A DNA stretch of 64,000 nt from an uncultured Clostridia bacterium (GTDB taxonomy: Bacteria; Bacillota; Clostridia; TANB77; CAG-508), in the NCBI GenBank assembly GCA_934119935.1, contig CAKOSX010000001.1:268299-332298 (forward strand), read 5' to 3'. Positions 1 to 64,000 of the stretch are shown piece after piece; position 1 is the stretch's first letter, and each line of letters opens with the position of its first letter. Under the pieces are notes generated by a model. The model did no database searches, had not been told where the DNA came from, and saw only the letters and a list, made by a program, of their open reading frames with translations. The position numbers were made by a program, and so were the translations under genes.

Positions 1-1
1 A

Positions 2-376
2 TGCCAGAAACTAATTGAAAATTTAAAAAATAATAGTGTAACTATTACTGGGGCATATTCAAGCAGTGAATTTGAAAGAAAAACAGTCTCAATAACAGGA
101 GAAGACTCAAACGCACATAGCCAATTAAACGGAACAGATGCTGGAAAATATGCATACTATTACCCAGAATCCTACACGCCATGTTATTACTGTATGGTAT
201 CAGCATCGCAAACGTATTCAACAGATAATATAATTGCAAATACTGTAACCGATACAAATGGTAACAAAGTAAACATTATAAATTTAGGCGGAACAAATCT
301 AAGAAAAATATATTTAACTGCTCTAGCACGTTCAAGATATAATCTATATTTAACAAATGGATACTTTGGATACTAA
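2..376 (+). CDS. 3' end (C-terminal ~125 aa) of a gene that begins upstream of the window; hypothetical protein
   Basis: Continuous open frame from the window edge to TAA at 374-376; the ORF-track entry 194..376 is an internal Met of the same frame; no recognisable domain. Confidence 0.35.
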   Translation, partial: CQKLIENLKNNSVTITGAYSSSEFERKTVSITGEDSNAHSQLNGTDAGKYAYYYPESYTPCYYCMVSASQTYSTDNIIANTVTDTNGNKVNIINLGGTNLRKIYLTALARSRYNLYLTNGYFGY

Positions 377-380
377 AATA

Positions 381-425
381 TGTACAATTTTGTACAATTT
401 GGGGACGGAGAAAAAAATGTACAAA
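381..425. repeat. Copy 1 of TGTACA-flanked motif TGTACAATTTGGGGACGGAGAAAAAAATGTACA (with an extra TGTACAATTT unit at 381-390)
   Basis: 27-nt core GTACAATTTGGGGACGGAGAAAAAA is identical to 31639-31665; intergenic, upstream of the 487 gene. Confidence 0.6.
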
Positions 426-486
426 ATATTTTTCTCTGTTTCCTTGCTAATCTTATAAAGCATCGCATTAACGAAAGGAATTTTAA

Positions 487-1380
487 ATGGAACCAACTGA
501 AGAAATAAGCAAAAAGGCAGAGGTAGTCCTTGAAGAGGTGAAGGAAAAAATAGAAAACGCTAAAGAAGCTGGTAAGCAGGTTCTAAAAGAAAAGTTCGTG
601 ATAGAAGAGCCTGTTGTAAAAATTACATTTAAGCGTTTATTAGCATATTTTATTATATACAGTTTTCTGGGATTCATTGTTGAAACTATATTTGGAATAC
701 TCACTAAAGGTGTGCTAGAAAGCAGACGAAGCTGTTTGTTTGGACCGTTTTGTTGTATATACGGTGTAGGGGCAGCCTTAATGATTCCTGGGCTGCAAAA
801 ATTCAAAAAAAGCAATTGGGGAATATTCATAGCAGGAGCGATAGAGGGGTCTATGGTAGAATATGCTCTAAGTTGGATTGGAGAGGTATTCTTTAAAATA
901 AAATGGTGGGATTATTCGAACATGCCATTTAACATAAATGGTAGAATAACGCTTGTATTTACAATCTTTTGGGGACTTTTATCATTAGGATTGATAAGGT
1001 TCATAAATCCATATATCGAAAAGATGATAAATAAGCTATCGAAGAAATGGTATAATATACTGACGTTTGGATTCACAGCCTTTCTACTAGCAGATTTATT
1101 AATTACTGCTTTTGGGCTTAAAGTTTTTTATACGAGACTTATGAAAGATCATAATCTAAATATAAAAGATGGTCAGGCTTTAATGATAAGTGATGAAATA
1201 ATGGATACTAAGATTGTAAAGGACCTATCTGCAACAATTTTTTCTGATGAGAAAATATTAAAAACATTTCCAAACATAAAATACGAAGATGAAAATGGAA
1301 AGATAGTGTGGATAAAGGACATATTGACTGATATACAACCATATTATTTTAAATTTAGTAATAAATTTAGACTGAAATAA
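487..1380 (+). CDS. Polytopic membrane protein with charged/coiled N-terminus; resembles putative ABC-transporter type IV (CmpB-like, YSFxGxxxE motif) family
   Basis: AAAGGA RBS 8 nt upstream of ATG; FIIYSFLGFIVETIF motif and 5-6 predicted TM helices. Confidence 0.5.
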   Translation: MEPTEEISKKAEVVLEEVKEKIENAKEAGKQVLKEKFVIEEPVVKITFKRLLAYFIIYSFLGFIVETIFGILTKGVLESRRSCLFGPFCCIYGVGAALMIPGLQKFKKSNWGIFIAGAIEGSMVEYALSWIGEVFFKIKWWDYSNMPFNINGRITLVFTIFWGLLSLGLIRFINPYIEKMINKLSKKWYNILTFGFTAFLLADLLITAFGLKVFYTRLMKDHNLNIKDGQALMISDEIMDTKIVKDLSATIFSDEKILKTFPNIKYEDENGKIVWIKDILTDIQPYYFKFSNKFRLK

Positions 1381-1403
1381 ATTACAATTATGGGGGAATT
1401 ACT

Positions 1404-3491
1404 TTGAAAAGAGAAAAGATAGAAGATAAAGTTTTTGTTAGTTTAATAAATGATTTATCAGCATTATCTGAGAATACAAATGAAAATGAATTGGACTCAA
1501 AAAAGATAAATGGAGCATATACATATAAGCTAGAAAATGCACGAGGTGTTGTTTGGGCGTCGAGAGAGGCTGAGGGCAAGTTCTATTCAGAATTTGAGCA
1601 GGTTCAACCTGCCGAGCGAAAATACGCAGTATTTTATAAAATTAAGCCAACTACTTGTGTTGTAAGACCACGAGACATAATAAGTGCTTCGCAACATTTA
1701 CAGAAAGATGTTCAAGATGGTGATTGGCAAGCCGTTAAAAACAAGCTTGTTAAATACATGAGGCATAAAAACAAAAATGATAAAATAGAGAATATTATTT
1801 GTGAAATAGATGATAAACAAGATGTACAAGATTTACATAGATTGTTCAACACGGAATCTGTACAAGAGGTTGTTAAGGCTTATTCAAAGGCTTTCGGTGC
1901 TACATTTTGGAATTACATAAATGAAAAAGATGATTCATTTTTTCAGGTTCCAACTTTGATGATCACAGATAAAACAACCATGACTAATCCAAAAGCAATT
2001 CCAACAGTATCTTATTTAAGACGCCAAATGGGAGCTAATAAATATACTGGCAAGAATACAATGAAAGTAAATGATGAGTATTTAAATGAATTATTGAAAA
2101 AAGACTTGACGGTTGGTATGGCAGTTACACTGCTTAAATTAAGAGAAGGCTTTGCAGAAGATAGAGTAGCAGTGGAGAAAATAGATAAAAAGCTAGAAGG
2201 TTCTTTACTATTAAATAAGGCAATGCAAATTAAAGAACAAGATAAGACAGCAATTGAGCTTTCTATAGTAATTGGCGAAAATAAACGTAAGGCAATAAGA
2301 AAACAAATAATGCAAGATGCACAATTACGTCAGGACTTAAAAAAGGCAAGATTTGATCAAGACCGAATGGACGAGTATATGGCTGTATTTGTTGAAATGA
2401 TGGAAGAACATCAAAGAAAAAAATTATTGGAACCAGAACAAGAAAAAAATGGCATAATAGAAAAAATTCGAGGCTTATTTAATAGAAGAAAAACAAAATT
2501 ATTGCCAGAGGCTCAAAAAGAGCAAAAGGTAAATAGTGAAGATGAAAGAAACAGGAGCTTCGCAGAAAAACTACATGAAACATATAAAGATGAACAGCCA
2601 ATAGTTTATCCATTAAATACAGTAGAAGGAGCAATACAGCAGTTTTTAAATGCATATGCATATGAAACACAAAGGCAAAATGATGATGTATATTCGATAT
2701 TAACGAGCATAGGCGGAAAAGTGGAACACGGTAGAAGTAATCAACAAGAAGAAAGTGCCTTTTTAAGTGAACTAAAGCAAAAAAATCAGATTAATATAAT
2801 TAATCAAAACAATGCTTTCTTCCATTTGCAAACAAAATCATGGATACAAAAGAGATTGCCTATAAATACACGTTTATATATTAATCCTAAAAGGCAAAAC
2901 TTAATACCAATGGTGAGGGAAATTATAAAGAAAAATGGAGAGAAACCGCTATACTTGAAATTTGAATCTGACAATCAAATACAACAAAAAGCACTTCGAA
3001 ATAATGGAAGGAGTGAAAAAATAGTTATTTATGCTAATAATAACGAAAAGTATGGAAATCTTGGAACAATAGGAAAAATTCTTACTACAATTAAAGCAGA
3101 AAATCCAGAATTATTTGATGGATGTGAATATATGAATCCTTTCATGAAGAATATACCATCAATTTGCTCTTATGCTATAGATCCAGCTACTAGTAGGTAT
3201 GTGAGTTTAGATGGAAGAAATATTGAAATATCAAAATCATACAATACTTTTTTAGCCAAAGCATTAGAAGAAAGTTTAGATCATGCACTTGCTGATATAG
3301 AAAAAAGTGGAAAAATAAATGGATTCAATGGCTTTAACAAGGGACAACAAGTAAGAATGATGTTAGAAAGTTCGCCTCAAAGCATTGTAGTTCCTATGAA
3401 AAGATATTTAGCACAGTGTCAAAAAAATAATCCTGCATTAGAAATAAAAGGATTAGAAAAAAATACACAAAGAGAAGAAATAGAAAGATAA
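1404..3491 (+). CDS. Large (695 aa) soluble hypothetical protein, no recognisable domain
   Basis: TTG start 7 nt after GGGGGA RBS; long uninterrupted ORF with protein-like composition; convergent with dacF-like gene. Confidence 0.55.
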   Translation: MKREKIEDKVFVSLINDLSALSENTNENELDSKKINGAYTYKLENARGVVWASREAEGKFYSEFEQVQPAERKYAVFYKIKPTTCVVRPRDIISASQHLQKDVQDGDWQAVKNKLVKYMRHKNKNDKIENIICEIDDKQDVQDLHRLFNTESVQEVVKAYSKAFGATFWNYINEKDDSFFQVPTLMITDKTTMTNPKAIPTVSYLRRQMGANKYTGKNTMKVNDEYLNELLKKDLTVGMAVTLLKLREGFAEDRVAVEKIDKKLEGSLLLNKAMQIKEQDKTAIELSIVIGENKRKAIRKQIMQDAQLRQDLKKARFDQDRMDEYMAVFVEMMEEHQRKKLLEPEQEKNGIIEKIRGLFNRRKTKLLPEAQKEQKVNSEDERNRSFAEKLHETYKDEQPIVYPLNTVEGAIQQFLNAYAYETQRQNDDVYSILTSIGGKVEHGRSNQQEESAFLSELKQKNQINIINQNNAFFHLQTKSWIQKRLPINTRLYINPKRQNLIPMVREIIKKNGEKPLYLKFESDNQIQQKALRNNGRSEKIVIYANNNEKYGNLGTIGKILTTIKAENPELFDGCEYMNPFMKNIPSICSYAIDPATSRYVSLDGRNIEISKSYNTFLAKALEESLDHALADIEKSGKINGFNGFNKGQQVRMMLESSPQSIVVPMKRYLAQCQKNNPALEIKGLEKNTQREEIER

Positions 3492-3496
3492 ATTTA

Positions 3497-3530
3497 GTTC
3501 GAAAAAATGACTGAAAATTTTTTTGAACGA
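3497..3530 (+). terminator. Hairpin terminator after the 1404 gene (GTTCGAAAAAA...TTTTTTTGAAC)
   Basis: Inverted repeat with T-run, 6 nt after the stop codon. Confidence 0.4.
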
Positions 3531-3543
3531 TAGTATATTATAA

Positions 3544-3658
3544 AAGAAGAACAATTTGTATTTTTTAGCCTCAACACGTCGCTCTTGGTCGGGGCTCCTA
3601 ACGGACCCCTCAAAAGGCGAGCTTCCGGTTTCATTAAAAAATACAAATTGTTCTTCTT
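3544..3658. other. Structured element: 23-bp perfect inverted repeats (3544-3566 / 3636-3658) enclosing a GC-rich 69-nt core; possible ncRNA, MITE-like element or bidirectional terminator
   Basis: AAGAAGAACAATTTGTATTTTTT and its exact reverse complement flank GCCTCAACACGTCGCTCTTGGTCGGGGCTCCTAACGGACCCCTCAAAAGGCGAGCTTCCGGTT (about 60% GC in a 28% GC context), between convergent genes. Confidence 0.5.
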
Positions 3659-3749
3659 TAGAGTAGTATGTTTTTCAAAAAAGAAGATTTCAAAGTGATG
3701 AAATGAGCATCCAGTTGGGACACGATGAGTCTCTTTTGAGAGAGTCGGT

Positions 3750-5009
3750 TTATCTTAGCAGGTTAAACCACTTATTTAGTACCAGTTTTGTAATAGTTCC
3801 AATGCTTAATTTATCGACATCTCTACTAGAGACTAAATTCACAGTCAAAACTACATTTCCATTTATCGAGAATTCGACTTCGCCAATTTTTTGATTTTCT
3901 AAAACAGGTGCACTAATAGTATCATCCAATTTTATTTCCTGAGTTATATCATTATTGCTGCCATTCGAAGTAAGAATATCTGCATCGTTTTCCAGTATTG
4001 CATCAATTGAAGAAATAGTCCCTTTTTTTATCATTACAGATTTTATTACATCTCCTTTTTTTCCAAAAGAAGTTACAGAATAATTGCTAAAGCCATAGTC
4101 CAAAAGCTTTTGAGCATTAGAAAATCTTATTGCAGGAGTTGGAGCCTTTAAAACAACTGCGATTAAAGAAAGATTATTTCTGGTGGCAGATGCCGATAAA
4201 TTATATAAGGCGATAGAAGTAGAACCTGTTTTTAAACCTGTACAACCATTATAATTTCTAACTAATTTATTCGTATTTACTAAACTAGATTTGCCATCTC
4301 TTAAGGAATCCATCCATATAGTTGTATATTTTGTAATTGAAGGATGATTCATTAATAGTTCTCTAGACATTATCGCAATATCGTAAGCAGAAGTTAAGTG
4401 ACCATCTTCGTCAATTCCATGGCAATTCTTAAATGTGGTATCATTCATTCCTAATTCTTGAGCCTTTTGATTCATCTTTTTTACAAAAGCATCTTGGCTT
4501 CCTTCGAGATAATCAGCCATTGCAACAACGCAATCATTAGCAGAAACAACGCAAATTGCTTTTAACATCTCCTCAACAGTCAATGTTTCTCTAACATCGA
4601 GCCAAATTTGCGAACCACCCATTTTTGCAGCATCTTCTGTACATGGAATCTTATCTGTTAACTGAATTTTACCAGAATCTAAAGCTTCCATAATTAACAA
4701 AAGACTCATAATCTTTGTAACACTTGCAGGTCTTAATTTCTCATGCATATTATAATCGTAAATAATAAGTCCGGAACTTTGTTCTATAAGGCAGGCTGCT
4801 CCACAATCTAAGGCGAGTGGATTATCTGTAACAGTTGCAGAAGATGAGTTTAAGCCTACACTGGTTTCGGCAGTTTCCAACTTTTTAGATTGGTTAGACC
4901 ACACATATGCCGTGGCATCAGAAACAGCAAGTGCAAAAGTATTAAAAAGTATAAAATGACAAAGCAAAACGATGCAAGCAATATATATAAATTTATTTTT
5001 ATGAGACAT
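3750..5009 (-). CDS. dacF: D-alanyl-D-alanine carboxypeptidase (PBP5 family, DacB/DacF-like), with signal peptide
   Basis: SxxK (SVTK), SxN (SAND) and KTG (KTGST) motifs in canonical order; N-terminal signal/TM. Confidence 0.8.
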   Translation of the reverse strand: MSHKNKFIYIACIVLLCHFILFNTFALAVSDATAYVWSNQSKKLETAETSVGLNSSSATVTDNPLALDCGAACLIEQSSGLIIYDYNMHEKLRPASVTKIMSLLLIMEALDSGKIQLTDKIPCTEDAAKMGGSQIWLDVRETLTVEEMLKAICVVSANDCVVAMADYLEGSQDAFVKKMNQKAQELGMNDTTFKNCHGIDEDGHLTSAYDIAIMSRELLMNHPSITKYTTIWMDSLRDGKSSLVNTNKLVRNYNGCTGLKTGSTSIALYNLSASATRNNLSLIAVVLKAPTPAIRFSNAQKLLDYGFSNYSVTSFGKKGDVIKSVMIKKGTISSIDAILENDADILTSNGSNNDITQEIKLDDTISAPVLENQKIGEVEFSINGNVVLTVNLVSSRDVDKLSIGTITKLVLNKWFNLLR

Positions 5010-5069
5010 AAAAAGTCCTCCTTGCTAGAATATTAGTAAATAATATTCGTGTTAGGAGAAAATATTCAT

Positions 5070-5771
5070 TTAAACTAATTTTACAATTTTTACAGTGAGA
5101 GTAACATCATCTGTTTCAAAATAAAGCTTTATATTGTTATCAGTATTATTTTTAAACTTAAAATCAATAGAACCATATGAAACAGCTGCATCTTTACCGT
5201 CTGGAACATATGAAACATTCTTGCCATGTTCATGACGTTCTGTAACTTTTAAATCTGGAACATCAAGTACAGCATTATACAAAGTGCTACTTACTTGGCA
5301 GTTTCCGCCTCCTAAAGATTGAACTTCTTTACCATCTAAAAACATTGTTGCTTCTTTGTAACCTTCTTCTGCTGTTGAAGGACCGGTTATTTCACAAAAA
5401 GAAAAGGTGTCACCAGTATTTACTGTTGTACCATTCAATTTTTCACATGTGATTCTTATGTTGGTTAACCTATTTGAAGTACTGCCAGAAACCTTTGTGG
5501 AATAAGAAGCAATCTCTTCTTCCTTAACGGCAGGTGAAGCCTCAACGTTGGATAGAACATTTTCAATTCTATTATTAACTTTATTTAATTCTTCTGTATT
5601 GCCAAGAACATTGCTATTTTGTGCAAGTCTGGAAGTGTTGGTGGTACTATTGTAATTTTGATTTTCCTTCTGGCCAAATAAATTGTCTTTAAAAACGAAA
5701 ACTAATATGGCAACGATAATAACGAAAATAATTATATATAAGATTGAATAATTTTTACTTTTAGAACTCAT
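5070..5771 (-). CDS. vanW: VanW-family protein (N-terminal TM anchor)
   Basis: GGGNCQVSSTLYNAVLD-type VanW core; start taken at the internal Met (MSSKSK) preceded by AAAGGGA RBS rather than the ORF-track start 5807. Confidence 0.6.
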   Translation of the reverse strand: MSSKSKNYSILYIIIFVIIVAILVFVFKDNLFGQKENQNYNSTTNTSRLAQNSNVLGNTEELNKVNNRIENVLSNVEASPAVKEEEIASYSTKVSGSTSNRLTNIRITCEKLNGTTVNTGDTFSFCEITGPSTAEEGYKEATMFLDGKEVQSLGGGNCQVSSTLYNAVLDVPDLKVTERHEHGKNVSYVPDGKDAAVSYGSIDFKFKNNTDNNIKLYFETDDVTLTVKIVKLV

Positions 5772-5905
5772 AAAAACATCCCTTTCAAAATTTTTACATG
5801 CAAACAATATGTTTTAAAAGTAGTATGCACAAAAATATGAAAAATATGTAATGAGTTTTATAAAATAATAAATGCTAACGATAAATTATTACAAAAAAAT
5901 TAAAT

Positions 5906-5934
5906 TTGCTGCAAAATGTTGTAATATATATAAT
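5906..5934 (+). promoter_or_regulatory. Sigma-A-like promoter (TTGCTG, 17 nt spacer, TATAAT) for the VirB6-like gene pair
   Basis: -35 at 5906-5911, -10 at 5929-5934, about 50 nt upstream of the 5982 start. Confidence 0.35.
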
Positions 5935-5981
5935 GTTATTATAAAATAAAATGAAGTAATAGAAAATAAAAGGAGCAACAA

Positions 5982-8375
5982 ATGAAATTAAAGGAAAGTA
6001 TAAAGAGAAAATTAAGTATTGCCATTGTCGTAGTTATGATGGTAAGCTTTATGTTTGCAAAAACAGTAAGTGCGAAATCTTTTTTACAATCTGCAGGTGG
6101 AAAATTAATGAAACCTGTTCTAAATTTTGTAGTGTTTATAGGCGATTCAATAATAAGTGCATTAGATTCAAATTTGTATTTGAGAGAATGGGGGTATGCA
6201 AAAACGCCAATAACTAGCATATATATAACAGGAGAGGGAAATACTGTATACAGTGGAAGTGAACATTATGATGGTGAAGATGTAATAGAAGTAAATAAAG
6301 AAATTTTAACTTTAGATATGAATATATTTACTGATGATAGTATAGACACTCCAAAAGGAAAGCTATATTCTCCTTATGAAATTTTCTCTAATAAAGTTCC
6401 ACTGTTTGACGTAAATTTCTTTTCTGATAAAAAATATACATATAAAAAAAGTGTAATTACAGGAATAATTCCATCTGAAGAGGGAAATGGAGGAGGAAAA
6501 ATTGTAACTGAAGATGAATTGGTAGAAGTAGAGTCTGCGTCTGGGGTTCTCCAAAAAACTGTTAGTACCTGGTATATTGCGTTAAGAAATATTGCACTAG
6601 TTATATTATTATCAGTATTATTATATATAGGAATTAGAATAGTTATTTCATCTAATGCTGGCCAAAAGGCACAATATAAACAGATGCTACTTGATTGGGT
6701 TATTGCAGTGTGCTTAGTATTTTTTATGCACTATATAATGAGTTTTGCCGTAAATATAACAGAAAATATCTCTAATATAATATTTCAAATGGGAGATAAG
6801 GTAATTAAAGTTCCGATTACAGTATACTCGGGGTTTACTGGAAGACAAACTAAAAATATTGATATACTAACAAATTTTACTGGTTATTTAAGAGTGATTG
6901 CAGGAATTGCAAATTCAAAAGAACAAACGTTAATAACTGTTGAATATGTGATTATGTATTTAATTACTATAGCATATACCGTAATGTTTACTATTACATA
7001 TTTAAAGAGAGTTGTTTATATGGCTTTTTTGACAATTATTGCACCAATAACAGCGGCAACTTACCCTTTAAAAAAGGAAGGAACAACTGCAGGTCAATCT
7101 TTCTCGTTATGGTTAAGAGAATATATGGCAAATTTATTAATACAACCAATACAGTTAATGATATATATGTTAATAATCAGTAATGCTATGAATTTAGTAG
7201 TAGATTATCCTATATATGCTATCGTTTGCTTAGGATTCTTTATACCAGCAGAAAAAATGGTATTTAAGTTATTTGGAATACAAGCACCTCGATATGCTAA
7301 TTCAGAAGGAATTATGAATTCACAACTTAATATGGCTAGAGGTGGAGCAAGGTTAACTGCAAATTTTGCTGGAAACATTATGCATGGAGTTACTAATGGA
7401 TTAGGAAAAATCAGAACTATGACTATAGGAAAATCTGTAAATGGTAAAAATAGTGTGCCAAAGCTAACGGAAAAGAATAATAAAGAAATTTCCAAGAATA
7501 ATAAGGTTGAGAGAAATGATTTTGTTGGTGAGGATACTAATGAAAAGCAAATAATAAATTTAGAAAACGATAATATAGAAAAGGAAGTCGTAGGAAACAA
7601 ATTAAGAAAATTAGTTAGTGAAAAGAATATATCAAATGTTGGAAAGGGAATAGGAAGTTTTTATGGATCATTAACATCAGCAGGATTAGGTGCTATTTCA
7701 GGAATTATGTCTGGAAGTTTGGAAAAGACAATAGAAAATACGGCAAGTGGGGTGATTAGTGGTGCAAAAAAAGGAGGAAGAATAGGAAGTAATATAGGAG
7801 CGAGTGTGTATAACACTGGTGCAATAGTAAAAAATGTTGCAAATAGCTTATCAAAAACAGAAGAAAAAAAGGAGATAAAGACTGATTATGATTCTGATAA
7901 GGTTATGGAGAGTGTTTATCCAGAGTATGCAAAAAACGGAATATCGAAAATGAATGAATTTAAAGCCGCATATGGTTTGGAAAAAGAAGGAATTGATAGA
8001 AAAGAGGCAATAGCGACTTGTAAAATAGCAAAAAAGATTGGAGATATAAGACAAGATAATGAGACAAAACTAAAATGGCATGAGGAACTAAGCAAAACTC
8101 TTTCGGAAACAGACGAAATACAGAAAATAATGAAAGAACAAAGTGAACTAATAGAAAAGAAATATTCAGAGCAGGAAAAAGGTTTAGAAAAACAACATGA
8201 GAATGATGGAAAAAACAGCAAAGAGTTTAATGATTTATCAAAAAAGCTTGAAGACTTAAAGCAGGAGTTAAAGGATAATAAAGATAATGAACTTAAACAA
8301 GTAAAAGATATACCAATTCGTTATGCAGATAAGATTATAGCACAAGTCGAAGAATATTATGAAAATTTAGAATAA
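5982..8375 (+). CDS. VirB6/TrbL-like polytopic membrane protein, paralog A (ConG/TcpH/Tn916-Orf15-like architecture: signal/TM, about 160 aa external segment, about 6 TM, about 370 aa hydrophilic coiled-coil C-terminal tail)
   Basis: AAAGGAG RBS; topology from hydrophobicity; shares with the next ORF the KTVSAKSFLQSAGG N-terminus, TM core (WYIALRNIA..., FMHYIMSF, LWLREYMANL, IPAEKM) and conserved C-terminal tail. Confidence 0.45.
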   Translation: MKLKESIKRKLSIAIVVVMMVSFMFAKTVSAKSFLQSAGGKLMKPVLNFVVFIGDSIISALDSNLYLREWGYAKTPITSIYITGEGNTVYSGSEHYDGEDVIEVNKEILTLDMNIFTDDSIDTPKGKLYSPYEIFSNKVPLFDVNFFSDKKYTYKKSVITGIIPSEEGNGGGKIVTEDELVEVESASGVLQKTVSTWYIALRNIALVILLSVLLYIGIRIVISSNAGQKAQYKQMLLDWVIAVCLVFFMHYIMSFAVNITENISNIIFQMGDKVIKVPITVYSGFTGRQTKNIDILTNFTGYLRVIAGIANSKEQTLITVEYVIMYLITIAYTVMFTITYLKRVVYMAFLTIIAPITAATYPLKKEGTTAGQSFSLWLREYMANLLIQPIQLMIYMLIISNAMNLVVDYPIYAIVCLGFFIPAEKMVFKLFGIQAPRYANSEGIMNSQLNMARGGARLTANFAGNIMHGVTNGLGKIRTMTIGKSVNGKNSVPKLTEKNNKEISKNNKVERNDFVGEDTNEKQIINLENDNIEKEVVGNKLRKLVSEKNISNVGKGIGSFYGSLTSAGLGAISGIMSGSLEKTIENTASGVISGAKKGGRIGSNIGASVYNTGAIVKNVANSLSKTEEKKEIKTDYDSDKVMESVYPEYAKNGISKMNEFKAAYGLEKEGIDRKEAIATCKIAKKIGDIRQDNETKLKWHEELSKTLSETDEIQKIMKEQSELIEKKYSEQEKGLEKQHENDGKNSKEFNDLSKKLEDLKQELKDNKDNELKQVKDIPIRYADKIIAQVEEYYENLE

Positions 8376-8414
8376 TATATATAAGTTAATGATAAAAGCA
8401 AAGGGGAATAACAG

Positions 8415-10964
8415 ATGAAGAGAGCAAAAAAAATGCTATCAAAGCTAGAAAAAATAATTGCAATAATAATAACAATTAATATTATATTTGTGAGTCAGGT
8501 ATCTGCTAAAACGTTTTTGCAAACTGCAGGAGGCGTCTTAATAGAGCCAGTTTTAAATTTTGTTATGTATATAGGTGATACGGTTGAAAACCAATTAAAT
8601 AAAACATTATATACTCAATATGGAAATGAAGACGCTGTTGTTGATTATCCAGTATCAGATGCTATGGAAGACATTGCTGATATAGGAGTGTTTGCTCTTA
8701 CAGTAAAAGAAAAACTATTAAAAATTGATTTGGAGTCATATAGTGATGCGGCGCTAATAGTTTATCTTGGTTTGGACCCAGGGTTATATTTTTCTTTGCA
8801 TTATGGAACAAAAATAGCAGAGGCACTAGGACATGAAACAAAAATTATGTTGCATCCGATAATAAATCTTGCTGATGATGCTTATGAAGAAGCTAAGTCT
8901 TATGTGCTGAAGGTAATAGATATGCTTAGAAAAGTCAGAAAGTCATTGGTAGAAAGACAAGAAGAATTAGCAGAGGGAAGAAAAGTTGTAACTGTTGAAC
9001 CGTTTGTTTTAAAAACAAACGCATTTGACAGTATTGACATTCCGAATGGAGAAATATATTCTCCATACGAAATTTTTTCGAATCAAATACCTTTATTAGA
9101 CGTTAATTTTATATCGCCACATGAGTATAAAAAAACGATTTGGAATATTGATATGCAAAACTTTAAAATTTATAGTGAGGAAGAAGATGTAGAATCTTCT
9201 GCAGCAATTTTGCAAAAAACAATTAGTAGTTGGTATGTAGCTTTGAAAAACATTGCAATTGTCGCTCTAATGTCTGTATTATTATATATTGGAATTAGAG
9301 TTGTGGTATCATCAAGTAATTCAGAAAAGGCTCGCTATAAAGAATTAATTTTTGACTGGTTAACTGCTTTGTGTCTTATATTTTTTATGCATTATATAAT
9401 GAGTTTTATGATTAATATGACAGAAAATATATCTACAATAATTAGTGAAGGTGCCAATACACTTATAAAAGTACCGATACAGGTTAATACAATTTTGGGA
9501 GTAGAAAATGAAAATTTTAATATAATAACAAACTTTTCCGGATATGTTAGATTGATGGCAAGTTTACTTGAAACTAATGGCTCAACTCTGACTGCATTAG
9601 AATATATTATTTTGTATGTTGTTCTTGTTGCATATACAGTAATGTTTACAGTTATATATATGAAAAGGGTTATTTATATGGCTTTTTTAACAGTTATATC
9701 TCCTATCACGGCGGTAACTTATCCGTTTAGAAAGCAAAGAGTAGGTGGGGGACAAGCCTTTGCACTATGGCTTAGGGAATATGTTGCTAATTTAATAATT
9801 CAACCTATACATCTACTTTTATATTCAATAACTATTGGAAGTGTTATGGAATTTGCTGTAGAGCACCCTATATATGCAATTGTGGCTCTGGTTTTCTTTA
9901 TACCAGCTGAAAAAATGATAATGGAATTCTTTGGATTGAAAAATTTGCAATATGCAGACACAGGAAAGACAATGAATTCAGAATCAAGAATATTAAGAAA
10001 AAATGCAATGATTGCTGGAAACGTTGCAGGAAATCTAAGTAGTGGATTAGCAAACGGTCTAAAGAAAATTAGAGTGATGACACTAGGGGAATCTTCAGAA
10101 AACAAGAAGATAAAACAACTAAATACTGAAAAAAATATTGAAAGTGCAACGGAAAATAATCAAAATGGAAAAAATTATTTTAGCCAATTGAGTCAAGAAA
10201 TATTAAACAGAAATTTAACTAATTCGAATAATGAAAAAGAAGCTGAAAATATTCAGAAATCCATATTTGAAAGTATAGAGAGAAGTGTTGAGAAAAGCGT
10301 AGACAGCAAACAAAATGATGATATAGAAACGAAAAGTAATAACAAAGAATATGAAAAGAATATAAGAAATACTATGAATAAAGATGAAGAAAAAGAAATT
10401 TATGATGCTATGTCTACGGAAAAAAATAATCAAAGTAATATAGTACAGGAACAAGATTTTAAGATAGAAACAAATATTAATTTTGATCAAGAAAAAGGAG
10501 AGGCGTATAGAGAATATTCAAAAAATGGAATAACAAATATAAATGAGTTTGAAGCTACATATGCATTAGAAGAAAAGGGAATGAGCAGAGAAGAGGCTAT
10601 TGCAACATATCAAATTGCAAAACAAACTGGTGATGTGAGAAATAATGAAAATATACAACAGGAATGGTTAAAAAAAATAAGCATCAATTTATCGCAGAAC
10701 CAGTATATTAAAGAAATGATGCAGGAACAAAGGAATCTTATAACAGAAAAATATTTGAAAAATGAAAGAGAATTAAAAGAAAAACATAATAAGAAAAATA
10801 ATTCTAATCAGGAGTATAGAAGATTAAAAGAGCAGGTAGAAGATTTAGAAAGAGAGATGAAAAACAACCAAAATAAAGAATTAGATGACGTTGAACAGAT
10901 TCCGATACGATTTGCAAAACAGATATTGAGTAACATTGAAGATTATTATAACAATTTAGAATAA
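8415..10964 (+). CDS. VirB6/TrbL-like polytopic membrane protein, paralog B (849 aa)
   Basis: Collinear with 5982..8375 through signal peptide, TM core and C-terminal coiled-coil tail (…IPIRFAKQIL…YYNNLE); AAGGGGA RBS. Confidence 0.45.
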   Translation: MKRAKKMLSKLEKIIAIIITINIIFVSQVSAKTFLQTAGGVLIEPVLNFVMYIGDTVENQLNKTLYTQYGNEDAVVDYPVSDAMEDIADIGVFALTVKEKLLKIDLESYSDAALIVYLGLDPGLYFSLHYGTKIAEALGHETKIMLHPIINLADDAYEEAKSYVLKVIDMLRKVRKSLVERQEELAEGRKVVTVEPFVLKTNAFDSIDIPNGEIYSPYEIFSNQIPLLDVNFISPHEYKKTIWNIDMQNFKIYSEEEDVESSAAILQKTISSWYVALKNIAIVALMSVLLYIGIRVVVSSSNSEKARYKELIFDWLTALCLIFFMHYIMSFMINMTENISTIISEGANTLIKVPIQVNTILGVENENFNIITNFSGYVRLMASLLETNGSTLTALEYIILYVVLVAYTVMFTVIYMKRVIYMAFLTVISPITAVTYPFRKQRVGGGQAFALWLREYVANLIIQPIHLLLYSITIGSVMEFAVEHPIYAIVALVFFIPAEKMIMEFFGLKNLQYADTGKTMNSESRILRKNAMIAGNVAGNLSSGLANGLKKIRVMTLGESSENKKIKQLNTEKNIESATENNQNGKNYFSQLSQEILNRNLTNSNNEKEAENIQKSIFESIERSVEKSVDSKQNDDIETKSNNKEYEKNIRNTMNKDEEKEIYDAMSTEKNNQSNIVQEQDFKIETNINFDQEKGEAYREYSKNGITNINEFEATYALEEKGMSREEAIATYQIAKQTGDVRNNENIQQEWLKKISINLSQNQYIKEMMQEQRNLITEKYLKNERELKEKHNKKNNSNQEYRRLKEQVEDLEREMKNNQNKELDDVEQIPIRFAKQILSNIEDYYNNLE

Positions 10965-10978
10965 AAGAGGAAAGAATT

Positions 10979-11866
10979 ATGTACAAAAATGATACAAATA
11001 AGTATAAAGTTTGGATGACTATTATTGTATTAATAGTAGTGGTATTTATTGTAATCAATTCAAAAATGAAAAATAATAAGCAATCGAATCTAGATAATAT
11101 TTTGGAAAATGCAGAAAAAGTAGAGAACATAGAACATACAGATAACGAAAGTAATGAGAATAATCTAAATCAGACAAAGAATAATGAAATTGATTTTAAC
11201 CAAAATGTAATAGAACGATTTATAGAATATTGTAATAATAATGAGATTAAAAAGGCATATAATTTATTGTCACAAGATTGTAAAAATGAATTATTCCCTT
11301 CAGTAGATGATTTTTATGATAAGTATTATAAGAAAAAATTTAGTACTAAAAAGAATTATACTATCATGTTGTGGAAAAACATGACCTATATGATTAATCT
11401 AAAAGAATGTAGTATTGAAACAGGAGTGTTATCAAGTGAAGTTATTAGAGATTACATAACATATACAAGAAATGGATTAAATATTGGTGGTTATATAGGT
11501 AGGGAAAAAGCAAATAGAACTATCAATGTGGAGAATATAAAAATCGATATTCTCTATAGAAATACATATATTGATTATGAAGAATATGCATTTTCTATAA
11601 AAAACAATAGTAAAGCAAGTATGATTTTTGATAGCAAAGAAAAAGCGAATACTCTCTATATAAAAGATCAGAAAGGGCTAAAGTATTATGCGTATATGTA
11701 TGAGCTGAACAAAAGTGAACTTATTTATGATCAAAATGAAGAGAGAAAAATAATTATTAAATACGAAAAAATGTATGATACAAATATATACACAAAGAAT
11801 ATTATCTTTGATGATGTAACAATAGGAGAAGAAAAAACTCAAATAATGATAGCATTAGGAGAATAG
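10979..11866 (+). CDS. Single-pass membrane-anchored hypothetical protein (N-terminal TM, Asn-rich linker, extracytoplasmic domain)
   Basis: ORF with GAGGAAAG RBS; N-terminal TM WMTIIVLIVVVFIVI. Confidence 0.5.
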   Translation: MYKNDTNKYKVWMTIIVLIVVVFIVINSKMKNNKQSNLDNILENAEKVENIEHTDNESNENNLNQTKNNEIDFNQNVIERFIEYCNNNEIKKAYNLLSQDCKNELFPSVDDFYDKYYKKKFSTKKNYTIMLWKNMTYMINLKECSIETGVLSSEVIRDYITYTRNGLNIGGYIGREKANRTINVENIKIDILYRNTYIDYEEYAFSIKNNSKASMIFDSKEKANTLYIKDQKGLKYYAYMYELNKSELIYDQNEERKIIIKYEKMYDTNIYTKNIIFDDVTIGEEKTQIMIALGE

Positions 11867-11867
11867 T

Positions 11868-14226
11868 ATGGAAGAAGAGGGAAAAGAAAAAAAGAACAGG
11901 AAAATAAAAAATGCAGGGAAAAAAATATTAAAAAATACCATTAAAACAATAATAAAGTTCATAAATTTCATAATTAATTTAATTATTAACTTTACTGTGC
12001 CAACATTAATAATAATTGCTGTTCTTATAGTTATTTCATCTATAAAATATGTAATAGATACTCTGGATGGTTCTCGAAATGAAAGTGAGCCACGGGAATG
12101 TAGGACATGTTGTCTCTGAAGAGGTCAGTTCTAAAGTTGTTGTTTCATCTATTGTTAAAACTGATAACGGTTATGGATATGATGTGGACTTAGATGAAAA
12201 AGTAGAGGCTATAAAAAAGGATCTGAAAGAAAACGATGCTGATGATACATTAGATAGATATATAAAAGAAAAAAATCAAAATAAGTATTTAAAGAAGTTT
12301 TTGCAGGCTGAAATAAAAACAAAGTTTCCAGACTTAAGAAACAAAGAGAAAATTGGACAAGCGTTAAAAGAAAATGAACTACAGGGATCAATACAAATAC
12401 ATAGAAAAAATCAAAATGGAAAAGATGAAATTTTAACATATATAGACGGTAAAACATTTAGAGAGTATATAAATTCTAATGATAAAAGAGCTATAGAACA
12501 TTTTTCTCTTAATAGTGATGGTAATTTACTAATTTCTAGCTGGACGAAGAAAACTCTAAAAGATGGAAGTGAAGAGTATTTCCTAAGTGAAGAAATTATC
12601 GATTATAGAGCTCTAACAAAAAGGTATGACATGCCATTTGATTTTTTGTGGGCACTGACAGTAATGGGAAATGATGAGGATTTGTCTTATGAGGTGGCAA
12701 AATTAACGGATGATACAAAGATAGTATTAACAATATATGAAAATGTTGTAAAAACTACAACAGTAAGAAAAACAGAAAATCAGGAAACAGGGAAAACAGA
12801 AGTAACGACCGAAAAATATGAAGAATGTGAAAATCACTTATATATGTCAAGTGCTGTAACATGGGTTGCTGATGTTGAAAATGAATATGTTAACAAGGTT
12901 ATAGATCCTATTGTGAGCCAATATTCGTCAGGTATTAGTGAAGTCACAAAAACAGTTGAAAGAAACGAGTATGTGAAAGGAACTGAAAAAATAACAGAAA
13001 AAATTGACAAAAATTCAGAAAAAGAAAATTTCATTACATTGCTTCTAAAGCATGAAAATGCAACTAATAAGATTTTAACAGCAAGAGATTGGTTCTATGA
13101 AATGCTTGAATCAAGCAATGATACAGTAGATATGATTGATACTATAGATTACTTGCTAGATATAGTAGAGGGCAAAACTACTACTGGAAATATTATTGAA
13201 GAGGGCTCAAAACAAGATATAACGCAGAATCAATTGGTAGATGATATAATAGTTGATACCACAAAAGGAAATAACAATTTAGTTCTAAAAAAAGAACAAT
13301 TAGAAGAAATAATAAGAAAGACATATAAAGATACAGATGACAAGCAGAAAAACTTACTAGGAGCATTAAATTCTTTTTATAAGATTCAATCGGAAAGACA
13401 TGTTAATGCTGTATTTGCAATGGCTGTAGCAATACAGGAATCAAATGCGGGGACAAGTTGGAATTACATAGACAAAAGTACTCATAACTGGATGAGTGTT
13501 ATGGGGCAAAGTGGATATACAGATAAAAATGGCAATACGTGGAAAAAATATGAGAGCTTTTCCGAAGCAACAGAGGACTTTGGAAGATTAATAGAGACAA
13601 ATAATAGCTATTTTGCTGGAGGAAACATAACAGTAAAGCAAATATCTAAGGCATACTGCAGTCCTTCAGAGCCATGGAGTAACCACGTAATATTAAAGAT
13701 GAAAGACTTATATTCATCTATTGGAATTCACTTAGATGATTATATAGATAAGAAGGAAGAAGAAAATTCTAGTGAAGATGCTAATATAACAGCTACAACA
13801 TTTTTAGGAATAGCAAAGCAATGCCATGACTATATTAAAGACAATAATTTTTATTATGTACAAGGAAACAAAATCCCATATCCAAATGGAACAAGTTACA
13901 TTGATTGTAGTGCATATGTTACATGGGTTTTGTATGAATATGGATATACAGAATTTGCGGGGCACCAAAAAGACACTGCCTGGTTTATGGGAAGTGGCCC
14001 ATCAAAAATGGGGTGGACAATATTAAAACCATCTGAGGCAAAGGCTGGAGATCTTCTTGTAAAATCTGGACATATAGAAATATTTGCAGGCGATGGAGTT
14101 GGAACTTATTCAGCAGGTTCTACTAATTCCATAAGAAAAGACATAAGTTACAAAGGATGCAGTTTAAGCAAAATAATTTCAGATGGCGGATTTACTCGAG
14201 CTATTAGAGTAAAAGCACCAAATTAA
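11868..14226 (+). CDS. Membrane-anchored bifunctional peptidoglycan hydrolase (FlgJ-type glucosaminidase plus C-terminal NlpC/P60), CwlT/TcpG-like; read as one gene interrupted by a +1 frameshift (extra C at 12093)
   Basis: ORFs 11868..12119 (TM anchor) and 12067..14226 join in frame if the C at 12093 (CCACGGG) is deleted; glucosaminidase motif VNAVFAMAVAIQESNAGTSWNY; NlpC/P60 Cys/His (DCSAYVTWV…GHIEIF). Confidence 0.6.
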
Positions 14227-14242
14227 GAATGAAGGAAATGCG

Positions 14243-15490
14243 ATGAGTAAAAAGGTATTAATTATAGGACTGATTTTAATATTAATAATTAGTGGAACAG
14301 TCACTATTGTTTTAACGAGAAAGACAGATAATGAGAAAAATATGGATGTTGAGGAGCAAGTAGGAGACGTTGAAACAAAGTTTAAAAGAGAAAAAGTAAG
14401 CAATTCTACAGTATTTTATACTGTAGAAGATTGCATAAATTTTTACATAGATTTTGTCAAAGCAGAGGAGAAAGATAAGATTTTTGAACTGCTGGATGAA
14501 AAATATATTAATGAAAATAATATAAATCAAGAGAATGTACTAAAATATGTAGAAAAGCCGAAATATTCTTTTATAGCATTAGACATGTATGAAAGTGAGT
14601 TAAACAATGTGTGCAACTATATTGTGGAAGGTGTTGCGGATGATGGAATTTACAACACAAAAATGTATTTTAGAGTGGGATTAGATACTAATAATTTTTC
14701 ATTTAACATAATGCCTTTATCTGCAAAGAAGTATAACAACATAGATGAAATAGAAGAAAGTGAAAGTATAGCAGAAATTCCAAACAACGATGCCAATAGT
14801 TATCAGTATAATAGAATAAAAGAAAATGAAATAATAGAAAAAATTTTAAAATATTATTGCGACCTTACTGTAAATAATGTAAAAAAAGCATATGACATGT
14901 TAGAACAAGAATATAGGGAAAAACGATTTGATAAATATAGCAAATTTCAAGATTACATAAAAAAGAGAAGTGAAAATCTAAAACAAGCACGTGTTGCAGG
15001 ATATTCAGTAAAGGAAGAAGAAAATAAAAAAATATATACTGTAGTAGACCAAGACGGAAGGGTATATATATTTAAGCAAAAATCTATAATGAATTTCACT
15101 GTTCAGATGGATGACTATACATTAGAAACAGATGAATATAAAGAAAAATATATGAATTCTACTGTTGTAGATAAAATTAAACTAAATGTAAACAAATTTA
15201 TGAAGATGATTTCTAATTATGATTATGAGAGCGCATATGGGCTATTGAATGAAGCATATAAAAAGAATAATTTTAAAACTGAAAAATCATATGAAAAATT
15301 TATAGAACAGCATTTTTATAATTCAAACTCATATAGCATAGAAAAGATTGAGACAGATGCACAAGATTATATTATTACAATTACTGTTGCAGAAGATGCG
15401 AGTGCATCAGCAGCGAAAAAAACAAATAAGATTGCAATGAGACTAGGGGAGAATACAGAATTTGTAATGGCGGTAATATTAAATGAGTAA
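14243..15490 (+). CDS. Single-pass membrane-anchored hypothetical protein (415 aa)
   Basis: N-terminal TM LIIGLILILIISGTVTIVL then soluble domain; GAAGGAAATG RBS. Confidence 0.5.
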   Translation: MSKKVLIIGLILILIISGTVTIVLTRKTDNEKNMDVEEQVGDVETKFKREKVSNSTVFYTVEDCINFYIDFVKAEEKDKIFELLDEKYINENNINQENVLKYVEKPKYSFIALDMYESELNNVCNYIVEGVADDGIYNTKMYFRVGLDTNNFSFNIMPLSAKKYNNIDEIEESESIAEIPNNDANSYQYNRIKENEIIEKILKYYCDLTVNNVKKAYDMLEQEYREKRFDKYSKFQDYIKKRSENLKQARVAGYSVKEEENKKIYTVVDQDGRVYIFKQKSIMNFTVQMDDYTLETDEYKEKYMNSTVVDKIKLNVNKFMKMISNYDYESAYGLLNEAYKKNNFKTEKSYEKFIEQHFYNSNSYSIEKIETDAQDYIITITVAEDASASAAKKTNKIAMRLGENTEFVMAVILNE

Positions 15491-15555
15491 AATAGGTAAA
15501 AATTTTTTATTTATTATTAATAAACTTTATAAACATTATTATATGAGGAGGAAAA

Positions 15556-15945
15556 ATGATGAACATAAAAGAAAATATAAAGAAAATTATAACAGGAATC
15601 ACAGCTTTTTTTACAACAATTACAACAAAAGTGTTTGCCAAAACAAATACTGATATCCAAAAGGTATTAAATGTTCTAGATGATAGTTATAATATGAGAG
15701 GAGTTTCATTATATGGAATTGAACGACCATGGCAATATACAGTAAGCAATGGATTGTTGAAAATTTGTGAATTTATTGCTATTCCACTTATTTTAATAAT
15801 TGGAGCCATAATTTTTATACAAAGAAAGAAGAATATAAAATCTAAAAATTTAAAAAAAGCTATAATAATTATAAGTATTGTTTATGTTGTTGCTTTTATA
15901 GCTGCACTTATTATTCCAATAATTTATAACCAGATTTATTTCTAG
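15556..15945 (+). CDS. Small secreted/membrane protein: Sec signal peptide plus two C-terminal hydrophobic helices separated by a basic loop (VirB2/TrbC-pilin-like topology)
   Basis: AGGAGG RBS; paralog of 17855..18211 on the opposite strand. Confidence 0.55.
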   Translation: MMNIKENIKKIITGITAFFTTITTKVFAKTNTDIQKVLNVLDDSYNMRGVSLYGIERPWQYTVSNGLLKICEFIAIPLILIIGAIIFIQRKKNIKSKNLKKAIIIISIVYVVAFIAALIIPIIYNQIYF

Positions 15946-16082
15946 ACGCATTGCTTAAATAAGTTTAGTTATTAAAATATGAAGATTAGCTAGTGTAAAT
16001 AAATATTGTAGATGAAATTTGTAAAAACATTATTAGTTTAGTAAAACATATGAAATATTACAAGTGAATATATGGAGGAAAA

Positions 16083-17171
16083 ATGTTAAAGGAAATTTAT
16101 AAATTAGGGGAATTAACAATAAACAATCGCATTAAAGATGAAGAAAGAATTTTACATCCATTAAGAGATTTATTCTGGGAATGTACATTATCATGCAATG
16201 CAAAGTGCAAACACTGTGGAAGTAGTGCAGAAAAAAGAAGATATGACGGAGAATTAACAACAGATGAAATAAAATCAGCTTTTAAACAAATAGCTGACAA
16301 TATGGATGCTAGTAAAATTTTAATTAATGTTACAGGTGGAGAACCATTAGTAAGACAAGATTTGTGTGAGGTGATGGAATATGCTTCAAAAGAATTGGGT
16401 TTTCATTGGGGAATGACAACGAATGGAATTCTACTTAACGAAAAGAATATAGAAAAATTAAAAAATGCAAATATGGAAAGTATTTCGGTAAGCATAGATG
16501 GATTGCAAGAAACTCATGATGAGTTTAGAGGAGTACCAGGCTCATATAATTTAATAATGAATAATATTAAGAAACTTAAAGAAGCGGGTTTTGTAAAACA
16601 TTTGCAGGTTACAACAGTTTTTCATAAGAAAAATATTAACCAACTGCAGGAATTATATGATATTATGAAAAATTTAGGATTAGATTCTTGGAGACTAGTT
16701 TCAATGGATCCAATTGGAAGAGCAAATGAAAATTCTGAACTTTTACTCGATGGAAAAGAATTAAAAGAATTGCTGGATTTTATAAAATCAAAAAATAAGA
16801 AGCATTGTTTGCAATTATCTTATGGTTGCCCTGGATTTTTAGGATTAGATTACGAGAAGGAAGTAAGAAAACAGTATTTTTATTGCAGGACTGGAATAAG
16901 TGTTGCGAGCATACTTTATAACGGAGATTTGTTTGTATGTCCTAATGTCCCAAGAGTTTCTAGATTAATACAAGGAAATATAAGAATAGACAATTTTAAA
17001 AAAGTTTGGGATAATAAATACACGGAATTTAGAGATAAAAATAGAATGGCATGCGAAGAATGCAATAAGTGTGAAAATTGGGATTATTGTCTTGGAGGAG
17101 CATTACATACTTGGAACTTTGAAGAAAAGTGTCAAAATAAGTGTCCATACAAAATGATGGAAAATTTATAA
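16083..17171 (+). CDS. Radical SAM enzyme with C-terminal SPASM/twitch Cys-rich domain (peptide or protein-modifying maturase type)
   Basis: CNAKCKHC = CxxxCxxC radical SAM cluster motif; C-terminal cysteines (CPGF…CRTG…CPNVP…CEECNKCENWDYC…CQNKCPY); GGAGG RBS. Confidence 0.75.
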   Translation: MLKEIYKLGELTINNRIKDEERILHPLRDLFWECTLSCNAKCKHCGSSAEKRRYDGELTTDEIKSAFKQIADNMDASKILINVTGGEPLVRQDLCEVMEYASKELGFHWGMTTNGILLNEKNIEKLKNANMESISVSIDGLQETHDEFRGVPGSYNLIMNNIKKLKEAGFVKHLQVTTVFHKKNINQLQELYDIMKNLGLDSWRLVSMDPIGRANENSELLLDGKELKELLDFIKSKNKKHCLQLSYGCPGFLGLDYEKEVRKQYFYCRTGISVASILYNGDLFVCPNVPRVSRLIQGNIRIDNFKKVWDNKYTEFRDKNRMACEECNKCENWDYCLGGALHTWNFEEKCQNKCPYKMMENL

Positions 17172-17204
17172 AAACTTTTTTGAAAAATTAAATAGGAGAA
17201 AGAG

Positions 17205-17231
17205 GCATAGTATAAAAGCACTATGCTTTTT
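17205..17231 (+). terminator. Rho-independent terminator after the radical SAM gene
   Basis: GCATAGT-ataaaag-ACTATGC hairpin followed by TTTTT. Confidence 0.6.
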
Positions 17232-17282
17232 CTAGTAGACAAAAAAATAAAGGAGATGCTTCCATTTCCTTTAATTTTTTTA

Positions 17283-17492
17283 TTATTGAATTCCATATTT
17301 TTCTCTGAATTTTGCTGCTCTTCCACCTGTTGTTTCTCTTTTTAAGTTACCTGTCCAGAATGGATGGCATTTTGAGCAAACATCAACTTTGATATCTTTC
17401 TTTGTTGATCCAGCTTTTATAACATTACCACATGCACATGTGATTGTTGTTTCTGCATAATTTGGATGTATTCCTTCTTTCATTGTATTCAC
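17283..17492 (-). CDS. rpmE: 50S ribosomal protein L31
   Basis: MKEGIHPNY…CxC…CSKCHPFWTG signature of zinc-ribbon L31. Confidence 0.9.
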   Translation of the reverse strand: MNTMKEGIHPNYAETTITCACGNVIKAGSTKKDIKVDVCSKCHPFWTGNLKRETTGGRAAKFREKYGIQ

Positions 17493-17577
17493 CTCTCCTT
17501 TTTTTAATAAAAACTGCTAAATACTATAATAACATAAATGAATTATATTTTCAAGTATTAAATTATTATTTTTAAAT

Positions 17578-17739
17578 TTATATTGTATTTTCTGTATCTT
17601 GCTTGTGTTCTTCAATATATTCAATAGAACTTTGAACTTCTTCTTTTAAAGAATATCTTCTTACTATTTTTGATACAACATTAAATAAACAAGCAATAAT
17701 AAGAATTGCCAACAATAATTTTTTCCATATTTTTGCCAT
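17578..17739 (-). CDS. Unannotated small ORF, 53 aa single-TM peptide (MAKIWKKLLLAILIIACLFNVVSKIVRRYSLKEEVQSSIEYIEEHKQDTENTI)
   Basis: GGAGAAAAAATT-ATG RBS; below the 60-aa cutoff of the ORF track; hydrophobic N-terminus and charged C-terminus. Confidence 0.4.
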   Translation of the reverse strand: MAKIWKKLLLAILIIACLFNVVSKIVRRYSLKEEVQSSIEYIEEHKQDTENTI

Positions 17740-17854
17740 AATTTTTTCTCCTACATCAAAAACTACAATAATATTATACTATATTTTTAACTTTTGTCAA
17801 CTGGCAAACTAGCTTAATTACTTAAAAGCTAAGAGTGTTAAAGAGTTGAAAATA

Positions 17855-18211
17855 TTATATTGTAGGATTAAACAAAAAAATTGCAATTCTAATTATGCTG
17901 GCAATAAGAAATGTAATAATAGCTATAAGAAATACTATTTTAAAACTCTTAATACTTTTATTTTTATGTTTTTTCACAAGAATTATAATTCCTAATATTA
18001 AAATTATAGGTACTATAAATATTTGCCACAAACGAAGAATATTTAAAACAATTGACTTATAGTTTGGTGTTTGTGATGTACGTGGTGGACCATATAATTC
18101 TTGAAGAATAGGCATGGAATCAGTAGCAACAGCTAATACTTTAGTTGATACTGTTGCAAAAAAAGCTCCAATTCCAGCTGTGATTTTTTTGAACATTTCT
18201 TTTATTTTCAT
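17855..18211 (-). CDS. Small secreted/membrane protein, inverted paralog of 15556..15945 (signal peptide plus two hydrophobic helices)
   Basis: Shared signal peptide (KKITAGIGAFFATVSTKVLA vs KKIITGITAFFTTITTKVFA) and shared C-terminal helix-basic loop-helix layout. Confidence 0.55.
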   Translation of the reverse strand: MKIKEMFKKITAGIGAFFATVSTKVLAVATDSMPILQELYGPPRTSQTPNYKSIVLNILRLWQIFIVPIILILGIIILVKKHKNKSIKSFKIVFLIAIITFLIASIIRIAIFLFNPTI

Positions 18212-18348
18212 AAGTTCCTCCTAAAATCTAAGTGTTAAAATCATTATATATTCACCGAGATTTAATTGTCAATATCCTTGCTATTTTTTCTTTTTTATAG
18301 TAAAATAAATTGAGAAAAAAGTTGAAAAATGGAGAATATTAGAAGGTT

Positions 18349-19752
18349 ATGGAAATGCAAGAAAAGATTAGTGAGCAAACAAAATATATAGAAAAGGTAC
18401 GAAAATTAAACGAAGGAAAAAATCTAAAATACATAGTTTTAACAATGGGATGCCAGCTAAATGAAAACGATTCAGAGAAGATTTCTGGAATGCTTGAAGA
18501 GATGGGATATTCTAAGACAGATAAGATTGAAGATGCAAATGTTGTTGCTTTTAATACTTGTTGTGTTAGAGAAAATGCAGAAGATAGATTGTTTGGGAAA
18601 TTAGGAGAAGTTAAGAAATATAAAGAAACCAATGGCACTATTATTGCTATTGGTGGTTGTATGATGCAAGAAAAACACATTGTCGACAAATTGAAACATA
18701 GTTATCCATTTTTCGATATTGTATTTGGAACACATACTCTTTATAAGTTTCCAGAAGATATTTATAATGCTATTGTAAATGGTAAGAGAATTGAAGATAT
18801 AATAGATATAGACGGAGAGGTTATAGAAGGTCTTCCAATCAAGAGAGACGATAACATTAAGGCTTCTGTTGCAATTATGAATGGTTGTAACAATTTCTGT
18901 ACATATTGTATAGTTCCTTATGTTAGAGGAAGAGAAAGAAGCAGAAAAGCTGAAGATATTATTGCAGAGATTAAATGTTTGGCAAAAGAAGGTTACAAAG
19001 AAATTACTCTTTTAGGACAAAATGTTAATTCATATATGAGAGTCGAAAGAGAACAAAATCTTGCAACTGGGGAGATTGATTCTTTTGCAAAGCTGCTTAG
19101 AGAAGTAAATAAAATAGATGGAATAGAAAGAATTAGATTTATTTCACCACATCCAAAGGACTTTACAGATGATGTAATAGAAGCAATACGTGATTGTGAA
19201 AAGGTATGCAAAATAATACATTTACCATTACAATCTGGAAGTACAGAAATATTAAAAAGAATGAACAGAAAATATACTAAGGAACAATATTTAGCTTTAG
19301 TAGACAAGATGAAAGCTAAAATTCCAGGAATAGTACTTTCAACAGATATTATAGTAGGATTCCCAGGTGAAACGGAAGAGGATTTTGAAGATACTCTTGA
19401 TGTTGTAAGCAAGGTTCATTTCGAACAAGTTTATATGTTCATCTATTCTAGAAGAGTTGGAACACCAGCAGACAAGATGGAAAATCAAGTTCCAGATGAA
19501 GTTAAACATGAAAGATTTGATAGATTAAAGAAACTTGCAGAGAGCCAGATTGCAGGAAACAATCAAAAATATGTAAATACAATTCAAAAGGTTTTGGTTG
19601 AGGGAAAAAGCAAAACAAATGAAAATATGCTTACAGGCAGAACTGATACAAATAAAGTAGTAAATTTTGAAGGAACAGAGGATATGATCGGAAAAATAGT
19701 AAATTTGAAGATTGTATCTGAACATATGTGGTATTTAAAAGGAGAAGTATAG
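18349..19752 (+). CDS. miaB: tRNA-2-methylthio-N6-dimethylallyladenosine synthase (radical SAM methylthiotransferase); alternative start at 18355
   Basis: MTTase N-terminal Cys triad (GCQLN…NTCCVRE), radical SAM motif CNNFCTYC, TRAM C-terminus; classical miaB-mutS synteny. Confidence 0.9.
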   Translation: MEMQEKISEQTKYIEKVRKLNEGKNLKYIVLTMGCQLNENDSEKISGMLEEMGYSKTDKIEDANVVAFNTCCVRENAEDRLFGKLGEVKKYKETNGTIIAIGGCMMQEKHIVDKLKHSYPFFDIVFGTHTLYKFPEDIYNAIVNGKRIEDIIDIDGEVIEGLPIKRDDNIKASVAIMNGCNNFCTYCIVPYVRGRERSRKAEDIIAEIKCLAKEGYKEITLLGQNVNSYMRVEREQNLATGEIDSFAKLLREVNKIDGIERIRFISPHPKDFTDDVIEAIRDCEKVCKIIHLPLQSGSTEILKRMNRKYTKEQYLALVDKMKAKIPGIVLSTDIIVGFPGETEEDFEDTLDVVSKVHFEQVYMFIYSRRVGTPADKMENQVPDEVKHERFDRLKKLAESQIAGNNQKYVNTIQKVLVEGKSKTNENMLTGRTDTNKVVNFEGTEDMIGKIVNLKIVSEHMWYLKGEV

Positions 19753-19893
19753 TTGAAAAAGAATTAAATTTTTGCAAGGAAAATGAGTTTACAAGGCAAG
19801 GGCGCATACGTGGTGTATGTAACCGCGTTGGAAATGAAATTTGACGAAGCAAAAATTGTAATTATTTTTTAACAATGAAAGGAAGAAAAATAA

Positions 19894-22509
19894 ATGGCAG
19901 AATACTCACCAATGATGCAACACTATCTTGCTACAAAAGAAAAATATAAAGATTGTATATTATTTTATAGATTAGGAGACTTTTATGAGATGTTCTTCGA
20001 TGATGCGATTAACGTATCTAGAGAGCTTGAACTTACACTAACAGGAAAAGACTGTGGACAAGAGGAAAGGGCTCCGATGTGTGGGATTCCATACCATGCA
20101 GCAGAATCATATATTGCAAAATTAGTTCAAAACGGACATAAAGTAGCAATTTGTGAACAGTTAGAAGATCCAAAGCTTGCAAAAGGAATTGTTAAAAGAG
20201 ATGTTATAAGAGTTGTAACACCAGGAACTGTAACAGAATCTAATTTACTAGAAGAAAAAAGAAACAATTTCATAATGAGCATTTTCAAAAAGGGAATATT
20301 TTTCGGAATAGCAGTTTGTGATATATCAACAGGAGACTTCTATTCGGCAGAAATAAAGGAAGAAAATAATTTTGAGAGATTGCTAGACGAAATTTCAAGA
20401 TATTCTCCATCTGAAATAATTGCAAACGAGATGTTGTACGATTGTGGTGAAGAAATAAGCAAAATAAAAGAACGTTTTGATGTATATATTTCTACCGAAG
20501 ATGAGGAAAAGTTCAGCGAAGAAACAGAAGAAATATATATGCAATATGCACTTAGTGATGATAAAGGAAACATCATAAAAGACTTAGAAAAAAGACCATT
20601 TGCAGTTGCTGCAATAAATGGACTTATAAAATATATTGAAGATACACAAAAAACAAAATTAGAACACATAAACAAGATTACAATTTACACAATTACAAAA
20701 TATATGTCTTTAGATATAAATGCGAGAAGAAACCTAGAACTTACAGAAAAAATGAGGGATAAGTCTAAAAAAGGAACTCTTCTTTGGGTATTGGATAAGA
20801 CAGCAACTTCAATGGGAGGCAGACTTTTAAGAAGATGGATTTCTGATCCGTTGATAGATGTAAAAGAAATAAATAACAGGCTAGAAGCGGTAAAAGAATT
20901 TAAAGATGACATTATATTAAGAGGAGAACTTTCATCAAGCTTAAAAGGTGTATATGATATAGAAAGATTAGCCGGAAAAATATCTTATGGAAGTGCTAAT
21001 GCAAGAGACTTAAATTCTTTAAAATCATCTGCAAGCAAGTTACCAGAAATAAAGAATATGCTTGCAAATGCTAAGTCTGGAATGCTTAGAAAAATATACG
21101 AAGACCTAGACACATTAGATGATATCTTTCAATTAATAGATAAGGCAATAGTAGATGAACCACCAATACTGATAACAGAAGGTGGAATCATAAAAATGGG
21201 ATACAGCCCAGAAATTGATGAATTAAAAACTGCTATGATAGACGGCAAAACTTGGCTCGTACAATTAGAAGCAAGAGAAAGAGAAGAGACGGGAATAAAA
21301 GGCTTAAAGGTAGGCTATAACAAGGTATTTGGTTATTACTTAGAAGTAACAAAATCATATCTATCACAAGTTCCAGACAGATATATAAGAAAACAGACAC
21401 TAACAGGTGGAGAAAGATACATTACAGAAGAGCTAAAAGAGCTTGAAAGCAAAGTGTTAGGAGCAGAAGAAAAAGTTGTAGCACTAGAATACAAAGCTTT
21501 TTCAGAAATAAGAGAACACATAAAATCTCAAATACAAAGACTACAAAAGTCTGCAATGGCAGTATCACAATTAGATGTTTTATGCTCATTTGCTCAAGTA
21601 GCAGAAGATTTTAATTACTGTATGCCAGAAGTAGATGATAGTGGAATTATAGACATTAAAGATGGAAGACACCCGGTAATAGAAAAAATGTTACCAAGTG
21701 GAGCATTTGTTGCAAATGATACATATCTTGATAAAGATTCAAACAGAGTCTCGATAATAACAGGACCAAACATGGCAGGAAAATCAACATATATGAGACA
21801 AGTCGCATTAATTACATTAATGGCTCAAATTGGCTCATTTGTACCAGCAACATCGGCACACATCGGAGTAGTCGATAAAATATTTACAAGAGTTGGCGCA
21901 TCAGATGATTTAAGCATGGGACAGAGTACCTTCATGGTAGAAATGATGGAAGTTGCAAATATTCTAAAGGAAGCAACGGCAAACAGCTTGGTTGTACTAG
22001 ATGAAATAGGAAGAGGAACATCAACATATGATGGACTTTCGATAGCTTGGGCAGTTGCAGAATACATAGAAAACAAGGAAAAATGTGGAGCAAAAACACT
22101 ATTTGCAACACATTATCATGAATTAACACAATTAGAAGATACACTAGAAGGTGTAAAAAACTATTCGATTGCTGTAAAGGAAAAAGGAGAGGACATAATC
22201 TTCCTGAGAAAAATAATTCCTGGAGGGACAGACGAAAGCTATGGCGTACACGTTGCACGTTTGGCAGGAGTTCCAAAGGCAGTAACTCAAAGAGCAAACG
22301 AGATATTAAAGAAAATAGAAAGAAAAAATGTGCTTGTAAACAAGGCGCAAGAAAAAGAAGATAAAAAGCAAGTATCAGGGCAATTAGACTTATACAATTT
22401 CAAACTTGCAGAAATAGCACACGAACTAGACAAAGTAAATGTAAATGAACTAACTCCTATAGAGGCTTTAAATACACTTGTTAAGATAAAAGAAGAAATT
22501 AAGGGGTAA
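19894..22509 (+). CDS. mutS: DNA mismatch repair protein MutS
   Basis: N-terminal mismatch-binding GDFYE motif, Walker A GPNMAGKST, DE motif; full length 871 aa. Confidence 0.95.
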   Translation: MAEYSPMMQHYLATKEKYKDCILFYRLGDFYEMFFDDAINVSRELELTLTGKDCGQEERAPMCGIPYHAAESYIAKLVQNGHKVAICEQLEDPKLAKGIVKRDVIRVVTPGTVTESNLLEEKRNNFIMSIFKKGIFFGIAVCDISTGDFYSAEIKEENNFERLLDEISRYSPSEIIANEMLYDCGEEISKIKERFDVYISTEDEEKFSEETEEIYMQYALSDDKGNIIKDLEKRPFAVAAINGLIKYIEDTQKTKLEHINKITIYTITKYMSLDINARRNLELTEKMRDKSKKGTLLWVLDKTATSMGGRLLRRWISDPLIDVKEINNRLEAVKEFKDDIILRGELSSSLKGVYDIERLAGKISYGSANARDLNSLKSSASKLPEIKNMLANAKSGMLRKIYEDLDTLDDIFQLIDKAIVDEPPILITEGGIIKMGYSPEIDELKTAMIDGKTWLVQLEAREREETGIKGLKVGYNKVFGYYLEVTKSYLSQVPDRYIRKQTLTGGERYITEELKELESKVLGAEEKVVALEYKAFSEIREHIKSQIQRLQKSAMAVSQLDVLCSFAQVAEDFNYCMPEVDDSGIIDIKDGRHPVIEKMLPSGAFVANDTYLDKDSNRVSIITGPNMAGKSTYMRQVALITLMAQIGSFVPATSAHIGVVDKIFTRVGASDDLSMGQSTFMVEMMEVANILKEATANSLVVLDEIGRGTSTYDGLSIAWAVAEYIENKEKCGAKTLFATHYHELTQLEDTLEGVKNYSIAVKEKGEDIIFLRKIIPGGTDESYGVHVARLAGVPKAVTQRANEILKKIERKNVLVNKAQEKEDKKQVSGQLDLYNFKLAEIAHELDKVNVNELTPIEALNTLVKIKEEIKG

Positions 22510-22512
22510 CCA

Positions 22513-23769
22513 ATGAATAATAAAATTTTGAATAAATTAAATACAATAGTGGCTAAAGGCTATAAATTTTTTATAGCCCTAGTTGCTATTGTTTTTATTA
22601 TGCTTGTAATAATGTTAGGTTACATAGTTAATAAAAAATATACAGTAGCCATTATGACTGTTGCAAAACCTGAAAATAGAAAATCTACACTAATAATGAA
22701 GCAAGAAGAAGGAAATGTACAAAAATTAAAAGAAATTATAGAAAAAAATACAAGTGATATAGTAAAAGAAGAAATTTATGTTGAGGAGGCGGACCTAGAA
22801 TTTACTACAAGGTATGAGAAAAGCGATAAAATTGCTACTGGTACAATTCAGGTTGTTCAAGATGGAATTGATGGAAAGCAAAAAATTACCAAAAAGAAAA
22901 AATACATTAATGATGAACTAATAAGTGATGAGGTTGTTGGAAGTCAAATAGTAAAATCTTCTGTAGATAAGATTGTAAAAATAGGAACAGGACCAAGCTA
23001 TCTAAAATACCAGGTGTCAAAAAATGACACGATGTATGTAACCTCGAATACATTGGCACTAAGGCAAGAAGCAAATAACGATGCTCAAAAAATAATTACT
23101 ATAAATGAAAATGATGAAATAAAGGTGTTACAAATAGCAGACGATTGGTACCTAGTTCAATATGGAACCTATTCAGGATGGGCAAAAGCAGATTGTCTAA
23201 CAAAAAATGATCCGAATAAAAACATTTCTAATAACAATGAGGGTGGTAATTATTCAAAATCTCAGTTATTGCAGAATCTAAGTTTTGGTATGAGCTTAAA
23301 CAAAAAGAGTGGTCTATCATTAGCACAATTTGAAAAAATATTCGAGAATAACGAAAATGATAAGAAAGGTGTAATGAAAGAAAATGCAAAATATTTTTAT
23401 TATGCTGAACAACAGTATAATGTAAATGGAGTATTTCTTGCATCTGTTGCAATACACGAAAGCAACTGGGGAACATCTGCAATGGCTCAAAATAAGAAGA
23501 ATTTATTTGGATATGGAGCATATGATAGGGATCCATCTGGAAATGCATATTCTTTTGCATCTTATTCAGAAGGGATTGATCTACTTGCTAGAGTATTTGT
23601 TAAATATTATTTGAATCCTAAAGGAACCACTATTTATAACGGGGAGACTGCAACAGGAAGCCATTACAATGGAAATACATTGACGGCTGTAAACACAAAA
23701 TATGCAACTGACAAAAATTGGGCAAATTCTGTTTATAAATGGATGAAATATTTATATAATAAAATTTAA
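22513..23769 (+). CDS. Membrane-anchored cell-wall hydrolase: bacterial SH3 domain plus mannosyl-glycoprotein endo-beta-N-acetylglucosaminidase domain
   Basis: N-terminal TM; SH3-like segment (…DDWYLVQYGTYSGWAKADCL); glucosaminidase motif VFLASVAIHESNWGTS. Confidence 0.6.
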   Translation: MNNKILNKLNTIVAKGYKFFIALVAIVFIMLVIMLGYIVNKKYTVAIMTVAKPENRKSTLIMKQEEGNVQKLKEIIEKNTSDIVKEEIYVEEADLEFTTRYEKSDKIATGTIQVVQDGIDGKQKITKKKKYINDELISDEVVGSQIVKSSVDKIVKIGTGPSYLKYQVSKNDTMYVTSNTLALRQEANNDAQKIITINENDEIKVLQIADDWYLVQYGTYSGWAKADCLTKNDPNKNISNNNEGGNYSKSQLLQNLSFGMSLNKKSGLSLAQFEKIFENNENDKKGVMKENAKYFYYAEQQYNVNGVFLASVAIHESNWGTSAMAQNKKNLFGYGAYDRDPSGNAYSFASYSEGIDLLARVFVKYYLNPKGTTIYNGETATGSHYNGNTLTAVNTKYATDKNWANSVYKWMKYLYNKI

Positions 23770-23891
23770 AATAAAATGAAAAATAGTAAGAAAATTTCTT
23801 GCTATTTTTTTCATTCTAGTGTAAAATGTTATATGTATAATATTTATATGAAAAATAAGAGAAAATTAAATAAAGAGAGAGGGATAATTAT

Positions 23892-24293
23892 ATGAAAAAA
23901 ATACTAGCAATCATATCTATCTTGTTTTTCTTAATGGGGTGTACATCTGTGTATGCTGAAAGCCAATTGAACACAGTTCCACAGGATGCAACAGGAAAAT
24001 TAATAGAGATAAAAGACAAAGAATTGAAAACAATGGAAGAGTATAAAGAAGCCTATGGCTCAGATGCATATGGTATTACAGCATATTTATTAAATAAAGT
24101 TAGAATTTATAGTATACCTTTTGGATTTGTATCAATTATAATAGCAGCAATATATCAATACATAATAGGATTAAAAAAATTGGACGTAAGAGACAAAGGT
24201 TTTGCATTGATGATTGCAAGTGTTACTATAGTAGTAATATGTCAAGTATTGCCACTTGTTTTTGCAATTGTAGTAAAAGGTTGGAGGGGTTAA
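23892..24293 (+). CDS. Small lipoprotein with two C-terminal hydrophobic helices
   Basis: Lipobox LMGC after a signal peptide; topology resembles the small proteins at 15556 and 17855. Confidence 0.5.
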   Translation: MKKILAIISILFFLMGCTSVYAESQLNTVPQDATGKLIEIKDKELKTMEEYKEAYGSDAYGITAYLLNKVRIYSIPFGFVSIIIAAIYQYIIGLKKLDVRDKGFALMIASVTIVVICQVLPLVFAIVVKGWRG

Positions 24294-24297
24294 ACTA

Positions 24298-27039
24298 ATG
24301 AAGGTTTTATTCGCAGTAAATAATGAAAAGATTTCAGAGGCTATAATAAAAAAGTACCAAACAATGTACAAGGAAATAATTTCATGGAAAAACGTCTATT
24401 TTTTCAATGCGATAATAAAAGAGTTACAAAAAGATAAATCTTATGACAGAATTGTTATAGGCGAAGATTTGGAACCTTATGCAAACAATAATTACGAAGT
24501 TATAGATAATTTATTGTTTGATAAGTTAGACAGCATAAGTGATGAGGCTTCTAACAGTAGAGATGGAGATATTCCAATAATATTAATAGCAACAGATAGA
24601 AGAGAAAGGGGAAATTCTCTTCTTGTAAAGTTATTTGGAATTGGAATTTATAATGTATTACTTGGACAAGATAGAAAAATTGATAATGTTTGTCAATTAA
24701 TCTATCAACCTCGTACGAAAAAAGAGGCAAAAGCTTATTACAGAATTGATTCTGATGATGTAAACTATCAGGAAATTGATCCTGAGAGTGTAAGTGAAGT
24801 GGAAATCCAAAACATACTAACTCATTATAAAAAATTAGGAAAGAATGAAGATAGATATGTTGAAAGCTTTGAAGAAATTGCCACACAGTATACTGATGCT
24901 CAATTAAAGCTTATTACCAGAGCTCTGCCTTTAAATGTAAGAGCTGTTTTAGAGGAAAAATGCCCAAAATATCAACAAGTAATGATTGGTAGTGTGAAAA
25001 ATCAGGTGGCAGCACAGAAAAAATCTGCTAAGCAATTTACGAGCAAAAATATACAGAGTAAAAATATTAACAAAATTGAGTTGATTGATAGAGAATTACA
25101 AAAATCAAAATTAACGAAGCCAGTTGTTATTCCTTCAACAATCAATATGCAAAATGTAAAAAAAGCATATACAATGCCTAGAAGTGAAGAACAAGATATT
25201 CTGCAAAATATTCAACCAAATACAATGCAGACTCCACCAGAAAGAATGATACCAGATTTTTCTCAGGATATTATTCAAAATGATCAAACCAGTATTCAAC
25301 CAAACATTCAGCAAAATATTCAGCCAAGCTTTCAACCTGATTTTTCAAACAATTTCGTACAAAATAATAATGCTTCGAATTTTGAAAATAACGCTCCATT
25401 CTTGCCAAATGTGGAACCTGAAAAAGATGAAATACAAGAACAGAATGCTGAACCAGTAAAGAAGGGCAGAGGTAGACCTAAAAAAGAAAAAACGCCAGAA
25501 GAAATTGCCGCTGAGGAGGCAAAAGAGAAAAAGGGCAGAGGCAGACCAAGAAAAAATGTTGAACAACCTTCAAATGAAAATACTAATGTTTCTCAGGATG
25601 TTAATTTATTTGAGATATATAACCAAAACAACGCAGAAAATAATGTAAACGATGTAAATAATGTAATATTGCCAGGTTTTGAAGAAGAGACAAAAGATGC
25701 TAATGGTACAGAAAATCAGAATTTACAATTCAACTCAGTAGCACAAGAGGATGACACAAACGTTGATTTCTTTGGCAATAAATTAAATCGTGATTTTAAT
25801 CCAGATTTTTTCGGAAATGAAGCACAGGTTGATAGGCTCCCAGGTACAGAAAAACAAAAAAAGGAAGAACCAAAAAAGATTGAACCGATTGTACCTAATA
25901 AAGAAGTTCCAAAAGTTGTAGAAAATATAAAAAATGATAATATAAAAATTGAAGAAAAACCAGTCGAAATAAAGAATAATGATGTTAAAGAAAATATAAA
26001 TGCAAATCAAAATATTATTCCAAATATTGAAGATGTTAGTATCAGTATGCCTGGTTTTGAAGATGTAAATAACGGACAAAACAATAATCAAATAGAACCA
26101 GTAAGAGAAAATGTAAATTACGGAAATTCAGAATTATCAAATTTAATAACAGGTGATAAGAAGATTGTGGCATTTGTTGGAACATCTAAAAATGGAACAT
26201 CTTTCTTAGTAAATAACTTGGCAGCGCAAATGTCTAACAAGGGAATAAAAACTGCAATTTTGGATCTTACTAAAAATAAAAATGCATATTATATATATAC
26301 TTTAAATGAAGATTCACTAAGAGAAAAGGCATTTAATTGCATAGAAAAGCTAAGAAGAGGTGTCGCAGACGGAATTCAAGTAAATAAGAATTTATCTGTT
26401 TATACAACATTACCTGGAGAAAATTTGAGTTTAGATGATTATAAAAATGTATTAGAAACACTTGTAAGAAATTATTCATTAGTATTATTAGATTGTGATT
26501 TTGATACAGATTCAAACTACTTTGCTAGTGCACAAGAATTATATTTAGTACAAACATATGACATATTAACAATACAACCATTAACAGCATTTTTAAATGA
26601 ATTAAAGTATAAAAATATTTTAGATCAAAATAAGTTAAGAATTGTAATAAACAAAACATTGAAATTAAGAAAGCTTACAGATAAAATGATTATTGCCGGA
26701 ATTTCTTGTTACAATGATCCTGCATCAACATATATTAACACATTATTTGATAGAGATCATGTAAGATATACAACAATTCCATTTGAAGATCAAACTTATG
26801 CAAGGTACCTAGAAAGACTTGTAGACTGCGAGATATCATTAAATGGATACTCAAAGATGTTTTTGGATGCATTAGAAAGATTAGGAAATATGGTTTATCC
26901 ACTAATTGCAAATAATCCAAATAAGTATCAGCCAGGAAAGAAAAATTTTAATGACTATAGTAAAAATAACAAAAATGTAAATACAGCTTTTAATAGCAAC
27001 ATGAATGCTACTTTAAATAAAATGAGAAATAATTTTTAA
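24298..27039 (+). CDS. TadZ/CpaE-like protein: N-terminal receiver-like domain, Q/N/P-rich low-complexity linker with two AT-hook motifs (KKGRGRPKK, KKGRGRPRK), C-terminal ParA/MinD-fold with degenerate Walker A
   Basis: Domain order read from sequence; Walker-A-position sequence VAFVGTSKNGTSF lacks the GKT lysine; AT-hook GRGRP cores at aa about 385 and 410. Confidence 0.45.
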   Translation: MKVLFAVNNEKISEAIIKKYQTMYKEIISWKNVYFFNAIIKELQKDKSYDRIVIGEDLEPYANNNYEVIDNLLFDKLDSISDEASNSRDGDIPIILIATDRRERGNSLLVKLFGIGIYNVLLGQDRKIDNVCQLIYQPRTKKEAKAYYRIDSDDVNYQEIDPESVSEVEIQNILTHYKKLGKNEDRYVESFEEIATQYTDAQLKLITRALPLNVRAVLEEKCPKYQQVMIGSVKNQVAAQKKSAKQFTSKNIQSKNINKIELIDRELQKSKLTKPVVIPSTINMQNVKKAYTMPRSEEQDILQNIQPNTMQTPPERMIPDFSQDIIQNDQTSIQPNIQQNIQPSFQPDFSNNFVQNNNASNFENNAPFLPNVEPEKDEIQEQNAEPVKKGRGRPKKEKTPEEIAAEEAKEKKGRGRPRKNVEQPSNENTNVSQDVNLFEIYNQNNAENNVNDVNNVILPGFEEETKDANGTENQNLQFNSVAQEDDTNVDFFGNKLNRDFNPDFFGNEAQVDRLPGTEKQKKEEPKKIEPIVPNKEVPKVVENIKNDNIKIEEKPVEIKNNDVKENINANQNIIPNIEDVSISMPGFEDVNNGQNNNQIEPVRENVNYGNSELSNLITGDKKIVAFVGTSKNGTSFLVNNLAAQMSNKGIKTAILDLTKNKNAYYIYTLNEDSLREKAFNCIEKLRRGVADGIQVNKNLSVYTTLPGENLSLDDYKNVLETLVRNYSLVLLDCDFDTDSNYFASAQELYLVQTYDILTIQPLTAFLNELKYKNILDQNKLRIVINKTLKLRKLTDKMIIAGISCYNDPASTYINTLFDRDHVRYTTIPFEDQTYARYLERLVDCEISLNGYSKMFLDALERLGNMVYPLIANNPNKYQPGKKNFNDYSKNNKNVNTAFNSNMNATLNKMRNNF

Positions 27040-27067
27040 AATAACAAAATGAGGTGAGACTTTTTAA

Positions 27068-28159
27068 ATGATAACAGTAATAATAGTTATAGTGCTTTCA
27101 TCAATAATTATAGGATTAATGTTGTACAACATGTCGATTCATAAAAAAATAGAAGCATTTAAAAACATAAATCAGCAAATCACAAGCTTGAATGTATTAC
27201 AAGATTTCATGGATACAATAAGTGAGACATCAAGTGTAGATGAAAAGCTAAAAAGAATAAATGAAATATTAATTGAAAAGTATGGGATAAAGTATTCAAC
27301 TATTGTTGTATATACTGGAGCTGAATTTTCAATAAAAGCCTCAAATGTAGCAGAAAAACATTGGGATGTTTTAAAAAATTTACAATCAGAACCTGTTTTC
27401 AAAGACAGTATAGATACTGGAATTCCAAAATATATCACTGTTGAGAAAGAAGGAGAAAAATTACCATACCAAAAGATGGAATTTGGAAGAGCAAAGTCTG
27501 CAATGTTTTTCCCAATATATATTGATAATGTATACATTGGATATTGGATAATAGAGGGAAGCACACCACATGAATTTGATGATGTTGATACTACTATTCT
27601 AGAAGTTGTAAAAAATAACATAGTAGCTGTTCTTAAGACTGTTGAAAATCAATCAACTATAGAAAAAATTGTAAAAGACGATAAATATTCAGAATTAAAA
27701 ACTGCAGAGTATTTGTATACAGAAGGTAAAAAAGTTATAGATAGATATACGACATCAACAGTATGTTTATTTAAAATAATAAACCTTGTAGATATAAATG
27801 AAAAAATAAGCAGAAAAACAGGAGATAATACGATAACTCAAATCTGCAGAACAATAAAGCAAGACTTGGCACCTGAATATTTATTTGTAAGATATATGGG
27901 ACCAAAATTTGCAATTGTTTTTTCAGGGGTTGAATTACAAGCCGTTGAAGAATTTATGAAAGATGTAAAAGCAAAAGCAGAAGCTCTTAAAATAGAACCT
28001 GCAGAGGACTATAGTGGAGATTGCAAAGAGGTATCACCAAAATTAAATATTGCTCTAGCGAGGTATTATAAAGGTACTGCATTAATCGGAGTTACAAAAA
28101 AACTAGAAGAATACCTAGATACAACAGATCCTTTAGAGAGTAATATAAATTATTTATAG
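27068..28159 (+). CDS. Membrane-anchored protein with degenerate GGDEF-like domain (RYMGPKF in place of RYGGEEF), probably non-catalytic
   Basis: N-terminal TM; GGDEF-like fold signature with active-site substitutions. Confidence 0.4.
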   Translation: MITVIIVIVLSSIIIGLMLYNMSIHKKIEAFKNINQQITSLNVLQDFMDTISETSSVDEKLKRINEILIEKYGIKYSTIVVYTGAEFSIKASNVAEKHWDVLKNLQSEPVFKDSIDTGIPKYITVEKEGEKLPYQKMEFGRAKSAMFFPIYIDNVYIGYWIIEGSTPHEFDDVDTTILEVVKNNIVAVLKTVENQSTIEKIVKDDKYSELKTAEYLYTEGKKVIDRYTTSTVCLFKIINLVDINEKISRKTGDNTITQICRTIKQDLAPEYLFVRYMGPKFAIVFSGVELQAVEEFMKDVKAKAEALKIEPAEDYSGDCKEVSPKLNIALARYYKGTALIGVTKKLEEYLDTTDPLESNINYL

Positions 28160-28169
28160 GAGGTTTTAA

Positions 28170-28424
28170 ATGGTTACAGACGAAACTGTTAGTTTTAATG
28201 TTGAAAAAGAAAAAAATAAAAAAACAAAAGAGATTTTGAAGTCAGTATATGAAGCATTAACAGAGAAAGGATATAATCCTATTAATCAAATTGTTGGATA
28301 TATACTTTCAGGAGATCCTACTTATATAACAAGCCATAATAATGCAAGAAACTTAATAAGACAAGTTGAAAGAGACGAGCTTTTGGAAGAAATGGTTAAA
28401 ACATATATAGGATTGGACAAGTAG
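28170..28424 (+). CDS. ireB: IreB-family regulatory phosphoprotein (UPF0297)
   Basis: [48 protein letters not shown] matches the UPF0297/YrzL family; ireB-ruvX-DUF1292 synteny. Confidence 0.85.
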
Positions 28425-28425
28425 T

Positions 28426-28851
28426 ATGAGGGCGTTAGGAATTGATTATGGTGATGCGAGAGTTGGAATTGCTATTACAGATCCACTAGGCTATACTGCA
28501 CAAGGGCTCGAAACAATACATCACCAAGGAAATGACAAAATTGTTCTAAAGCGTTTAGAAGAAATAGTGAATCAGTATAATAATGAAATAGACACATTTG
28601 CAATTGGAATGCCAATAAATATGGATGGCACAAAAAGAGAAAGAGCAGAAGTTACAGAAAAATTCATTCACAAATTGCAATGTAAATTCAATAAAATAAA
28701 AATTGTTAGAATAGATGAAAGATTAACAACTGTAGAAGCACACAAAACTATGAATTTTTTAAATGTAAATAAACATAAAAAAAGAAATATTGTTGATACT
28801 ATTTCTGCAGTTTATATACTCGAATCTTATATGAAAATGTCTAAAAGTTAA
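28426..28851 (+). CDS. ruvX: Putative pre-16S rRNA nuclease / Holliday-junction resolvase-like YqgF
   Basis: MRALGIDYGDARVGIAITDPLGYTAQGLETI N-terminal RNase H-like motif. Confidence 0.85.
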   Translation: MRALGIDYGDARVGIAITDPLGYTAQGLETIHHQGNDKIVLKRLEEIVNQYNNEIDTFAIGMPINMDGTKRERAEVTEKFIHKLQCKFNKIKIVRIDERLTTVEAHKTMNFLNVNKHKKRNIVDTISAVYILESYMKMSKS

Positions 28852-28956
28852 TTGAATATAATTGACAAAAAGTAAAGATAATAGTATAAATAAGATGACT
28901 TTATTATTGTAGAAATACAAAATTAATAAATAAAAGCCTGAAAGGAGAAAGAAAAA

Positions 28957-29277
28957 ATGGATGACGAGAAAATAACAAATAACTCTGAGGATGAGCTAGA
29001 GAGCAGCATCATGGAGTTAGAAGATGAAGATGGAAAAAAGGTAAAATTTGAATGTTTGGATTATATAGAATATGACAATGAAGAATATGCAGTTTTATTA
29101 CCAGCTGATGAAGAAGATAGCGACGAGCCAGGAGAAGTTGTAATATTAAAAGTTGAAGACAACGACTCTGATAGTGAAATGTTATCATACGTTAGTGTTG
29201 ATGATGCAGAGATTTTAAACAAAGTTTTTGACATATTCAAAGATAAATTTAAAAACGAATTTGACTTCGTAGACTAA
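28957..29277 (+). CDS. DUF1292 (YrzB-like) acidic small protein
   Basis: ELEDEDGKKVKFECLDYIEYDNEEYAVLLP… pattern of the DUF1292 family; conserved position after ruvX. Confidence 0.7.
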   Translation: MDDEKITNNSEDELESSIMELEDEDGKKVKFECLDYIEYDNEEYAVLLPADEEDSDEPGEVVILKVEDNDSDSEMLSYVSVDDAEILNKVFDIFKDKFKNEFDFVD

Positions 29278-29283
29278 TTAAAA

Positions 29284-29322
29284 AAACTATTGAGAATATG
29301 TTGTATTTTCAATAGTTTTTAT
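29284..29322 (+). terminator. Rho-independent terminator
   Basis: AAACTATTGA…TCAATAGTTT hairpin plus T-run. Confidence 0.6.
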
Positions 29323-29345
29323 TTGTTAAAACAGGAGAGGAAAAA

Positions 29346-29819
29346 ATGCAGAAATTTAGTACTTGGATGGTATTGTCTTTAGATGTAATGTTTTGGATAT
29401 TAAGAATTATAGCGGCTTTAACCAATACAATGGCGATTGATTTCATGATAAAGCCAATAGATATGAATATGGAAATTATAATGATATTTGTTGCTTTAGT
29501 GTCATTTGTTTTAATTGCGAAAAGAAAATTCTTAGGTGCAATTATATATATGATTGGTTATTTTGGCTATTTTGGAGTTGCATTAGTAACTAATCTACAA
29601 AAAATGACAACTACAGGTGGAAGCGTAAACGATTATGGTACAGTAATGTTTTCTCTAGTTGGAGTAGCTCTGCCAATATTTACTTTTTTAGACTTATTAC
29701 TAGATAAAAATAGACAATTACATCCTACAGATAAAAAAACAGATTGGTTTTATAAAGATGAAAAATACGATATGAAAAAGGATGAAAGAGCAGACAAAAA
29801 TAATTACAGGACTTTATAG
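29346..29819 (+). CDS. Hypothetical integral membrane protein (4 TM)
   Basis: GGAGAGGAAAAAATG RBS, hydrophobic helices. Confidence 0.5.
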   Translation: MQKFSTWMVLSLDVMFWILRIIAALTNTMAIDFMIKPIDMNMEIIMIFVALVSFVLIAKRKFLGAIIYMIGYFGYFGVALVTNLQKMTTTGGSVNDYGTVMFSLVGVALPIFTFLDLLLDKNRQLHPTDKKTDWFYKDEKYDMKKDERADKNNYRTL

Positions 29820-29906
29820 TATGAACAATTTAAACGAAATTTATATAAATTTACTAAAAGTATACTCAGCAATTAAAGCAAAATAGAGATAAAAAAGGAA
29901 ACTAAA

Positions 29907-30335
29907 ATGATTAATACTAGATTAACTCAAAAAGCCATGATTATAGCATATAATGCCCATAATGGACAAGCAGATAAAGCGGGAGTTCCATATATATATC
30001 ACCCAATACACGTCGCAGAGCAAATGACAACCGAAACAGAATGCATAGTTGCATTGCTACATGATGTTGTGGAGGATACAGAGGTTACCTTTAAACAGTT
30101 AGAAACATTCTTTTCTGGTGAAGTAATCGAAATACTTAAATTATTAACTAGAAATGAAAATGCAGATTATTATGAATATATAAAAAAAATAAAAAAGAAT
30201 CCAATAGCTAGAAAAGTAAAAATTGCTGATTTAAATCATAATCTTGATATTACACGACTAAACGAGATCAAAGAAGAAGACATGAAGAGAATTGAAAAAT
30301 ACAAAAAAGCGATGAAGATTTTAAAAGGAAAGTAA
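29907..30335 (+). CDS. Small HD-domain phosphohydrolase (RelA/SpoT-N-terminal-like HD, possible (p)ppGpp hydrolase type)
   Basis: HPIHVAEQM…LLHDVVEDT HD motif; AAGGAAACTAAAATG RBS. Confidence 0.6.
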   Translation: MINTRLTQKAMIIAYNAHNGQADKAGVPYIYHPIHVAEQMTTETECIVALLHDVVEDTEVTFKQLETFFSGEVIEILKLLTRNENADYYEYIKKIKKNPIARKVKIADLNHNLDITRLNEIKEEDMKRIEKYKKAMKILKGK

Positions 30336-30366
30336 AAACGTTGCAATACAATGCAACGTTTTTGTG
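30335..30366 (+). terminator. Rho-independent terminator (AACGTTGCA…TGCAACGTT plus TTTTT)
   Basis: Perfect 9-bp stem immediately after the stop codon. Confidence 0.8.
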
Positions 30367-30475
30367 CTTTCAGACCATTGATTTCTGACTGCTGCTTTCT
30401 GTACTGATCAATTAATTTTTAAAAAATAGAAAATATAATAAGAAAAAATATACTCACATAAAAGAAGATTGAAAG

Positions 30476-30504
30476 TTGACGTAACAACGTAAAAATGTTA
30501 TAAT
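30476..30504 (+). promoter_or_regulatory. Strong sigma-A promoter (TTGACG, 17 nt spacer, TGtTATAAT extended -10)
   Basis: -35 30476-30481, -10 30499-30504, about 105 nt upstream of the 30611 start. Confidence 0.55.
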
Positions 30505-30610
30505 GAAATATGCAAAAGCAATCTTAAATACAAGAAAGGAGAACGTTTTGTAAGCAATCACGTAACTTCCAAATAGTTAATATTTGGAATACAAGCAAGA
30601 GAGGTTTTTT

Positions 30611-31444
30611 ATGAAAAAGACAAATAATTGCGAGAAAATACGGATCGATGGTGCATTTACAACAAATGATTCAGTTACATTTGTAACCGAAGTAAATGGC
30701 AAATGGTTTGCTACCAGGGCAAAAGAGTTTAACCATTGCATAAAAGTTGAAAAATGTGAAGCTATCGTTTTAGAAGGAGCTTCATTATTTAAGACTGATT
30801 ATGAAACAGAAGGAATCAGAGCAAGGTTTATGGCAGTGCTAACGGCAATTGTTTTGATTTTGGCTGCGTTTAAAATAACGGCAGTATACAAAAACATAAT
30901 GGCAGTGACTATCGTAAGCGCATTCTGCATTGATTTCATCTTTTGGAAAGGATCTATCATTAATTATTTCGTGAAATTTTGGAGTCAATTCGGAAAGAGT
31001 CAAGAAAAAGCTCTACATGCAGCAACACACAAGGTGATTAACGCCTATGAAAAGCTAGGATTCGTACCTAGCAACGTTGAAGCAAAGAGATATAGCCAAT
31101 TTTCCGTTGACTGCGAAAACTCGAAAAATAGCTTAGGAATTTGCACTTTGATCATCATGTTTTCAATCGGATGGGTAAAAGGAGATTTTATCACACCTGA
31201 AATGACAGTATTGATGTATGGAGTTGCATTAATTGTATATGCAATAATATACGAATTTGGGTTATATAAATATATATCCTACTATTCCGTAAAAAATCCG
31301 AACAAACATGAACTTGCCATGGCAGTATACGCTTTACGAGGACACATCGAATTCGTGAGCCAAGCCATAATAAACGAAGAAGAAGCTTTGAGCGAGGTAC
31401 AAAAAGAAATCGTAATTTCGAAAGAAGAAGCAAACACCATCTAA
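30611..31444 (+). CDS. Hypothetical membrane protein (N-terminal soluble domain, 5-6 TM)
   Basis: Start moved to ATG at 30611 (AGAGAGG RBS) instead of the ORF-track 30584. Confidence 0.5.
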   Translation: MKKTNNCEKIRIDGAFTTNDSVTFVTEVNGKWFATRAKEFNHCIKVEKCEAIVLEGASLFKTDYETEGIRARFMAVLTAIVLILAAFKITAVYKNIMAVTIVSAFCIDFIFWKGSIINYFVKFWSQFGKSQEKALHAATHKVINAYEKLGFVPSNVEAKRYSQFSVDCENSKNSLGICTLIIMFSIGWVKGDFITPEMTVLMYGVALIVYAIIYEFGLYKYISYYSVKNPNKHELAMAVYALRGHIEFVSQAIINEEEALSEVQKEIVISKEEANTI

Positions 31445-31470
31445 AAGTAAAAAACAAGTAAAGTGAGGAA

Positions 31471-31509
31471 AAGCAAATAAAAGCAAATAAAAGCAAATAA
31501 AAGCAATAA
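31471..31509. repeat. Short tandem repeat (AAGCAAATAA)x about 4
   Basis: Direct reading; intergenic, downstream of the 30611 gene. Confidence 0.7.
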
Positions 31510-31585
31510 AATGCAAAAAACAAAAAATAAAAAAAATACAAAACGTGATTCGAATTATCGCTAGCATTCTAGTGATAAAAGGCAA

Positions 31586-31629
31586 AAAGCAGGGCTATGA
31601 AGAACAATACTTCATAGTCCCTGCTTTTA
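31586..31629 (+). terminator. Rho-independent terminator (GCAGGGCTATGAAG…CTTCATAGTCCCTGC plus TTTT)
   Basis: 14-bp stem and T-run. Confidence 0.75.
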
Positions 31630-31637
31630 AAATTGGG

Positions 31638-31670
31638 TGTACAATTTGGGGACGGAGAAAAAATTGTACA
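31638..31670. repeat. Copy 2 of TGTACA-flanked motif TGTACAATTTGGGGACGGAGAAAAAATTGTACA
   Basis: Matches 391-425; immediately after the terminator, upstream of the rbgA promoter. Confidence 0.6.
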
Positions 31671-31937
31671 TAAATAAAAACATAATAACAATATATTTGG
31701 GCTATTTTGTTGAAACAGTGAATCAAGATGAGAAAATTACTTTATTAAATCAAATAAATGTGATATAATGGGAAAGAATGTTAAATAAGAGTGTAAGGAG
31801 TGCTATTTTAGCTGAAGAAGATTTTTGAGTAAAGTAAATAAGAAAAAATATAGAGTCAAACAAGATAAATTATATAAATCAGACTTTGATAATTTTTTAA
31901 ATGAAACAAGAATGATAGAGAATGGAAGTGATAAATA

Positions 31938-32894
31938 ATGGATATGTATCAAAAAAGAGAAATGAGAAAAAATAAAAAAATGAACGAAGATACAAAAAGT
32001 TTACCATCAATGGGTATCAACTGGTTCCCTGGTCACATGGCAAAGACTATGAAACAAATAGAACAAGATTTAAAACTTGTGGATATAGTAATTGAATTAT
32101 TAGATGCAAGAATTCCGCTATCAAGCCAAAATCCAAACTTTCATAAATTAATTGGAAACAAGGACAAAATAATTATATTAAATAAAAGTGATCTTGCTGA
32201 TGAAAAAGAAAATACAAGATGGATAAACTATTTTGCCAAACAAAATATTCCAGCAATATTGTTTGATTCAACAAAGCAATCTGACGTTTCTAAAATAATA
32301 AATAAGATAAATGAAATAATGCAGGAAGAGAGAAAAAAGCAAGAACAAAAAGGAAGAACCAATAAAATTGCACGAGTAATGGTATTAGGAATTCCTAATG
32401 TTGGAAAGTCTTCATTTATAAATAGAATTTCTAACAAGACTGCGATGCAAGTTGGAAATAAGCCAGGTGTTACAAAACAAAAACAATGGATAAGACTCAC
32501 GAACAATATAGAATTGTTAGACACACCGGGCGTACTTTGGCCAAAACTTGGTAGCAATGAAGTCTCTCTAAATTTAGCTTATACAGGAACAATAAAAAGT
32601 GAAATTATAGATGAGACTGAAATTGCATATAATCTTACAAAATTTTTACTTGAAAATTACAAGGAAAACGTGATCAGACGTTATAAATTAAATCCGGATG
32701 AAGTCGAAAAAGTGCTAAAAAATGAAGAATTTGAAGAAAATGAGAGAATTGTAGAGGTAATGAATTATATAGGAAAAGTTAGAGGAGCTATCCAAAGAGG
32801 TAACACAGTCGATTTGGACAAAACTTCAAAAATAATATTAAACGATTTTAGAAGCGGAGATATGGGAAAAATCACATTGGAAATTGCAAAATAA
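31938..32894 (+). CDS. rbgA: Ribosome biogenesis GTPase A (YlqF/RbgA), with a short N-terminal extension
   Basis: INWFPGHMAK…, circularly permuted GTPase motifs (NKSDL…GIPNVGKSS…DTPG). Confidence 0.85.
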   Translation: MDMYQKREMRKNKKMNEDTKSLPSMGINWFPGHMAKTMKQIEQDLKLVDIVIELLDARIPLSSQNPNFHKLIGNKDKIIILNKSDLADEKENTRWINYFAKQNIPAILFDSTKQSDVSKIINKINEIMQEERKKQEQKGRTNKIARVMVLGIPNVGKSSFINRISNKTAMQVGNKPGVTKQKQWIRLTNNIELLDTPGVLWPKLGSNEVSLNLAYTGTIKSEIIDETEIAYNLTKFLLENYKENVIRRYKLNPDEVEKVLKNEEFEENERIVEVMNYIGKVRGAIQRGNTVDLDKTSKIILNDFRSGDMGKITLEIAK

Positions 32895-32936
32895 TAAATT
32901 TTGATATAGAAAATGAAGAAAGAGTGAAAATAATAC

Positions 32937-33344
32937 ATGAAAAATGATTTAATAGAAAGAAAAAAGGACGTGGCAGAAGTCAATACGATGTCACCTTTAA
33001 CATGGGCATATGTTGGAGATGCTGTGTTCGAGCTGTTAATAAGAACACATTTAATAAATAAAACTAGATTAAAGCCACATATGTTGCATATAGAAGCTAT
33101 AAAATATGTAAAAGCAGACGCACAGGTTGAAATACTAAGAAGAATAGAAGATAAGCTAAGCACGGATGAGATGGAGATTGTTAGACGTGGAAGAAATGCT
33201 CAAAATCATCATGTACCTAAAAATGCGACAGTTGAAGAGTACAGTTATGCTACTGCTTTTGAAGCATTAATTGGCTACTTATATCTAACAAAACAAGACC
33301 AAAGATTAAAAGAAATATTAGATATGTGCATAAATGAAAACTGA
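32937..33344 (+). CDS. mrnC: Mini-ribonuclease 3 (Mini-III)
   Basis: LTWAYVGDAVFEL…RRGRNAQ…YATAFEALIGYLYL matches the MrnC/YazC family. Confidence 0.85.
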   Translation: MKNDLIERKKDVAEVNTMSPLTWAYVGDAVFELLIRTHLINKTRLKPHMLHIEAIKYVKADAQVEILRRIEDKLSTDEMEIVRRGRNAQNHHVPKNATVEEYSYATAFEALIGYLYLTKQDQRLKEILDMCINEN

Positions 33345-33432
33345 CAAAAATATGAAGCAAACTAAAAAAATTATTTAAAATTAGTTGACTTAGAACGAGA
33401 AAAATGTTATAGTAAGTAAGTAGTTTGCATAT

Positions 33433-33507
33433 GGCCCCTTGGTCAAGCGGTTAAGACGCGGCCCTCTCAAGGCCGAATCATGGGTTCGATTCCCGTAGGG
33501 GTCACCA
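33433..33507 (+). tRNA. tRNA-Glu, anticodon CUC (75 nt, CCA encoded)
   Basis: Manual fold: 7-bp acceptor, D and T arms (TTCGATT loop), anticodon stem CGGCC/GGCCG with loop CTCTCAA; overall very similar to Bacillus tRNA-Glu. Confidence 0.8.
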
Positions 33508-33515
33508 AACTCTAA

Positions 33516-33555
33516 AACCTAGAACGCTTATATTTTAAGCATTCTAGGTTTTTTC
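33516..33555 (+). terminator. Rho-independent terminator after the tRNA
   Basis: CCTAGAACGCTTA…TAAGCATTCTAGG plus TTTTTT. Confidence 0.8.
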
Positions 33556-33627
33556 TAATTTAAAATTAGACCTAATTTTGTAATACTTTGAATAATAATA
33601 TTCAAATGTGAAAAAAATGTCGATAAA

Positions 33628-33701
33628 ATACGAACAAAAATTTGCAAAAACTGTTGACAAAATGAAAAAGAAAATGTAATATATATACGAACAAAAATTT
33701 G
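33628..33701 (+). promoter_or_regulatory. recN promoter region: TTGACA (33654-33659), 17 nt spacer, TAATAT (33677-33682), flanked by two identical 17-mers ATACGAACAAAAATTTG (33628-33644, 33685-33701)
   Basis: Direct reading; the 17-mers contain a CGAAC half-site reminiscent of Firmicute LexA (Cheo) boxes. Confidence 0.4.
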
Positions 33702-33714
33702 GAGGCTGGCATTT

Positions 33715-35343
33715 ATGATTACTACATTACATATAAAAAATATAGGAATAATTGATGACATAATTATAGATCTAAATAAGGGATTAAATGTTCTTACAGG
33801 TGAAACAGGTGCGGGAAAAACCTTGATTGTTGATTCTTTGGGAATAATTGCAGGGGGAAGATTCTCAAAGGAAATGATAAGAAAAGGGCAGAGTGTTTCA
33901 TTTGTAGAATTAGGATTATATTTGCCTGAAAATCCTAATGCAATTGATGGAAATATAATTGTTTCAAGAGAAATAAATACAGCAGGAAAGAATTTATGCA
34001 AAATAAATGGTAGATTAGTAACTGTAAATGAATTAAAGAATTTTATGAAAAATATAATAGATATTCATGGACAGTATGATAATCAAACATTAATGGATAC
34101 AGAGTTTCACACGAAATATTTAGATAAATTTATTGGGGAGAATATAAAAAAAACAAAAGATACTTATTTGGAGTTATACAATGAATATGTAGAATTAAAG
34201 AATAGGTTAAAGAATAATTATGGAGATGAAATTGAAAAACAAAGGAAATTAGATTTGTTAAAATATCAGCAAAAAGAAATAAAAGCGGCAAATTTAAAAT
34301 CATCAGAAGATGAACAATTAGAGGAAAAAAGAAAAATAATAATGAGTTCGGAAAAAGTTGCAGAATCACTTAATATTGTAAGTAATAATTTAGAGGGCAC
34401 GATAATTGACGTTATAAACGATTCAATAAGATCACTTGAGAAGATAGAGGATGTAAATGATAAATACAATAAAAAACTTATAGAATTAAAAAATGTATAT
34501 TATGAAGTACAGGAAATTGCAAGAGATATATATTCAATGAAGGAAGACGTATATTTTGATGAAAGTGAAAGGAATCAAATAGAAGAAAGACTTGACGAAA
34601 TTTATTCATTAAAAAGAAAATATGGCAATACAATAGAAGAAATATTAGAATATAAAGACAGGTTAGAACAAGAAATTGATAAGATAGAAAATCTTGATGA
34701 AGAAAACAAAAGAATAAAAGAAAGAATAAATGAAATTGAAAAAGAAATGAATGTACTTTGTGATGAAATAAAGATTCAGAGAACAAAAAATGCAAAAATA
34801 CTCAATGAAAAAATAAATGTTGAGTTAGAGCAACTCGAAATGAAGAATGCAAGATTCAATGCTAAAATAATAGATGACAATGAATTTGGAATTAATGGAA
34901 AATGCCACGTTGAATTTGTAATATCAACTAATTTAGGTGAAGAGGAGAAAAAACTAAACAAGATAGCATCTGGTGGAGAAATGTCTAGAATAATGTTAGC
35001 AATAAAAACTGTGTTATCTGATATTGACGAAGTTCCGGTACTAATCTTTGACGAGATAGATACAGGAATTAGTGGAAAAGCTGCAAATGCTGTAGGTGAA
35101 AAATTGAAAAAGATTGCTAAGAAACACCAAGTGTTAATAGTAACACACTTAGCAACAATTGCTGCACAGGGAGAATTTAATTATTATATATATAAAGAGG
35201 TTAAAGAAAATAAGACAAATACTAAGATAAAGCTATTAAATGAGGAAGAAACTATAAAGGAGATAGCAAGGATTGCATCAGGAGATATAACAGAGATTTC
35301 ATTATCACATGCTAGAGAGTTAAGGAAAAAAAGGGTCGCTTGA
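33715..35343 (+). CDS. recN: DNA repair protein RecN
   Basis: N-terminal Walker A GETGAGKT, long coiled coil, C-terminal ABC signature and D-loop (LIFDEIDTGISG). Confidence 0.9.
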   Translation: MITTLHIKNIGIIDDIIIDLNKGLNVLTGETGAGKTLIVDSLGIIAGGRFSKEMIRKGQSVSFVELGLYLPENPNAIDGNIIVSREINTAGKNLCKINGRLVTVNELKNFMKNIIDIHGQYDNQTLMDTEFHTKYLDKFIGENIKKTKDTYLELYNEYVELKNRLKNNYGDEIEKQRKLDLLKYQQKEIKAANLKSSEDEQLEEKRKIIMSSEKVAESLNIVSNNLEGTIIDVINDSIRSLEKIEDVNDKYNKKLIELKNVYYEVQEIARDIYSMKEDVYFDESERNQIEERLDEIYSLKRKYGNTIEEILEYKDRLEQEIDKIENLDEENKRIKERINEIEKEMNVLCDEIKIQRTKNAKILNEKINVELEQLEMKNARFNAKIIDDNEFGINGKCHVEFVISTNLGEEEKKLNKIASGGEMSRIMLAIKTVLSDIDEVPVLIFDEIDTGISGKAANAVGEKLKKIAKKHQVLIVTHLATIAAQGEFNYYIYKEVKENKTNTKIKLLNEEETIKEIARIASGDITEISLSHARELRKKRVA

Positions 35344-35423
35344 GCTAACCAAAATAAAAAAACATTTACATATTGAGTTTTCTAGTATATAATATAAACA
35401 TCTAAAATAGAAAAGGTGAGAAT

Positions 35424-36164
35424 ATGTTTAATATAGATAGAAGAATAATATATGCGATTATTGCGGTGTTGGTGATATCATCGGTTATTCAATATGCACA
35501 AAATCCAATGGAGTTACTAGCTCTGCTTTTAACTCTTCCTGGAGTAATAATTGCTATAACATTTCATGAATTTGCACATGCTTATGTTGCATATAAACTT
35601 GGAGATGATACACCTAGAAGACAGGGAAGAGTAACTTTAAATCCACTAGCTCATATTGATCCGGTAGGTTTCTTCATGTTAATATTTGTGCATTTTGGAT
35701 GGGGAAAACCGGTAGAAATAAATCCAACAAACTTTAATAGAAAAAGATCTATGGCCAAACAAGAGATGCTTGTTGCACTTGCGGGACCTCTTATGAATAT
35801 AATAATTGCCTTGATATTAACAATTATATTATTTGCTATTAATACTTTTGCACCATCATTCACAATTACGATGACTGGATTGATAATTTCATTAGTGATA
35901 CAAATGGCAATAAGCGTTAATATAGGGTTAGGAATATTCAATTTAATTCCATTACCACCATTAGATGGTTCAAAAATATTTATAAATATTTTGCCATATA
36001 AAGCTAAAACATGGTTTCAAGATAATATACAAATATTCTATATTATCTTTGTAGTATTATGGGTAACAAATTTAATGGGATACATAATTTCACCTGTAAT
36101 AAGTGTGGTATCAAAAGGAATTTATGGATTGGTATCTGCAATCTTTGGAATTTTTAAATTATAA
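35424..36164 (+). CDS. Site-2 protease family (peptidase M50) membrane metalloprotease
   Basis: HEFAH in TM helix and downstream NLIPLPPLDG motif. Confidence 0.65.
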   Translation: MFNIDRRIIYAIIAVLVISSVIQYAQNPMELLALLLTLPGVIIAITFHEFAHAYVAYKLGDDTPRRQGRVTLNPLAHIDPVGFFMLIFVHFGWGKPVEINPTNFNRKRSMAKQEMLVALAGPLMNIIIALILTIILFAINTFAPSFTITMTGLIISLVIQMAISVNIGLGIFNLIPLPPLDGSKIFINILPYKAKTWFQDNIQIFYIIFVVLWVTNLMGYIISPVISVVSKGIYGLVSAIFGIFKL

Positions 36165-36181
36165 TATAGAAGGCGAAAAAA

Positions 36182-37175
36182 ATGAAAGATATATTAATAA
36201 TGCGGAATAGAGTCTAGTTGTGATGAAACATCTATAGCAATAGTAAAAAATGGAAGAAAAATATTATCAAATGTGATAGATACACAAATAAGTATACATG
36301 AAAAATTTGGTGGGGTTGTGCCAGAAATAGCATCTAGAAATCATGTTGAAGCAATTTCAAATGTAATGAAAAAATCATTGGAAGATGCAAAAGTTGAAAT
36401 TAATGATATCGATGCTATTGCATGTACGTATGGCCCGGGGTTAGTTGGTGCATTACTTGTTGGAGTTTCATATGCAAAGGCGCTTAGCTATGCACTAGAT
36501 AAGCAACTTATTGCTGTTAATCATATAAAGGGGCATATAGCGGCAAATTATATAACTCATGAAAAGTTAGAACCACCATTTTTATGTATGATGATGTCTG
36601 GGGGAAACACTCAAATTGTATTAGTAAAAGACTATAATAGTTTTGAAATATTAGGCAAGACAAAAGATGATGCAATTGGGGAAGCTTTTGATAAGGTTGC
36701 AAGAGTTATAGGCTTAGGATATCCAGGAGGACCAAAGATAGACAGACTTGCACGTGATGGAAAACCTAATATAGAATTACCAAAAACACATTTTGATAAT
36801 TTAAATTTTAGCTTTAGTGGAATAAAAACAGCGGTTATAAATTTAAATCATAATAAAAAAGATATAAACAAGGCTGACCTCGCCGCAAGTTTTGAAGATA
36901 CAGTATCTCAGATATTAGTGTCTCATATAAAAGAAGCGATAAAATTAACAGGAATCCACAAGGTTGTGTTAGCGGGTGGAGTATCTGCTAATACATATAT
37001 CAGAAGAAAATTTGATGAAATGGCTCAAGAAGAAAAATTAGAAATATATTATCCAGAAATAAAATTATGTACAGATAATGGAGCTATGATTGCTTCTGCT
37101 GGATATTATGAATTTATAAATGGAAATGTATCAAATTTAGAGTTAAATGCAATACCAAATTTAACTCTTAGTTAA
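36182..37175 (+). CDS. tsaD: tRNA N6-adenosine threonylcarbamoyltransferase TsaD, interrupted by a +1 frameshift at codon 7 (extra C at 36203)
   Basis: Without the C at 36203 the frame reads MKDILIMGIESSCDETSIAIV… joined to the ORF-track product (…ISIHEKFGGVVPEIASRNH…); as written the N-terminal motif is lost. Confidence 0.75.
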
Positions 37176-37187
37176 GGGGAAATAAAT

Positions 37188-37880
37188 ATGTCTATATATG
37201 CAATATCTGATTTGCATTTATCATTTAATACAAATAAACCAATGAACATATTTGGATGGAATGATTATGAAGAAAAAATAAGAGAAGATTGGGATAATAA
37301 GGTAAAAGAAGATGACTTGGTTTTATTGCCAGGGGATTTTTCGTGGGAAATGAAACTAAACACTACATATAAAGACTTTGAGTATATTAACAATTTGCCA
37401 GGAAAGAAACTATTATTAAAAGGAAACCATGATTACTGGTGGACAACTTTAAAAAGTATGAGAAAATACTTGGAAGATAATAAATTAAAAAATATAGATT
37501 TTATATATAATAACAGTTATGAATATGAAGGATATATTATAACTGGAACAAGAGGCTGGAATTTAGCTCCAGACAATCAAGATGATAAAAAAATAGAAGA
37601 AAGAGAACTTATGAGGCTTGAAAACTCTATAAAAGATGGAATAAACAAGTATGGAGAAAAGCCCATAATTGTTTGCATGCATTATCCACCTCTATTAAAA
37701 GATTATAAAGAAAGTGATTTTACTAGAATACTTGAGAAATATAACAATGTAAAATTTTGTCTATATGGACATTTGCATGGCAAAAGTCATGTAAATGTAT
37801 TAGAGGGTATCCGTAATAATATAGATTATAGAATGGTAAGTTGTGATTATACGAATTTCCAGCTGATAAAAATAGTATAG
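37188..37880 (+). CDS. Metallophosphoesterase (calcineurin-like)
   Basis: SDLH…GDF…GNHDYW motifs. Confidence 0.65.
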   Translation: MSIYAISDLHLSFNTNKPMNIFGWNDYEEKIREDWDNKVKEDDLVLLPGDFSWEMKLNTTYKDFEYINNLPGKKLLLKGNHDYWWTTLKSMRKYLEDNKLKNIDFIYNNSYEYEGYIITGTRGWNLAPDNQDDKKIEERELMRLENSIKDGINKYGEKPIIVCMHYPPLLKDYKESDFTRILEKYNNVKFCLYGHLHGKSHVNVLEGIRNNIDYRMVSCDYTNFQLIKIV

Positions 37881-37940
37881 TAAAGAAATTTGATAGTAAC
37901 ATTAATTTTATTAAAAAGACTCACAATATCTAAAAAATGC

Positions 37941-37968
37941 TTGCAATATACGGAATTTGTGGTATAAT
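37941..37968 (+). promoter_or_regulatory. tig promoter (TTGCAA, 16 nt spacer, TGgTATAAT extended -10)
   Basis: -35 37941-37946, -10 37963-37968. Confidence 0.45.
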
Positions 37969-38012
37969 AAACTAGCAATTTAATGAAAAAACAAGAAAGG
38001 ACTTGAATTTAA

Positions 38013-39299
38013 ATGAGTATAAAAATAGAGAAAACAGAGAACAAGAACGAACTAAAACTAGAATTTAAAATCGAAGCAAAAAAATTTGATGATGCAATAA
38101 TAAAGGTATTTAATAAAAGTGCAAGATATTTTAATATACCAGGATTCAGAAAAGGAAAGGCTCCATTTAATATAGTTGAAAGAATGTATGGAGACGAGAT
38201 TTTTTATGAAGATGCTTTCAATGAATTAGTTCCTTCAATATATGAAAAAGAAATAGAAGATAATAAAATTGAGGCTGTTAGCAGACCAGAAATAAATATA
38301 GTAAACATGAAAAAAGGTGAGGACTTAGTATTTACAGCTATAGTTCAAACAAAACCAGAAGTTGTTTTAGGAAAATATAAAGGCGTAGAAATAAATAAGG
38401 TTGAATATCCTGTAACAGACGAAGATGTTGATCATGAAATAGAACATATGCAAGAACACAATGCAAGAACAATTACTATAGAAGATAGACCTGTTAAAGA
38501 AAAAGACATTGCTGTTATAGACTTCGAAGGATTTGTTGATGGAAAAGCATTTGAAGGTGGAAAAGCACAAAATCATGAAGTAGAAATTGGAAGTAAAACT
38601 TTTATTCCTGGATTCGAAGACCAAATAATTGGAATGAAAACAGGAGAGGAAAAAGAAATAAAAGTAAAATTCCCGGATGATTATTTCTCAAAGGATTTAG
38701 CAGGAAAGGATGCTACATTTAAAGTTAAATTAAATGAAATAAAAGAAAAAAAATTACCTGCATTAGATGATGAGTTTGCCAAAGATGTTTCTGAATTTGA
38801 TACTTTAAAGGATTTAAAGACAAGTATAAGAGAAAAGAAACAAGCAGAAAATGATGATAAGGCAAAACATGAAACAGAACACCTTGCTATAGATGCTGTA
38901 TCAGCAAATACAGAAATTGATATTCCATCTGGAATGATTGAAAATGAAATTGATGCAATGATAAGAGATCTAGAACAACAATTATCATACCAAGGAATTA
39001 ACTTAGATCAATATTTAAATATTGTAAATAAATCTAGAAAAGAAATTGAAGACAACTATAGAGACCAAGCAAAAGAAAACGTAAAGACTAGATTAATTTT
39101 AGAGGCAATAATAAAAGCAGAAAAATTAGAGACTTCAGATGAAGAAGTTGCTGAGAAAATAAAAGAAATGGCAACAAGCTATGGAAGAAAAGAAGAAGAA
39201 CTATTAAAAAACGAAGCTTTAAAAGAATATGTAGCCAATAATATAAAAACAGAGAAAGCAATTGAATTAATCGTAAAGAATGCCAAAATAAAGAAATAA
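38013..39299 (+). CDS. tig: Trigger factor
   Basis: GFRKGKAP ribosome-binding signature, FKBP-type PPIase core, tig-clpP-clpX synteny. Confidence 0.95.
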   Translation: MSIKIEKTENKNELKLEFKIEAKKFDDAIIKVFNKSARYFNIPGFRKGKAPFNIVERMYGDEIFYEDAFNELVPSIYEKEIEDNKIEAVSRPEINIVNMKKGEDLVFTAIVQTKPEVVLGKYKGVEINKVEYPVTDEDVDHEIEHMQEHNARTITIEDRPVKEKDIAVIDFEGFVDGKAFEGGKAQNHEVEIGSKTFIPGFEDQIIGMKTGEEKEIKVKFPDDYFSKDLAGKDATFKVKLNEIKEKKLPALDDEFAKDVSEFDTLKDLKTSIREKKQAENDDKAKHETEHLAIDAVSANTEIDIPSGMIENEIDAMIRDLEQQLSYQGINLDQYLNIVNKSRKEIEDNYRDQAKENVKTRLILEAIIKAEKLETSDEEVAEKIKEMATSYGRKEEELLKNEALKEYVANNIKTEKAIELIVKNAKIKK

Positions 39300-39413
39300 T
39301 AAACATGTAAAAAAATAAAATAGTTAGGGGGGTTATTTATATACAGTATAAATATTATTATGCTCACTTAACTATTTTATGTTATTATAAATGAAAAATA
39401 GGAGGAATTTATT

Positions 39414-40019
39414 ATGTTTGAAAAAGATAGTTTAGTACCATATGTCATAGAGCAATCCGCAAGAGGAGAAAGATCTTATGATATATTTTCAAGATTATTA
39501 AAAGATAGAATTATATTTTTAGGGGAAGATGTTAATGCAACTTCTGCAGGACTCGTAGTTGCTCAGTTACTATTTTTGGAGTCAGAAGATCCAGATAAGG
39601 AAATTGATTTATATATAAATAGCCCAGGAGGATCTATAACAGATGGAATGGCTATTGTAGATACAATGAATTATATCAAATGCCCAGTGTCAACAATATG
39701 TGTTGGTATGGCAGCTAGTATGGGATCTGTATTACTTGCTTCTGGAGAAAAAGGAAAAAGATTTGCAACACCTAATTCAGAAATATTGATACATCAACCA
39801 TTAATTGGCGGCGGAGGACTTTCAGGACAAACAACAGAAATAAAAATACACGCAGATCATATGGTTAAGACAAGAGAAAAATTAAATAGAATATTGAGTG
39901 AAAGAACTGGGCAACCAATAGAAGTAATAAATAGAGATACTGAAAGAGATAATTACATGACAGCACAAGAAGCATTGGAATATGGATTGATTGATGGAAT
40001 AATGGAAAAAAGGAAATAA
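39414..40019 (+). CDS. clpP: ATP-dependent Clp protease proteolytic subunit
   Basis: Ser-His-Asp triad context (GMAASMGS…HQP…), high identity to Firmicute ClpP. Confidence 0.95.
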
Positions 40020-40058
40020 ACTATAAACAAAAGAAAAAGAAATTAAAAAAAGGAGAAT

Positions 40059-41381
40059 ATGTTAATGCCAAAAGGTGAAAAAGACAAAATGATAAGATGC
40101 TCTTTTTGTGGAAAGAAACAAGAAGAGGTTGAAAGAATTATAGCTGGACCTGGAGTATACATTTGCGATGAATGTATAAAGGTATGTACAAACATAATCG
40201 AGAATGATTTATATGAAGATAGTGAAATAACATATGATCAAGAGGCATCAATTGATCTACCAAAACCTGAAGAAATTAAGGCTATATTGGATGAATATGT
40301 TATAGGACAGGATACTGCTAAAAAAACATTGTCAGTTGCTGTTTATAATCATTACAAGAGAATAAATAGTGAAGAAAATCAGAACAAAGACGATGTAGAG
40401 ATACAGAAAAGTAATATATTGTTACTTGGACCAACGGGATGTGGAAAAACTTTGTTAGCACAGACACTTGCAAGAATTTTAAATGTTCCTTTTGCAATTG
40501 CTGATGCAACAACATTAACTGAAGCTGGTTATGTTGGCGAAGATGTAGAAAATATTTTATTAAAACTAATTCAAGCAGCTGACTATGATGTTGAAAAAGC
40601 TGAAAAAGGAATTATATATATTGACGAAATTGATAAAATATCTAGAAAATCTGAGAATCCATCTATAACAAGAGATGTAAGTGGAGAAGGTGTACAACAA
40701 GCTCTTTTGAAAATAGTAGAAGGAACAGTTGCATCGGTTCCACCACAAGGTGGTAGAAAGCATCCACATCAGGAATTTATTCAAATTAATACACAGAATA
40801 TTTTATTTATTTGTGGTGGTGCATTTGACGGACTTGAAAAAATTATTAGAGATAGAGTAGACAAGAAAACCATGGGATTTGGTGCAGATATTAAGAGTAG
40901 TAAAGAGATGAATAAATATGATGTATTCGAATCTTTATTACCTCAAGACCTATTAAAGTTTGGATTAATTCCTGAGTTTGTTGGAAGACTACCAGTAGTT
41001 ACAACCTTAAAAGAATTAGATAGAGAAGCTTTAATAAAAATAATGACTGAACCAAAAAATTCATTGGTAAAACAGTATAAGAAATTGTTCGAATATGATA
41101 ATGTAGAATTAGACTTTGACAAAGATGCATTAAATGCGATAGTAGATAAAGCAATAGAAAGAAAGACAGGAGCAAGAGGCCTAAGAGCAATAATAGAAGA
41201 GATTATGAGAGACATAATGTTTGAAATACCATCTAATCCTAAAATCGAAAAATGTATAATTACAAAAGCTACGGTCGAAAATGGAGAAGCACCAAAACTA
41301 ATAATCAATAATAATAGAGAAATTCCTAAAAAAGTGAAAACAAAGAGATCTGTGACAAGTAAAAAAACTGGAACAGCATAG
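40059..41381 (+). CDS. clpX: ATP-dependent Clp protease ATP-binding subunit ClpX (likely start at 40065)
   Basis: N-terminal zinc-binding CSFCGK…CDEC, Walker A GPTGCGKT, sensor motifs. Confidence 0.95.
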
Positions 41382-41481
41382 AAAAAACATAAAAAGAGTA
41401 AACTGAAAGATAAAAGGAATATATAATATTATATACTCCTTTTATCTGTGTTAAAAGAAATATTCTGCGAGGGAGTAACAT

Positions 41482-42831
41482 ATGAATAACAATAAATGGA
41501 AAAATATTATATCTAATGTATTTGTGATTGTTATAATTATAATTGCTTTTGCAATGTACAGAAAGTATGATTATAATTTTTATACTAAAGGAATTGCGGA
41601 AAAAGGAAAAACACTTTTCTCAAGAGATTCTAATACAAAATATTCTAAATCTAGAAGCTATAAGATAGAAAATAAGATGCTAAATGATGCTATGTTTTAT
41701 AAAGAAATATCTGTTAGAAAAAATACCCCATACAAGGTAACCTGTATGGTAAAAACATCAAATGTAGTTGGAAATAATGATAATTTGATGGCTGGAGCAC
41801 AAATCTGTTTAAACGGAACAGAGGAACACTCTAGAGTTTTGCAGGGAGATAATGATTGGACGCAAATTGAATTTCTTTTTAATTCGAAGTGCAACGACAA
41901 AGTGGAAATTGGCTTTAGATTAGGTGGAAACTTACAGAGTGCATCTGGAACAGCATGGTTTTCAGACTTGAAGATTGAAGAAGGTGCAGTAGATGAAGGA
42001 ACCACGTGGAAATTTGGATGTTTTCTTATAGATAATGCAAATGTAGAAATAAATGGTCAAGAGAATCAATATACAATGACGACGGAAAATAAGAGTGTTG
42101 TATCTGTTGATATGGAAAGGTTAAAAAAATCGATAGGTGCACTATCAAATAATCAAATGAGCATTGAATATGATATAATAGAAATTTCAGAGCCACTTAC
42201 TACCCTAACATATGATGAAGAAAATGGATATTATATTAGCGAGAAGGATGTTTATGATCTAATAGATGATTATGTTAAAGAAAATGAGTATGACCATATC
42301 TATGTTTGTACGAATTTGCCATTAGAAAGTGAACTGACTAAAGATAGTAATATATGTGAATGGGTAGGTTTGGGAAACATGTTATATATTGGAAGAGGAT
42401 TTTCAAATATAAGAATTATATCAGGTAATTACAGTTATAATACTTTTCCAGAAGAAGTATTCCTACATGAATTTTTACATACATTAGAAAGAAACTCAAA
42501 GGAATATGGATATGAGGTACCAGCATTACATGATAATGCAAAATATAATTTTAAAGACGAAAGAGACGAAGGCTTAAAAAAGTGGTACATAGCTTATATG
42601 AATAGAAATATTGTAAATGATGAGGGAGAATATATTGGACTTCCAGAAGAAATATTCAAGTACAAGCCAGCAAAAGAAAATGATTTTGTTTATTCGAATG
42701 AATTAGATAAACTAGAAGAACCTAAGAATATTAAAGAAAGCATAGAAAGTATAATTTACAAAGTTAAGAGATTGTTCAAAGCAAAAAATAAAGACTACAA
42801 TATAGTAACAGCAGAAGGAGTGTCTGAATAG
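41482..42831 (+). CDS. Membrane-anchored hypothetical protein with HExxH motif (HEFLH), putative zinc metallopeptidase
   Basis: N-terminal TM; HEFLHTLE motif at about aa 330; occupies the position where lon often follows clpX. Confidence 0.4.
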
Positions 42832-42833
42832 AA

Positions 42834-43856
42834 ATGGAATTATCAGAATTTAATTATGAATTACCACAAGAATTAATTGCACAAACACCAATCGAAAAAA
42901 GAGATGAATCTAGATTAATGGTACTAGATAAAAATACAGGAGAGATAGAACATAAAATATTTAGAAACATAATTGAATATCTTGAACCAGGTGATTGTAT
43001 CGTTAGAAATAATACGAAAGTTATACCAGCAAGGTTATATGGAAAGAAAGATACAGGTGCAAATGTTGAGTTTGTATTGCTAAAGAACATTGAAGGTGAC
43101 ATATGGGAAGCTATGGTTAGACCCGGAAATAAACTTCACAGCGGTGCCAAAGTAATATTTGGAGACGGATTATTAAGAGCAGAAATATTAGATACATTGG
43201 AAGATGGAACTAGAAGAGTTAAATTTGACTATAATGGAATTTTTAATGAAATATTGGATAAAATAGGATTAATGCCATTACCACCATATATACATGAGAG
43301 TTTAAAAGATAATGATAGATACCAGACTGTTTACGCAAAATATGAGGGATCTGCAGCAGCACCAACAGCAGGGCTACATTTTACGGATGAACTACTAAAA
43401 AAAATTGAAAATAAGGGAATAAGTATCGCAAATGTAACTTTACATGTTGGAATAGGAACTTTTAGACCTGTAAAAGAAAAAAATATAGAAGACCATCACA
43501 TGCATACTGAACATTATTACATAAAAGAGGAAGATGCTAAGAAAATTAATGATGCAAAACTATCAGGACATAGAATAATTGCAGTAGGTACTACTTCCTG
43601 TAGAACAATCGAAACAATTTCAGATGAAAAAGGTTTGGTAAAAGCGTGTGAAGGAGATACAGGAATATACATATATCCTGGTTATAAATTCAAATGCCTA
43701 GATGGATTAATTACAAATTTCCATTTACCAGAGTCTACTTTGTTAATGCTTGTATCTGCGTTAGCTGGTAGAGAAAATATTTTAAATGCTTATAATGTGG
43801 CTGTAAAAGAAAAATATAAATTCTTTAGCTTTGGTGATGCAATGTTTATAAAGTAA
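42834..43856 (+). CDS. queA: S-adenosylmethionine:tRNA ribosyltransferase-isomerase
   Basis: [15 protein letters not shown]-terminus and overall QueA similarity. Confidence 0.9.
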
Positions 43857-43860
43857 ATGA

Positions 43861-45012
<1,152 letters not shown>

Positions 45013-45046
45013 CAGGTTTACATTATAAATTAAGGGGGAAAAATAA

Positions 45047-46528
45047 ATGAACATATATGACTCGCAACCGGTGGAAGATGAAAAAGCAAAATCAAAAAAA
45101 ATGATGATAATTATAGGCATTGCTATGGCAGTTCTGTTTGTGTTGATACTATGCATTATATTTTATATAAGTTATATAGAAAAGAAAACGTTAAAACTAT
45201 ACATAGATAATTCGAAAATTTCATTGAAATCTGACATGGTTTTGGTAAATAATGGCGATATATTTATATCTATTGATGACATTGCCGAAAAAATAGGATA
45301 TGCAAAGAATAATGGAGAGTATAAGTCTCATTATGTAGAAGATGCTTCTAAGCGTTATTTAGAAAATAAATATGAAACAGTTTCATATATAACAGATTCT
45401 GATAAAATATATAAGGCAATTTTACCAGCAAGTCAAAATGAAGAAATTGAATATGAGTATTTTAAAATAGATAAACCAGTATTTAAATCAAACGATAAAA
45501 TGTATATATCGATTGATGGACTTTGCAAGGGATGTAATTTAAGACATTCATACACGATAGATAATAATACAATAAACATATATACGTTAGATTATTTATG
45601 CTCACTATATGCAACAAAGATGCCAGAGAGTTTGGAACTAAGTGAAAGAGATGATGTTGAGACATACAAGAATAGAAAAGCTTTATTGTATAATATGATT
45701 ATTGTAAAAAATAGCTCAGGTAAGTATGGAGTAAAAGATCCTTCTGGAAATGATATACTTGGCGAAAAATATAAATCCATAGCTTTTGTTGAAAGTGAAG
45801 AAGAGTTTATCGTAGAAACGGATGAAGGAAAATTTGGAATAGTTGATAAAACAGGTACAAAAAAATTCGAACCTGATTATGCAAGTATAAAAGAAATTGA
45901 TAAAACTAGAGGATTATATTTGGTTTCAAAGAAGTCAAGTACATCAAGAATACAATATGGAATAGTAAATAGAAGTGAGAAAACGATAGTCTACATTGAG
46001 TATGAGCAAATAGGTATAGATAAAAGTGAGTTCCCTGCTAATAACATAGAAAATCAATATATATTGTTTGGAAAATGTATACCTGTAAAAAGGTCTAATA
46101 AATGGGGATTGTTAGATTTGAACGGAAATACAATATTACCATTAGAGTTTGACAGTTTTGGATGTAAAACGAGTTCGTCAAAAAATAATCAGGCTAATGC
46201 ACTTATTGTGTTACCAGATTATGAATCGATTGTTGTTTGTAAAAATGGGTTATATGGATTATATAATTCTTCTGGCAAACAATTAATACAAGAACTTGTA
46301 ACAGATATGTATGTAATAAATACTTCTGGGACAGATCAATACTATTTAACATATCAAGGAGAAACAATGAATATAAGAGACTATTTGAGAAATGTTTTTG
46401 GTATTGAACCTATGGACCAGAGCAGCAATAGCAGTAATCAAAACAATGCTGAAGATGCAACAAATACAGAAAAAAGCACGAGTGGACAAAATGAAAGTTC
46501 ATCAAATAATAATGTAAATGTAAATTAA
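45047..46528 (+). CDS. Membrane-anchored protein with WG-containing (KWG-type) repeats and Ser/Asn-rich tail
   Basis: N-terminal TM; repeated GKYGVKD…/GKFGIVDKTG…/KWGLLDLNGN… units. Confidence 0.5.
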   Translation: MNIYDSQPVEDEKAKSKKMMIIIGIAMAVLFVLILCIIFYISYIEKKTLKLYIDNSKISLKSDMVLVNNGDIFISIDDIAEKIGYAKNNGEYKSHYVEDASKRYLENKYETVSYITDSDKIYKAILPASQNEEIEYEYFKIDKPVFKSNDKMYISIDGLCKGCNLRHSYTIDNNTINIYTLDYLCSLYATKMPESLELSERDDVETYKNRKALLYNMIIVKNSSGKYGVKDPSGNDILGEKYKSIAFVESEEEFIVETDEGKFGIVDKTGTKKFEPDYASIKEIDKTRGLYLVSKKSSTSRIQYGIVNRSEKTIVYIEYEQIGIDKSEFPANNIENQYILFGKCIPVKRSNKWGLLDLNGNTILPLEFDSFGCKTSSSKNNQANALIVLPDYESIVVCKNGLYGLYNSSGKQLIQELVTDMYVINTSGTDQYYLTYQGETMNIRDYLRNVFGIEPMDQSSNSSNQNNAEDATNTEKSTSGQNESSSNNNVNVN

Positions 46529-46561
46529 AAATTAAGACAATAATTTATAAAGGGAGTCTAT

Positions 46562-46864
46562 ATGGAATATATACAGTTTATTGTAACAGTAATATTAATA
46601 TTAGTAATATTTTATTTTGCTAATTTACAAAATAAAAAGCAAGAAAAAGAACTTAAAAAAATGCAATCAGAGATAAAAAAGAATGATAGAATTATAACTT
46701 ATTCTGGTTTATCAGGAGTTGTATCTGAGGTATTAGAAGATAGAGTTATTTTGAAGACATATCCGGACAAAATGAAAATATCAATTGAAAAGTGGGCTAT
46801 AGCAGGATTAGATGACAGAAAAATAGAAGTTGAAAAAGTGGAAGATGTAGATAAAGAAAAATAG
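46562..46864 (+). CDS. yajC: Preprotein translocase subunit YajC
   Basis: Single N-terminal TM and YajC core; queA-tgt-yajC-secDF synteny. Confidence 0.8.
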   Translation: MEYIQFIVTVILILVIFYFANLQNKKQEKELKKMQSEIKKNDRIITYSGLSGVVSEVLEDRVILKTYPDKMKISIEKWAIAGLDDRKIEVEKVEDVDKEK

Positions 46865-46898
46865 AAGTTGAAAAAGTGGAAGATGTAGATAAAGAAAA
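46823..46898. repeat. Perfect 38-bp tandem duplication (2 copies) spanning the yajC stop codon
   Basis: ATAGAAGTTGAAAAAGTGGAAGATGTAGATAAAGAAAA x2; the encoded YajC C-terminus (…EKVEDVDKEK*) is the same with or without the duplication. Confidence 0.8.
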
Positions 46899-46986
46899 AT
46901 AAATAATAAAAAATGAAAGATTAAACATAAAAGGCCTTCGATTATAATATATTTATAGTATTAATTATAGTTGGAGGTTTTTATGT

Positions 46987-47397
46987 ATGAATTTATTAAA
47001 AAAGATAAATAATGAAGAAAGAAGTAATAAAAATAGTAATTTTATAAATGTTGCAAGAGGAAGCATAATAGCGATTACTATTACGTTAGTTTGTTTAGTA
47101 ATATTCTCTGTAATATTAGCTAATACTGAGGTCGCCGAAAGTACTATTAACCCTGTAATAATTTTAGTTACTGCAGTAAGTATTTTTGTGGGAAGTATAA
47201 TGAGTGTATCAAGAATATCAAAAAGAGGAATAATAAATGGTGGAATTGTTGGAATGATATATTTTTTAGCCATTTATATATTGTCTGGAATAGTCAACTC
47301 AAACTTTTCGATAAATATTAGTGGAATTATTTTAATAATTTGTGGAATATTAGCAGGAATGCTTGGCGGAATAGTAGGTGTAAATATAAAAAAATGA
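46987..47397 (+). CDS. Small 4-TM membrane protein (TIGR04086-like family)
   Basis: GGAGG RBS, four hydrophobic helices. Confidence 0.45.
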   Translation: MNLLKKINNEERSNKNSNFINVARGSIIAITITLVCLVIFSVILANTEVAESTINPVIILVTAVSIFVGSIMSVSRISKRGIINGGIVGMIYFLAIYILSGIVNSNFSINISGIILIICGILAGMLGGIVGVNIKK

Positions 47398-47465
47398 AAA
47401 AAATAGGCTTAAATAGTTGATATTTTTGCACAGATAGAGTAAAATTTAACAGTGTGGAGGAAAGA

Positions 47466-48127
47466 ATGGTAACTTTTTCTGACGTAAAAAACAATGAGGA
47501 TATAAATAATTTAATCCTATGTTCTCAAAAACAATTGGATGCTTTAGGTTATACAGAACATGCTATGAGACATATAACGATAGTATCGAACAGAGCGGCA
47601 GAAATTTTGGAAAAACTTCGGATATGATAAACACAGGGTTGAACTTGTAAGAATAGCAGGGTATATGCACGACATAGGAAATGCTATAAACAGAGTAGAC
47701 CATGCTCACTCAGGAGCAATACTTGCATACGAAATATTGAAGAATATGGGTATGGATATAAAAGACCGTACTGAAATTATGACGGCTATTGGAAACCATG
47801 ATGAATCAACACGGTACATCTGTAAGTGATATTTCGGCTGCATTAATTCTTGCAGATAAATCTGATGTCCACAGAGAAAGAGTTAGGAATACTAATATTT
47901 CAAAATTTGACAAACATGATAAAGTTAATTATGCTGTAACAAATACTGAATTTATAGTAAATAATGATAAGAAAAAGGTAACTTTGAGTTTATTGATGGA
48001 TACAGAAATGTGCTCGATACTAGACTATTTTGAAATTTATATGGATAGAACTATAATGAGCAAAAATGCTGCAAAATACTTGAATATAGAGTATGAATTA
48101 ATTATTAATGGTACAAAATTATTATAA
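47466..48127 (+). pseudogene. HD-domain phosphohydrolase split into three pieces by two +1 frameshifts (extra C at 47619 and 47812)
   Basis: GGAGG RBS; frames rejoin as …EKLGYDKHRVELVRIAGYMHDIGNAI…HAHSGA…GNHDESTGTSVSDISAALILADKSD… when each extra C is removed. Confidence 0.65.
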
Positions 48128-48130
48128 AAT

Positions 48131-49597
48131 ATGGAGGAAAATAAATTGAAAAACAAAAAACAAAGTAATGGATCATTAAAAGTAATTGGAAGAATTTTAG
48201 CAACTATAATAATTATATTAATAGGACTTATTTCTTTCGTGGGAATTTATGTGAATGATAAGAATGCAATGAAAAATTTAATTCCTGAATATCAGTTAGG
48301 CTATGATGTATATGGAAGCAGACACATATCAATTAGCGTAGATGATAGTACTGAAACAAAAAAATATGATTCAGAAGGAAAACTGGTTGAAAACACTGAT
48401 GAAAAAAGTGATGAGAATGCAAATGAAAACATCACAGAAGTAGAAGAACCAGTTAATCCAGAAGAGGTAAAAACTGTTGAAAACTATAAAGCTGTACGTG
48501 ATATCATAGAAGCTAGATTAGAATATCTAAAAATAGATGGATATCTTTTAAGATTTGATGAAGATACAGGAAAAATTGATTTAGAAATACCTGAAAATAC
48601 TAATACAGATTATCTTGCACAGTACTCAATAACTAAAGGAGTTTTCAAAGTTGCAGATAATGACACTTCTGAAGTGTTATTATCTAATGAGAATTTAAAA
48701 AGAGCAAGAGTACAATATACAACTGGTACTTCTGGAACAACAGTATATTTAACAATTGAATTCAATGATGAAGGAACTCAAAAGTTAAAAGACATTTCGA
48801 ACACATATGTAAGTTCGAAAGATAGCGACGGAAATACTACAACAAAGAAAATAAAAATGACAATAGATGATAGTACAATAATATCAACATATTTCCAAGA
48901 GCAAATTACAGATGGTATAATTCAATTATCTTTAGGGACAAGCACTAATTCTTCGGATATACAAACATATTTACAAGAAGCATCTAATATGGCTGTATTG
49001 TTAAATACAGATCCAATGCCTATAACATATAAAATGGATGTAAATAGATTCGTTTATTCAGACATAACACCAGAAATGTTAAAGGTAGTAATTATAGCTT
49101 TATGTGTAATCGCAGGAATAATGGCTATTATAATGATAATAAAATTCAAGAAGAATGGATTTATGGGAGTTATTGCAAATATTGGATTTGTTGCAATATT
49201 ACTACTTGCAATAAGATATGGTAATGTAACATTAACATTAACAGGAATAATTGCAATTGCAATTGCTGAAATAATAGAGTATTGTATTACGATGTTGATA
49301 TTAAGAGAATATGCAAATAAATGTGAACCAGATATATTAAAAAAGAATATTAGAAGATTATTAGAAAATATAGCAGTTGTGCTAACACCGATAACAGTAA
49401 TGGCAATTACTTTTGCATTAATTAGCTGGGAAGAAATTTCAAGTTTTGGAATGGTATTATTCTGGGCAATTATTATAATGATAGTATATAATGTTTTAAT
49501 GCTTGTAATACAATTCTTTAGCCCAAAAAGTGATAAAAAAATAAAGAATAAAAAAAGTGTTAAAACAGACAAAAAATCAAAAAAAGAAGATAAATAG
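48131..49597 (+). CDS. secD: SecD-like protein-export membrane protein (divergent)
   Basis: N-terminal TM, periplasmic domain, C-terminal TM bundle (GIIAIAIAEIIEY… aligns with the SecD TM4 region); position after yajC. Confidence 0.5.
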   Translation: MEENKLKNKKQSNGSLKVIGRILATIIIILIGLISFVGIYVNDKNAMKNLIPEYQLGYDVYGSRHISISVDDSTETKKYDSEGKLVENTDEKSDENANENITEVEEPVNPEEVKTVENYKAVRDIIEARLEYLKIDGYLLRFDEDTGKIDLEIPENTNTDYLAQYSITKGVFKVADNDTSEVLLSNENLKRARVQYTTGTSGTTVYLTIEFNDEGTQKLKDISNTYVSSKDSDGNTTTKKIKMTIDDSTIISTYFQEQITDGIIQLSLGTSTNSSDIQTYLQEASNMAVLLNTDPMPITYKMDVNRFVYSDITPEMLKVVIIALCVIAGIMAIIMIIKFKKNGFMGVIANIGFVAILLLAIRYGNVTLTLTGIIAIAIAEIIEYCITMLILREYANKCEPDILKKNIRRLLENIAVVLTPITVMAITFALISWEEISSFGMVLFWAIIIMIVYNVLMLVIQFFSPKSDKKIKNKKSVKTDKKSKKEDK

Positions 49598-49635
49598 TCG
49601 AACAAAATTAATTGAGTAGTAGAAAGGAAAATATA

Positions 49636-50298
49636 ATGAAGAAAGTAATTCAAATATTATTAATATGTTTAATAATTGCGGGAATAGTTGTAATATCAAC
49701 AGTAGGCTTTAATGTGGGATTAAAATATTCAGAACATAAAGAAATAAGCATAAACATTAGTAAAGAATTTAATGTTTCTGACATTAGAAATATTACCAAA
49801 GAAGTTTTTGGTAATAAGCCAGTGATCATTCAACAAGTAGAATTATATAAGGATATGGTTCAAATATCTGTAAAAGAAGCAAGCGAAGAACAAGTTTCTT
49901 CTCTTAACGATAAAATAAATGAAAAATATGGTCTTGAAAATGCAATATCAGATGTTAAAGTTGTTGATATTCCAAATGTAAGATTAAGAAATGTAATAAA
50001 ACCATATATATTACCAGTTTCAATAGTAAGTGTATTAACTATTATATTTGCTATGATTGTGTATAGAAAGTTAGGAGTATGGAAGGTTTTGTATGATACA
50101 GCGATGGCTATTGTAGCTCCACAGGCTATACTATCAAGTTTGTATGCTGTAACAAGAATACCGATAAATAGAATAGCAACTATAGTTGCAATTTCAGTTT
50201 TTGCTTTATCAATAACGATGATTATTTTAAAATTAAATATTACAAAGCAAAAATTGTTTAAAGAAAAAGAGGACTCAAAGAAGGTTGAAAAAGACTAA
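49636..50298 (+). CDS. secF: SecF-like protein-export membrane protein (short, divergent)
   Basis: AAAGGA RBS before ATG 49636; N-terminal TM, small periplasmic domain, C-terminal TMs; follows the secD-like gene. Confidence 0.45.
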   Translation: MKKVIQILLICLIIAGIVVISTVGFNVGLKYSEHKEISINISKEFNVSDIRNITKEVFGNKPVIIQQVELYKDMVQISVKEASEEQVSSLNDKINEKYGLENAISDVKVVDIPNVRLRNVIKPYILPVSIVSVLTIIFAMIVYRKLGVWKVLYDTAMAIVAPQAILSSLYAVTRIPINRIATIVAISVFALSITMIILKLNITKQKLFKEKEDSKKVEKD

Positions 50299-50325
50299 TA
50301 TCCCATATATTTTGAACAAAAAAAT

Positions 50326-50360
50326 GCTATTAATAATAAAATATTATTAATAGCACTTTT
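50326..50360 (+). terminator. Rho-independent terminator (GCTATTAATAAT…ATTATTAATAGC)
   Basis: Perfect 12-bp stem plus T-run. Confidence 0.7.
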
Positions 50361-50380
50361 GCTATATATGAGGAGGAAAT

Positions 50381-50701
50381 ATGAAAATAAGAGTTTTTTA
50401 TAATAGACTATTATCAAGGCTTTCGAAAATGGATTTGGAAAAAGAAGAGGCCTTGGAAATATATAGAAGAACAAATGCTTTAATGATTGACGTTAGGACT
50501 CCAGAAGAATATGCAGAGAACCATTTTAATGGAGCAATAAATATTCCACTATATGAAATTGATAACATTGCTAACGAAATAGTAGATAAGAATAAAGTTA
50601 TTCTTGTATATTGCAAGATTGGTAGTAGAAGTAAATTAGCAAAGGAAATTTTGTGTAAGAATGGGTATAAAAATGTCTATACATTTAATGCAAAAATATA
50701 A
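50381..50701 (+). CDS. Rhodanese-like single-domain sulfurtransferase
   Basis: DVRTPEEY…active-site loop YCKIGSRS. Confidence 0.7.
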   Translation: MKIRVFYNRLLSRLSKMDLEKEEALEIYRRTNALMIDVRTPEEYAENHFNGAINIPLYEIDNIANEIVDKNKVILVYCKIGSRSKLAKEILCKNGYKNVYTFNAKI

Positions 50702-50726
50702 AATTAAAATATATAATTTGTAAGGA

Positions 50727-51605
50727 TTATGACCCCTGACGTTTGTCCAGGGCCTGATATATTTTGCACAAGTCACAGTCGGTACAAATTGTTACTCTAT
50801 TTTCAAATATAGCTTGCAGAGTATTAATAAAGTCATCTGTAGGGCTTATTAAATGAATAATTAGCTTACTTGGTAAGAGAGAAAGCAAAGAATTTAAAGC
50901 ATAATCATTAGATGAGAAAGTTATGTCTGACAAGTAACATTTCTGCTCTAAGTTATTCTTTGTTAGGGCTAATACTTTTTTGTTTTTGTCTAATAATATA
51001 GATTCTTCATTTATATAAATTAAATGAATTAGATCGACTGTTGGAGATTTAGAAGATATATATACTTTTAACATGTCAATAAATTCACAATATTCTCTAT
51101 TTACCACAAATTGACTTACGGTGTAATCTAAAATATTTTCCAAACAATTAATGTAATCTTTAATTCTGAATGTTATAAAACCATCGAGAAAGATAGATTT
51201 TTGAAATGAGATATAGCGAAGAACATCACTCCATAAATATTTTTTTCTATCACTTATATTTTCATAAATAGATGAAACAGTTTTGTTATCATTTTGCAGT
51301 AGAGAAGATTTACAGTTATCTGTTATAATGTCAAGGTCTGTATCATCAAAGTAAAAATAATCTAATAAAAGTAATTTTCGGATTATAGGGCCTTCATAAT
51401 TTTCGAGTATACAATTTGTAATAACAGTAGAAAGGGCTGCATAAAATTCGGGAATATTATTACCAAGATAGTGAACAATAACATTAACATATTTTGAAAA
51501 ATCTTTTTTTACAAAAATGATATTGTCCAGATTTATTTTTGATATATTAAGCATTAGATAATCAATTGCATTCTGATTATTTGTTTTTATACATAATGAA
51601 GTCAT
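50727..51605 (-). CDS. Hypothetical protein (possibly YtxC-like sporulation protein)
   Basis: 292-aa ORF; family assignment uncertain. Confidence 0.35.
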   Translation of the reverse strand: MTSLCIKTNNQNAIDYLMLNISKINLDNIIFVKKDFSKYVNVIVHYLGNNIPEFYAALSTVITNCILENYEGPIIRKLLLLDYFYFDDTDLDIITDNCKSSLLQNDNKTVSSIYENISDRKKYLWSDVLRYISFQKSIFLDGFITFRIKDYINCLENILDYTVSQFVVNREYCEFIDMLKVYISSKSPTVDLIHLIYINEESILLDKNKKVLALTKNNLEQKCYLSDITFSSNDYALNSLLSLLPSKLIIHLISPTDDFINTLQAIFENRVTICTDCDLCKIYQALDKRQGS

Positions 51606-51734
51606 CTAAAAAATCCCCCAGAAAAATGAATGTATAGTTAATATTAGTATTTACTAAAATGTGTTTGATATACATATAATATTCAAAAAATAGGCAACTG
51701 AAATTTGTCCAAAAAAATAAATCCTATATAGGAT

Positions 51735-53330
51735 TTATTTATATATTGTGTAATCTATTTCTGGGAATATACAGTCTATTTCTGCAATGCTTTTTAAGAA
51801 ATCTGTATCTATTTTGTCATTCTTTATTTGTATATAAAGTTTTGAAAATCTTCCGATATGATCTTTTATTCGTTTCTTTGCATAATCTACCATTGTGCCA
51901 TTTGTAATAATAAATAACCAATCACTACTTTGGGCTAATAATAATTCACGAGCACATTGATTTAAAGCTTGTCTTCTTAGACTATCTTTTGGCTCATCAG
52001 GATATAAATTTGCAAGCTCAACCATTTTGTCTCCAGCAACATGTAAGTGCCTGTGTACATAATCGTTTGAGCGGTTCAACCAAACTTCACTATATCCATT
52101 TGCACCCCAGCTTGATCTACAAGGAGTACACAATTGCATTTGTGGATATTTATCAATGTATTCACTTGGCGTAATTAAATCAAAATCACATCTGTCGTAA
52201 TATATTTTTTTAAATAGGGTATAAAGCCAATCTGGACCTTCATACCACCAGTGTCCATATAGTTCTGCATCATATGGACAAAGCACAATTGGTGGATTTT
52301 GAGTATAATTTGCAGCTTCTGTAATTTGCTTTTCACGTGAATCGAAGAAGTGACCGGCCTGTTTATTAATAGAATCCTGTGCCCACTGAAGATTATAATA
52401 ATCTTTTTCGCAATCTTTTCCGGTTATTCTATAATATTTAATTCCAGTTGGAACTCTGGCACCATTACATGCAATATATGGTTTTATATAATCATATGGG
52501 GCATCGTATCCTATGTCTCTGTACCATTCTCTATAATTAAAATCTCCAGGATATCCATTTATAGAACTCCAAACTTGTCTTGATGATTCAAGGTCACGTC
52601 CAAATGCAACAATTCCATCGGGAGAAACTATAGGGGCAAGAGTACCATAAATAGGTGTTGGATTTGCATACAAAATACCATGTGTTTCGGTAATAACGTA
52701 TTGAATTCCGAATTCTCTTAAGTATTTGTCTGCTTCAGGAACATAACCACATTCTGGAAGCCAAATTCCACGTGGCTTTCTGCCAAAGTATTTTTCGTAG
52801 CATTGAACACCAACTGCAATTTGAGCACGTACTGTTTTTTCATTTACGTATAGTATAGGGAAGTAACCATGGGTTGCTCCACAGGTTATAATCTCTAAAA
52901 CGCCAATATCTTGAAAATGTTTGAATCCTGTTATTATATTACAATTATAAACATCTTTAAAAACATGTAAGTCGTTAGAATATCTGTCTACATAATATTT
53001 GGCTAGATTTTTCAAAGCTTCATTGTTTTCGTTTCTTATAATTTCTTTTTGTGCAAGTTCGATGTGAGTCTTTAAATATTTAATATATCTTTCTTGCAAC
53101 AATTTGTTATCAAGCATATTTAATAAAGGTGGAGTCATAGACATTGTTATTCTAAAATCCACGTGTTCTTTTTCTAACTTACCAAAATTTAAAAGAAGAG
53201 GAATGTAAGTTTCAGATATTGCTTCAAAAAGCCATTGTTCTTCTAAATAATCTTCACTTTCAGGGTGATGTACAAATGGCAAATGAGCATGAAGTACAAA
53301 ACTTACATATCCTTTTGGGTTGCTTTTCAT
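51735..53330 (-). CDS. Glycoside hydrolase family 57 alpha-glucan branching enzyme (GH57 plus DUF1957)
   Basis: N-terminal VLHAHLPFV…WLFEA…ETYIPLL signature of GH57 branching enzymes. Confidence 0.8.
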   Translation of the reverse strand: MKSNPKGYVSFVLHAHLPFVHHPESEDYLEEQWLFEAISETYIPLLLNFGKLEKEHVDFRITMSMTPPLLNMLDNKLLQERYIKYLKTHIELAQKEIIRNENNEALKNLAKYYVDRYSNDLHVFKDVYNCNIITGFKHFQDIGVLEIITCGATHGYFPILYVNEKTVRAQIAVGVQCYEKYFGRKPRGIWLPECGYVPEADKYLREFGIQYVITETHGILYANPTPIYGTLAPIVSPDGIVAFGRDLESSRQVWSSINGYPGDFNYREWYRDIGYDAPYDYIKPYIACNGARVPTGIKYYRITGKDCEKDYYNLQWAQDSINKQAGHFFDSREKQITEAANYTQNPPIVLCPYDAELYGHWWYEGPDWLYTLFKKIYYDRCDFDLITPSEYIDKYPQMQLCTPCRSSWGANGYSEVWLNRSNDYVHRHLHVAGDKMVELANLYPDEPKDSLRRQALNQCARELLLAQSSDWLFIITNGTMVDYAKKRIKDHIGRFSKLYIQIKNDKIDTDFLKSIAEIDCIFPEIDYTIYK

Positions 53331-53405
53331 ATTTTTTTCTCCTCATAGGTATTTTTATTAAGAAAATATAAGTGCCTGGCGCAAAAAAGTAAGGCACTCA
53401 TAAAT

Positions 53406-54392
53406 TTATTTTTTAAATGTTGAACTTGGGTTTGATGATGATGGATTTCTTAAATCTAATTGCCAATGTTCACTATCAATCCAAATATTTTTAGTGAAGT
53501 CACTTTGTAAATCGTATAAATTATAAATTCTTCCAATATTGCGTAAAAATGCGATAGACGTAACGTCTTTTTCGGTGATAATGTTTGTTTTTACGTCCTT
53601 GAAATATACTGTTTTTACATTTCTATCAAATAATACATGATCATTTGGTGCCTCAATATTGTTTGATGATGTTACATATAAATAATCGTTTGGAATATCA
53701 ATATGCCTTTCTTCATTATAATATTTTGGTCTACGACCAAGTTCGACAGAATATTCACAATTAGAGTCATTAACATGAAGATACCAACTGTTAGCAAAAT
53801 CGTCAATTTCAATTTCAAAAGAATAATGCATAGTTTTATTGCGAATCACTAAAACCGGTTTTGTATTGTTAAAGAAATCTTCACCATATTTCTCTACGAA
53901 ATCAGCACGATCAGCATCAGAAATATCCCAATATATGAATAGGGTAGTTGGAGTTTGTGCAAGAACTTTAACAACTGTTTGATTATATCTATATGGCAAA
54001 TCATAATATTCTAAAACTTCTATTTTCTTAGTTAAATCTGTAGTAGGAGTTATTTCATCTGCAACAATCTCTGCAACTGTAGTTTTCTTCTTAGATGACC
54101 TTGTTGTAGAAGTGCTTCTTTTTGTAGCTCCTTTTTTAGACGTAGTAGTTTTCTTGCTAGAAGTCTTAGTACTTTTTGTTGAAGCCTTCGTGGTAGTCTT
54201 TTTTGTAGAAGACTTTTTTGAAGTTGTTTTTGTAGAAGATTTTTTTGTTGCAGCTTTTGTCGTAGACTTCTTAGCTGTTGTAGCCTTTTTCTCAACTTCT
54301 ATATTATCTTGTAATACCTTCTCGTTTTTGGTATTTTCTAATTTGCTTGATGGTTTTCTTGGCATGCTATTCCTCCTTTGTTTTACGCTCAA
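53406..54392 (-). CDS. DUF4912-like protein with N-terminal K/T/S-rich low-complexity region (commonly paired with GH57)
   Basis: Low-complexity KKxTTK repeats then a globular C-terminal domain; GH57 neighbourhood. Confidence 0.45.
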   Translation of the reverse strand: MSVKQRRNSMPRKPSSKLENTKNEKVLQDNIEVEKKATTAKKSTTKAATKKSSTKTTSKKSSTKKTTTKASTKSTKTSSKKTTTSKKGATKRSTSTTRSSKKKTTVAEIVADEITPTTDLTKKIEVLEYYDLPYRYNQTVVKVLAQTPTTLFIYWDISDADRADFVEKYGEDFFNNTKPVLVIRNKTMHYSFEIEIDDFANSWYLHVNDSNCEYSVELGRRPKYYNEERHIDIPNDYLYVTSSNNIEAPNDHVLFDRNVKTVYFKDVKTNIITEKDVTSIAFLRNIGRIYNLYDLQSDFTKNIWIDSEHWQLDLRNPSSSNPSSTFKK

Positions 54393-54584
54393 ATAAAATC
54401 TTATTATATACTATATCAAAATAAAAATAAATTCAATAGTAAAGAGAAAAATAAAATGAAAAAAATTATAAAAAAATTAGCAAAAAATGTTTACTTTTGT
54501 TTTTTTTTTGTATACAATAGAGCAAGTTAGAAAATATATGAATAATATACTAAAGAAAATTATGTGAAGGGAGATTTTTCTAAA

Positions 54585-55880
54585 ATGAAAATTTTAATGC
54601 TAACATGGGAGTATCCACCAAGAATTGTGGGAGGAATTGCAAGAGTGGTACACGATTTATCTAAGAGATTGATAAAAGATGGACACGATGTTACAGTTGT
54701 AACATATAGAGACAATACAGACGTTCCAGCATTTGAAGACGATAAGGGCGTTAAAGTGTATAGAGTGGATAATTATATGATTCGTCCTAACAATTTCATA
54801 GACTGGATTATGCAATTAAACTTTAACATGGTATCTAAGGCTACAGAAATTATAAACAAAGAAGGTGGATTTGATGTAATTCATGCTCATGATTGGCTTG
54901 TAACATATGCTGCTAAAACATTGAAAAATGCATATGATATTCCTATTGTAGCTACAATTCATGCAACAGAAGCTGGAAGAAATAGTGGAATTCATGATGA
55001 AACTCAAAGATATATTAATGACACAGAGTGGCTTTTAACATACGAAGCAAGTGAAGTAATAGTTAACAGCAACTTTATGAAAAACGATATACAAAGATTA
55101 TTTGGATTACCATATGATAAGATTAATGTAATACCAAATGGAATAAATTTATCTAACTTCACAGGAATAGAGAGAGACTATGACTTTAGAAGACAATATG
55201 CAATGGATAATGAAAAGATTATACTTTATGTTGGTAGACTTGTTTATGAAAAAGGAATTCAACATCTAATTGCCGCAATGCCAAAAATATTGTCAAACTA
55301 TAATGATGCTAAATTAATTATTGCCGGACGTGGAGGCATGATTGATGAATTAAGAGCAGAGGCTGCAAATTTAGGATTAAATAATAAAGTTTACTTTACA
55401 GGATACTTAAATTCTAAGCAAGTTCAAAAAATGTACAAATGTGCAGATGTTGCAGTATTCCCAAGTACATACGAACCATTTGGAATCGTGGCTTTAGAGG
55501 CAATGCTTGCAGGAGTTCCAACAGTTGTTTCAGATGTTGGAGGACTAGATGAGATAATAACACATGGAGTTGACGGAATGAAGTCATATGCAGGAAATCC
55601 AAACTCGATTGCAGATTCTGTAACCGCTTTATTATATGATCATCAGCTTGCTGCAAATGTATCTAAGAAAGCAGTTCAAAAGGTTAAAGAACAATTTAAT
55701 TGGGAAAGAATCGCTCAAGATACACATTTTACATACGAAAAAGCAGTTTGCCAAACTATGGCAGAAAGACAAGCAAAACAAATGTTACAGGAAAAGGCAA
55801 AGAAAGCGGAAAAAGCAGAAAATTCTCAAAAAGAGATTACAAACTTATTAAGTTTCAAGAAAAGACATGCGTATGCTTAA
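54585..55880 (+). CDS. Glycosyltransferase family 4 (alpha-glucan/glycogen synthase-like)
   Basis: MKILMLTWEYPPRIVGGIARVV N-terminus, C-terminal EPFG…E motif; start at second Met with AAGGGAG RBS. Confidence 0.8.
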   Translation: MKILMLTWEYPPRIVGGIARVVHDLSKRLIKDGHDVTVVTYRDNTDVPAFEDDKGVKVYRVDNYMIRPNNFIDWIMQLNFNMVSKATEIINKEGGFDVIHAHDWLVTYAAKTLKNAYDIPIVATIHATEAGRNSGIHDETQRYINDTEWLLTYEASEVIVNSNFMKNDIQRLFGLPYDKINVIPNGINLSNFTGIERDYDFRRQYAMDNEKIILYVGRLVYEKGIQHLIAAMPKILSNYNDAKLIIAGRGGMIDELRAEAANLGLNNKVYFTGYLNSKQVQKMYKCADVAVFPSTYEPFGIVALEAMLAGVPTVVSDVGGLDEIITHGVDGMKSYAGNPNSIADSVTALLYDHQLAANVSKKAVQKVKEQFNWERIAQDTHFTYEKAVCQTMAERQAKQMLQEKAKKAEKAENSQKEITNLLSFKKRHAYA

Positions 55881-55901
55881 CACAAGGAGGTTTGAGTCTA
55901 T

Positions 55902-56234
55902 ATGAATATATATGATGAGGCAAGCAAGCTAGCAAGCAAAATAAGAGAGTCAAAAGAATACAAGGAATATAAAAAGTTAAAAGAAAATATAGAATCAAAT
56001 CCAATAAAAAAAGCACAAGTAGAAGAATTTGAACACTTGAGATATAAAATACAAGTCATGACGATGCAAGGTAATTCTGATGCATCTGAATCTAAGCAGA
56101 TGCTACAGGAGAAATATGCAGAATTGTTAAAAGATGAAGAAATAAAAAAATACTTTGATTCGGAAATACAATTTAATGTTATGGTGGCTGATATAAATAA
56201 AATTATAGCAGAAGCAATAAAAGATGTATTATAA
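55902..56234 (+). CDS. UPF0342 (YheA/YmcA/YlbF-like) family protein
   Basis: MNIYDEASKLASKIRESKEYKEYKKLKE… matches the family. Confidence 0.6.
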   Translation: MNIYDEASKLASKIRESKEYKEYKKLKENIESNPIKKAQVEEFEHLRYKIQVMTMQGNSDASESKQMLQEKYAELLKDEEIKKYFDSEIQFNVMVADINKIIAEAIKDVL

Positions 56235-56310
56235 ATATAGTAAAAAAACGGAGCACTTAAATACACTAAGATATTTATGTGCTCTTTTTTTATAGAATAG
56301 GAGGAAAAAT

Positions 56311-57015
56311 ATGATAATAATATTAAGTATTTTAATAGTGATGGTACTATTAACAATTGTTTTAAATGTTGGAATAAAAGATTTTAAAAAATTAAGAGAA
56401 ATTGTGGAAGATGAAGAATTAGCAAAAAGTGTAAAGAAATTTCCAAGTAATACAGAAATTTGCAAACAGGCACTTGATAAGTTAAATAAAGAGAATGTTA
56501 AAGTTGAGGAGGATGATAGCTCTAAGACAAGTGTGTATATGGTATTCAAAAATAAAATAGTAATTGGAAAAGCAAATGTAATAACAAGAATACAAACAGT
56601 TATACATGAATGCATTCATTCAACACAAGATAAGAGACTACTAAAATTTAATGTAATATTTGCAAATATTAATAATTTATATTTTCTAATAATATCAGTA
56701 TTGAGTCTATTTAACCGAATAAGTTATAATACTGCTACAATTTGCTTGTGGATTTTAGCACTTATGCAAATTATATTGTATGCAGTGAGAAGTTTTTTAG
56801 AAACAGATGCCATGACAAGAGCAGAGTTTATAACACAAGATTACATAGAAAAAACAAATTATGTTTCAAAAGAAGAAAAAGAGAAAATAATACAAGTATA
56901 TAAAGATGTAAATAAAGTTGGAATAAAATCATACAATTATGTTTTATTAATGAAAGCACTAATAAGGTTACTAATATATGCAATAGTTATGAACATGATG
57001 GTTAATTTGTTGTGA
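56311..57015 (+). CDS. Polytopic membrane protein with HExxH (HECIH) motif, putative membrane zinc metalloprotease
   Basis: TM helices plus HECIHSTQD motif. Confidence 0.4.
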   Translation: MIIILSILIVMVLLTIVLNVGIKDFKKLREIVEDEELAKSVKKFPSNTEICKQALDKLNKENVKVEEDDSSKTSVYMVFKNKIVIGKANVITRIQTVIHECIHSTQDKRLLKFNVIFANINNLYFLIISVLSLFNRISYNTATICLWILALMQIILYAVRSFLETDAMTRAEFITQDYIEKTNYVSKEEKEKIIQVYKDVNKVGIKSYNYVLLMKALIRLLIYAIVMNMMVNLL

Positions 57016-57139
57016 AATAAAATACAAATATTACAATTTTATTACATTTTTGCAAATTGTTGAATAAAAATCCTCATATTGATATAATCTAAACATACTA
57101 TAGGAAAAATCGCACAAAATATACTAAGGAGGATAAATT

Positions 57140-58312
57140 ATGTTAAAATCAAATGTAAGTTATAGCACAGATAAAGACAGCTATACAGCTGGCAAAGCGT
57201 GTGCTGAAAAGGCAGTTGTAGATCTTATGGAGACTAAAGTTGCCTTTTTATTTAGTTCTGTAAAATACAATCAGAACAAATTACTAGAAGGAGCAAAATC
57301 AGTTTTAGGAACAGCTCCAATAATTGGCTGTACTTCTTCAGGAGCAATAATTGTACCAGATGGAGTAATTTCATCTGAAGATGGATTTGCAGGAATGCTT
57401 GCAATAGGTGATGATGAAACAGCAGTTGGTGTTGCTGGTTCAGAGCGTGGAAAAAATCCAAGAGAAACAGGAAGAAAAGTCGCAAAAGAGGCAATGGCAA
57501 AGGTTGGAACAGATAGAGCACCAGCATACTTCTACATGGTTGCTTCTCCAGCAGAGGAAGAAGAATATGTAAAAGGTATAGAAGATGTAATAGGCTGTGT
57601 TCCTTTCTTTGGTGGAAGTGCTGCTGATGATGCAGTTGCAGGAGATTGGAAAATCTTCACAAACGATAAATGCTTCTCAGATGGTGTTGCTGTAGCATTC
57701 TTTTACACAAATAAACCAATGATAAACAAATATACAGGAGCTTATCATGAGACAGTAAATTCTGGAATTATAACAAAATTAAATGGAAAGAGACAATTAG
57801 TTGAAATAGATGGAAAACCTGCCATGAATGTTTATGCAAAATGGACAGGCAAAAAAGTAAAAGATTTAATGGGAATGAATTTACTTTCATCTACTATAAC
57901 AGAGCCTTTAGGAGTAAAAGATAGATTAGGTTCATTAATAGCAATTCGTCACCCAATGGTTGGAAACGAAGATTTATCAATGAACATAGGAAATAACTTA
58001 GCAATAAACACTGCAGTAATTCAAATGCAAGCAAGTGTTGATGAGTTAATAGATTCAACAGGAAAAACTTTAAAAACTGTAAGAACAAGCCTTCCATGTG
58101 AAGCAGGAGCTTATTTACTAGTTCACTGTGGTGGAAGAAAATTAGGAATAGGCGACAGAATTGATGAAGTTGCAAAACAATTAAAGAAGGAAGCAAAAGG
58201 TGTTCCATTCTTAACTGTATTTACATTTGGTGAATATGGAACAGAAGACCACGGAGAAAATACTTGTGGTGGATTAATGCTTTCATTTACTGGATTTGGC
58301 AAGAATAAATGA
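57140..58312 (+). CDS. FIST-domain (FIST N + FIST C) sensor protein
   Basis: Domain-like pattern …VAFLFSSVKY…GTAPIIGCTSSGAII…; stop overlaps the next start (TGAATG). Confidence 0.5.
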   Translation: MLKSNVSYSTDKDSYTAGKACAEKAVVDLMETKVAFLFSSVKYNQNKLLEGAKSVLGTAPIIGCTSSGAIIVPDGVISSEDGFAGMLAIGDDETAVGVAGSERGKNPRETGRKVAKEAMAKVGTDRAPAYFYMVASPAEEEEYVKGIEDVIGCVPFFGGSAADDAVAGDWKIFTNDKCFSDGVAVAFFYTNKPMINKYTGAYHETVNSGIITKLNGKRQLVEIDGKPAMNVYAKWTGKKVKDLMGMNLLSSTITEPLGVKDRLGSLIAIRHPMVGNEDLSMNIGNNLAINTAVIQMQASVDELIDSTGKTLKTVRTSLPCEAGAYLLVHCGGRKLGIGDRIDEVAKQLKKEAKGVPFLTVFTFGEYGTEDHGENTCGGLMLSFTGFGKNK

Positions 58313-59944
58313 ATGCCAAACTCTGGAAAGGCAGAGTTAGAAGAGCCTTGCCAGCAAGAAGATTACGAGGCTGAAAAAGGCTCTGATCAAAGTAAATTAA
58401 ATCTAAAATTTGAAAAAGTTTTAGATAGCGTGATTCAAGTCACTGGAAATGTGATTCAAGAAGGTAAAAAGATTGTAGAATCTAATTTAAAAAAGAAGGA
58501 AGGCGATTGCGTGAAGGTTTTAATAGGAAGAGATTGGAAAGAAAGTTCTAATGGTTCAAGAATTGAAGTTGTAAATCCTGCAACGGGTGAGCTTATAGAC
58601 AAGGTTCCAAACATTAGCTTGGAGGATGTTGATGAAGCTGTTACAGTTGCAAAAGATATGCAAAAAGAATGGGAAAAAGTTTCAATTTATGATAGAGGCG
58701 AAATACTTTATAAATTCGTAGATTTAGTAGATGAAAACAAAGAGCGTTTAGCAGGTTTATTATCTGCTGAAACAGGAAAGCCAATAACAGAGGCGAGAGG
58801 AGAAATTGCAAATGTAAGAATTGGTGTACGTGGATTTGTTGAAAAAGCAAAACACTTATATGGAGAAAGTTTAGTTGGTTCATCAGAATTAGGAAACGAG
58901 AAAACAATGCAAATTACAACTAGAGCACCTCTTGGAGTTATAGTTGCAATAATACCGTTCAACTTCCCAAGTGATTTATTTTGCCAAAAAGTACCACCAG
59001 CATTGATGATGGGAAATTCGATAATTATAAAGCCATCAAATTACAATCCATTAACACTAATAGAATATGTTAAATTAATGGTTGAAGCAGGTGTTCCAGC
59101 GGGTGTAATTCAAGTAGTTACAGGAGATGGACCTGTTGTTGGCCAAGCATTAGCAAGACATAAGGGAGTATCTTTAGTTTCTTTAACAGGAAGCACAGGT
59201 GCAGGAATTCAAACAATGGGAACAGCTTCTCAAAATTTAACACATGTAATGCTAGAGCTAGGTGGAAACGATGCTTTCATAATGTTAGAAGATGGAGACA
59301 TGGACTTAGCAATAAAAGAAACAATCTGGGGAAGATTGTACAATGGTGGTCAAGTTTGCTGTGCAAGCAAGAGATTCTTAATTCATAATTCAAGAAAACA
59401 AGAATTCATAGACAGAATGAAAGATGTAATATCAAAATTAAGAGTCGGAGACCCAAGTAAAGAAGATACTCAAATGGGACCAATGATAAATATTCATGCT
59501 GCACAAAGAATAGAAGAACAAGTAAATAAAACAATTGAACAAGGTGCAACACTAGTTTGCGGAGGAAAAAGAGAAGATGCATTCTATTATCCAACAATAC
59601 TAGATAATGTAACAAAGGATATGGACGTTGCAAAAGACATGGAAATATTCGGACCAGTAATCCCAGTAATAGGATTCGATACCGAAGAAGAAGCAATAGA
59701 AATTGCAAACCAATCATCTTATGGACTTTGCGGCTGTGTAATCACAAAAGATTACTCAAGAGGATTAAAAATTGCAAATAAGTTAGAATGCGGTGGAGCA
59801 ATAGTAAATGGTGCAAGTTTCTTCAGAAGTTTTGAAATGCCTTTTGGAGGCTGGAAACACAGTGGAATAGGCAACGAAGGAGTATCAAGCACATTACAAG
59901 AAATGAGCAGAGTAAAGACAATAGTCTTAAAAAATATATTATAA
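58313..59944 (+). CDS. NAD(P)-dependent aldehyde dehydrogenase (possible true start GTG 58511; upstream 66 aa is a non-ALDH extension)
   Basis: ALDH motifs: catalytic Cys context (…GQVCCASKRF…), ELGGN, glycine-rich NAD fold. Confidence 0.8.
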   Translation: MPNSGKAELEEPCQQEDYEAEKGSDQSKLNLKFEKVLDSVIQVTGNVIQEGKKIVESNLKKKEGDCVKVLIGRDWKESSNGSRIEVVNPATGELIDKVPNISLEDVDEAVTVAKDMQKEWEKVSIYDRGEILYKFVDLVDENKERLAGLLSAETGKPITEARGEIANVRIGVRGFVEKAKHLYGESLVGSSELGNEKTMQITTRAPLGVIVAIIPFNFPSDLFCQKVPPALMMGNSIIIKPSNYNPLTLIEYVKLMVEAGVPAGVIQVVTGDGPVVGQALARHKGVSLVSLTGSTGAGIQTMGTASQNLTHVMLELGGNDAFIMLEDGDMDLAIKETIWGRLYNGGQVCCASKRFLIHNSRKQEFIDRMKDVISKLRVGDPSKEDTQMGPMINIHAAQRIEEQVNKTIEQGATLVCGGKREDAFYYPTILDNVTKDMDVAKDMEIFGPVIPVIGFDTEEEAIEIANQSSYGLCGCVITKDYSRGLKIANKLECGGAIVNGASFFRSFEMPFGGWKHSGIGNEGVSSTLQEMSRVKTIVLKNIL

Positions 59945-59953
59945 AAATTTAAA

Positions 59954-59986
59954 TTCGCTCCAAAAGGGACGCCACTATTGGGCGAA
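59954..59986. repeat. Palindromic repeat copy 1 (TTCGCTCCAAAAGGGACGCCACTATTGGGCGAA)
   Basis: Related to 61250-61280; sits between the ALDH and ADH genes. Confidence 0.5.
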
Positions 59987-60001
59987 AGAAGGAGAAATAT
60001 T

Positions 60002-61159
60002 ATGGCAAACACAAGATTTATATTGAATGAAACTTCATATTTTGGCTTTGGTGCTAGAGAAGTTTTATTAGACGAATTAAAAGACAGAGGATATAAGAGA
60101 GTATTTTTAGTATCTGATAGATCACTTGTTGATGCAGGAGTTACAGACAAAGTTATGAATATTCTTGAAGAAGGAAAGGTTAGATATGAATTATATGATG
60201 ATGTAAAACCAAATCCTTCAATTGAAAATGTATTAGCTGGTTATAAAAAGAGCAGATGGTTTAGACCAGATGTTATTCTTGCAGTAGGTGGCGGATCAAG
60301 CATGGATACAGCAAAAGCAATATCTATACTTATGACAAACCCAGATAGAGACGACGTAGTTTCTTTAAATGGACTATCGAACACAAAGAAAAAAGGACTT
60401 CCAATGATTGCAATGCCAACAACAGCTGGAACTGCAGCAGAAGTTACAATAAACTATGTTATAACTGATGAAGAAAGTAAAATAAAAATGGTTTGTGTTG
60501 ATCCACACGACATACCAGTTTTAGCAATAGTTGATACAGAACTTATGGCTTCTATGCCAAAAAAACTAGCTGCTGCAACAGGAATGGATGCATTAACACA
60601 TGCAATAGAAGGATATATAACAAAGTCACACAATACAATGTCTCAAATGTTTTCTATGAAAGCAATTCAACTGATTTACAAAAACTTAGCAGCTGCTGTA
60701 AACGATAAAGATCAAAAAGCAATAGATGATGTTGGATTAGGTCAATATATAGCTGGAATGGGATTCTCAAATGTTGGACTTGGAATAGTTCACTCAATGG
60801 CACATCAATTAGGAGCTGTTTATGATACACCTCACGGTTTAGCAAATGCAATATTACTTCCAACTGTACTAGAATTTAATGGAGCTGTTTGTGCAGACCT
60901 ATATAAAGAAATTTTAACACAGGGAATGGGAATAAATGCAATGAAATTCACAGATGAAGAAGCTGTAAAGACATTATGCGAAAAAGTAAGAGACTTATCA
61001 GAAGCTGTTGGAATAACTCAAACAGTAAAAGATGTTGGAGCAAAGAAGAAAGATTTCGCAATGCTTGCAGATAAAGCAATGGTTGACCCTTGTAAACCAG
61101 GAAATCCAAGAGAAGTAACAAAACAAGATTTCATAGACTTATATGAGAAAGCTTGGTAA
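60002..61159 (+). CDS. Iron-containing (class III) alcohol dehydrogenase
   Basis: GGGSxxD, metal-binding His motifs (…HAIEGY…HSMAHQLG…), start at ATG 60002 with GGAG RBS. Confidence 0.85.
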   Translation: MANTRFILNETSYFGFGAREVLLDELKDRGYKRVFLVSDRSLVDAGVTDKVMNILEEGKVRYELYDDVKPNPSIENVLAGYKKSRWFRPDVILAVGGGSSMDTAKAISILMTNPDRDDVVSLNGLSNTKKKGLPMIAMPTTAGTAAEVTINYVITDEESKIKMVCVDPHDIPVLAIVDTELMASMPKKLAAATGMDALTHAIEGYITKSHNTMSQMFSMKAIQLIYKNLAAAVNDKDQKAIDDVGLGQYIAGMGFSNVGLGIVHSMAHQLGAVYDTPHGLANAILLPTVLEFNGAVCADLYKEILTQGMGINAMKFTDEEAVKTLCEKVRDLSEAVGITQTVKDVGAKKKDFAMLADKAMVDPCKPGNPREVTKQDFIDLYEKAW

Positions 61160-61249
61160 TAAAAATAAGAAATAAAGGAAACTTTGCTGAACTATGATAA
61201 TTTATTGAACAAAGACACATTGTTTAATGTATATAAAGAAATTAATATT

Positions 61250-61280
61250 TCGCCCAAAAAGGGATGTCCCTATTGGGCGA
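61250..61280. repeat. Palindromic repeat copy 2 (TCGCCCAAAAAGGGATGTCCCTATTGGGCGA), likely terminator hairpin
   Basis: Near-perfect 14-15 bp stem with 2-nt loop, followed by TTTATTT. Confidence 0.55.
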
Positions 61281-61314
61281 TTTATTTCTAATTAGACAAA
61301 AAGGAGATGTGATT

Positions 61315-63975
61315 ATGGAAAAAGTAAAAAAATACGGTAAATTTTTAATTCCACCAGCGATTGCAATAGCCATAACGCTAATTTTATATGCAATTAAAGG
61401 AATTTATCCTTTTGGTGGAATGACTGTCGCACATGCGGATATGGGACAATCTTACGAGACTTTTTATCATCTATTATGGGACATATTAAGAGGTGGAAAA
61501 TCTCTATTCTATTCATACACTTTAGGTAGTGGTTCAAATGTATTTGGAGGAGTATTACTTGATGGATTTGCAAGTCCATTTGCATGGTTAATTGCTTTAT
61601 TCAAGAGAGAAAATATAATATATGCATTCTCGTATTTATTATTAATAAGAATAGCATTTATAGCTCTATCAACATACATATTCTTTGACAAAATATACAA
61701 GAAAAGTGAGAACGAAGGCTCGAGTTTAGAGTTTTGGAAAGTTTTATTTAGCGTAATGTACTCATTATCTGCTTATGTTTTAATCAGTTATACAAACATA
61801 ATGTGGCTTGATGTTGTTGCAATATTCCCAATTTTCTGCTTAGGAGTGCACAGACTTCTTACACAAAATAAATCTGGACTATTTATTGTAACACTAACAT
61901 TAAGCTTGATAATTAGCTACTATATATCATACATGATTCTATTCTTTATATTATCTTGCTTGCCATTTGCAGTATTCTTCTATGCAAAGAAAGAAGATAG
62001 AAAAAGAGTCGCAGGAAAAATTGTAATTGCAGTAATTTTATCACTATTTTTATCGATGTTTTCTTTCTTACCAGCATTTTCACAAACAATGAGTTCGTAC
62101 AGAATGGCTGGACAAAAGGCTACAATAGTAAGAAATTACGAAGCAGGAATGAAACTAACATTCTTAATGCTATCATCACTAAGTTTATTAGGAACTGTAA
62201 GCTTAGTAAAATACTTCAAAAAAGACAATACAGTAAAAATGATGTTATTAAGTCTATTGGTTTGTGGAGTTTTGCCCATACTATTTGAAAGGATAAATAT
62301 GCTATGGCATACAGGTTCACACAACAGCTTTCCATTCAGATATGGTTTTATACCAATATTTGTTATGATGAATTGTGCAATGTACTACATTACAAAATAT
62401 TACAAAAATGATAAGAAATTTGAAATAGCAGACGTTATCTTTATAATTTTAGCATTTATACCAATTATAATTTTAACACCAAAAACAATAGCAGAAATAA
62501 ACCAAAATCAACCTGCATTCAGAATTACAACAAATAACTTTTTATCAATCTGTATTCAAACAGTTTTATTTGCGTACATCATAAGGGAACTTTTGAAAAT
62601 AGAAAAAATAAAATTGAGAAATGGGCTAATAGCATTTGTTGTGATTGCTGAAATTATACTTCATGGATTAGCTTATATTGGAGTACCGGAAAGTGCAAGA
62701 GGAGGAGCGGAACATTCTGATAGTTCAATTTTAGTAGCAGACAATTTGTTAGAAAAATTCAAGACAAATGAAACAAAACTTTACAGATATAGAGATCCAG
62801 ATCAAAATTTGACAGAAAACTATCCATTGGTATTAGATGCTCCATCAATGTCTACATTCTTACATGTAATAAGCAAAGAACAAGTAGAAACACATTCAAG
62901 TTTAGGATACACCAGAAACTACACAAAACTTGGAGATGCAGGAGGAACACCAATTTCTGATGCGATTTTAGGCGTAAAATATGTATTCTCGAATAGTGAT
63001 CTAGACGACGAAATATTCAAATATGATGGAACATCTAAAGAAAATATTAATCTATATGAATACAAAAACGTACTTCCTTATGGAATTATATATGAAAACA
63101 ATAATGACATAAGCACTATACCACAGGCAGATGATATTTATGCAACACAAAACTATGTATATAAACAACTATTCAATAAATCTGATGACATAATAGAAAA
63201 AGTAGATTCGGAAAGAGAATCAATCAGTAAAGATGAAAAAGTCGAAACCTTCAAGTACAAAGTAAAAGTAAATGAAAAATCATATTTATATGTGTATGGA
63301 AGTGAAGAAGACACATTACTATACAGCATAAAAGTAAATGGAGAAACAGTAAGAATACCTTGGATTAACGATTATGAAAACACAATATACCCATATAGAT
63401 ATAGCAATGGACTTATAAATTTAGGTAAATTTGAAAATGAAGAAGTAGAGATAGAGGCAAGAAGTTACAAAGAAAAATGCAACTTAAAATTTGCCACATT
63501 ATCACTAGAAAAATATGAGAATGCATTTGCAGACTACAAAGAAGAATGCACTAAAGATATAAAAATAGAAAGAAACAAAATAAGCATTAAAATAGAAAAT
63601 GCAAAAGCGGGACAAAAACTATTCTTACCAATTACTTATGACGCAGGCTGGACAGGCACAAACAATGGTGAAACAACAAATGTAAACAAAACATTCAATA
63701 CATACATGAGCCTTGATTTAAAAGAAGGAACAAATGAAATAGAACTTACATTCATACCAGCAAAGATGAAGTTAGGAATAGAACTATCTATAGCTACACT
63801 TGTAATAATATTGATATACACATTCGGAATAAAAAGATTTATAAAAAAAGACGGACTGTTAGACAAGATAATAGTAAATATAGGATTCGGAATTTATATT
63901 GTAATAACAGTGGGATTCTATTTAAAAGTATATGTAATGTGCATAATACAATCAATAAAACAGTGGATAAGCTAA
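61315..63975 (+). CDS. yfhO: YfhO-family polytopic membrane protein (glycosyltransferase-like)
   Basis: About 890 aa with more than 10 TM and a C-terminal extracytoplasmic domain plus terminal TM; start at MEKVKK with AAAGGAG RBS. Confidence 0.7.
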   Translation: MEKVKKYGKFLIPPAIAIAITLILYAIKGIYPFGGMTVAHADMGQSYETFYHLLWDILRGGKSLFYSYTLGSGSNVFGGVLLDGFASPFAWLIALFKRENIIYAFSYLLLIRIAFIALSTYIFFDKIYKKSENEGSSLEFWKVLFSVMYSLSAYVLISYTNIMWLDVVAIFPIFCLGVHRLLTQNKSGLFIVTLTLSLIISYYISYMILFFILSCLPFAVFFYAKKEDRKRVAGKIVIAVILSLFLSMFSFLPAFSQTMSSYRMAGQKATIVRNYEAGMKLTFLMLSSLSLLGTVSLVKYFKKDNTVKMMLLSLLVCGVLPILFERINMLWHTGSHNSFPFRYGFIPIFVMMNCAMYYITKYYKNDKKFEIADVIFIILAFIPIIILTPKTIAEINQNQPAFRITTNNFLSICIQTVLFAYIIRELLKIEKIKLRNGLIAFVVIAEIILHGLAYIGVPESARGGAEHSDSSILVADNLLEKFKTNETKLYRYRDPDQNLTENYPLVLDAPSMSTFLHVISKEQVETHSSLGYTRNYTKLGDAGGTPISDAILGVKYVFSNSDLDDEIFKYDGTSKENINLYEYKNVLPYGIIYENNNDISTIPQADDIYATQNYVYKQLFNKSDDIIEKVDSERESISKDEKVETFKYKVKVNEKSYLYVYGSEEDTLLYSIKVNGETVRIPWINDYENTIYPYRYSNGLINLGKFENEEVEIEARSYKEKCNLKFATLSLEKYENAFADYKEECTKDIKIERNKISIKIENAKAGQKLFLPITYDAGWTGTNNGETTNVNKTFNTYMSLDLKEGTNEIELTFIPAKMKLGIELSIATLVIILIYTFGIKRFIKKDGLLDKIIVNIGFGIYIVITVGFYLKVYVMCIIQSIKQWIS

Positions 63976-64000
63976 AAAATTATAAAATTAATACATAAAC

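What the first reader, a model, noticed from the sequence alone, without database searches (positions are those of the whole stretch)
24298..27039. Orphan TadZ/CpaE-like protein carrying two AT-hook DNA-binding motifs and a degenerate Walker A
The 913-aa protein has an N-terminal receiver-like fold, a long Q/N/P-rich linker with two KKGRGRP(K/R)K AT-hooks, and a C-terminal ParA/MinD-fold. Its P-loop (VGTSKNGTSF) lacks the catalytic lysine, so it is probably a non-catalytic scaffold. AT-hooks are rare in bacteria. Combined with a ParA-like fold they suggest nucleoid-tethered positioning of an envelope structure. No TadA/TadB/TadC/Flp genes are nearby, so this is not a canonical tad locus.
Basis: partly seen in the sequence, partly recalled or inferred. 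Interest (0 to 1): 0.55.

Follow-up and report, generated by a model that had tools for sequence, protein, structure and literature searches.

The report
Lysine-less ParA/MinD-like protein with AT-hooks
An uncultured gut Clostridia lineage (TANB77, CAG-245-like) encodes a conserved, unannotated protein that joins a dead receiver domain and a MinD/ParA-type fold lacking both catalytic lysines through a disordered linker carrying two eukaryote-style AT-hook DNA-binding motifs, always next to a small membrane protein, so it is probably a passive nucleoid/membrane scaffold and not a pilus TadZ.

Summary
The ORF at 24298-27039 (913 aa) has a CheY-like pseudo-receiver and a helical subdomain. A 370-residue N/E/K/Q/P-rich linker follows, with two KKGRGRP(K/R)K AT-hooks, then a ParA/MinD-fold domain and a conserved C-terminal helix. 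AF2 models (pLDDT 85-88) and Foldseek support both folds; sequence searches only weakly link the C-domain to CbiA/ParA and BY-kinases.

The "degenerate" P-loop is a conserved derived motif. In 199 full-length relatives the Walker lysine position is never Lys. All 43 orthologues keep exactly two RGRP cores inside an otherwise unalignable linker.

The gene is not an orphan. It is tightly coupled to an upstream small membrane protein (signal peptide plus 2 TM) in every context examined. In the window's subfamily a GGDEF-like protein with a fixed dead motif (MGPKF) follows, then ireB-ruvX-DUF1292.

A sister subfamily lacks the hooks and the GGDEF-like neighbour and ends in a MinD-like KKGLFG tail. 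It is not a TadZ/CpaE member: the Walker-like motif, family models and tad context all fail, and TANB77 has a separate Tad cluster with its own TadZ/CpaE.

Best reading, mostly inferred: a non-canonical, probably non-hydrolysing scaffold linking nucleoid and membrane partner. New variant of a known kind; moderate interest.

The parts
23799..23827 (+). promoter-like site (TTGCTA-17-TAAAAT) in the 122-nt gap upstream of the small partner gene
   Evidence: Consensus scan. Such sites are not enriched over shuffles, so this is only a candidate. Sequence read.
23892..24293 (+). small membrane partner (133 aa): signal peptide or N-terminal TM helix, about 45 residues predicted outside, then two TM helices joined by a conserved basic loop G-x-K/R-K-L-D-x-K/R-x-x-G
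   Evidence: Translation; hydropathy and alignments. A homologue lies immediately upstream of the family member in the loci long enough to show it among L001-L052 and in 6 further independent contexts. No Pfam, NCBIfam, PADLOC or PHROG hit. 4316 homologous clusters, all unannotated.
24298..27039 (+). the 913-aa protein (whole ORF including stop)
   Evidence: The GGAGGGG ribosome-binding site lies inside the end of the upstream ORF, with a 4-nt gap.
24298..24705 (+). CheY-like pseudo-receiver domain (residues 1-136)
   Evidence: AF2 pLDDT 88. Foldseek hits: VraR 4gvp E=4.5e-4; ComE, DesR and the CpaE N-domain 4n0p at TM 0.6-0.7, rmsd 3.4-4. The acidic pair and the conserved Lys are absent, and Glu56 is invariant at the phospho-acceptor position.
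24718..24960 (+). helical subdomain (residues 141-221; four helices at 167-221), conserved, function unknown
   Evidence: AF2 secondary structure and conservation. Foldseek alignments to full-length NarL/VraR/RcsB span about 230 columns but with rmsd above 12, so an HTH identity is unproven.
25003..26112 (+). hypervariable N/E/K/Q/P-rich linker (residues 236-605) with conserved short motifs
   Evidence: Conservation profile and composition. Orthologue lengths of 738-1078 aa are driven by this region.
25117..25137 (+). KPVVIPS motif, a conserved island at the start of the linker
   Evidence: (28 of 43 orthologues).
25459..25485 (+). AT-hook 1, KKGRGRPKK
   Evidence: The RGRP core is present in 43 of 43 orthologues. 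The Pfam AT_hook score is 16.6 bits against a cutoff of 17.4.
25528..25554 (+). AT-hook 2, KKGRGRPRK, separated from hook 1 by an acidic stretch (EKTPEEIAAEEAKE)
25669..25683 (+). LPGFE, first of three [LM]PG[FT]E linker motifs (the others are at 25837-25851 and 26047-26061)
   Evidence: LPG[FLMIV][DEG] is present in 40 of 43 orthologues, mean 1.9 copies. Coordinates.
26143..26898 (+). ParA/MinD-fold (SIMIBI) domain, residues 616-867
   Evidence: AF2 pLDDT 85. Foldseek hits: ParA 3ea0 E=1.2e-8 with TM 0.72, plus MinD, FlhG, FleN, BcsQ, Soj and NifH. The family profile hits CapB BY-kinases at E=5e-3. 13 of 24 family C-domains weakly match Pfam CbiA, best 1.5e-5. hhalign to E. coli MinD covers the P-loop to switch I.
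26176..26205 (+). lysine-less P-loop-like motif VGTSKNGTSF
   Evidence: Aligned to MinD GKGGVGKTT: K11 to T, K16 to T, T17 to S. The Walker-K position is T in 182, V in 10, S in 4, I in 2 and N in 1 of 199 relatives, never K.
26986..27036 (+). conserved C-terminal helix AFNSNMNATLNKMRNNF, with F/M/L/M/F on one face
   Evidence: (helix at pLDDT about 60). It co-varies with the AT-hooks.
27068..28159 (+). N-terminally membrane-anchored protein with a degenerate GGDEF domain (GG[DE]EF replaced by MGPKF)
   Evidence: Pfam GGDEF E=7e-7; TM helix. The MGPKF motif is present in 54 of 55 loci. It is present next to subfamily-A members and absent next to subfamily-B members.
28170..29277 (+). ireB, ruvX and DUF1292 genes, the usual downstream continuation of the operon
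   Evidence: No + strand terminator-like site from 23892 to 30335. Not universal: absent in L059.

Best explanation
The protein is the large cytoplasmic subunit of a conserved two-gene module, a small bitopic-loop membrane protein plus this protein, that belongs to the ParA/MinD structural class but has given up the canonical ATPase chemistry. Shown here: a pseudo-receiver (no acidic pair, no Lys, invariant Glu at the acceptor position); a ParA/MinD fold whose P-loop has Thr at both lysine positions throughout the family; two HMGA-type AT-hooks preserved in an otherwise free-running disordered linker; a conserved C-terminal helix; and tight translational coupling to the membrane partner. Inferred: in a roughly 30% GC genome the two hooks tether the protein non-specifically to the AT-rich chromosome without needing ATP-dependent dimerisation. 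The ParA/MinD-like domain, the pseudo-receiver or the C-terminal helix dock onto the cytoplasmic loop of the small membrane protein and, in this subfamily, onto the membrane-anchored dead-GGDEF protein. The assembly therefore acts as a static or ligand-gated nucleoid-to-membrane scaffold. It probably organises a cell-envelope or division-related process, given the recurrent peptidoglycan hydrolase or PBP5 genes upstream and ireB downstream. The sister subfamily, with no hooks and a KKGLFG tail resembling the MinD membrane-targeting end, would be the membrane-only version of the same device.
For: Folds. Weak sequence links to CbiA/ParA, BY-kinase and MinD. Family-wide absence of both Walker lysines, with invariant P-loop glycines, switch-I Asp, Walker-B Asp, INK, YNDP and IPFED. 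Hooks: exactly two in 43 of 43 orthologues, chance below 5e-6 for two, constrained spacing, embedded in a non-conserved linker. Co-variation of hooks with tail type (61 of 78 two-hook members end in TLNKM; 74 of 125 hook-less members end in KKGLF). Gene pair conserved in 52 species-level loci plus 6 further contexts, including one with no other shared neighbours. A 4-nt gap with the RBS inside the upstream ORF, and no internal terminators. Fixed dead GGDEF motif in the third gene. The review PMC11407121 states that A/D ATPases use C-terminal amphipathic helices for membrane binding or basic surfaces for DNA binding, which is the logic invoked here. Composition matches the host, with no phage or defence affiliation.
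Against: No experiment or interaction prediction links the three proteins. Synteny is the only evidence. The strongly conserved P-loop region and Asp residues could mean that a nucleotide or another ligand is still bound or even hydrolysed by an unconventional mechanism (Lys630 within GTSKNG). The hydrophobic moment of the C-terminal helix is unremarkable (65th percentile within the protein, with an Asn-rich rather than basic polar face), so membrane binding by the tail is unsupported. The cell-envelope theme rests on loosely conserved neighbours. AT-hooks could serve gene regulation rather than bulk nucleoid tethering. No information is available on Min, Noc or ParAB content of these genomes.
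Confidence: 0.4

Rival explanations
1. The ParA/MinD-like domain is not a pseudo-enzyme. It still binds a nucleotide (ATP, or a second messenger such as c-di-GMP or (p)ppGpp) and switches state, using Lys630 of GTSKNG or a partner-supplied residue in place of the Walker lysines. The protein is then a genuine dynamic positioning switch.
For: P-loop glycines, Ser634 (equivalent to MinD T17), the switch-I Asp, the Walker-B Asp and the IPFED motif are invariant or nearly so. Lys at position 4 of the motif is nearly invariant. Such conservation is unnecessary for a mere scaffold. TadZ itself has a Walker-like motif without the classical lysine (consensus K/RGGXGXS/T, bioRxiv 10.64898/2026.07.08.737194). 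The neighbour is a GGDEF-family protein, and FleN-FleQ complexes, which respond to c-di-GMP, are among the structural hits.
Against: Both the signature and the catalytic lysine positions are Thr in 182 of 199 relatives and never Lys. The neighbouring GGDEF domain is itself dead (MGPKF), so it cannot supply c-di-GMP. No coordinates were available to inspect the pocket.
Confidence: 0.25
2. It is an architectural transcription factor or nucleoid-associated regulator in the manner of CarD/HMGA: the receiver-like domain and helical subdomain act as a signal or RNAP-contact module, the AT-hooks bind DNA, and the ParA-like domain drives oligomerisation.
For: Canonical HMGA-type hooks flank an acidic stretch. 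Foldseek aligns residues 1-230 with full-length NarL/VraR/RcsB-type response regulators. Bacterial AT-hook-like motifs are best known from nucleoid-associated silencers and CarD (papers listed).
Against: The full-length response-regulator alignments have rmsd above 12 A and TM 0.36-0.46. No HTH family is detected by Pfam or PDB profile searches. The sister subfamily has no hooks at all yet keeps every other domain and the membrane partner, so DNA binding is an add-on, not the core function.
Confidence: 0.15
3. It is a trans-acting TadZ/CpaE-type localisation factor for the Tad-like pilus that is conserved in TANB77.
For: Same domain order as TadZ (atypical receiver plus atypical ParA/MinD domain). 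The CpaE receiver-like domain 4n0p is among the best N-domain structural matches. 122 of 129 TANB77 species carry a Tad-like cluster (PMC11680825).
Against: That cluster already encodes its own TadZ-like (231 aa) and CpaE-like (280 aa) proteins. No tad genes lie in this window or in any of the 60 related loci. There is no hit to TadZ or CpaE sequence models. The Walker-like motif differs (GTSKNGTS against K/RGGXGXS/T). Conserved synteny is with a small membrane protein and ireB-ruvX.
Confidence: 0.08
4. It is a BY-kinase-like module, in which the small membrane protein plays the role of the CapA/CpsC transmembrane activator of a cytoplasmic P-loop kinase involved in surface polysaccharide export.
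For: The best PDB sequence-profile hits are CapA1/CapB chimeras (E=5e-3). The split arrangement of a two-TM membrane protein followed by a cytoplasmic P-loop protein resembles Firmicute BY-kinases (established knowledge).
Against: There is no Walker A lysine. There is no C-terminal tyrosine cluster (sequence). The small partner has no significant Wzz hit, and no polysaccharide genes are adjacent.
Confidence: 0.04

Closest known systems
TadZ / CpaE (Tad pilus localisation factor; atypical receiver domain plus atypical ParA/MinD ATPase domain)
   Same: Same domain order. The receiver-like domain lacks the phospho-acceptor chemistry, and the ParA/MinD fold has a Walker-like motif without the classical GK[ST] lysine. 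The CpaE N-domain (4n0p) is a top structural match.
   Different: No match to TadZ or CpaE sequence models. The motif GTSKNGTS lacks the K/R-G-G signature of TadZ. A helical subdomain and a 370-aa disordered linker with AT-hooks are inserted between the domains. It is never found in a tad locus, and the host clade has separate TadZ- and CpaE-like genes inside its Tad cluster.
MinD / FlhG / FleN (membrane-binding ParA/MinD ATPases)
   Same: Fold (Foldseek E about 1e-7, TM 0.65-0.7). Landmarks retained: P-loop glycines, Thr/Ser after the loop, switch-I Asp, Walker-B Asp and an IPxED-like motif. There is a C-terminal extension after the fold, and in the sister subfamily it ends in K-K-G-L-F-G, like the end of the MinD membrane-targeting sequence (MinD tail recalled from memory).
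   Different: Both the signature and the catalytic lysines are replaced. There is an N-terminal pseudo-receiver. No MinC- or MinE-like partners are adjacent. The window's own tail is Asn-rich and not clearly a membrane anchor.
ParA / Soj (nucleoid-binding partition ATPases)
   Same: Fold (3ea0, 2bek, 8ray) and the presumed use of the nucleoid as a matrix.
   Different: ParA binds DNA through a basic surface formed by the ATP-bound dimer (PMC11407121). Here DNA binding would come from two AT-hooks in a flexible linker and would not depend on ATP. No parB or parS lies nearby.
HMGA proteins and Myxococcus CarD (canonical AT-hook proteins)
   Same: An R-G-R-P core flanked by Lys/Arg (KKGRGRPKK), multiple hooks separated by about 20 residues, and an adjacent acidic stretch.
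   Different: The hooks are attached to a receiver-like and ParA/MinD-like protein rather than to a chromatin or RNAP-binding module. The Pfam AT_hook score is just below the gathering threshold (16.6 against 17.4 bits).
Noc (B. subtilis) and RocS (S. pneumoniae): proteins that bind both DNA and membrane to coordinate the nucleoid with division (recalled from memory, not tested)
   Same: A proposed working principle: simultaneous attachment to chromosome and membrane. RocS also works with a ParA-like BY-kinase (CpsD).
   Different: No sequence or fold relationship. Noc is ParB-like, RocS has an HTH, and both carry their own amphipathic helix. The analogy is functional only and untested here.

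Membership tests
TadZ/CpaE | N-terminal atypical receiver domain (CheY fold without phospho-acceptor chemistry) | tested here: met
   AF2 pLDDT 88. Foldseek hits to receiver domains, including CpaE 4n0p at TM 0.6-0.7. The acidic pair and the Lys are absent.
TadZ/CpaE | Walker-A-like motif K/RGGXGXS/T (consensus quoted in bioRxiv 10.64898/2026.07.08.737194) | tested here: not met
   The motif is G-T-S-K-N-G-T-S. There is no K/R-G-G in any of 199 relatives.
TadZ/CpaE | Recognised by TadZ or CpaE sequence models or similar to solved TadZ/CpaE sequences | tested here: not met
   NCBIfam gave 0 families. Pfam on 22 N-domains and 24 C-domains gave no TadZ-type family. PDB profile searches at E up to 10 returned no TadZ or CpaE chain.
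TadZ/CpaE | Encoded in a tad/cpa locus with TadA/CpaF, TadB/C and pilins | tested here: not met
   None in the 64-kb window or in 60 related loci. The clade's Tad cluster is elsewhere and has its own TadZ/CpaE.
TadZ/CpaE | Polar localisation and requirement for pilus assembly | not testable with these tools
   Needs microscopy or genetics, and the organism is uncultured.
ParA/MinD (A/D) ATPases | SIMIBI-class ParA/MinD fold | tested here: met
   Foldseek: 302 PDB hits at E up to 1e-3; top hits are ParA, MinD, FlhG, FleN, BcsQ and Soj at TM 0.65-0.73.
ParA/MinD (A/D) ATPases | Deviant Walker A KGGxxGK[ST] with signature and catalytic lysines | tested here: not met
   hhalign to E. coli MinD gives K11 to T and K16 to T. 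The residue is never Lys in 199 relatives.
ParA/MinD (A/D) ATPases | Switch-I and Walker-B aspartates | tested here: met
   Invariant D in ILD(L/M)T, aligned to MinD D38, and invariant D-x-D in LLDCDF. MinD D40 is Thr here.
ParA/MinD (A/D) ATPases | ATP-dependent sandwich dimer with partner- and matrix-stimulated ATPase (PMC11407121) | not testable with these tools
   Needs biochemistry. No multimer prediction was available.
ParA/MinD (A/D) ATPases | C-terminal matrix-binding element (amphipathic helix or basic surface) | tested here: inconclusive
   The conserved C-terminal helix has F/M/L/M/F on one face but an ordinary hydrophobic moment and an Asn-rich polar face. The sister subfamily ends in a KKGLFG-type tail.
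Response-regulator receiver (CheY-like) | Phospho-acceptor Asp, acidic pair after beta1, Thr/Ser after beta4, Lys after beta5 | tested here: not met
   Beta1 end is G/N/S-N/S. Beta3 end has an invariant Glu56. Beta4 end is S/T99. Beta5 end is Gly123 with no Lys. Positions were mapped from the AF2 secondary structure, because hhalign to CheY found no alignment.
AT-hook (HMGA type) | G-R-P core within R-G-R-P, flanked by basic residues, in a disordered region | tested here: met
   KKGRGRPKK and KKGRGRPRK, conserved in 43 of 43 orthologues. The Pfam AT_hook score of 16.6 bits is just under the 17.4 cutoff.
AT-hook (HMGA type) | Minor-groove binding to AT-rich DNA | not testable with these tools
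   Needs EMSA or footprinting.
BY-kinase (CapB/CpsD type) | Walker A lysine and a C-terminal tyrosine cluster | tested here: not met
   The profile hit to CapB at E=5e-3 aligns the family's Thr to the CapB Walker Lys. There is no Tyr cluster in the tail.
Diguanylate cyclase (GGDEF), for the downstream neighbour | GG[DE]EF active-site motif | tested here: not met
   MGPKF in 54 of 55 loci. The domain is recognised by Pfam at E=7e-7.

The most novel reading that the evidence does not exclude
A lineage of ParA/MinD-class proteins has dispensed with ATP-driven matrix cycling. It swaps plug-in matrix anchors instead: a MinD-like basic-hydrophobic tail in one subfamily, and two HMGA-type AT-hooks (plus a new tail and a dead-GGDEF partner) in the other. 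In TANB77 gut bacteria the hook-bearing form, docked to its small membrane partner, would act as an ATP-independent nucleoid-to-membrane tether, analogous to Noc or RocS. That tether would couple chromosome position to septal or cell-wall synthesis in reduced genomes that may lack classical Min or Noc systems.
Probability: 0.2. Interest if true: 0.75.

Novelty: new variant of a known kind. Interest (0 to 1): 0.5.

Why it matters
ParA/MinD ATPases are the main spatial organisers of bacterial cells, and their mechanism is thought to depend on ATP-controlled binding to the nucleoid or the membrane. This family has 583 clusters at 50% identity and is found in thousands of gut and rumen metagenome contigs. 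It keeps the fold but never the catalytic lysines, and in one branch it acquired eukaryote-type AT-hooks. If it does tether to DNA, it would show a different, modular route to matrix binding. It would also be one of the few bacterial uses of canonical AT-hooks outside CarD and the xenogeneic silencers. The host clade, TANB77 (genus CAG-245), is uncultured and abundant in humans, and has recently been linked to immunotherapy response. Conserved clade-typical cell-biology modules there are almost entirely unexplored. The operon also offers a compact three-protein test case in which all three signalling folds (receiver, P-loop, GGDEF) are conserved in inactivated form.

Tried and rejected
- Single-sequence Pfam and NCBIfam scans of the protein gave nothing except a sub-threshold AT_hook.
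- Single-sequence phmmer of either domain against the PDB gave nothing significant.
- The N-domain profile against the PDB and Pfam gave nothing, and hhalign of the N-domain profile to CheY gave no alignment. The receiver assignment therefore rests on structure prediction only.
- PADLOC and PHROGs scans of the trio gave no defence or phage affiliation.
- Tandem-repeat search of the gene found only low-scoring short repeats, so the hooks are not part of a DNA repeat array.
- The promoter scan was not enriched over shuffles.
- I tested whether the unannotated 695-aa ORF (1404-3491) is the TadB/C fusion reported for TANB77. It has no TM helices, so this was rejected.
- I tested whether p129 (15556-15945), which has the same topology as the small partner, is its paralogue. 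BLASTP gave E=0.23, so this was rejected.
- The TadZ structure paper (PMC3272108) is not held, so TadZ nucleotide-binding details are taken from memory or from secondary sources only.
- AF2 coordinates are not exposed, so the P-loop pocket and the position of Lys630 could not be inspected.
- The low-complexity-artefact reading was rejected on conservation.


Full report
**1. Observation**

The ORF at 24298-27039 on the + strand runs from ATG to a stop codon and encodes 913 aa. The window is about 30% GC throughout, with a long co-directional gene run, and the gene's composition does not stand out. The two motifs are present as described: KKGRGRPKK at residues 388-396 and KKGRGRPRK at residues 411-419. 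So is VGTSKNGTSF, at residues 627-636.

Pfam and NCBIfam see no ParA, CbiA or receiver domain in this protein. They report only an AT_hook match at 16.6 bits, against a cutoff of 17.4.

**2. The family**

The protein has thousands of close, unannotated relatives in gut metagenomes. It has 583 representatives at 50% identity in the exhaustive search, reaching down to about 30% identity over the full length. A scan of one genome per species found 52 loci, all from uncultured "Clostridia bacterium" or "Clostridium sp." MAGs, including CAG:273 and CAG:245.

Locus L017 (Clostridium sp. CAG:245) has MiaB and MutS 99% identical to the window's. CAG-245 is a genus of the uncultured order TANB77 (PMC11680825), so the window comes from that clade.

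**3. Anatomy and conservation**

An alignment of 43 full-length orthologues shows:
- a conserved N-terminal region, residues 1-230;
- a linker, about residues 236-605, that is essentially unalignable and drives length variation from 738 to 1078 aa;
- a conserved C-terminal domain, residues 616-870;
- a conserved 17-residue C-terminal tail.

Within the linker only short islands survive: KPVVIPS, the two hooks with the acidic stretch between them, a [IV][ND]LF motif, and LPG[FLM][DE] (40 of 43 orthologues, about two copies each).

Every one of the 43 orthologues has exactly two RGRP cores, usually 19-24 residues apart. Shuffling the window's linker gives one RGRP in 7e-4 of trials and two in none of 200,000. 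The hooks are therefore selected features and not low-complexity noise. No DNA tandem repeat underlies them.

**4. Folds**

An AF2 model of residues 606-913, built on a 24-sequence alignment, reached pLDDT 84.8. It matches ParA (3ea0, E=1.2e-8, TM 0.72), MinD, FlhG, FleN, BcsQ, Soj and NifH.

Sequence-level support is weak but consistent:
- 13 of 24 family C-domains touch Pfam CbiA (best 1.5e-5; the window's own is 0.04).
- The family profile hits CapB BY-kinase chains at E=5e-3.

A model of residues 1-280 reached pLDDT 88.4. It matches CheY-like receivers, including the receiver-like domain of Caulobacter CpaE (4n0p, TM 0.6-0.7, rmsd 3.4-4). A four-helix subdomain (residues 167-221) and a long helix follow the receiver. 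Alignments to full-length NarL-type regulators cover this subdomain, but with rmsd above 12, and no HTH family is detectable by sequence. I leave it unassigned.

**5. Catalytic residues**

In the MinD alignment the family's G-T-S-K-N-G-T-S-F lies on G-K-G-G-V-G-K-T-T. The signature lysine K11 and the catalytic lysine K16 are both Thr. T17 is Ser, D38 is an invariant Asp, and D40 is Thr.

Across 199 full-length relatives the Walker-lysine position is T (182), V (10), S (4), I (2) or N (1), and never K. At the same time the P-loop glycines, a Lys at motif position 4, the switch-I Asp, the D-x-D of LLDCDF, INK, YNDP and IPFED are invariant or nearly so. The motif is a fixed derived state, not decay. 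Canonical ATP hydrolysis is very unlikely, but ligand binding cannot be excluded.

In the receiver-like domain the acidic pair after beta1 and the Lys after beta5 are missing, and an invariant Glu occupies the phospho-acceptor position. It is a pseudo-receiver.

**6. Genomic context**

The gene is not an orphan. A 133-aa ORF ends 4 nt upstream, and the target's GGAGGGG ribosome-binding site lies inside that ORF's end. Its product has a signal peptide or N-terminal TM helix, about 45 residues predicted outside, and two TM helices joined by a conserved basic loop.

A homologue sits immediately upstream of the family member in every one of the 52 loci that extends far enough. The same is true in six further contexts of distant relatives. 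One of these, L059, shares nothing else with the window: it follows the ATP synthase operon and has no ireB.

In the window's branch, a membrane-anchored protein with a GGDEF domain follows downstream. Its active-site motif is MGPKF in 54 of 55 loci. Then come ireB, ruvX and a DUF1292 gene. No + strand terminator-like site occurs between 23892 and 30335. Upstream neighbours vary but are often cell-wall enzymes: G5-SH3-glucosaminidase, PBP5-type carboxypeptidase, or Cu_amine_oxidN1 proteins.

**7. Two subfamilies**

| Feature | Subfamily A (the window's) | Subfamily B |
|---|---|---|
| P-loop-like motif | GT[ST]KNGTSF | G[AS]NKxGTTF |
| AT-hooks | two | none |
| C-terminal tail | ...MNxTLNKM+NNY | K-K-G-L-F-G or R-R-F-F-G |
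| GGDEF-like neighbour | present | absent |

Hooks and tail type co-vary strongly: 61 two-hook members have the TLNKM tail against 1 with KKGLF, and 74 hook-less members have KKGLF against 6 with TLNKM. One hook-less member with an A-like tail (P0369) still has the GGDEF-like neighbour.

The B-type tail resembles the end of the MinD membrane-targeting sequence (recalled from memory). The A-type tail places F/M/L/M/F on one helical face, but its hydrophobic moment is ordinary.

**8. Relation to TadZ/CpaE**

The domain order and both folds match TadZ. TadZ also lacks the classical Walker lysine; its consensus is K/RGGXGXS/T (bioRxiv 10.64898/2026.07.08.737194). Every membership criterion that could be tested beyond fold fails:
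- no K/R-G-G in the motif;
- no hit to TadZ or CpaE sequence models or PDB sequences;
- no tad genes in the whole window or in related loci.

In addition, 122 of 129 TANB77 species carry a Tad-like cluster elsewhere that encodes its own TadZ-like (231 aa) and CpaE-like (280 aa) proteins, with a CAG-245 genome as the reference (PMC11680825). The protein therefore resembles TadZ in design but is not a TadZ.

**9. Mechanism**

Shown here: the architecture, the loss of canonical catalytic residues in the receiver-like, ParA/MinD-like and neighbouring GGDEF domains, the selected AT-hooks, and the obligate pairing with a small membrane protein.

Inferred: the hooks tether the protein to the AT-rich chromosome independently of ATP. 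The folded domains or the tail dock to the membrane partner and, in subfamily A, to the GGDEF-like protein. The complex then acts as a nucleoid-membrane scaffold for an envelope- or division-related process. This follows the general logic of A/D ATPases, which use C-terminal amphipathic helices for membrane binding or basic surfaces for DNA binding (PMC11407121), but with plug-in anchors replacing the ATP-dependent ones. I put this at about 0.4.

The main rival is that the pocket still binds a ligand and the protein is a genuine switch (0.25). Other rivals are a CarD/HMGA-like regulator (0.15), a trans-acting TadZ (0.08) and a BY-kinase-like module (0.04).

**10. Novelty and verdict**

No curated model in Pfam (2025), NCBIfam (2026), PADLOC or PHROGs covers the family. 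Literature searches for AT-hook plus ParA turned up only nucleoid silencers and CarD.

This is a new variant of a known kind: a ParA/MinD-superfamily protein with TadZ-like architecture. Its unusual and well-conserved additions are the AT-hooks, the lysine-less P-loop, the obligate small membrane partner and the dead-GGDEF neighbour. It occurs in an abundant, uncultured human gut clade. Interest is moderate (0.5). The combination is new and the conservation is strong, but the function is inferred from architecture and synteny only.

Noticed in passing
window 5982-15945 (+): A cluster of unannotated envelope proteins. It holds two paralogous proteins of about 800 aa, each with a signal peptide and multiple TM helices (5982-8375 and 8415-10964, 42% identical). 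It also holds a 295-aa single-TM protein, a 719-aa protein with a glucosaminidase domain, a 415-aa single-TM protein, and a 129-aa protein with a signal-like N-terminus plus two C-terminal TM helices. The make-up (multi-TM proteins, a peptidoglycan hydrolase and a small two-TM protein) loosely recalls Gram-positive secretion or conjugation-type envelope assemblies, but no ATPase is present.
   Followed up: partly
window 19894-24298 compared with L002 and L017: There is a sharp step in identity to the CAG:245 loci. MiaB and MutS are 98-99% identical. From the G5-SH3-glucosaminidase gene onward the neighbours drop to 69-94% (IreB 92-93%, RuvX 94%, DUF1292 69%) and the target to 62-78%. This suggests a recombination boundary just after mutS, in addition to the very fast-evolving linker.
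   Followed up: no
window 19894-23769: mutS is followed not by mutL but by a membrane-anchored G5-SH3-glucosaminidase gene. No mutL was seen among the annotated ORFs of the window.
   Followed up: no
window 27068-28159: The downstream GGDEF-domain protein has a fixed MGPKF in place of GG[DE]EF in 54 of 55 related loci. It also gives a sub-threshold Pfam HTH_60 match in its N-terminal part. It is a conserved pseudo-cyclase of unknown role.
   Followed up: partly
window 23892-24293 and its homologues: Some database copies of the small membrane partner are named 'PBP1b-binding outer membrane lipoprotein LpoB' by JGI. This is almost certainly an automatic mislabel for a Gram-positive protein. The window copy has a lipobox-like LMGC, which is not conserved in the homologues.
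   Followed up: partly
window 29907-30335: A 142-aa ORF consists only of the N-terminal HD (hydrolase) part of a RelA/SpoT-type protein (Pfam HD_4; TIGR00691 positions 1-118 of 687). It could be a small stand-alone (p)ppGpp hydrolase or a gene fragment.
   Followed up: no
window 1404-3491 and 41482-42831: Two sizeable ORFs have no Pfam match: one of 695 aa with a TTG start and no TM helices, and one of 449 aa with one N-terminal TM helix.
   Followed up: no
L056/L057 (contig of 628-747 kb), locus positions 1-779: In a subfamily-A relative, a TraG/VirD4-type coupling protein gene lies about 6 kb upstream on the opposite strand. This is probably an unrelated integrated element.
   Followed up: no
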